From positions 8,519 through 40,518 of the forward strand of contig SUPR01000020.1 in the NCBI GenBank assembly GCA_005191425.1: DNA of 32,000 nt, read 5' to 3'. Both the position numbers and the translations under genes were made by a program. Within the stretch, counting starts at the first letter, position 1, and every line of letters starts with the position of its first letter. The notes below the pieces were generated by a model. It saw nothing but the letters and a program-made list of their open reading frames with translations. It was not told the DNA's origin and did not search any database. The DNA comes from Candidatus Helarchaeota ASGARD archaeon Hel_GB_B. GTDB taxonomy: Archaea > Asgardarchaeota > Lokiarchaeia > Helarchaeales > HEL-GB-B. Shown here piece after piece: positions 1 through 32,000 of this stretch.

Positions 1-371
1 TGACTCAATCTATCTAAATCTTTTATATTTTTTTCTGAATCAACAGCTACTATTATTGTTTTACTTTTAGCCAGGCCAAGCATTCTTACAATTTTCTCTT
101 CTGAGACTATTTCATTTGCTATTAAGATATTATCAAAACCATTTTTAGCGAATACTTCAGCTTCTGAAACTTTTGCAACGGTGATTCCATTAGCTCCAGC
201 TTTTAACTGCATTTGACCAATAGTTGGACATTTATGAGTTTTAACATGTGGCCTTAAATTAATAGAATTTTCTTTTGCAAAATTAGCCATGAGTTTTATG
301 TTATATTCCAACTTTTTCTTATCTATAATTAATGCTGGAGTCGAAATTTTATTTTTTAACTTTTCATCCAT
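1..371 (-). CDS. PLP-dependent fold-type III enzyme, D-threonine aldolase/D-serine dehydratase (DSD1)-like; runs off the left edge
   Basis: Not in the ORF track. Hand translation from ATG at 371: MDEKLKNKISTPALIIDKKKLEYNIKLMANFAKENSINLRPHVKTHKCPTIGQMQLKAGANGITVAKVSEAEVF..., with the family motifs TPALIID and LRPHxKTHK (PLP lysine). Confidence 0.85.
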   Translation of the reverse strand, partial: MDEKLKNKISTPALIIDKKKLEYNIKLMANFAKENSINLRPHVKTHKCPTIGQMQLKAGANGITVAKVSEAEVFAKNGFDNILIANEIVSEEKIVRMLGLAKSKTIIVAVDSEKNIKDLDRLS

Positions 372-888
372 AGTTGGTCCCTTGATTAAAATTTCTAAAT
401 GTAATATATAATTAAAAAAATAGTTTAGAGATAAATCTTTGGGTTTAAAAGATATTATAATTTATATCGTTATCTTAAAATTAGAAAAAAATCGTATAGA
501 ATTAAATTAAATCAGCTCATTTGTGTAATACTTTTCAATTTATTTGAATTTGCTTTTAATTTAATACAATCTAAATAAATGTTTAAGAAAAAATCTCATC
601 ATAACGGAATGATACCGATAAATTATTAAATATATATAACATCGAGAAAGTTAATTTTGAATATTTAGGATTTATTGAATAAATCTATAAGATGTTTAAT
701 AATATAATTTAATAACAACAATAAAACAAAAAAAAAAATTCAATTTTACATCAATTATTCAATTATATTCTCGAATTTTATCTGGTTTAATTCTTTATTT
801 TTTAATTTATGTTCAAAAAGTTATTAATACCCAATGTTCAAAAATAGATTTTAAAAAAATTTATATTTAGAAATAATATACTTAGTTT

Positions 889-1956
889 ATGAAAGTACTC
901 GATTATCTTGACATATACAAACCAAAAATTAATGAAACAATTAAGAAAATATTTAATTATAAATTAGATAAAGTTAAAGCGCCAATTTTAAAAGGTTACT
1001 ATTCAGAATTACTTGATTATTTTTTATCGGGTGGAAAAAGGCTTAGGCCTTTAATTTGTATAGCAAGTTATAATGCTTTCAAAAAAGAAAAAGATGAAAG
1101 AATTATTTTTCCAAGCGTAGGAATTGAATTTTTGCATAATGCATCTTTAATACACGATGATATAATTGATAGAGATGATTTTAGAAGAAATAATCCGGCA
1201 TTTCATTATAAGTTTAGAAAATATCATGAAGATCACCATCTAAAAAAGATGGATAAATATCATTACGGAACATCAATGGGGATTATTGGGGGTGATTTTG
1301 CGTTTTTTATTGGATTAAATGCATTTTCTAACAATGAATTTAATGAATTGAAAAATTTGAAGGCTGTAAATTATTATGCAGAAGCATTTTATGAATTGTG
1401 TGATGGTATTTTAATTGAAATGGATATGATAAACAGGAATGATTTGATAATTGATGAATATATTGAAATGATCTCTCTAAAAACTGGTGCATTAATTCAA
1501 AAATCAATGTTAATAGGAGCCATGTATGCAGATGCTCCAGAAAATGCTTTGAATTATTTAGGAAATTATGGTATTAATGTAGGGATAATATTTCAAATTA
1601 TAGACGATATTTTAGGTACTTTTGGAGATGAAAAAGTAACAGGAAAACCTATAGACGGTGATATTAGAGAAGGGAAAAAAACATGTCTTTTAATTAAAGC
1701 ATTACAGAATTTAGACCAAAATAAAAGGAACGAATTAATTAATTTAGTCGGGAAAAATAATATTACACAGGATGAAATTAATAAAGTTAGGGAATTATTT
1801 AAAGAATCAGATGCCATTAACGCATGCATGGAATTAGTTAATAAGTATAAGGATTTAGCCAAAAATCAACTTGAACAAATTCAACAAGAGATAAATCAAT
1901 CAGAATTTGAGTTTTATGAAAATCTATTAAAGTACGTATCTGAGCGGTCATTTTAA
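889..1956 (+). CDS. idsA: trans-isoprenyl diphosphate synthase (GGPP synthase/polyprenyl synthetase family)
   Basis: GGKRLRP, first Asp-rich motif LIHDDIIDRDDFRR, KTGAL, second motif FQIIDDILG, DIREGKKT. Overlaps the convergent fni stop by 4 nt. Confidence 0.92.
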   Translation: MKVLDYLDIYKPKINETIKKIFNYKLDKVKAPILKGYYSELLDYFLSGGKRLRPLICIASYNAFKKEKDERIIFPSVGIEFLHNASLIHDDIIDRDDFRRNNPAFHYKFRKYHEDHHLKKMDKYHYGTSMGIIGGDFAFFIGLNAFSNNEFNELKNLKAVNYYAEAFYELCDGILIEMDMINRNDLIIDEYIEMISLKTGALIQKSMLIGAMYADAPENALNYLGNYGINVGIIFQIIDDILGTFGDEKVTGKPIDGDIREGKKTCLLIKALQNLDQNKRNELINLVGKNNITQDEINKVRELFKESDAINACMELVNKYKDLAKNQLEQIQQEINQSEFEFYENLLKYVSERSF

Positions 1957-3041
1957 TATTTCGGCTGCTCTAACCATCTATACAAATTACCAAGAATTAT
2001 TATTTTTTTATGATTACCTTTTAATTCTTCTATATTTTTTACATTCAATAACCACAAACATGATCTGATTTCATTTTTTAAAGTCTTGATTTCATTAATA
2101 GTATTTAAAATTGAATTCTCTTCAAGGTCTTTCCAAGCAGACACTAAAAAGTTATATGCGAGCCCGCCAAAATCTGCACCCAGAATAATTGATTTTACTA
2201 TATCTATTCCAGAACGTATTCCTCCAGTAGCAATAATCAATTTTTTTGAAATATTTCTTACATATAATATACTAACAGGAGTAGGAATGCCCCAGTTTTT
2301 GAAGATATCAGCGGGTTTACGGGTAAATTTCTTTGGATAATTATTTCTTATTGATTCTATTGCTGAAAAATTAGTCCCACCATATCCACCAATATCAAAC
2401 CCATCAAATCCAAGAGAATCAAGTTTAATTGCTATTTCTTTATTAAAACCTGTCCCTGTTTCTTTTGCAATTATTGGGATATCAAATTGCGCCCTTATTT
2501 TAGTGAAATTTTTCTCAAACAATTTATATGAAGTATTCCCATTAGGTTGTAACATTTCATGTAAAGCATTAAAATGTATAGCAATAGCATCTGCATTAAT
2601 CATATCAATACATTTCTGGAAATCATTTTCTTGAAAATCTTTATCACTAATTTGCCCGATTCCAATATTTCCTATCTTAGGGATATTAGGTGCTATCTCA
2701 TTAATTATTTTAAATGAGTCGATATTTGCAGGCTTTTCAAGTGCTGCGCGCTGACTTCCCACCCCTAGTACAATATTCTCTTTTTCAGCGGCATTTGCCA
2801 ATATTTTATTTATTTTTTTAGATATTGGATGACCACCAGTCATTCCAGCAATACAAATAGGTGCATCGATAACTTTATTAAAAAAATTTACCGAAATGTC
2901 TATTTCATTTATATCATATTCTGGAAGAGAATGATGGACAAACTTAATATATTTAAAGTAATTTTCAGAAGTTTGTACATCAAATTCAATTGGAATTTTA
3001 AGGTGATCAAGTTTTCTATCTATAATTTTTTCATCAACCAC
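1953..3041 (-). CDS. fni: type 2 (FMN-dependent) isopentenyl-diphosphate delta-isomerase
   Basis: RKLDHL N-terminus, IAGMTGG, GVGSQRAAL, HFNALHEMLQPNG, AKETGTG, GGYGGTNF, ATGGIRSGIDIVKSIILGA. Confidence 0.95.
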   Translation of the reverse strand: MVDEKIIDRKLDHLKIPIEFDVQTSENYFKYIKFVHHSLPEYDINEIDISVNFFNKVIDAPICIAGMTGGHPISKKINKILANAAEKENIVLGVGSQRAALEKPANIDSFKIINEIAPNIPKIGNIGIGQISDKDFQENDFQKCIDMINADAIAIHFNALHEMLQPNGNTSYKLFEKNFTKIRAQFDIPIIAKETGTGFNKEIAIKLDSLGFDGFDIGGYGGTNFSAIESIRNNYPKKFTRKPADIFKNWGIPTPVSILYVRNISKKLIIATGGIRSGIDIVKSIILGADFGGLAYNFLVSAWKDLEENSILNTINEIKTLKNEIRSCLWLLNVKNIEELKGNHKKIIILGNLYRWLEQPKY

Positions 3042-3152
3042 TGGTCAAACCCTTTAATTTTTTAAAAATTACAACTTAATATTCAATGTTAATAAAAAAT
3101 AAATTAATTCTATTTATATTGATATTCTGGCTGAATAATATTGTCATTTATT

Positions 3153-3950
3153 TTATTTGATTATTGTTGATGGTATATAATTATTTTTAAGAGATTTGAA
3201 AATGTAATCATCTTTCAAACCATTAATTAATTGGACAGGTATTTTTAAACCAATAATTTGCTTGATTTTATTAATTTTCTCTTCAATACCACCAGTTACA
3301 TCAATTTTGTCCACAAATTTAGCTAATTTTAGTCCTTGTAATTCCGATGAATTTACTGAAGTGAGTAATGTGGGTGAATTTTCATCAGATTCGATATAAA
3401 TTCCATCTTGGTCCATTGCAAAAATTACCTTTTCTATTTTATAATTTTTGATGTTATCGCATATTTCAACGATAATTTCATCGCCAGAAATTATAGAAAA
3501 TGACTTTTTAGTATCAAAAATAATATCACCATATAATATTGGAACAATTTCTAATTTTAAGAGTAATTCAATTTTATAGATTAATTTTGACGATGTTATA
3601 TTTCCATTTTTAAGAAAGATGCTAGATGGGTCAATTGAAATTGCAGGAACTCCGTTGTTAATAAATTCTTTTACTATAAATGAATTAAATTCAACCATAG
3701 CTTGGTGAGTTTTTGCCAACCCTAAGCACTGGTCTTTAATTTCGGGATTAAAACCGTCAACAATTTTAAATTTTTTAGCTAAAGGGTGTCCAAATGACCC
3801 CCCGCCATGAATTAAAATTATTTTCTCATTACTTTGAATAATTTGATAAATACATTTTTTAACGACTTTTCTCCTTAAGGAAAAAGGTTTATCTTTATCC
3901 GTTAATAAGCTACCTCCAAGTTTAATGATTTTGATATTATTATTGCTCAT
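3153..3950 (-). CDS. ipk: isopentenyl phosphate kinase (amino-acid-kinase fold)
   Basis: IIKLGGSLLTDK, LIHGGGSFGHPLA, VPILYGD, SGDEI, DVTGGIEEK. Start placed at ATG 3950 (MSNNN), overlapping the mvk stop; the track extends the ORF to 3974. Confidence 0.92.
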   Translation of the reverse strand: MSNNNIKIIKLGGSLLTDKDKPFSLRRKVVKKCIYQIIQSNEKIILIHGGGSFGHPLAKKFKIVDGFNPEIKDQCLGLAKTHQAMVEFNSFIVKEFINNGVPAISIDPSSIFLKNGNITSSKLIYKIELLLKLEIVPILYGDIIFDTKKSFSIISGDEIIVEICDNIKNYKIEKVIFAMDQDGIYIESDENSPTLLTSVNSSELQGLKLAKFVDKIDVTGGIEEKINKIKQIIGLKIPVQLINGLKDDYIFKSLKNNYIPSTIIK

Positions 3951-4917
3951 CAATTTTCGCCCCAATTCGGTCAATTTTTACAATAAATGTTTTGAATCCA
4001 TTCTTATTTAACTCTTTAGCTATTTTTTTTAGGTCCGTCCCTATTGAGATTACATGACCACCTAAACCTGCACCAGTGAGTTTTGACCCAAAAGCGCCAG
4101 CATTAAGTGCAATATCGTTAATTTGTGATATAATAGAATTAGATACACCAAGTGCTGATAAAAGACCTTGGTTAATTTTCATCAAGAGTCCAACATTAAT
4201 AAAATTATTTTTGGTGAGTTCAATTCTGGCTTTATCAGTAATCTTACCGATAGAACTAAAGATTTGGTCTGTTATTTCAGGATATTTAGTAATAATCTTT
4301 TTTATTTTAGTTATTGCTTGACTTGTTTGGTGCTCAATACCTGTATATGTCAATATTATATGAAAATCTTCGGGTATATTTAATAGTTCAAATCTCTTTT
4401 TTTTAAAATAAATAATATTTCCAAATGTACACGTTGTATTGTCAATTCCTGAAGGTGTTAGGTGTATAAATTTTTCCATTTCAAATGCAAATTCCGAAAT
4501 TTTAGATTTATTCAAATTCAATTGATAAAATTCATTAAAAGCTGAAATCATTGCTACTGCAATAGATGCAGAAGATCCCAAGCCAGATGCCGGAATAATT
4601 GATGAACTTAAAGTGATCCTTATTTTTTTTATTGGATTTTCTATCAATTTCGAAATCATTTGAACTCCATTTTTAATGTGAGAGAATTCAGCAGGAATAT
4701 CATTTATAAATTGGGTAAAATTTTTGAATTTAAAGTATTTATTAAAATTTTTAAGATTTAATTCAATTTTATCATCACTGATCTCTTCTATTCTACACCT
4801 CGACCTTAAATTAATCCCCAATGCAATAGCCGGATGCCCATAAACTACAGCATGTTCTCCAAATAGGATGCATTTTCCCGGCGCAGATGCAGAAATACAT
4901 TTATTAAAGTTTTTCAC
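3940..4917 (-). CDS. mvk: mevalonate kinase (GHMP family)
   Basis: ASAPGKCILFGEHAVVYG, GLGSSAS, PSGIDN, SKLTGAGLGG. Confidence 0.93.
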   Translation of the reverse strand: MKNFNKCISASAPGKCILFGEHAVVYGHPAIALGINLRSRCRIEEISDDKIELNLKNFNKYFKFKNFTQFINDIPAEFSHIKNGVQMISKLIENPIKKIRITLSSSIIPASGLGSSASIAVAMISAFNEFYQLNLNKSKISEFAFEMEKFIHLTPSGIDNTTCTFGNIIYFKKKRFELLNIPEDFHIILTYTGIEHQTSQAITKIKKIITKYPEITDQIFSSIGKITDKARIELTKNNFINVGLLMKINQGLLSALGVSNSIISQINDIALNAGAFGSKLTGAGLGGHVISIGTDLKKIAKELNKNGFKTFIVKIDRIGAKIDEQ

Positions 4918-6184
4918 CAGCCAAGAGTCTATTTACTATATTTTTTGCATAATCAAGTCTAAAAACATTATTTTTAATTAAAATACTTGAAACTTTTTGA
5001 ACCAAATCATCTGGAGCACCAGCTAATTTTGCTATATTTCGAGCATGTAAAGCCATATGACCTCGTTGAATTCCTTCTGAAACTAAGGCTTTTAGCGCGG
5101 CTAAATTTTGTGCAAGTCCAAGAGAAACTGCCACTTGTGCCAGTTCTCCAGCACTTTTAACTCCTAAAATTTTGAGCGAAATATTAGCCATAGGATGAAT
5201 TTTTGTCATTCCACCAATAATACCCAGTGCTATAGGTAATTCTAATTCTCCAATTAAATTACCGTCAGCGTCTATAGAATATTTACTTAGTGGTGAATAT
5301 TTTCCATTTAATGAAGCATAAGCATGTGCCCCAGCTTCTAGAGCTCTTGTATCATTTCCTGTAGCAAGTGCTAATGCTATTATTCCATTCATTATTCCTT
5401 TATTATGAGTTGATGCCCTGTATGGATCAACTTCAGCAAATGCTAATGCGTCCAAGATCCCATCGACAACTTCAGCGCCACCTAATAACTCTTTATCGAA
5501 AACTGCTCTACATTTTGCAATTCGATATGTTGCCAAGTTGGAAACAATTCTTAGATAAACTTTACTATCACATAATTGCTCAATGTATGGTGTAATTGCT
5601 TCTGCCATAGAATTGACAATATTTGCTCCCATTGCATTTAATACATCAACTAATAAATGGACTATTAACATGGCTCCCCTTTTCGTATTTAATTCTTTTA
5701 ACTGAATATCAATTGCCCCCCCATTTAGTTTATTTAAAGTTGGGTGCAGTTCATTAGCCATCTTTAATATTTGGCTTTTGTTTTTTAATATTGCTTCTTT
5801 TGCTGTAGAGATATCTTTTAAATGAGTGAGTTGGATTTGTGAAATCATTATAGAACTTACTTTCTCAGCTTGAAACCCCCCATGTTTTCGAGCTATTTTT
5901 GCAGCATTTGAAGCAGCAGCTACTACTGATGGCTCTTCAATGACCATTGGGATTAAATAATCTTTATTATTTATTTTAAAATAGGTTGCTATTCCCATTG
6001 GCAATTGATAACTCCCTATCACATTTTCGATCATTGTGTTTAGTTTGATAGATGATAAATAACCTAAATTACGTAATATTTTCAGGTCATCTGATGACAA
6101 TTTAACCAATTTTGCAATTAAATCTTGTCGCTCTTCAAGAGAATAATTATAGAGCCCAGAAATATCAGATCGAATTATAGGCAT
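4904..6184 (-). CDS. mvaA: class II HMG-CoA reductase
   Basis: ENVIG, EEPSVVAAAS, NAMGANIVN, HNKGIMNG, GNDTRALEAGAH, and C-terminal GIQRGHMALHA with the catalytic His flap, all class II features. Confidence 0.93.
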   Translation of the reverse strand: MPIIRSDISGLYNYSLEERQDLIAKLVKLSSDDLKILRNLGYLSSIKLNTMIENVIGSYQLPMGIATYFKINNKDYLIPMVIEEPSVVAAASNAAKIARKHGGFQAEKVSSIMISQIQLTHLKDISTAKEAILKNKSQILKMANELHPTLNKLNGGAIDIQLKELNTKRGAMLIVHLLVDVLNAMGANIVNSMAEAITPYIEQLCDSKVYLRIVSNLATYRIAKCRAVFDKELLGGAEVVDGILDALAFAEVDPYRASTHNKGIMNGIIALALATGNDTRALEAGAHAYASLNGKYSPLSKYSIDADGNLIGELELPIALGIIGGMTKIHPMANISLKILGVKSAGELAQVAVSLGLAQNLAALKALVSEGIQRGHMALHARNIAKLAGAPDDLVQKVSSILIKNNVFRLDYAKNIVNRLLAGEKL

Positions 6185-6190
6185 AATAAT

Positions 6191-6196
6191 TCACCT
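6191..6196 (-). promoter_or_regulatory. archaeal-type Shine-Dalgarno AGGTGA for HMGR, overlapping the upstream stop codon
   Basis: Minus strand reads AAAAGGTGAATTATTATG. The TGA is the decarboxylase stop and the ATG follows 6 nt later, suggesting translational coupling. Confidence 0.65.
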
Positions 6197-7420
6197 TTTA
6201 TTATTTTCAACAAATTTTTCTATATCTTCTTTTATTAAATTTGCTTCAAAAGAATTTTCGTCAATTATTTTAGAGGGCCCTGCTATTTTCCCCTCACTTA
6301 AATTGAAATTTTGGTTTAATTCTTTAATTCTTTTTATAACCTTATTTTTATTATTTATTAATGTTAACAAAACCACAGAAGGCCCGGTATCAATTGAATA
6401 ATAGACACCAGGTATTTTTTCAATACAAGACATTATTTTTAATGTATCATAAGTCCATGCAAAAAACTTTTTATGATACCTTAGTTTAGCTGTCATTGAA
6501 ACTGAATGTAGTGCCAATGTATCTGTTTCTGTTAATTCCCCTATTTTTTCAAAATTTTTTTCATTTAATGCTTCAATAAATTTAAAGACCATATTACACC
6601 TATTTAATGCCCAAGATTTGTAGAAAGGAGATTTTAAAGCAATCTTGTGGGCTTGATCCGTTTTTAATTTCGATTGCAAGGGAATTGTTATTAGAGTAAT
6701 ATTATTTAACCAAGAACTAATTTCATCCCTATCAAGTCTTATCGCATATGAGTCATAAGAATCTATTTTTGGATGATTCAACCAAATTGCAATACCACCA
6801 GCAGCACTCCTGGATGCAGAGCCAGATAAATACCTTGAAAAAATACTTATTAATCTCTTATTCTCAGTAAATTCTGGTCGACCATTATATATTATAGAAA
6901 TTGCTGCTGTTGCTAATGCTGCACCACCTGAGGCTGATGTCCCTAGTCCTTTTCCTTCAATTGAAGATGTAATAATAGAATTTTTATTCTTTAAAATTTT
7001 TAAAAAGTTTCTTGAAACAATTATTGCTTTAGTCTTAATTTTTGAGAATTTTCGGATTACATCTAATAAATTTACTATTCTTTCTAATTTCTTTCCTTTT
7101 AATTTCTTCCCATTTAAATATGCAATGTCTTTTTTTAAATTTGGGCTGAATTTTAAATATGATACAGTAAAACCAGAACCATTATTTAATGAAATACTTG
7201 GAAAATAAGCAATCCTTTCTTTAATGTCTGCAAGTCCATGATATTTTAAAAGCCCCTGGATTGGATACGCAATTGAATAGGCTTCACCAGATTTATTTAT
7301 CCCTCTATGGCTTTTTGGTATTTCATAATTAAAATATTGATTTTTTTTTAAGTAATTGTAAATTTTTTGATAATCTAATTCTAATTTTTTAATAAAAGAA
7401 TCTGTAAAATTAATAATCAT
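6191..7420 (-). CDS. mvaD: GHMP-family decarboxylase, most like haloarchaea-type phosphomevalonate decarboxylase, with a ~45-aa N-terminal extension
   Basis: AYPIQGLLKYHG resembles the haloarchaeal AHPIQGLVKYHG motif rather than classical NIAxIKYWG; also GLGTSASGGAA, SGSASRS, SIDTGPSV. Lies in an operon with mvk and ipk; no phosphomevalonate kinase in the cluster. Confidence 0.8.
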   Translation of the reverse strand: MIINFTDSFIKKLELDYQKIYNYLKKNQYFNYEIPKSHRGINKSGEAYSIAYPIQGLLKYHGLADIKERIAYFPSISLNNGSGFTVSYLKFSPNLKKDIAYLNGKKLKGKKLERIVNLLDVIRKFSKIKTKAIIVSRNFLKILKNKNSIITSSIEGKGLGTSASGGAALATAAISIIYNGRPEFTENKRLISIFSRYLSGSASRSAAGGIAIWLNHPKIDSYDSYAIRLDRDEISSWLNNITLITIPLQSKLKTDQAHKIALKSPFYKSWALNRCNMVFKFIEALNEKNFEKIGELTETDTLALHSVSMTAKLRYHKKFFAWTYDTLKIMSCIEKIPGVYYSIDTGPSVVLLTLINNKNKVIKRIKELNQNFNLSEGKIAGPSKIIDENSFEANLIKEDIEKFVENNKR

Positions 7421-7434
7421 TTTTAATCAGTTGT

Positions 7435-9072
7435 TTAAATATATGGGGATGCCTTATCATATATTGGGATATAAGTAGGAGCCCACGATAATAATCCTTT
7501 AACTTGGATATCTTCAGATTCTGGAATATCAACCCGCCTAAATTCATATTCTAAAATATTTCCTTTAGTTGGTCTTCCTAAAATTCTGACCATTTTATTT
7601 TTAAGAAAACTCAAATCTGAAACATCTGTTTTAATGGGTTCAGAAACTAATTCCGCAATTAATGGGAAAAAGCGTCTATGGAAACCTGAATGACCTTTGG
7701 GGCAATAATTAAGACCTTTAATTGGAGGAATAATACAACCTTCATCACAAAATGTTAAGATAAATCCACGGTTTTTGTTTAATTCGTGTTCCTTAATCTG
7801 CCCCAAATAAATTTCTGGAGTATAGTTTCCCATTCTAATATCTTCATATTCTTTAACAGTTTTTCTAATTTTATTATTAAAGTAGTCAATTAAACGAGGA
7901 CGTTTATCGACAATTTTTCTAAAAGACGGAAGCACTTTTAGAAGACCGGCTAAACAAGTAGCACCCGAACCATATGACCCAAAATATATAGTATCGTTTG
8001 GGTTTGCGAACCGTTCAAGAATATAAAATATTTGACTCCAAACAGACGCTGAATACATGTTTCCGAAGTTCATAGGCACTCTTAATTGAGGTAATACTTT
8101 ATGTTTTATTATTGTAAATATTCTATTTTTTATTATATCAATTTGAGATATAGGTAGACCTGCTTTTTTCAGTTTATTTAAAATGAAATCGGGTACTACA
8201 CTTACATTTTGGACTATCGAATCAATTTTTCTAATTATTGATGTAGGAGAAGTATAAGACCTTAATTTCAAAAGACCTTCAATATTATTAGTCCATCTTT
8301 TTAAAATTATTTGTTGAATACATTTTAATGGTAATTTAGAATATGGCGCATGAAAAGTATAATAATCGGCTGTAAAATCACCAATATTTTTTACCAAATC
8401 GTCATAAGCTCCTAATTGAAATCTTAAATATGATTCAGTTGAGTATTTTCCAAATACTTGAGCTACTTTACTTTCTGCGGGTCTAAAGAAATCATCGATA
8501 TTACTGGAAATTTTGCCAAATTTTTTACTAAAAACAGCAACTCTTGGATTTTTAGAAATTACCATAGCAATTGCTCCTGCACCTTGTGTTGGCTCCCCAG
8601 GGCTCCCCAGTTCATAATATGAAATATCTGCCCCAATAACCAAGGCTCGATTTATGACCTCTTTTTCTATTAGTCCAATTGCATTAATTATTGATAAAGT
8701 AGCAGCAGCACATGCGTTATATGTATCTTGGGTAATTGAATTAATCGATATTCCCAGTAATTCGGCTAAAATGTTTGAAATTGACTTAACAGCATATGTT
8801 ATTGTTTCTGTCCCAACGAATACTGCATCAATTTTTTTAGGATTAATTCCACCTTTTAGTAATGCATTATAACCGGCTTTTAATCCCATCGAAACTATAT
8901 CTTCACCAAAATCTGGTATTCTCATCTCTCTTAATAATAGTCCATGTTTGTATTTATTAGGATCTATGTTTCTTATTTTTGCTAAATCCTCTAATTTCAA
9001 GTAAAGTCTAGGTGCATAAAATCCAATAGAATCTATTCCTACATTACTAAATAGGTGTTCATTATTTAACAT
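7435..9072 (-). CDS. mvaS: HMG-CoA synthase (bacterial/MvaS-like) with C-terminal Zn-ribbon/OB (DUF35-like) extension
   Basis: GIDSIGFYAP, VGTET (Glu), YNACAAA (Cys), GEPTQGAGA, DFFRP, TFHAPY (His), GNMYSAS. At 545 aa it carries an extra tail with C442-x3-C446...C457-x3-H461. Confidence 0.88.
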   Translation of the reverse strand: MLNNEHLFSNVGIDSIGFYAPRLYLKLEDLAKIRNIDPNKYKHGLLLREMRIPDFGEDIVSMGLKAGYNALLKGGINPKKIDAVFVGTETITYAVKSISNILAELLGISINSITQDTYNACAAATLSIINAIGLIEKEVINRALVIGADISYYELGSPGEPTQGAGAIAMVISKNPRVAVFSKKFGKISSNIDDFFRPAESKVAQVFGKYSTESYLRFQLGAYDDLVKNIGDFTADYYTFHAPYSKLPLKCIQQIILKRWTNNIEGLLKLRSYTSPTSIIRKIDSIVQNVSVVPDFILNKLKKAGLPISQIDIIKNRIFTIIKHKVLPQLRVPMNFGNMYSASVWSQIFYILERFANPNDTIYFGSYGSGATCLAGLLKVLPSFRKIVDKRPRLIDYFNNKIRKTVKEYEDIRMGNYTPEIYLGQIKEHELNKNRGFILTFCDEGCIIPPIKGLNYCPKGHSGFHRRFFPLIAELVSEPIKTDVSDLSFLKNKMVRILGRPTKGNILEYEFRRVDIPESEDIQVKGLLSWAPTYIPIYDKASPYI

Positions 9073-9285
9073 GTTACAGGTTCTCTTACTTGTTTTTCTT
9101 TAAAAATATATTGTCTTAACATCTGTAAATTTCAAATTCTAAATTTTTAGATATAGATGTTATCTTTTAAAAATTATATTCTTTAAAATTCAAGATTACT
9201 CAGATATTTTATATTCCCATTCTCATAAAAATATCTTGCTGTAATTTTAATTTTATTAATTTAATTAAATATTGAAGGAATAAAA

Positions 9286-10011
9286 TTGGAAATCCTAAAA
9301 AGAGAGGCAAAAGGCAATCTCCCAAATCATATTGGACTCATTTTAGACGGAAATAGGCGTTGGGCTAAAAAACGAAATCTTCACATTAATCTAGGACATC
9401 TTGCAGGTTATGAAACTTTAAAACGCGTTTTATTTTACTTTTTAGAATTAGAAATAAAATATTTAAGCATTTATAGTCTATCTGAGGAAAATGTAAAAAA
9501 ACGCAGTAAGGAAGAATTAAATTATATTTATGGACTCATGGTCAAGGCTTTTGAAGAAGTGATAAATGAACCAAAAATTAAAGAGGAAAAAGTCCGAATT
9601 AATTTTATTGGTAAAATTGAACTTGTCCCTCCTGAAATTAGAGAAAAACTTAACCATCTTAGCGAATTAACAAAAGATCATGACAGGTACCTCATTAATT
9701 TCTGCGTTGTCTATGATGGACAGGAAGAAATTGTCCAAGCAGTCAAACAGATCTTAAAAGATAAAATACCACCTGAAAAAATAGATAAAAAATTGATAAA
9801 ATCCTATTTATATACAAAAGATTTCCCTGAATTAGATTATCTAATACGCACAGGTATGGAAGACGGAGCTCGAATCTCTGGATTTTTACTCTGGGACGCT
9901 TCTTATGCCGAATTTAAATTCCATAAAGAATTTTGGCCGGATTATAACAAAAATATGTTGATTGAAGATATTAAAGATTATTTAAACAGAAAAAGAAGAC
10001 TTGGAAAATAA
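9286..10011 (+). CDS. uppS: cis-prenyltransferase (UppS/di-trans,poly-cis isoprenyl diphosphate synthase)
   Basis: PNHIGLILDGNRRWA, GHLAG, SEEN, DYLIRTG, RISGFLLW, FWPD, C-terminal RRLGK. Confidence 0.93.
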   Translation: MEILKREAKGNLPNHIGLILDGNRRWAKKRNLHINLGHLAGYETLKRVLFYFLELEIKYLSIYSLSEENVKKRSKEELNYIYGLMVKAFEEVINEPKIKEEKVRINFIGKIELVPPEIREKLNHLSELTKDHDRYLINFCVVYDGQEEIVQAVKQILKDKIPPEKIDKKLIKSYLYTKDFPELDYLIRTGMEDGARISGFLLWDASYAEFKFHKEFWPDYNKNMLIEDIKDYLNRKRRLGK

Positions 10012-10186
10012 CGAATATATTTTATTTTAATTTCTATTTGCTTCATTTATTAATTTAAATCATTTTTTGTCTACATTAAATTTAAATTTAAAATTGTCTA
10101 TTTATTAAACATTATCCGATTTAATTGAAAATAAAAAAATAGACTCGATTAGAATATCTGAAAAAAACTTTTTAAGGGTTATACTA

Positions 10187-10663
10187 TTGGACTTTATTAG
10201 AAAAATATTTTGGGCATCTGGAATAATTATAATTATTGTAACAATAATCAACTTTATTTCTTCAATTATCAATATCCAATGGACTATTTTTTGGATTATT
10301 ATAGGTGCATTGCTTATTATCTGTCCCGAGCTTTACTTTTTTCTTAGAAAATTTTTCCGCGTCAGATCGGTTGGAGAAATTCTTGACCAACACCCACGAA
10401 TTACCGAAAATCAATTGTTGAAATTTTTTGAAGATAAACCAGCTTTTAAAATTTTACCTGTTTTCCGCAATTATAAAAAAGGAATAATCGTTTTGTCTTC
10501 TGGTAGATATATTCATTATAATAATCAATTTATTGATAAATTTATTAATGAATATAATAAAACAAGTAATCTATCTAAGTTATCTGAAAATCTGAAACTG
10601 TCCAAAACTGAAATTCGGGATATAATCAAGAAATTGCAAGCATTAAAAATTTTAAGACCTTAA
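10187..10663 (+). CDS. hypothetical membrane protein (two N-terminal TM helices, possible C-terminal HTH)
   Basis: 158-aa ORF with two hydrophobic stretches in the first ~55 aa. The tail LSKLSENLKLSKTEIRDIIKKL looks HTH-like. Confidence 0.55.
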   Translation: MDFIRKIFWASGIIIIIVTIINFISSIINIQWTIFWIIIGALLIICPELYFFLRKFFRVRSVGEILDQHPRITENQLLKFFEDKPAFKILPVFRNYKKGIIVLSSGRYIHYNNQFIDKFINEYNKTSNLSKLSENLKLSKTEIRDIIKKLQALKILRP

Positions 10664-10671
10664 ACCATTTC

Positions 10672-10944
10672 TCATTTATAAAATAATTCCAACTCCTGCT
10701 TTTTATTAAGTAAATCCTTGGTAATTTCATATTGAAATGGATATTTTGAATTTTTATTTACTATCTTTATGTAATTATTATTTACCAACCATTTAACAAT
10801 TTTATAAATTTCATAATGAACATTTTCACCTTGATTAATTTTTAGTTTTTTCCTCAATTTTTTTATAGTAAATGTAAATTCATTATTATAATACATTATA
10901 GATAATAATTCAATTACATTTTTAAATAAATTCAACGAAATCAT
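10672..10944 (-). CDS. small winged-helix-type putative DNA-binding protein
   Basis: 90-aa basic ORF with a wHTH-like pattern (FTIKKLRKKL...IVKWLVNNNYIKIV...YEIT). Overlaps the upstream RHH gene. Confidence 0.45.
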   Translation of the reverse strand: MISLNLFKNVIELLSIMYYNNEFTFTIKKLRKKLKINQGENVHYEIYKIVKWLVNNNYIKIVNKNSKYPFQYEITKDLLNKKQELELFYK

Positions 10945-11167
10945 CCATTCTTTTTTGAATCATTTTAACCTTTCTTTTTTTCTCGTCCGTTTCATTCATT
11001 ACTTTTTCGTTATATTTATTTAATATTTTTAGGTCTCTTTTTATCATTCGGTCTAGTGCAACCCTAACAATTTCACTATAACAAGGACTTATTCCTTCCT
11101 CTATCAATTTATTCATTATTTTAATATGCGTTTCGGGAACCCTTATTGTTTTTCGTACTTTTGGCAT
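10922..11167 (-). CDS. ribbon-helix-helix (CopG/Arc-like) DNA-binding protein
   Basis: N-terminal beta-ribbon RKTIRVPE followed by LIEEG...YSEIVRVAL, the typical RHH pattern. Confidence 0.7.
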   Translation of the reverse strand: MPKVRKTIRVPETHIKIMNKLIEEGISPCYSEIVRVALDRMIKRDLKILNKYNEKVMNETDEKKRKVKMIQKRMDDFVEFI

Positions 11168-11679
11168 AATTTTTCCAGCCTTTTACTTTATGTTTTATTT
11201 TTGTTTTTTACTTTATTTAATATTTTCTTTTTCTTTCAGTTAAATTAATACCAAACTCTCTTATTTATTATTAACAATACCCATTTTTCCACTCCAGACC
11301 GACTAAAATCCCCACCTTTGGGTTTAAAAAGAAATTATAAAAATCTATGGTTTTTCAAAACTTTTTTTACCTCTAATTTAAAATTCAATAAAAATTTCTT
11401 ACCATAATAATCTGATTTTCTTTAAATTTGGAAAAACTCTAAAAATTAGAAGAAAATGCCCAATAAATGCCCTAAATTAATAGTTAAAATTTTAAATTGT
11501 ACATTATTTAATTTTAAATTCCAATTTAATTATAGTAGATTACTCTCTTGGAAAATAAAAATAAATTCCTAAATGAATTAAGATAAAGAATTTTTTTGTA
11601 AAATTTGTGCTAATATGTTTATATTAAATTATTAATATAAAATTTAATCGAAACTATTACTATATGTGTAGAAGTTTAA

Positions 11680-13050
11680 ATGAAATCGAGAAATTTTAAA
11701 TTATTATTAATGATAATAGTGAGTATAGCAATTGTATCATTAATTTTAATTCCACTAAATACTAATATTATTATAAAAAATTTCATAAGAAGCTATAATT
11801 CAGAGAGCAATTTAATGATCCGAAATAGTTCATTCAGTCCAAAATTGACATTTCAATCGGGATATATTGTAGAATCAATAGAAACAGAAAGCGATACAAA
11901 TGGAATACCAAAAATATATTTATTTAAGTGCCAAGACGGTACCAACTCTACTGTTGAAATTTTAAAATATTTTGAAAATGGTTATGACTGTTCTCAGAAT
12001 ATTGTATTTGATCATTTAAGTTCAGAGATTTTACTGGGCGATATCAATGGGGATTTTTATTCAGATATAATAGATGTGTATGGCGAATCTACGAGTAATA
12101 TAGATGCGCATTTACAGAACCCATCCAGTAAAATATTTTACAAGATACCAAATTCAATATATCCTATGTCATATCTAGTTTCAAAAACAGTATTGGCAGA
12201 TATGAGTGGTTCTGGCATATTTGATGTATTTCCGTTTTCAGATGATTTAAAATGGCTACGGTGGAACTCTACTACATCATCATTTATAAGATTGAATAAT
12301 CTCACATTAAAATTAGATCCAAATAGAACTTCGATAGTGATTCCTAGCATAATGTGGCGGTTGGACATTGATCAAGATTCTGATGATGAAATAATAATTT
12401 ATGGAAAAGATGCAATTAACCATTCCTATTTTTTAACTATAAACAAAAGGGTATCATTAAATTTATTTAATACAACTATTGAATTTACGAATTTAACCAG
12501 AGCTCCGACCTACAACCATATGATTTTAAGTGATGATATTAACGGAGATTTTCTGGAAGACCTAATAGCAGTAAATTCAACAGGAATGTATTTCTATTAC
12601 CAGGCAGCATATCATAAATTCTCTAAGAGATATAATGTATCCATATTAACTGGAACAAATTTGAAAGTAATTGAGAGTACTTATTTAAATCCAAATTCAT
12701 TGGTCGACCTAGTAGGGACTGACGGGATCTATCTCTATATATACCATGATATTATTAATAGGCTACCACCTATTGTAATTAATCCACCAAAAATGCTTTC
12801 AATTAGGAGCCTAAAAATAACTTATGTAAATTCTGATGATTCCCCAGATATTATTATGGTGGGAACGAGTGGAACAAATTCACAGGTCTATATATTCTAT
12901 CAAGAAGCTGAGAATTATTTTAAAACAGGTGGAGAAATTTTAATGGAAACAATATCAGCAGGCGCGTTAGCTAGTGTTACGGCATTGGGAATGGTAGTTG
13001 GGCAAGTTCAAGGTGGGTTCGAATCAGTAAGTAGGGGTACATCGGGCTAA
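11680..13050 (+). CDS. FG-GAP/VCBS-type beta-propeller surface protein; probably the 5' part of a longer gene 11680-13626
   Basis: N-terminal signal anchor; six DxxxD-type blade motifs (GDINGDFYSDI, ADMSGSGIFDV, LDIDQDSDDEI, DDINGDFLEDL, YLNPNSLVDL, YVNSDDSPDI); hydrophobic segment near the C-terminus. Confidence 0.75.
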   Translation: MKSRNFKLLLMIIVSIAIVSLILIPLNTNIIIKNFIRSYNSESNLMIRNSSFSPKLTFQSGYIVESIETESDTNGIPKIYLFKCQDGTNSTVEILKYFENGYDCSQNIVFDHLSSEILLGDINGDFYSDIIDVYGESTSNIDAHLQNPSSKIFYKIPNSIYPMSYLVSKTVLADMSGSGIFDVFPFSDDLKWLRWNSTTSSFIRLNNLTLKLDPNRTSIVIPSIMWRLDIDQDSDDEIIIYGKDAINHSYFLTINKRVSLNLFNTTIEFTNLTRAPTYNHMILSDDINGDFLEDLIAVNSTGMYFYYQAAYHKFSKRYNVSILTGTNLKVIESTYLNPNSLVDLVGTDGIYLYIYHDIINRLPPIVINPPKMLSIRSLKITYVNSDDSPDIIMVGTSGTNSQVYIFYQEAENYFKTGGEILMETISAGALASVTALGMVVGQVQGGFESVSRGTSG

Positions 13051-13149
13051 TTTGGGGGAAAAGATGGTATTGGAATTGAAAATAAATCGGAATCATCAAA
13101 AATAGATTTTGGTATAAAGAGGCCAAGTAAATGGTTTAAAAGGAAAAAA

Positions 13150-13626
13150 ATGGTGATGTATACTACTTCATTAGGACTTAGTTCATTCTTAAGTCTGGCA
13201 TTTATATTTCTTATCTATCCAATATTATTAAGCAGTCCTTGGCTCGTCTGGGTGGGTACAATTATTGGACCAATTGGTTTTTTCTATGGGACTTATGATT
13301 TTGTTTATGTTGGATTATATACTCATAAAGGAAATCTATGGAAAGCATATTATAAAGGCAAAACTAAATTCTTTTGGGATGTTTTTAGCTGGGCTAAACC
13401 AATATTAACAATTTGGTGCACTTATACCACAGTAAATATGTTTCTAATTTTGACATTCTCGAATATCTTCTGGGCAATTACATCTATTGGAATATTATGT
13501 GCTGGAATGATTGGACTTCTTTTACTATCTATTTATGGCTTTAAAGTAGACAAAATAATAGAAGTCGATGAGTTAAGAAAAAAATCTCTTGATTATATAA
13601 AGCAGAAAAAAAATAATGATGAATAA
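13150..13626 (+). CDS. multi-pass membrane segment; probably the 3' part of the FG-GAP gene
   Basis: About four hydrophobic helices. Same frame as 11680-13050, separated by one TAA (13048-13050) and 33 sense codons. Confidence 0.6.
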   Translation: MVMYTTSLGLSSFLSLAFIFLIYPILLSSPWLVWVGTIIGPIGFFYGTYDFVYVGLYTHKGNLWKAYYKGKTKFFWDVFSWAKPILTIWCTYTTVNMFLILTFSNIFWAITSIGILCAGMIGLLLLSIYGFKVDKIIEVDELRKKSLDYIKQKKNNDE

Positions 13627-13762
13627 ACTCTTAATAATTCCTTTATTTTTTAAATTTTGAAATATATCTTCTGAATTACTAAAAAATTTCTTTTAAATAG
13701 GTTTTAAACCATTTTATATGATTTTCTATTTTTATCTCAATCCAATCTTTCTTAATTTAAAT

Positions 13763-14494
13763 TCATAATGGATTTGACGAGATAGCGTCATTTTGAATTT
13801 TAATCAATTTTTTGATACCAGACCAGGATAAATTAATTAGTTTATTTAGTTCATTGATATCAAAAGGATTTCCTTCAGCAGTAGCTTGAATTTCAACAAG
13901 TTTTTGGGATTTGGTCATTACACAATTTAAATCAACACTTGCCTTAGAGTCTTCATCATAACACAAATCAAGTAAATATTCATTTCCGACAATACCAGAA
14001 GATATAGCGGCAATTGGTTCAATTATTGGGTTCTCTTCGATTGTGCCATTATTTAAAAGTTTTTGAATTGCTGCTGTTAGAGCAATATAACTACCAGTAA
14101 TGCTTGCACACCTAGTACCGCCATCAGCTTGTATTACATCACAATCAACAATAATGGAATGTTCACCAATCTTGGTAAGGTCAATTATAGCTCTTAAAGA
14201 CCTGCCAATAAGTCGAGATATTTCTTGAGTACGACCATGAACATGTCCGAGTTTACTTTCTCGTACATTTCTAATGTGAGTAGCAGATGGGAGCATACTA
14301 TATTCTGCAGTTAACCACCCTTTTTCTGTGCCCTGTAGGAATTTAGGCACCTCATCTTTAATGGATATATTACATATTACCCGAGTATTTCCTTGAGTAA
14401 TTAAAATAGAACCTTCGGGATATAAAATATAATTTGGATAACCTTCAATTATGGTTTTTCTAATCTCATCATTAGCCCTACCATCAATTCGCAT
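13763..14494 (-). CDS. rph: bacterial-type ribonuclease PH
   Basis: MRIDGR start (ATG 14494; the track extends to TTG 14542), EGSIL, GWLTAEYSMLP, GRTQEISRLIGRSLR, DCDVIQADGGTRCASITG, DLCYDEDS, EIQATAEGNPF. Confidence 0.92.
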   Translation of the reverse strand: MRIDGRANDEIRKTIIEGYPNYILYPEGSILITQGNTRVICNISIKDEVPKFLQGTEKGWLTAEYSMLPSATHIRNVRESKLGHVHGRTQEISRLIGRSLRAIIDLTKIGEHSIIVDCDVIQADGGTRCASITGSYIALTAAIQKLLNNGTIEENPIIEPIAAISSGIVGNEYLLDLCYDEDSKASVDLNCVMTKSQKLVEIQATAEGNPFDINELNKLINLSWSGIKKLIKIQNDAISSNPL

Positions 14495-14729
14495 GATAAT
14501 TAGCAACCTATGGTTTTTTTTTAATTGTCTATATATCTCCAATTTGGTATATTAAAAAATTTTCAATATTGACTTGATTTGAATTTAGATCTTTTGTAGA
14601 ATATTTGAATAATAAAATAGAAATAATATTTTCTCAGAATTAAAGTATAGTTATTTATAAATGAAAATATTTGAAAAAATCTTTATTAAAAATAGAAAAA
14701 AAAAGATTTAAAGAATATATTAAGCAATT

Positions 14730-16907
14730 CTAAATAATACCTATCAATATTATAATTAAATAATTGAATATTGAATATGTCATAATGAATAGGGGAAAAA
14801 ATGTTAGTGCCATATTATTAATAGTAGTAACAAAACTTCCAAGACTTGAACCGGCAGTATCTTTACACGGATCACCTACCGTATCACCAATAACAGCCGC
14901 CTTATATGCTTCAATTGTTTCGGGCTTGGATTTATCTCGGAGTGTTTTGCGTAATTTTTTTGCATTGTCCCAGCTTGCACCAGCGATATTTAAATAAATA
15001 CCCATAGCCCCACCAACGAAGGTACCGATTATTAAGAATGCACCAGCGGTTAGTGGACCTAGAAATATTCCAACTATTATAGGCATAGTTATAATTAAAA
15101 TTGAAGGTGAGATCATATTTTTTAATGCAGATTTTGTGCTTATATCAACACAAATATCATAATCTGGTTTCTCTATGTCTTGCATTATACCGGGTTTAAC
15201 TCTAAATTGTCGTCTAACTTCCTCGATCATATCAAATGCAGTTTTTCCGACAGCTCTCATTAACATCGAAACAAACATAAAAACAGTTGCAACACCAAAA
15301 ATTCCACCAATTGCGATTTGTGGGAGCCCAATATTAATAATTGGAGCAAATCCAGCATCTTCTAACAGCTGTAAATATGCAAAAATGGTAACAAATCCTA
15401 TAACAGTCCCACTAATAATTGAAAATCCTTTCGTAAGTGATTTGGTACTATTTCCAGTCGCATCTAATTTGTCTATATTACTACGAATTTCAGGTTCCAT
15501 ATTTGCCATTTCGGAAATTCCACCAGCATTGTCAGAAATGGGCCCAAACCCGTCCATTGATAATATTATACCTGTTCCACTTGTCATCCCCATTGCCATT
15601 AGGACAATTCCATAAATTCCACCCGTAGATAAAGATACTGTAAGATAACTTACTTGTAAAGCAAAAGCTAGACCACAACCATAAGCTCCCAAAATTAAAA
15701 TTCCCATGATAATTAATGGTATAAAAACAGACCTCAGACCATTAGCCATTCCAGATATTATAGTAGTAGCAGGCCCTGTCTCGGATTCATCTGAAATTTC
15801 TTTGACTGCCTTCGAATTAAATCCAGTATATCGTTCGACTATTTTTCCTATTAGTAGATTCGCAATTATACCAAATATTGCAGCAAATACTAAAAAAATC
15901 GACGAAAAAATAACATAGATAGAAATTACATAAAATACTCCAATTAATAGACTACTAATATAAAGCCCTTTATTTAATAATTTCCATATATCTTTCTCTT
16001 TTTCCGCTTTTTTACTCATATTCACAATAAAATAACCAATTATAGTTGAAATAGCCGCAATAAACCTAACCAAAAACGGAAAAAATATTAATGCCTCACT
16101 AGCCATTCCACCTGATAACTCCCATAATGCTAATCCCAGTATCATTGATGAAATTATTTCTGAGGTTAATGTCTCGTAAAGATCAGCACTTCTGCCAGCA
16201 CAATCGCCAACATTATCTCCAACTGCATCGGCAATTACTGCAGGATTTCTATGGTCATCTTCAGGAATCCCTGCTTCAAGTTTTCCGACTATGTCTGCAC
16301 CGATATCGGCCCCCTTCGTAAAAATCCCGCCCCCTAATTGGGCAATAACTGAGGTAAAAGAGCTCCCAAAAGCACATCCAGCAATATTTAACATTACAGT
16401 ATGATAGTCCATATTCATTAAATATCTGAAAATTGAAAAAGTCACTATTATTTGAATTATATTTATTCCAAATACTAATAGCCCCATAATCGTCCCGCCA
16501 TCAAACGCAGTTTTGGTCGCATTTAAAAGCCCCTTCTTAGCTACTAATGTTACTCGAACATTCGTCCTGGTTGCCAAGTCCATTCCTATAAAACTTGCAG
16601 CCAACGATGTAATTGTACCAATTAAGTATGAGAGTCCTACCCACCCATTTGAAACAAAACCAAAGTAAAAATCGGAAATACCAAATACTAAGAAAAGTAA
16701 AATAGCTATTAACAATGTAATAATTAAAATAGTTTTGAATTCTCGCTTCATATATGCTTTTGCGCCAGTTCTAATTGCTTTGAATATTTCATTTGTTATA
16801 CCAGTACCAGTTGATAATTTACTTACTTTAAACCAGAGATATAAAGCAAATCCTATGGATAATGATCCAGCAATAGTACCAAGCATTAAAAATAAAAGTG
16901 GTATCAT
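14730..16907 (-). CDS. hppA: membrane-bound pyrophosphatase, predicted K+-independent H+-translocating type
   Basis: GGGIFTKGADIGADIVGKLEAGIPEDDHRNPAVIADAVGDNVGD, DGFGPISDNAGG, GDTVGDPCKD; GNSTKS has Lys at the K+-dependence position. Confidence 0.93.
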   Translation of the reverse strand: MIPLLFLMLGTIAGSLSIGFALYLWFKVSKLSTGTGITNEIFKAIRTGAKAYMKREFKTILIITLLIAILLFLVFGISDFYFGFVSNGWVGLSYLIGTITSLAASFIGMDLATRTNVRVTLVAKKGLLNATKTAFDGGTIMGLLVFGINIIQIIVTFSIFRYLMNMDYHTVMLNIAGCAFGSSFTSVIAQLGGGIFTKGADIGADIVGKLEAGIPEDDHRNPAVIADAVGDNVGDCAGRSADLYETLTSEIISSMILGLALWELSGGMASEALIFFPFLVRFIAAISTIIGYFIVNMSKKAEKEKDIWKLLNKGLYISSLLIGVFYVISIYVIFSSIFLVFAAIFGIIANLLIGKIVERYTGFNSKAVKEISDESETGPATTIISGMANGLRSVFIPLIIMGILILGAYGCGLAFALQVSYLTVSLSTGGIYGIVLMAMGMTSGTGIILSMDGFGPISDNAGGISEMANMEPEIRSNIDKLDATGNSTKSLTKGFSIISGTVIGFVTIFAYLQLLEDAGFAPIINIGLPQIAIGGIFGVATVFMFVSMLMRAVGKTAFDMIEEVRRQFRVKPGIMQDIEKPDYDICVDISTKSALKNMISPSILIITMPIIVGIFLGPLTAGAFLIIGTFVGGAMGIYLNIAGASWDNAKKLRKTLRDKSKPETIEAYKAAVIGDTVGDPCKDTAGSSLGSFVTTINNMALTFFPLFIMTYSIFNYLIIILIGII

Positions 16908-17129
16908 ATTTTTTACACTCTGTATTTGTTTTTGTATATTCTTAAGATTGATAAAATTAGATAATCGATTTCAAATTTCATTTAATAATTTTTTTCAAAG
17001 TTTTATCATGAATTAAAATTAAGTAATAAATAAAGGAATATTTTAAAAAAAAATAAAAAACAAATATCAAATATTTATTAAATAAAAAAGTCCAAATTTT
17101 AATTGAAAAATTCATTTTGAATTTATATT

Positions 17130-18257
17130 TTAATTTTTGTATATTCCATATTTTTTACCGGCATTTATCATAGCTTGTACATTAATAAATTTAGCATCAG
17201 ATGCAACTTCACAACCAGAACCTAAAATAAACCCCCCACCCTCTTTACACTTTTCAATGATGCGTTTACAATATTTATCTACCTCCTTCGCTGTTCCAAT
17301 AGATAGTATGGTCGAACTTACATTCCCCATTAAACACATTCTATCTCCGAGAATTTCCTTCGCCTTAATTATATCTGTATTTTCAAGGTGCAAGATATAC
17401 CTCCCATTTTTTGGTAATTCTAAAAAATATTCAAGAAATGGCCCCCAATTTGTGTCCATATGAAAAAGATTTGTATATCCAAGCTTATTATTAATTTTAA
17501 CAATTTGTTTTATATATGGTAAAACTAAATCTTCGAATATCTCTGCCGAAATAAAATTATTGGAAACTCGTTCAAGACAAATATAGGATCTATTTACCCT
17601 TACTAATTTTTTCAAAAATAAATCGTTTGCAATTAGTCCTTTTATCATGAAATCACACATTTCCTTTAATTCTTCTCTATTTTTATGAAGATATCGAGAC
17701 CACCTCTTTATACCGCATAAATAAGACAGGGTTTCCAGCGGAGTAATATTGGCAGAACCAGTATATACTGGGACTCTCCTTTTTTTCTCCCAATAATTAA
17801 TGAATTTAGCAATCTTAAACATGTCCATTTGCGTCCTGAAAATTTTCCGAGGAGAAACATATCTCCAAATTGAACTAAAACCACTTTTCATTATATTCTT
17901 AAAATCTTCAATTTTGAGGATCGGACGCTCAATAAACTGCAAACTACCATTTCTTAAATGCGGTATATTTAACTCACTAAAAAAACCAGAATGTGCTGCA
18001 GGTATAGGCTCGTAAAATGCATATACTCTACCAATTGGAATATGCACCATATCTAAATCACGACCATGTCTTTCATATGTTGTTTTTACTGCCCGCGCCG
18101 CTATCTTAAAATCTCCCAAAACATATTCAGCTGGCGTGATACCCGCACAATTTGCATAATAATAGTCCATTAATGGTGCAATAGGTACCCTATCTGGCTC
18201 TTTTAATAATACTGCCGTATTAAATCGTTCCATCGAAGTCATTTCGTCCTTTTTCAT
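17130..18257 (-). CDS. uroporphyrinogen decarboxylase/MtaA-CmuA methyltransferase superfamily protein
   Basis: MTSMERF...EPDRVP N-terminus, FHMDT, CLMGNVS, C-terminal GGGFILGSGCEV...NVQAMINA. Substrate cannot be assigned. Confidence 0.8.
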   Translation of the reverse strand: MKKDEMTSMERFNTAVLLKEPDRVPIAPLMDYYYANCAGITPAEYVLGDFKIAARAVKTTYERHGRDLDMVHIPIGRVYAFYEPIPAAHSGFFSELNIPHLRNGSLQFIERPILKIEDFKNIMKSGFSSIWRYVSPRKIFRTQMDMFKIAKFINYWEKKRRVPVYTGSANITPLETLSYLCGIKRWSRYLHKNREELKEMCDFMIKGLIANDLFLKKLVRVNRSYICLERVSNNFISAEIFEDLVLPYIKQIVKINNKLGYTNLFHMDTNWGPFLEYFLELPKNGRYILHLENTDIIKAKEILGDRMCLMGNVSSTILSIGTAKEVDKYCKRIIEKCKEGGGFILGSGCEVASDAKFINVQAMINAGKKYGIYKN

Positions 18258-18263
18258 ATTCTT

Positions 18264-18578
18264 TCACTTGAACTCCATTTTGCTATTTCTTTTCATATGT
18301 CTCATTCTATCTATAATGTAAAAATTCAGCCCGATATAATCACTAAATATACCAAAACTCATATCTCGAGTTGCATTTATAATAATCCGCAATAAATATG
18401 GTAGACTAACTAATATCGCATAAATAAAATGAAAAAAATCCCATAAAATTAATCTATAATAAAACAATCGAACTTGATTCTTGTTTTTTCTTGAATTAAA
18501 CTTTGTACCAAATAGTAATTCTTTATAATAATTAAGATATTCATTATAATTTAATTTCTCATCAGTCAATTTTCTCAC
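18264..18578 (-). CDS. hypothetical small protein with one hydrophobic segment
   Basis: 104-aa ORF ending 6 nt before the UroD-family start; hydrophobic stretch LILWDFFHFIYAILVSLPYLL. Confidence 0.45.
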   Translation of the reverse strand: MRKLTDEKLNYNEYLNYYKELLFGTKFNSRKNKNQVRLFYYRLILWDFFHFIYAILVSLPYLLRIIINATRDMSFGIFSDYIGLNFYIIDRMRHMKRNSKMEFK

Positions 18579-18761
18579 AGTTAATTAAAAATAATTTAAA
18601 ATTTTTCGAAAGTTTGATTTTTTATAAATCATTCATCAAATTAAATAAAAACACATTATATATAAAAATTTAAAAAACTATGGAAGAAGAATTAAGATTT
18701 CAACTATTATAAACCCATTCTAATTTAAATTTTCAAACGTTAATTAAAAAAATATTAATAA

Positions 18762-19778
18762 TTAGATTGTATCTTCAATTTTTATTTTAGGTGGATTGAT
18801 AATCTCTTCTATTGTATTATTTTTATATAATTTATTGGCAAATATATACAAATTTTCAAAATCTAAAGGCTCATTTGCTTCTTGTTCTAAAGTCCAATAA
18901 TATGTGGGAAGTCGATGCTTTAAATCCTTGATCCTTAATAACTGATTTTCTCGCATTTTTCTTAAAAATTCATTGTCTTTTATAACACTTTCTCCAATTA
19001 TTTTGTTTATATAGACCGCATCAACTTCATGATACACCGCAAACATATCAACTGCCCTTATTGTCTCCTGAATTGCAGCCCATTCTGGAATCGAAACAAG
19101 TCTTAATGTCAAATATTTTTCTATTATTTTGTTTACAATATCTCCTCTCTTTTTTAACTTTTTTAAATAATCAAGTAATTGAGAAAGAGGACTATTTAAA
19201 CTTAACATTTTTGTGGGGTTCAATGCCCTTCGGACACCCTCATATGCTAACACAATCGGTGCTCTATAACTTAAAAAATTAGTCATCAACTCCTGAACAA
19301 AAAATTTTGGGACTTCCAATAAATTAATCGTCCCGCCAGTTGGAGGAAAATCCGATATTATAAACGAATATTCTTTTGATTTTGCCGCATTAAAAAAGAG
19401 CTGAAAAAAAGCAGACACTTTAGCTTGCTTCGGTAAATTGGAACTTTGAAGCATAGATTCAATTAATATTTTTAAAGAGGGGACCATATTTGGTATAGCA
19501 AGGTCATAGATTGTTTTTTTCATTAACTTGAAAATCGGCTCTGAATACTCTTTTATATAATGTTCTGGGTCTGGCTCTATTACATCTAAATAATCTGATA
19601 CTGGTGTTATTTTATCTCCAATTTTCTTGTTGAAGATATCACTCAAATTATGCGCTATATCAAATGAAATTAATAACGTCTTCTCCTGCAAATCTTGAGA
19701 TAACTTCACCGCTGTCGCACTTGATATAGTGGTCTTTCCTACACCACCTTTACCACTGAATATAAATACTTTTTTCAT
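18762..19778 (-). CDS. single-domain ArsA/Get3 (TRC40)-family SIMIBI ATPase
   Basis: Deviant Walker A GKGGVGKTT, DIAHNLSDIF (cf. DPAHNLSD), DFPPTGG (cf. DTAPTGH), IPE...ET, YINK. AGGTG RBS upstream. Confidence 0.85.
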   Translation of the reverse strand: MKKVFIFSGKGGVGKTTISSATAVKLSQDLQEKTLLISFDIAHNLSDIFNKKIGDKITPVSDYLDVIEPDPEHYIKEYSEPIFKLMKKTIYDLAIPNMVPSLKILIESMLQSSNLPKQAKVSAFFQLFFNAAKSKEYSFIISDFPPTGGTINLLEVPKFFVQELMTNFLSYRAPIVLAYEGVRRALNPTKMLSLNSPLSQLLDYLKKLKKRGDIVNKIIEKYLTLRLVSIPEWAAIQETIRAVDMFAVYHEVDAVYINKIIGESVIKDNEFLRKMRENQLLRIKDLKHRLPTYYWTLEQEANEPLDFENLYIFANKLYKNNTIEEIINPPKIKIEDTI

Positions 19779-20129
19779 TGAAACACCTTAAAGTTGAAAT
19801 TTATTTGAAAATTTAAATTTTATTTTAATTTGGTAAAATAGTATTATTCATTAAACATATATAAATTTAAGTTATGTCTCTCTATTAATAAAAAATATTT
19901 TCAGTAATTGAAACAAATTTCTTCTAAAATTTCAAAAATTAAATAAATTAAATACTCTTTTTTATCTTTTACTAAAAATAATCGAAAATTTTTTTACTTA
20001 CAATTTACTATTTAAAAGATACAAATATATTGAAAATAATTAAAATCAATACCTAATTAATTTCCCATTTATAATTTATACCCTTCTATATTAATCACCT
20101 CATTTAAAAATTTAATTGTGGAAAATATA

Positions 20130-20837
20130 ATGCAAACTAAAAATTTGATCTCTGATAAAAAAGGAATAATATTCTGCGATTTAGAAGGTGTATTGACTGA
20201 ATTAAAATCTACTTGGGAAAAATTAAATATTGAACTGGGGATGTCTGAAAAAGAAGACTACGACCTTTATAATAAATTCATCTCTGGATCATTAGATTAT
20301 CCTGGTTGGGCTAACGAAATTTATTCAAAATGGAAAAAATATTCCGAATTTAAATTGACTAAAAAATTTTTTCAAGATTTTTTTGAGCAAAATCTTCTTA
20401 TTAGAAAAGGTGCAATATCTTTTATTGAAAAATGCAAAAAAAACTTTATTTTTGTGGTAATTTCAGGGTCTCCTGATATGAACTGTAGACTAGCAAAAGA
20501 AAAACTAAATTTTGATAGATATTATTCCTTAAATAAATTAATCTTTGATTCAAATAGAAAATTAATCGGAATTTTTGGCGATAAAAATGGCTTCAATAAA
20601 GATAAAATTATGACTAAAATTATTGAAGAATATAACTTTAAATTAGACCAAAGTATAGCTATTGGAGATTCTGAAAATGATATTACAATGCTAAATAAAG
20701 CAAAATTGGGAATTTTAATCGGCGAAAATTTAAAATTTCCCAGAATGTTAAATAAATTAAAAACAAATATTATTAAACTTAAGAAATTAGATTTTGAGAA
20801 ACTTATCAAAATAATAAATAAAAAATTTGATATTTAG
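20130..20837 (+). CDS. HAD-superfamily hydrolase, phosphoserine-phosphatase-like
   Basis: Motif I FCDLEGVL, motif II VISGS, motif IV AIGDSENDITML. Start at ATG 20130, or GTG 20118 as in the track. Confidence 0.8.
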   Translation: MQTKNLISDKKGIIFCDLEGVLTELKSTWEKLNIELGMSEKEDYDLYNKFISGSLDYPGWANEIYSKWKKYSEFKLTKKFFQDFFEQNLLIRKGAISFIEKCKKNFIFVVISGSPDMNCRLAKEKLNFDRYYSLNKLIFDSNRKLIGIFGDKNGFNKDKIMTKIIEEYNFKLDQSIAIGDSENDITMLNKAKLGILIGENLKFPRMLNKLKTNIIKLKKLDFEKLIKIINKKFDI

Positions 20838-20848
20838 ATAATAAAACT

Positions 20849-20875
20849 TCAGTTAACGACTCTCCCGGAGTCCTT
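20849..20875 (+). repeat. left arm of a 27-bp perfect inverted repeat (putative recombination site)
   Basis: TCAGTTAACGACTCTCCCGGAGTCCTT is the exact reverse complement of 22634-22660; 26/27 to 22703-22729 and 24/27 to 22565-22591. Confidence 0.92.
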
Positions 20876-20990
20876 GTGTAATATGCTAAACTTAAAAAAA
20901 ATTTATATCTCTATGCGCCTATTAAGAGAACAAGCTAGACAGGTCATTGAACAATGCAAAAAACAAGGTATCGAAATTGTAAATTGGTAG
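20850..20990 (+). other. silent alternative LRR C-terminal cap cassette (no own start codon or LRR N-terminus)
   Basis: Translates as QLTTLPESLCNMLNLKKIYISMRLLREQARQVIEQCKKQGIEIVNW-stop, colinear with the resident cap KLKTLPESFYILNNLIYLNIENNPLDESTIERLEELRSRGVSVYY-stop. Absent from the ORF track. Confidence 0.8.
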
Positions 20991-21217
20991 TTTATTCAAC
21001 ATGATTTCATTTTAATTTAAATTTGTCCTGTTCTTTTTCTATATTTTTTGTTAATATTTTCCTTTTTTACCTAATTTTATTTCATAATACAAATTCATAA
21101 TTATATTACATTCCAGTCTCTTTTTCTATTCAAGACAAAGTAAATATTATTTAATTTTGAAGATTTAAGTACCTTTTATTTCGGGTTAAAAATTCAAATT
21201 GGAGCGTGGTAATTAAT

Positions 21218-22253
21218 ATGAATATAGAATTGGTCAATAGATTAATTTTAGATGCTAAAAATATTTGTAATGCAGAGAATTTAGCCCCGTCTACTATTAA
21301 AAAAACTCAATACATTGAGACGTATTTTTCTAGGTATCGAGGACTTGACGCCCTCGGCTATAATTGAATGGGTCGAGCAGTATAGGTATGGTGCTCACAA
21401 CACAGAGTTAAGTCCTCATGGAAAAAATAACTACTACACCGCAATCAAATGGTATTTAGCAAGGGCTACTCTAGTAAAATATCCAAAAGAGGAATTGAAA
21501 AAAATCAAAAAAGTACCTGTCAGGCCAAAAGACCGCAGTGTGGACGATTTGGCACTAGAACACATCTTGCAATTTTCACCAAATACTACTTTTGAGCTGG
21601 CATTTCGATTGATAAGAGAGCGCGGCATAAGGCCGCATGAATTACTTTCAATCAGGGTAAAAGATGTTTCCAAGTCAGAGGAAGGTTATGCGGTCGTGTC
21701 ATTACAAGCAGAGAACCCCGAAGTCCCTTCAAGAAGGAACAAGACTGGCCCGAGGACTATAATATTTGTGCGAAATGCAGCTCGAATTCTAGAATTAGTC
21801 AGAGTGGTAGGTGCGGGTACAGGCCCTGAGGGCAGGCTCTTTCCATGGCGTCATGGAGTACTATCAGTTATATTCTGTAGAATGAAAAAAATGCAGGAAG
21901 AAGTGGCGAGAAGAGAAGGCTGGAACAATTTATATAGGGGTAGGTTATATGATTTAAGACATGCTGCAATTACAGAGATGTATGTCCATGGTTTCGTAGA
22001 CCAAGAAGTGCGTGCCATGGTCGGCTGGGCTCCATCTTCTAAGATGCCGGATATTTATGTCCACATCGGGACAAAACACCTGCTAGATGCTTGTAAGAGA
22101 AATGAAACAAATTACATAAATATTGAATCAAACAAGAGAAATTTAGGACTCAAGGAAACCCATTTCGGAACATTTAATAAAATAGTAAATAATTCAAAAT
22201 TATACAGAAAATTTCCGGACAACGCCAATGAAATTAATTTCTATATAAAGTAG
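21218..22253 (+). CDS. tyrosine recombinase/integrase with an apparent +1 frameshift at A7 (21299-21305)
   Basis: GIRPHELL (Arg), NKTG (Lys), YDLRH, MVGW, PDIYVH (Tyr nucleophile). The track ORF begins at TTG 21315, but an ATG at 21218 with an RBS-like GGAGCGTGGT encodes MNIELV...NLAPSTIKK in another frame. Confidence 0.85.
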
Positions 22254-22452
22254 ATTACCTACAACTAATTTCCAAATGATGTAAACAAAATAAGAACAAA
22301 ATTAGATTAAAATAAGGGATTAATAAAAGTAAGAGAGAAAAAAATAATTTTATTTAGTAAAAAGGCATGAATTGAAAAAATTATAGTAATATAATTTTAT
22401 TATAAGTAGCTGATACTCCAAATATCATTATTATTAAGTATTAACTACATTT

Positions 22453-22995
22453 TCAATAATAGACTGAAACACCTCTGGAACGTAGTTCTTCTAATCGTTC
22501 TATCGTACTTTCATCAAGCGGGTTATTTTCAATATTTAGGTAAATTAAATTATTTAATATATAAAATGACTCCGGGAGAGTCTTTAACTTATTGTCATTC
22601 AATTCAAGTTCTTGGAGTGATTTTAGGTCCCCAAAGGACTCCGGGAGAGTCGTTAACTGATTGTCCTGCAAATCAAGTTCTTGGAGTGATTTTAGAGTAC
22701 CAAAGGACTCCGGGAGAGTCGTTAATTGATTCCAGCTTAAATCAAGTATTTGGAGGTTAGTTAGCTTGAGTATGGGCTCCGGGAGATTCTTTAATCTGCA
22801 TTCATAAAGTCCCAGTCCCAATATTTTATTATCGTCCAATACCATCCCAAAAGTATCCCGTTCTATTTCATTTACTTTTGGGATTGGCTTACCAATCATA
22901 TTTTCCAATTCGGATATTATATATGAATTTATTTGTTTGGTCACATAATTTATTACATATTCATAATGCATATTCATAATGGGGATAATTTTCAA
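22453..22995 (-). CDS. leucine-rich-repeat protein (about four 23-aa repeats plus C-cap); probably the 3' part of a STAND-LRR gene
   Basis: Repeats of LxxLxLxxNxLxxLPESFxxL. Overlaps the NTPase stop by 35 nt. Confidence 0.9.
   Translation of the reverse strand: MKIIPIMNMHYEYVINYVTKQINSYIISELENMIGKPIPKVNEIERDTFGMVLDDNKILGLGLYECRLKNLPEPILKLTNLQILDLSWNQLTTLPESFGTLKSLQELDLQDNQLTTLPESFGDLKSLQELELNDNKLKTLPESFYILNNLIYLNIENNPLDESTIERLEELRSRGVSVYY
22565..22798. repeat. 69-bp-period tandem repeats encoding the LRR units, each carrying a copy of the putative recombination site
   Basis: Site copies start at 22565, 22634, 22703 and 22772 (24, 27, 26 and 19 of 27 matches to the left arm). Confidence 0.9.
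22634..22660 (-). repeat. right arm of the 27-bp perfect inverted repeat, inside the LRR coding sequence
   Basis: Plus strand AAGGACTCCGGGAGAGTCGTTAACTGA is the reverse complement of 20849-20875. Confidence 0.92.
22956..22981. repeat. perfect 13-bp tandem duplication at the NTPase/LRR junction
   Basis: CATATTCATAATG x2 (22956-22968, 22969-22981). Both ORFs therefore encode HYEY in different frames. Confidence 0.93.
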
Positions 22996-24904
22996 TAAGG
23001 TAATCTTTTAGATTTAAGAAGCCAGTAAAAGCTTCATTCAAATTACCGGCTAATTTATTCAGTATGATTGGGTTAATTTTATTGAAAATATCTTTATGGT
23101 TGTAGATTAAATTAATAAAATTTTTTAAAGAGGTAGACTGGGTGTTAGTTAAGAATTTATTTTGTGTTAAAATATCAAGGTCATTATTGATTTTGTTATA
23201 ATCGAGTTGATTTTTTAAAAAATATTGAGACAGAAGGAATGGGAGGTAAAATTTTTCGATTTGATAAAATTTTTGGTTATTAATAACGTTAATGTGGGCA
23301 ATACCCGAATTTAATAGATTTATTTTAAATTCATTTGGTATCTGTTTATTTATCAAGTATTGGTCAAGAATTCCAAGAGTGTGATTATCTAAAATGAAAG
23401 TTGTGATTTGATTTAGGTATGTGACGTAATTATCATTAAATCCAATGCGGAAAAGTAAAGTATTTTGGGCTGGGATGTCATGTCCTGTAGACACGTGTTG
23501 ATATCTAAGAAAAAGATATGTGAATTCTAGGAAGAAGGTGGGGTCTGGTAGTATTTTTGTTAATTTAAAGAGGTCATGTACCAGTCTTAGAAAATAAGGG
23601 CGTTTGCAATAGACAAATAGCGGGGAAGACTCATTGAAGTCAAGGTTATATTTTTTTAGTGCGGATTTTATTTCTCGGTCTGAGAATTCATCAAGGTTAG
23701 AAGAGTATGGATGGTCGTTTTTATAATTATAAATATAGCTTTTGAATTTAGTGTCTTGTCTTATAAGGTTGCTATAAACAATATTGTACCATTGGTTATA
23801 TCTTGAACTTGCAAAAATCTTAACATTTGAAGAATATTTAAAGGTTTGGAATGCAGAAATAATTTTATTATTATCTGAACATTCATCAAGTCCATCTAAA
23901 AAGATTATAATATTAAAATTTTGATTATCACTTAGATTTTTTATCAAATTGCACCCTTGATCCCAATCAAGTCCAAAGAGCCAATCCATTTGATAATTTA
24001 TATCTTTTCCCATATTGAAAAAGAATACAATATTATTAGTATTATCATTAATAGTAAAGAAGTTTTGGGCTAAATTAGAAAAGAGCCATGTTTTGCCACT
24101 CCCTTCAAGGCCCAGCAATACAAAAAATTTTTTATTATTGTTATTATTGATAAATGCTATTAAATTATTTTCGATATCACGGTTAACGTAAAATTTAGAG
24201 TCGAAAACAATTTCGTTACTCGAGTGCATTAATTCGAGTTGAGCAAAATGAATCTGAGCTTCGCTTAAATTTGATAGATAATTTAGATCAAAGGTAGATG
24301 GATTAGTATTATCAATATTATTTTCACTTCGGGAATTACTTATAAATTGTTTGAGCATATACAACAAATGCTCTATATTAAGATTAATAATATCAATTTT
24401 TTGAAGAGATGAATATATAATAGAGAAGTTATTTTGGAGGTTAGAGTAAAGTTGGTTAATATCTTCGGACATATAATCTTTTAATTCATTAAGAGAAGAT
24501 TGTAATTCAGTTTTCATTAAAGAAATATCATTTTTATATAAGTTGTAATTTTTTCGTAGTTCAACTTGAATAATTTCGCAAAAATCAGTGATAATAAAAT
24601 CGCCCATTTTCTGGTTTTGAGTTTTGATTAGTCCTTTTAGTTTTTCCAAGAAATTATCAAAAGTGCCATTTTTTTGGGGGTTTAGTATTACTTTTAGTCC
24701 ATCCTTTGAGACATCTCCTAGTAATTCTTTTAAAGGGGTTTGTAATTGATCCATAGAAATATTTATTCCAATATTGCTTAAGGTACTGGCCAAATATCCA
24801 GCAAGAGGGCCAGCTATTAATCCTACACTAACCCCACCTGCAACAGGGATTAAGATTTTTGCAAAAGTTTTTAATGCGTCCTTAATTTTTTTAATTATAG
24901 CCAT
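22961..24904 (-). CDS. STAND-class (NACHT-like) P-loop NTPase with N-terminal helical/hydrophobic domain; probably the 5' part of a STAND-LRR gene
   Basis: YVNR pre-P-loop, Walker A GLEGSGKT, Walker B IIIFLDGLDE, sensor-1 ASSR, CKRPYFL (GxP-like). Confidence 0.78.
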   Translation of the reverse strand: MAIIKKIKDALKTFAKILIPVAGGVSVGLIAGPLAGYLASTLSNIGINISMDQLQTPLKELLGDVSKDGLKVILNPQKNGTFDNFLEKLKGLIKTQNQKMGDFIITDFCEIIQVELRKNYNLYKNDISLMKTELQSSLNELKDYMSEDINQLYSNLQNNFSIIYSSLQKIDIINLNIEHLLYMLKQFISNSRSENNIDNTNPSTFDLNYLSNLSEAQIHFAQLELMHSSNEIVFDSKFYVNRDIENNLIAFINNNNNKKFFVLLGLEGSGKTWLFSNLAQNFFTINDNTNNIVFFFNMGKDINYQMDWLFGLDWDQGCNLIKNLSDNQNFNIIIFLDGLDECSDNNKIISAFQTFKYSSNVKIFASSRYNQWYNIVYSNLIRQDTKFKSYIYNYKNDHPYSSNLDEFSDREIKSALKKYNLDFNESSPLFVYCKRPYFLRLVHDLFKLTKILPDPTFFLEFTYLFLRYQHVSTGHDIPAQNTLLFRIGFNDNYVTYLNQITTFILDNHTLGILDQYLINKQIPNEFKINLLNSGIAHINVINNQKFYQIEKFYLPFLLSQYFLKNQLDYNKINNDLDILTQNKFLTNTQSTSLKNFINLIYNHKDIFNKINPIILNKLAGNLNEAFTGFLNLKDYLIENYPHYEYAL

Positions 24905-25127
24905 TTCTTATCCTAAGTAGTTAAAATTTAAGAAAATAAATCCTCAACAAAGAGAAAGTGATTTTAGAATATTTAAATTAATCTATAGAAAAAGAGTTAA
25001 ATTATAATTATTCAAGCTTTTGAAAAGAAGGGTGGGAATAAATTAAACTTAGTAAAAATTAAGGAAGAGGAAAGGGGTAGTAAATATTGAATGTATCATT
25101 AGAGGCAAATAAATATTAAAGTAGATA

Positions 25128-26498
25128 TTAGGAAGGTGGTTGTTCTTTTTGTCGAGCGAAGGGTAAAAGGTTTAAGACATTACGAGATGTAAGGGTATAG
25201 GGTGTATCAATTTTTCTGGTCAACAATTTGAAGTAGTTAATGGGTGGTAAGGGTTGTAATTGGGTACCGAGGATATCTTCGATGTTATCGCTTAAATTTT
25301 CGTCTATAATGATATAGCAATTTAGGTTAAAAATGCCAATGATATTGCCAGTTTCAAATTTTTTGAATTCGGATTCCAGTTCAGTTTTTTTAAGCCATAG
25401 TTGATCTCCGAAAATATAGGAGCTGAATGCATTAGTATCTTTTTCGATTCCGCCCATCATGAGCAGGAATTGGATTTGTTTTTCTTTATCAAGGATTTTA
25501 TCTTGCATTTCTTGGTAAATTTTTTGCAATGAGGTTTTGATTTCTTTAATTTTAGTGTTATAATCGAGAGGAGAGAATTGGCAGATCCAGTAGAAGGGAT
25601 AAGGGGAGTTGTTTAGAATATTAGAAAGATGGAAGGATTTATTGTAGGGTATTTGGTAAATGCGTTGGGTGGAAGTTAATGTTGGGGAATTTATTTCGAT
25701 GGACATTTTATTTAATTTTATTTTTGGGAAATTTTTAACGAGTCCGGAGTTATCAAAGAGGAGTGGGTTGGAGTTTAGGAAGGAGAAGAAGATATTTTCA
25801 GCGGAGATTTCATCATTAATAATATTGTAGTAGTAGCCGAGTCGTTCTAGGATATAAATGATACGAGTGAAAGTATCAATAAATTGAGAGATACCGGTAT
25901 TATATTTTTTAGAGTCCATAAAAAAGAAGAAATAAATAGAATAATCATGGGTTTGTTTTTCTACTTCAAAAGTGAACCTTTGGACATTTTCAAGTTTAGA
26001 TAGAGCGACGATAAAGGGGAAGATATCTTTAAAGGGTTCGAGTTCAATAATTTTAATGAAGGTGAACTTGTTTTTTGAAGGGACAACGAGGCACTCAGCT
26101 CTATATTCATAGAAGATTTTACAGAGGGGGTTAAAAAATTTGCTTGAGAATTTTAATAATATTAGGTTATTTAGAAAGAATTTATATTTCCAGACAATAA
26201 TTGGGAGTAGAAAATCCAGGGGGATGAGTGGATAGTAGACAATAAAAGAAGATGCGAGCATACAACCGTAAAGATGAATAAACCCGATATAGAAAATTAC
26301 TTTTGAGAGTTTATTTGAGAATTTATCGAATTTAAATTTAGAGAGTTTTAATATAACGAATAATCCAAGATATATAGTAAAAATTAGCAAGTAATAGGTC
26401 AAGTCACCTGTAATGGCGGCATAAATAGTAATATAGTAAAGAAATTGAATTAAATATGGTAATAACGAGGCTAGTAATAATATAAATAGTGCATACAC
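25128..26498 (-). CDS. hypothetical membrane protein (about four N-terminal TM helices plus a soluble domain, loosely VirB4/TraE N-terminal-like)
   Basis: 456-aa ORF. Soluble part has QFSPLD followed by a long helix and ends LTSRNVLNLLPF; no P-loop. Family resemblance is from memory only. Confidence 0.5.
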   Translation of the reverse strand: MYALFILLLASLLPYLIQFLYYITIYAAITGDLTYYLLIFTIYLGLFVILKLSKFKFDKFSNKLSKVIFYIGFIHLYGCMLASSFIVYYPLIPLDFLLPIIVWKYKFFLNNLILLKFSSKFFNPLCKIFYEYRAECLVVPSKNKFTFIKIIELEPFKDIFPFIVALSKLENVQRFTFEVEKQTHDYSIYFFFFMDSKKYNTGISQFIDTFTRIIYILERLGYYYNIINDEISAENIFFSFLNSNPLLFDNSGLVKNFPKIKLNKMSIEINSPTLTSTQRIYQIPYNKSFHLSNILNNSPYPFYWICQFSPLDYNTKIKEIKTSLQKIYQEMQDKILDKEKQIQFLLMMGGIEKDTNAFSSYIFGDQLWLKKTELESEFKKFETGNIIGIFNLNCYIIIDENLSDNIEDILGTQLQPLPPINYFKLLTRKIDTPYTLTSRNVLNLLPFARQKEQPPS

Positions 26499-26537
26499 AA
26501 CGATTTTAGTGATAGAGATTTTAATGGGCAGTACACC

Positions 26538-28307
26538 TCATGTCGTATTATTTAATAATTTAATTCTGCCATATTTGGGCGAGAGTTTAAGTTGTAAGTT
26601 TGATTTATATTTAGATACATAGCATTGACTGATTTCGATAATTTTATCTTTAAAATGGCTTGGAATTTTATTTATATCATCATCAAATAAGACTAATTTG
26701 ATTGAGCTGGTATCATCTTGTAGTTCAATATGCCTGAATTGGTGGTCGTTATTATTATTATCTTTAAAAGAGAAAATTGGTGATAAATTAATTACTTTAC
26801 ATTTAATATTATAGGTTCCGTGTAGTTCAAGGTCTTTAATTTTCGTAAATTCGTTTTCGATACACAAGATTTCATCTGAAATATTATCAATGTGGTCATG
26901 AGGTAATTGGAAAATTTGACTAGAGGCATTTTTTTCGAGGCAAATATCAGTTCCTCTTATTTTAGGAGTGAACCTAATTAAACGTAAGACATCGTTAGGG
27001 AGAAATTGTTTTGTATTATTAATTAAGTTAAGATAGATACAACCTGTTTCATCGCCGATCAAGAATTTTTCTAACTTATAGACATTATTATTATATTTTG
27101 GGTAGGCGATTGCTACTTTTTCAATAATTTTCACGATAAAATTTTGTTTGGAGTTAAATTCCAGGTCTTCGATGGAAGAGTATTCAAATAAATCCAAGAA
27201 ATCTTGGAGTTCTTCATTGTTAAGAGAAGAGAAATCTTTTTTGTTTACTTTAAAATCAGTAAATTGTGAGATAAGTTCGATTCTACCATTATTTTCAATA
27301 TCGAGGACTTTTTGTGGAGGAGTTAACCATTTATCGATGGAGACAAATGCGCCAATTATTTGTATTACATCACCGGAATTAAATTTTGTAGCGTGGATGC
27401 CCCATAGTTTTAATAAAATAGTACCAGTGGAATCTCCAATTCTGGCGATTGAGAAATCGATAAATTCTTCTTGAATTTTTTTTTTGATTGGTGGATCTAT
27501 AGAGAGGATTTTGCATTTAAGGTGTAAATTTCTGCGTAATTCATCAATTTCTTCAATGAAGTTAAGTTCGGGTTCGATATAATTGATAATTTTTTTTGAT
27601 GCATAAATTTTATCGAGTTTTTTGATAATGGAAACGGACTTATTAAAATGGTCAATAAACAGAGCGAGTTCAGGTCCATTAAAGGTCATGCGATATTGTA
27701 GAAGAGCATTATTTATTTCGATTTCATCGCAGATTTCAAGGTCGACAGCACCGATGTCATTAATTATTAATAACATTCTACCAGTTTCATCACCGACAAA
27801 CAATTCTACCCATTGTTTAATTCCAGTGTCGCTAAATTTTCGTTTTAAAACTGGTTCACTGACAACTTGGACTCTAGAGCTATATTTATTCCCTTCATTT
27901 TTCATATCAATAAGTTGGACTAACTCGAAGTCATGGTCAAATGTGGTTTCTAAATCGTCTTCGTTTTTATTAAAAATGAAATCATAATTTACAATTGGAA
28001 TATCAGTATCAATGATCTCAGGTTCTTCTTTAACAAGCATTTTAAATTGATGCTTATCAATCTGGATAATGCTTGCGTTCTTTATGAGTATTACATCTGA
28101 AATTTGTAGATTTTTACCATTGCCAATAAAAACTGCTTCAATTGCACCAGTTTGATCGGCGAGGATGGCTTCTCTAACTAAGGTATTAAATTCAGGTTGT
28201 AGTTTAGATTGTTCAATAGATACTATTTTTAGAATAATATTAAGATTATGAATGGGTGGAGTAATATATTCCAATTCAGTTAAATCGTCTAATTCAATTT
28301 CAGACAT
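26538..28307 (-). CDS. multi-OB-fold RPA/SSB-like ssDNA-binding protein (about five OB folds)
   Basis: Five repeats of the RPA-type motif: LADQTGA, VGDETGR, IGDSTGT, IGDETGC, LQDDTSS, spaced ~110-130 aa apart. Confidence 0.75.
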   Translation of the reverse strand: MSEIELDDLTELEYITPPIHNLNIILKIVSIEQSKLQPEFNTLVREAILADQTGAIEAVFIGNGKNLQISDVILIKNASIIQIDKHQFKMLVKEEPEIIDTDIPIVNYDFIFNKNEDDLETTFDHDFELVQLIDMKNEGNKYSSRVQVVSEPVLKRKFSDTGIKQWVELFVGDETGRMLLIINDIGAVDLEICDEIEINNALLQYRMTFNGPELALFIDHFNKSVSIIKKLDKIYASKKIINYIEPELNFIEEIDELRRNLHLKCKILSIDPPIKKKIQEEFIDFSIARIGDSTGTILLKLWGIHATKFNSGDVIQIIGAFVSIDKWLTPPQKVLDIENNGRIELISQFTDFKVNKKDFSSLNNEELQDFLDLFEYSSIEDLEFNSKQNFIVKIIEKVAIAYPKYNNNVYKLEKFLIGDETGCIYLNLINNTKQFLPNDVLRLIRFTPKIRGTDICLEKNASSQIFQLPHDHIDNISDEILCIENEFTKIKDLELHGTYNIKCKVINLSPIFSFKDNNNNDHQFRHIELQDDTSSIKLVLFDDDINKIPSHFKDKIIEISQCYVSKYKSNLQLKLSPKYGRIKLLNNTT

Positions 28308-28327
28308 TTATTTTTTATCATCTCCCA

Positions 28328-31300
28328 TCATGAAATTTTTAAAAGTATTTCATTTATTTTTTCTTTGAAATTTTCTGGATTAAATTGCGATGAAATTAAT
28401 GTTTTTTCATTCAATATTTCATTTAATGGGTAATTATCTTCAGATATATTTAATATATCGGTAAAAATAATTTGATTTTTATTGGAAATGCAAATAAAAT
28501 TATGGGGTGGTAGTTTATCCGAGATTTTATTTAAATATTGATTAACGAAATTGAAAATGTTGTTATTACAAAAGATAATTAATGAATTTTCATTTGAAAT
28601 TTTTTGAAGGAACCTTGGGAGTGATTCAATATTAGATATTAATTTAATTTTAGAATAATTAAAATTCATAGAATTATTAATAGAGTTAGTAAATTTAGTA
28701 TTGTTTGGGTTAGATTTGATAGTGAGTGTTTCATCAATAATTTCGGTATTAAATTCTGAAGTATTTTTTGGTAATAAATCCTTAATAGGTGGTAATGGTG
28801 GGTTTTTTTTGGGAATCTGAGGATTTGATTGCTCCAATTTCAGGTTTAAATTAAATATTTTATTGATAATTTCCTCAATAAATTTAGTATTATCAGGTTT
28901 AATTTCAACAATATCGATCTTCAAGATATCTTCTTTTTTACAAATATAAACAGAGGGTGGTGTAGAATCTGGTAATTTTGGAGTAGTTTTGACAAAAAAT
29001 TCAAATACAGTATAAAACATATCAAATCCAAATTTTGCAGAAATTCTTTTAACTATCAAATAGTTTCTAATATCATTAATATTATGAAAATCACGCAGAT
29101 CTTTAGCAAAATAAATCAAAAATTTTTGAGATGTATAACGTGGGTCATATAATTTTCTATTATCGCGTTCTAATTTATATAGCAAGTTTAATTCTTCGTT
29201 GGTCGCATTATAGATTTCAAGAAGTTCAGGATAAACATGATTTTTAATCAAATTTTCTAAATAGTTCGTATTTTTGAATGTTATTTTTGAGGGAGAAATA
29301 GGTATATTCTGGTATTTTTCATTCAATTCATTCACTTCTTGGTCTATATTTCTATCATGTTCATCTAAAATTCGTCTTAATTGGTCTAGTTTTTCAATTG
29401 GGTCATTTTCCAGGTCTAAAATAATTTGTGATTCATTTTCAATAATTACAAAACAAGGGGCATAAGCATTTCTTATAATACTATTTGGATAAGCACTTGT
29501 ATCATAATAATAAGGGATAATTTTAAAGAATTCACAAGCTTTTATAAAATCATTGAAATATTTTGAAGTTTCTGGAACCATTAAATTAATAAAATAAATG
29601 GCAGCAAATGATTTACTTTCTATTAAATCTTCTAATTGTTGAGTTGCAAGTCCAACTACATTTGGGGGTATCTCAAATTTTGAGGATTCACTATTATCTA
29701 ATATATTTTTATCAGGAATTAAAATAGGTGCTGGGTTATTAGTATTTTCAGGATAAGATTTTCTAATAAAAAGGTCATCAAAAAGTGCATTTAAAATTTG
29801 GGTATTAGTAATATCAGATTTTAGTTTTAGAATGGTACTGTCAAATATTTGGTCATCAATTTCTTGATCTTCATCTGTATATATTATTAAAGCGTAAATT
29901 TCGTTTCCGCCACGGTTCTGTTCGTTTGGGATTATAAATCTTTTTCCATAAATTTTTCCAGAATATTCTGGGATTGTAAAGGAAAACATTTCAATATTTT
30001 TAAAGGAGAGAGCAGAGGATGCGATTTTTTTAAGAATATCATCATTAAAAGTACTAGCGGTGTCAATGTTGTATTTTGGGAGGTAGCCTTTATTATTATC
30101 AAAATGAGCGAGCATTACGCCAGCATTACCAGAAATTTTTTGGTCGGGGGTATTTGTTTCAATTGTATTATTTTGAGCTATTTTATTTAATTCAAGAGAG
30201 TCTTCATATTCAGCTATAAATTTATTTGATGTAGTATTTTCAACAAGATTAACTGGAGTTTGAGTTTCTATTGTTTGAGGGGATTTTTTATCATTTTTTG
30301 GATATTTTAAAGGTCCTTCAATTTGAAGAGTTAATTTTTCATATAAATCGATAAGGGCATCAATTATTTCTTTTCTTCCAGAAAAACCAATAGTTCCTTT
30401 TTTCTCCTTAATTTTTTCATAAAAAAATTGGAAACGCTTAAGTTGCTCTTCATTTATCAGTTGATATCCTTTTTCGGTCAATAATTTATGAGTTTGAACT
30501 AAATCTGGAATTTTACTGGATACTTCATAGTTTTTTGCTATCAGATAATCTAATAAGATTTTTATTGCTTCAAATCCCAAGATATAATATCTATCAAAAT
30601 CACGAATTGGGTCTAAATTTTGAGTTAATTGAATTTTCTCATTGACTGCATATATAAGCTCATTTTTTTCAAGAGAAATTGAGTTTTCTTCGTCATTTAA
30701 ATGTTTTGCTATAATGTGCTCGGTTTGAGATAGTTCATTAACCTTTTTCTGCTCATTTAAATCAGGGATAATTTCTTTCAAGTTATTTTCCGAGGAAGTT
30801 TTGACATTTTTGAATTCAAATTGCCCATCTTCAATATTGATAAATAGAGTTTGACCTTCTTGTAAATTCCATATTGATGATTTAAGGTCATTCCATAATT
30901 TAAATAATTCTTGTTTTATAGATGCGTTATTTTCTCCCTTATTTATTAATTCGAGAATAAATTTATTATTCAAAATTATATCTTTATAGTCGCTCATTAA
31001 TAATAACATAGCTCTTGTTTTCCAATTGAGCCCTTCTACAATTGGCCTTTTAATTATGTCTCTATAAAATGACAAATCAGAAACTTTGGCTGTACCATAT
31101 TGTTTTTCTATTACTGCAGCTAAAATATAATCAAGGATTTTTTCAGCAGGAGTATCGTGCTGTTCTTTAAAAATTTGTTCAACTTGTTTGAAAAAAATAT
31201 GTTTATCAAAATTATTATCTGAATTAAGTGAATTTATTTTTGTAGGAGTGATCATTCCACAAGTCTTAAAGATTTTAATAATTTTTGGAATTAATTTATC

Positions 31301-32000
31301 AAAAACTTGGTAAGAAAAGCTACCATTTTTAGCCATACGATAAATATAATTGAAAATTTTAGGTTGGAGCATGTCTTCATGACGGTTCAAGAACAATTTT
31401 TGATACATTTTTTCTACATCTGAAATTTTTTCGCTAGAAGTTGCTGAATAAGCTGCAGCTACTGAGGTCTCGAGTAACTTGGGTAATAGTAGTCTTAAGT
31501 TTATTATATCCTTTTCAAGTAAAGCTTTTCTAAACTTTAAATAATTATTTTTAAATCTTTGTTTGTAATGACCAATATTTTCTTTAATTTCATCTTTTTT
31601 TATGGTCGAATTTGAATGAAGGTTTGAAATATTCATTTGCTGTTTATTAAAATTAATTTCTTGACTAATTTGAATTTGGTTTGAAGAATCCTCAACAATG
31701 ATTGAGCTTGCTTCAAGTTCAGAATATGCGTTTTCTATCAATTCACCCTGTAATTCCTTTTTTAATATGAAATACTGTAAAATTCTCGAACCAATACAGG
31801 CGGAATAAATTGTAATAAATGCAATGATAAATCCAAATGGTGAAAATAAAGAAGAAATAATGGACGAATAATTAATATAATAATTAGTAGAAGTGATTAA
31901 CAGTGAAATAATAAGATAAATGACCCAAGATTTCTCAATTTTATAATTAATGGTCAATATTTTTTCATGTATTTTTTTATCCCGGATATTATTATCTTGG
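28328..32000 (-). CDS. large membrane-anchored multidomain protein (>=1209 aa) with a possible longin/uDENN-like domain; may be 5'-truncated
   Basis: The track starts at TTG 31957, but the frame is open to the window edge (QDNNIRDKKIHEKI upstream). Two hydrophobic helices near the N-terminus; internal GVMLAHFDNNKGY...NRGGNEIYALIIY. Confidence 0.6.
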   Translation of the reverse strand, partial: QDNNIRDKKIHEKILTINYKIEKSWVIYLIISLLITSTNYYINYSSIISSLFSPFGFIIAFITIYSACIGSRILQYFILKKELQGELIENAYSELEASSIIVEDSSNQIQISQEINFNKQQMNISNLHSNSTIKKDEIKENIGHYKQRFKNNYLKFRKALLEKDIINLRLLLPKLLETSVAAAYSATSSEKISDVEKMYQKLFLNRHEDMLQPKIFNYIYRMAKNGSFSYQVFDKLIPKIIKIFKTCGMITPTKINSLNSDNNFDKHIFFKQVEQIFKEQHDTPAEKILDYILAAVIEKQYGTAKVSDLSFYRDIIKRPIVEGLNWKTRAMLLLMSDYKDIILNNKFILELINKGENNASIKQELFKLWNDLKSSIWNLQEGQTLFINIEDGQFEFKNVKTSSENNLKEIIPDLNEQKKVNELSQTEHIIAKHLNDEENSISLEKNELIYAVNEKIQLTQNLDPIRDFDRYYILGFEAIKILLDYLIAKNYEVSSKIPDLVQTHKLLTEKGYQLINEEQLKRFQFFYEKIKEKKGTIGFSGRKEIIDALIDLYEKLTLQIEGPLKYPKNDKKSPQTIETQTPVNLVENTTSNKFIAEYEDSLELNKIAQNNTIETNTPDQKISGNAGVMLAHFDNNKGYLPKYNIDTASTFNDDILKKIASSALSFKNIEMFSFTIPEYSGKIYGKRFIIPNEQNRGGNEIYALIIYTDEDQEIDDQIFDSTILKLKSDITNTQILNALFDDLFIRKSYPENTNNPAPILIPDKNILDNSESSKFEIPPNVVGLATQQLEDLIESKSFAAIYFINLMVPETSKYFNDFIKACEFFKIIPYYYDTSAYPNSIIRNAYAPCFVIIENESQIILDLENDPIEKLDQLRRILDEHDRNIDQEVNELNEKYQNIPISPSKITFKNTNYLENLIKNHVYPELLEIYNATNEELNLLYKLERDNRKLYDPRYTSQKFLIYFAKDLRDFHNINDIRNYLIVKRISAKFGFDMFYTVFEFFVKTTPKLPDSTPPSVYICKKEDILKIDIVEIKPDNTKFIEEIINKIFNLNLKLEQSNPQIPKKNPPLPPIKDLLPKNTSEFNTEIIDETLTIKSNPNNTKFTNSINNSMNFNYSKIKLISNIESLPRFLQKISNENSLIIFCNNNIFNFVNQYLNKISDKLPPHNFICISNKNQIIFTDILNISEDNYPLNEILNEKTLISSQFNPENFKEKINEILLKIS

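Follow-up and report, generated by a model that had tools for sequence, protein, structure and literature searches.

The window, i.e. the whole 32,000-nucleotide stretch of the Helarchaeota contig analyzed here, encodes on its minus strand two overlapping open reading frames (ORFs) that correspond to the two parts of one NLR-like gene, followed by a segment with a tyrosine recombinase and by a HAD gene. The NLR-like gene comprises the following features:

22961..24904, minus strand: ORF A, 647 aa, with an N-terminal helical domain, a NACHT-like STAND NTPase and a winged-helix/helical region (ORF list, Pfam, AF2, Foldseek)
24215..24904, minus strand: N-terminal domain, aa 1-230 (sequence, alignment consensus, AF2 secondary structure)
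23495..24214, minus strand: STAND P-loop NTPase core, aa 231-470 (alignment invariants, AF2, Foldseek)
22956..22981, minus strand: 13-bp perfect tandem duplication, CATTATGAATATG x2 (sequence, Tandem Repeats Finder, ortholog alignment, shuffles)
22453..22995, minus strand: ORF B, 180 aa, with a linker, an LRR N-cap, four 23-aa LRR units and a C-terminal cap, 'tail B' (ORF list, Pfam, Tandem Repeats Finder)

The tandem pair of 13-mers claimed by the initial annotation is found both in the sequence and by Tandem Repeats Finder (period 13, 2.0 copies, 100% matches). In its coding-strand context, ...TATCCC CATTATGAATATG CATTATGAATATG TAATAAAT..., the two copies occupy 22981-22969 and 22968-22956. 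It is the longest perfect two-copy tandem of the window, and a perfect tandem duplication with a period of at least 13 was present in one of 200 dinucleotide-preserving shuffles. Situated in the linker that joins the helical domain to the LRR N-cap, the duplication shifts the frame by +1, and the TGA that closes ORF A after ...ENYPHYEYAL arises from this frameshift. ORF B includes ...MNMHYEYVINYVTKQ... and its tail B ends in ...NLIYLNIENNPLDESTIERLEELRSRGVSVYY. The ORF ends that had been reported, including the start region of the LRR ORF, match the ORF list, and the length given for the product with one copy deleted (645+167 = 812 aa) is correct. Ribosomal frameshifting as a means of rejoining ORF A and ORF B was rejected: there is no slippery heptamer, and a -1 shift would be required across non-slippery sequence.

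The NLR-like protein and its relatives

The N-terminal domain contains a hydrophobic glycine-zipper helix (G24-x3-G28-x3-G32-x3-G36), followed by long helices at 101-144 and 147-194 (AF2 secondary structure at pLDDT 45-70). G28 is nearly invariant in the alignment, and in distant homologs the domain is conserved together with the NTPase. The domain may have a membrane-active effector role; an Atlas search with this domain gave only sub-threshold leads, to NACHT N-terminal helical domains at 0.77-0.78. In the NTPase, the Walker A (GLEGSGKTW, 265-273) and Walker B (IIIFLDGLDE, 332-341) motifs fit GxxxxGK[ST] and hhhhDG[LIV]DE, and the residues G268, G270, K271, T272, D337, G338 and E341 are invariant across 21 homologs (alignment A3). 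Pfam recovers NPHP3_N (PF24883) at 44.2 bits (cut-off 24.8), with NACHT (PF05729; 18.7 bits, cut-off 26.7) and nSTAND_NTPase5 (26.5 bits, cut-off 34) below their cut-offs, while ORF B matches LRR_4 (2.3e-19) and LRR_8 (4.9e-18). The AF2 model has a pLDDT of 74.7 overall, 80-93 in the NTPase and less than 50 at 641-647, and its top Foldseek matches are Avs4, CED-4, NRC4, Apaf-1, NOD2 and NLRC4 at a probability of 1.00. Thus, the layout that the initial annotation had claimed, namely N-domain, STAND NTPase, helical region and LRRs, is supported by the domains of both ORFs, by the model and by the structural matches.

The same annotation had set this layout, as that of plant and animal immunity, apart from the usual prokaryotic STANDs. 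This premise of novelty was overstated: NACHT-LRR proteins have already been described in bacteria, e.g. bNACHT16 (Kibby et al.; bioRxiv 10.1101/2022.07.19.500537), and NLR-type systems have been reported in Asgard archaea (PMC11291487). The window protein shares with bNACHT16 the combination of an N-terminal effector, a central NACHT-type STAND NTPase and a C-terminal LRR sensor, and with the bacterial NACHT-LRR proteins a Walker B of the hhhhDGLDE type. Its own relatives vary in their C-terminal modules: the distant homologs are single NTPase-LRR, NTPase-WD40 or NTPase-FHA proteins that retain the N-domain and the NTPase. It differs from the bacterial proteins in its archaeal (Helarchaeota) host, its uncharacterized glycine-zipper N-domain and its Pfam NACHT match below the cut-off. 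Unlike bacterial NLR-related anti-phage proteins, it has no significant match among the PADLOC defence models, where only marginal P-loop matches were found (PDC-S01, 2.6e-5, and mad8, 9.8e-5, for the ortholog P0002 described below), and NCBIfam has no informative family for it. With Avs/AVAST, Apaf-1, CED-4 and plant NLR resistosomes (8dgf, 2a5y, 9cc8, 1z6t, 5irl) it shares the predicted NBD/helical/winged-helix fold (Foldseek probability 1.00, E ~2e-6 to 1e-5), whereas identity to these structures is only 10-15% and the TM-scores are 0.25-0.36 across the whole model. As sensors, these proteins have TPR-like repeats (Avs), WD40 (Apaf-1) or LRRs of the plant type. The protein is a putative immune sensor.

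Alleles with one and two copies of the 13-mer

The proposal that the two ORFs are halves of one gene is borne out by P0002, the syntenic ortholog from a conspecific Helarchaeota MAG, which is a single ORF of 1088 aa with 83% identity: it keeps on one polypeptide the sensor and the NTPase that the duplication separates in the window. Its junction reads ...ENYPHYEYVINYVNKQ... and includes PHYEYVINYV, and hence the peptide PHYEYVINY that had been predicted for a rejoined gene. Its locus shares with the window the gene order OB-fold protein (589 aa), 456-aa protein, NLR-like gene, recombinase and HAD. The further question of whether homologs are single NTPase-LRR proteins is answered likewise, both the ortholog and the distant homologs being single polypeptides; since homologs are thus not consistently two genes, the split-gene reading stands. 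At the DNA level the ortholog has a single 13-mer with identical flanks for ~60 nt on either side, which makes the second copy an insertion on the lineage of the window.

The two-copy allele is represented by the protein of the window itself (P0003, from the NCBI contig of 40.5 kb) and by P0001, encoded on a separate JGI contig of 9.5 kb. The two differ by 3 aa, and both 647-aa products end in ...PHYEYAL; the two assemblies may share a sample or come from related ones. With one copy, the same allele is found in two ENA contigs (L031 and L032), which show 3 mismatches across the ~330 nt that surround the site, and in Logan contigs from three studies that bridge the site, namely X1 (383 nt, 4 mismatches), X2 (468 nt) and X3 (212 nt), each exactly 13 nt shorter than the window. 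The junction-crossing one-copy versions in these runs are at least 97.6% identical to the window allele (~99% for two of the three), and in these three other runs all contigs bridging the site carry one copy, a count at contig level that hides minority variants. The adjacent segment is identical between the window and L031 over 1,085 nt (0 differences). What sets the two apart is the 13-bp indel, three LRR units, a 26-bp deletion and the loss of the gene's 5' 1.8 kb, which leaves the L031 strain with an LRR-only remnant ORF. In all sequences examined the 13-nt unit is present once or twice, and a tract of several units is absent. Exact searches of assembled metagenome and genome contigs for either form of the junction gave no match, nor did a search for related loci with the 647-aa protein; as close records may be missing from these collections, the negatives have no bearing on the distribution of the alleles. 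The sequencing runs listed for the site include none of RNA.

Structurally, the locus is a hot spot. In the NTPase part dS is 0.31 (dN/dS 0.28), against 0.012-0.029 in three flanking genes. The LRR units, of 23 aa with a 69-bp period, vary in number among the alleles (5, 8 or ~17). Thus, one species offers a natural allelic series with intact, sensor-uncoupled and NTPase-less forms, and with 5, 8 or ~17 LRRs.

An invertible segment at the LRR end of the gene

Comparison of strains reveals a further source of variation, which is the more remarkable feature of the locus compared with the frameshift:

20850..22589: invertible segment of 1.74 kb carrying the tyrosine recombinase (strain comparison)
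22560..22589, minus strand: right boundary, within the last full LRR unit (coding KLKTLPESF; inverted-repeat comparison)
20849..20880, plus strand: left boundary, an inverted copy of the LRR core, TCAGTTAACGACTCTCCCGGAGTCCTT, 11 nt past the stop of the HAD gene (inverted-repeat comparison)
20841..20990, plus strand: 'tail A', a silent, start-less alternative 3' cassette ending in ...QLTTLPESLCNMLNLKKIYISMRLLREQARQVIEQCKKQGIEIVNW and a stop (comparison with P0002)
21218..21367, plus strand: small ORF with the N-terminal (core-binding-like) segment of the recombinase (ORF comparison)
21315..22253, plus strand: catalytic ORF of the tyrosine recombinase, 312 aa (Phage_integrase 4.4e-8; motifs by inspection)

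In L002 (11127-12866, 98.7% identical) and L030 the segment lies the other way round (state A); L031 and L032 have it in the same orientation as the window (state B). Each state contains both tails, and each orientation joins the constant part of the gene in frame to a different 3' cassette; tail A, silent in the window, is 91% identical to the expressed C-terminus of P0002. Thus, the inversion exchanges two alternative C-terminal LRR caps between strains. The five sequences form two clades, one for each orientation, so that a single inversion event suffices, and repeated switching of the segment was not evident among them. Loose ends of Logan contigs near LRR units were considered as a sign of inversion and rejected, as they match neither the genome nor L002 and belong to other LRR genes or organisms.

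The inverted arms enclose the recombinase: 20849-20880 pairs with 22560-22589, and also with 22634-22660 (27/27 complementary). The ~27-nt core of the right boundary recurs in every LRR unit (22634-22660, 22698-22729), the LRR core being ACTCTCCCGGAGTC. As the repeat is the core of the LRR unit itself, any LRR unit could serve as partner, unlike in known programmed inversions. Inspection of the recombinase identifies the motifs RERGIRPHEL and LRHAA and the tyrosine in W...DIYVH; its small N-terminal ORF is read in a different frame from the catalytic ORF, the shift lying at an A7 run (21299-21305). NCBIfam gives only a far-below-threshold match to XerA, PADLOC has nothing for the recombinase or for the 456-aa neighbor, and tblastn against 50,697 phage records found no relatives. 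The recombinase of the segment presumably catalyzes the inversion.

This arrangement is not confined to the window: in all seven distinct Asgard loci with sequence on both sides, a homologous recombinase is flanked on both sides by inverted LRR DNA, and the LRR proteins of these loci have STAND, SIR2, TIR or PIN domains at their N-termini. Parallels exist in the R64 shufflon (Rci), the G segment of phage Mu and the int1 region of the haloarchaeal virus phiCh1 (cited in PMC8371274), which likewise have a recombinase gene in or beside a segment with inverted repeats within coding sequence. As in programmed inversions generally, the constant 5' part can be combined with one or another promoterless 3' cassette, and both orientations are found in nature; in contrast to them, the target is the cytoplasmic NLR-like LRR sensor of an Asgard archaeon rather than a pilin, a tail fibre or hsdS. 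A bacterial survey of gene-altering programmed inversions (PMC9881135) has archaea outside its scope and leaves LRRs unmentioned.

Interpretation of the duplication and of the locus

On balance, we favor the view that an NLR-like gene for one polypeptide is present in the window as a frameshifted allele, produced by a recent strain-level mutation at a rapidly changing locus. The intact gene encodes a glycine-zipper helical N-domain, a NACHT-like STAND NTPase with winged-helix/helical parts and a C-terminal LRR sensor. The duplication is a real sequence variant that arose recently in one strain lineage, with replication slippage in the ATGAAT-rich linker as its simplest likely origin. It separates the LRR sensor from the NTPase. 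It would be an ordinary mutation, causing loss of function (or uncoupling) and segregating among the strains of the population, at a locus that appears built for rapid change, given its divergent conspecific alleles, its varying LRR number and the recombinase in the 1.74-kb segment. Among the meanings that the initial annotation had listed, a recent inactivating mutation fits best, because a one-copy allele matches it without a difference over the neighboring 1,085 nt and every bridging contig from the three other runs has one copy; loss of function is the probable outcome of the frameshift. Segregating loss-of-function mutations are common in costly immune genes, and truncated or frameshifted NLR alleles segregate in plant and fungal populations. 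The present case resembles the latter as a young disabling indel in an otherwise intact, highly polymorphic gene for an immune receptor, of which the population also holds intact alleles, and differs in its prokaryotic host and in being documented by metagenome assemblies.

A reversible ON/OFF switch, in which slippage toggles the 13-mer between one and two copies as bet-hedging for a costly immune gene, would accommodate the occurrence of both states among ~99% identical alleles, the position of the site within a short low-complexity stretch (a period-6 row of Tandem Repeats Finder at 22951-22978) and the other devices for variation at the same locus. We nevertheless consider it unlikely: two copies of a 13-nt unit do not make a hypermutable tract, no relatives with three copies or another unit number were found, and the contigs show no within-sample mixture of the same strain, the one-copy contig of X3 differing from the window at 5 of 212 nt while adjacent contigs of that run are identical to it. 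A functional split into a translationally coupled 647-aa NTPase and an LRR protein of ~170 aa that act in trans is also quite improbable. The break does fall exactly at a domain boundary, as one would expect of a tolerated split, in the linker of low model confidence that leads from the helical domain to the LRR N-cap; in-frame ATGs of ORF B at 22977 and 22971 lie 8-14 nt upstream of the ORF A stop, the downstream LRR frame is fully open and an LRR-only remnant exists in the L031 strain. Yet all examined homologs with both parts are single polypeptides, inspection of the sequence ahead of the two ATGs found no Shine-Dalgarno-like element, and, the two-copy allele being very young, the open downstream frame says little about selection.

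Two further alternatives are an artefact and a mobile-element footprint. Were the duplication an assembly or sequencing artefact, the true sequence would have one copy, as do three of three Logan contigs bridging the site, and the read depth of the organism in these runs is low (~3-8). However, the same truncation on a second, non-identical contig (the NCBI and JGI contigs being three residues apart in their product) disfavors this meaning, which the initial annotation had also listed, and a perfect 13-nt tandem duplication is atypical of short-read errors; we regard it as very improbable. The general idea of a mobile-element footprint, with the copies as a target-site duplication left by insertion and excision, is in keeping with a direct duplication that has nothing between its copies, at a locus prone to rearrangement, but is hardly credible given that no relative examined has an insertion at the site and no transposase lies nearby.

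The preferred reading of the duplication as a recent mutation may be set within a wider one, which we advance tentatively and rate at somewhat short of an even chance: the gene could be one of a class of Asgard 'variable LRR receptors', immune-type proteins with STAND, SIR2, TIR or PIN N-termini whose C-terminal LRR arrays a dedicated tyrosine recombinase inverts at LRR-core repeats. The 13-bp duplication would then add another, less refined on/off control to the gene. Inversion would alter the cap and potentially the number of repeats, with the nucleotide core retained as the recombination site. An analogy, and only that, is presented by the variable lymphocyte receptors of lampreys, whose LRR cassettes are rearranged in somatic cells by a gene-conversion-like, cytidine deaminase-dependent process. 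The Asgard locus would likewise derive receptor diversity from the DNA rearrangement of LRR cassettes beside an incomplete or constant part of the gene, but in a unicellular archaeon, with two cassettes or possibly more, and by a conservative inversion that is site-specific.

On its own, the frameshift is nothing unusual for a costly immune gene. Its importance is mainly that of a warning: under automatic annotation, a complete NLR-style gene goes unseen as two 'hypothetical' ORFs. In addition, the locus supplies a concrete archaeal NACHT-like/LRR protein with an intact ortholog, and the comparative evidence indicates that in Asgard archaea a specific family of recombinases goes with the LRR ends of proteins whose effector domains are those of classical immunity. 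The LRR proteins of Asgard archaea are abundant and of unknown function (PMC13734099); recombinase-driven variation, if true, would suggest for them a role in self/non-self recognition that can be tested, and would likewise extend gene-altering programmed inversions, surveyed so far in bacteria only (PMC9881135), to the cellular genes of archaea. It would mean that, in archaea related to eukaryotes, programmed DNA rearrangement diversifies a sensor of innate immunity.

An NLR-like gene split by a tandem duplication

The minus (coding) strand reads ...AATTATCCC CATTATGAATATG CATTATGAATATG TAATAAATTATGTGACC..., i.e. two adjacent copies of a 13-mer. Tandem Repeats Finder recovers the same repeat at 22956-22981 (period 13, 2.0 copies, 100% matches), confirming the duplication claimed in the initial annotation. 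It is the longest perfect two-copy tandem within the 32-kb window, and a perfect tandem duplication of period at least 13 arose in 1 of 200 dinucleotide-preserving shuffles of the window. The frames concerned and their single-gene ortholog are:

22961-24904, minus strand: ORF A, the NTPase-side frame, 647 aa with the C-terminus ...LIENYPHYEYAL
22453-22995, minus strand: ORF B, the LRR-side frame, 180 aa, reading MKIIPIMNMHYEYVINYVTKQ...
L002 (contig of a conspecific Helarchaeota MAG) 8001-11267: the gene for P0002, a single ORF

ORF A has only one close protein relative, P0002 (1088 aa, from a Candidatus Helarchaeota MAG; 83% identity, 100% of ORF A covered), which runs on through the junction as ...LIENYPHYEYVINYVNKQINSYIISELENMIGKPIPKVNEI... 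and then into ~17 LRR units. L002 and the window share a gene order of an OB-fold protein (589 aa), a 456-aa protein, the NLR-like gene, a small ORF, a tyrosine recombinase and a HAD hydrolase, and since the flanking genes are 99.1-99.7% identical at the DNA level, the two genomes (that of the window being 3.54 Mb in 182 contigs, 93.7% complete) are conspecific or nearly so. When aligned with the window, the L002 junction has a single 13-mer, with identical flanks for ~60 nt on either side. Distant homologs (23-30% identity) have the N-domain and NTPase in common and are single proteins with FHA, LRR (plus TPR), WD40 or nothing recognisable at their C-termini. Because the homologs are single proteins, with none of those examined split into two genes at the junction, the original reading of a hidden single gene with NLR architecture stands, as does its arithmetic for the one-copy product (645+167=812 aa). 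Judged by these alignments, the duplication is the derived state and both ORFs belong to one gene.

ORF A matches Pfam NPHP3_N (44.2 bits, cut-off 24.8), with sub-threshold matches to NACHT and nSTAND5, and ORF B matches LRR_4, LRR_8 and LRR_14. All homologs in the alignment keep both the Walker A motif (GLEGSGKTW) and a Walker B of NACHT type (IIIFLDGLDE) unchanged. An AlphaFold2 model built from that alignment (mean pLDDT 74.7, pTM 0.70) shows the NTPase at pLDDT 80-93, a winged-helix region and a terminal helical bundle; Foldseek searches against the PDB recover Avs4, CED-4, the NRC4 resistosome, Apaf-1, NOD2, NLRP3 and NLRC4 with probability 1.00. Residues 1-230 are all-helical, at lower confidence, with a hydrophobic GxxxGxxxGxxxG helix (17-42) and two ~45-residue helices. 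This glycine-zipper segment is retained in the distant homologs (consensus LLPxAAGxxxGxxxGPxAG), and by likeness to the pore-forming N-domains of other STAND proteins we infer that the N-domain may be a membrane-active effector; an Atlas search with it gave weak leads. The PADLOC defence models did not match the gene's protein. NACHT-LRR proteins have already been described from bacteria (10.1101/2022.07.19.500537), and counts of NLR-type systems exist for Asgard genomes (PMC11291487), so the architecture adds a new member to a known kind.

The 456-aa protein (25128-26498, minus strand) lies directly upstream of the NLR-like gene and is co-oriented with it; it has several N-terminal hydrophobic helices, is 99% conserved in L002 and matched no Pfam or PADLOC family. 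In the sister species (L020, 3052-7134) the homolog (NTPase 25% identical, same N-domain) reads as three ORFs, with a TAG stop directly past the Walker A GKT and a further break; after it come the orthologous recombinase (65% identical) and three LRR units in an inverted silent cassette.

A recombinase-bearing invertible segment

In a whole-genome search, the last 47 residues of P0002 match window 20847-20987 (plus strand, 91% identity), beyond the recombinase and in the orientation opposite to the gene. BLAST resolves the window and L002 into three blocks:

Window 29000 to 22564: L002 3905 to 10325
Window 22589 to 20850: L002 12866 to 11127, inverted, 98.7% identity
Window 20875 to 19000: L002 12842 to 14717, 98.9% identity

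The block ends overlap by ~26 nt, and the overlaps are inverted repeats of the LRR core coding for QL(T/K)TLPES. A 1.74-kb segment (window 20850-22589; L002 11127-12866; 93-1832 in the third assembly, L030) is inverted between conspecific strains. In the window, tail B is joined to the gene as the expressed form and tail A is a start-less cassette at 20841-20990; in L002, tail A is joined to the gene as the expressed form and tail B lies silent on the minus strand. L030 is oriented as L002, and the ENA contigs L031 and L032 as the window, with both tails found in every genome examined. Inversion of this segment, which carries the tyrosine recombinase, exchanges the NLR-like gene's two alternative LRR caps at the C-terminus. 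Each orientation corresponds to one sequence clade of the segment, and a single inversion event is therefore sufficient; evidence of frequent switching was not found among the five sequences compared (window, L002, L030, L031, L032).

Age and meaning of the duplication

Three proteins make up the cluster that contains ORF A:

The window's own NCBI protein, on a 40,518-nt contig
A JGI/IMG protein on a separate 9,514-nt contig: 647 aa, same ...PHYEYAL end, with D313E, N424D and K564Q
A partial ENA protein, which stops short of the junction

All Logan contigs bridging the site in three other studies are exactly 13 nt shorter than the window:

X1: 383 nt over 22864-23259, one copy, 4 mismatches
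X2: 468 nt over 22777-23257, one copy
X3: 212 nt over 22928-23152, one copy, 5 mismatches

L031 and L032 belong to the allele family of the window; both carry a single copy, and the ~330 nt surrounding the site contain 3 mismatches. One-copy and two-copy alleles both occur in nature; compared at the contig level between assemblies, their backgrounds are at least 97.6% identical across the junction (~99% for X1 and L031/L032).

Of the four meanings offered initially, an assembly artefact is very improbable, since the same truncation occurs in two non-identical contigs, whereas a recent inactivating mutation fits best. A reversible switch by 13-mer copy number is unlikely: one- and two-copy forms would have to be mixed within a strain, there are only two copies of the 13-nt unit at the site, and copy numbers other than one or two were not found in the sequences compared. 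Slightly less likely still is a functional two-polypeptide form. The break does fall at a domain boundary, in a low-confidence linker of the model (pLDDT <50 at 641-647) ~10 residues ahead of the LRR N-cap motif, and ATGs at 22977 and 22971 lie 8-14 nt ahead of the TGA; however, a Shine-Dalgarno-like sequence is missing ahead of these ATGs, and none of the homologs is broken at that point.

Over 1,085 alignment columns of the neighbouring recombinase segment, the window, L031 and L032 are identical. Despite this identity, four structural differences separate the window from L031/L032: the 13-bp indel, the number of LRR units (5 in the window vs 8 in L031), a 26-bp deletion breaking the L031 recombinase, and the replacement in L031 of everything 5' of ~window 23131, with MarR/AbiEii and HEPN/MNT genes in the NTPase's place. 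Hence, the locus changes structurally at a much higher rate than it acquires point substitutions, and the duplication is of very recent date, which makes the open downstream LRR frame uninformative on selection. As an allele the duplication is real and young; it is most likely an ordinary disabling mutation, and probably a frameshift of recent, non-programmed origin through which the sensor is uncoupled or lost.

L031 (1-6017) and L032 lack 1.8 kb at the 5' end of the gene (N-domain and NTPase); the break, at ~window 23131, is sharp, and L031 retains an LRR-only 260-aa frame of 8 units. Unit number is 5 in the window (array at 22564-22830), 8 in L031 and ~17 in L002. Joints in the X1 and X3 contigs go back by 69 or 138 nt, implying that other samples have arrays with one or two additional units; assembly might also have collapsed the array of the window. 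The NTPase part (window 22970-24904 vs L002 8001-9935) has 88% DNA identity, dS 0.31 and dN/dS 0.28, the flanking genes of the same strains have dS 0.012-0.029, and the last ~45 codons ahead of the junction are 100% identical between window and L002. This points to the NTPase part being a divergent allele of old age that was either maintained or brought in by recombination.

Related recombinase loci in Asgard archaea

The recombinase has 42 database relatives, the named ones from Helarchaeota, Lokiarchaeota or Promethearchaeota, and adjoins an LRR gene in every locus retrieved. LRR-coding DNA flanks it on both sides in opposite orientation in 7/7 distinct loci with sequence on either side (the window/L002 locus, L020, L022, L024, L025, L026, L028). 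The N-termini of the targets, assigned for only part of these proteins, are typical of immune effectors: STAND NTPase (window), SIR2-TPR (L022), TIR (L026) and PIN (L029). The window's 3.54-Mb genome contains the nucleotide core ACTCTCCCNGA[GT]TC at four sites, all of them at this locus, while 29 LRR motifs N.L..LP[ED]S on 12 contigs of that genome encode similar peptides with other codons; near-identical cores occur at recombinase-linked loci of other species. Such a distribution would be expected of a recombination site lying within coding sequence.

Homologous recombinases follow a TIR-LRR gene in L026 (region 2514-6668), a SIR2-TPR-LRR gene in L022 (region 4776-10589) and a PIN-LRR gene in L029 (region 3389-5054), with GmrSD and toxin-antitoxin genes among the neighbours. 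L026 apparently has inverted LRR cassettes at two separate places, 5437-5616 and 6195-6668, and would then be a multi-cassette shufflon. The window, L002, L030 and the sister species have an A7 run (21299-21305 in the window) at which the N-terminal segment of the recombinase (21218-21367) and the catalytic ORF fall into different frames; at the equivalent position L025 has an A9 run, L026 an A6T6 run and L022 an in-frame TAG, and the L024 and L028 recombinases are continuous. These lesions could reflect slippage-based control of recombinase level or repeated decay. The window's genome has a second, decayed copy of the recombinase at the end of a contig (G000:C2:134-705; L017, L018), 53-73% identical and interrupted by several stop codons.

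Precedents for such a mechanism would be the gene-altering programmed inversions of the R64 shufflon, the Mu G segment and hsdS invertons, and the int1 region of the haloarchaeal virus phiCh1 (cited in PMC8371274), which the window locus appears to resemble. A systematic bacterial survey of programmed inversions excluded archaea and lists no LRR targets (PMC9881135); a review of archaeal tyrosine recombinases covers integration, large chromosomal inversions and the phiCh1 case, and no cellular shufflon-type system. Our literature search turned up no report of a recombinase associated with Asgard LRR proteins. The split gene belongs to an LRR sensor locus that rearranges fast and is associated with a recombinase; the architecture of this locus, conserved in Asgard archaea, is new and testable.
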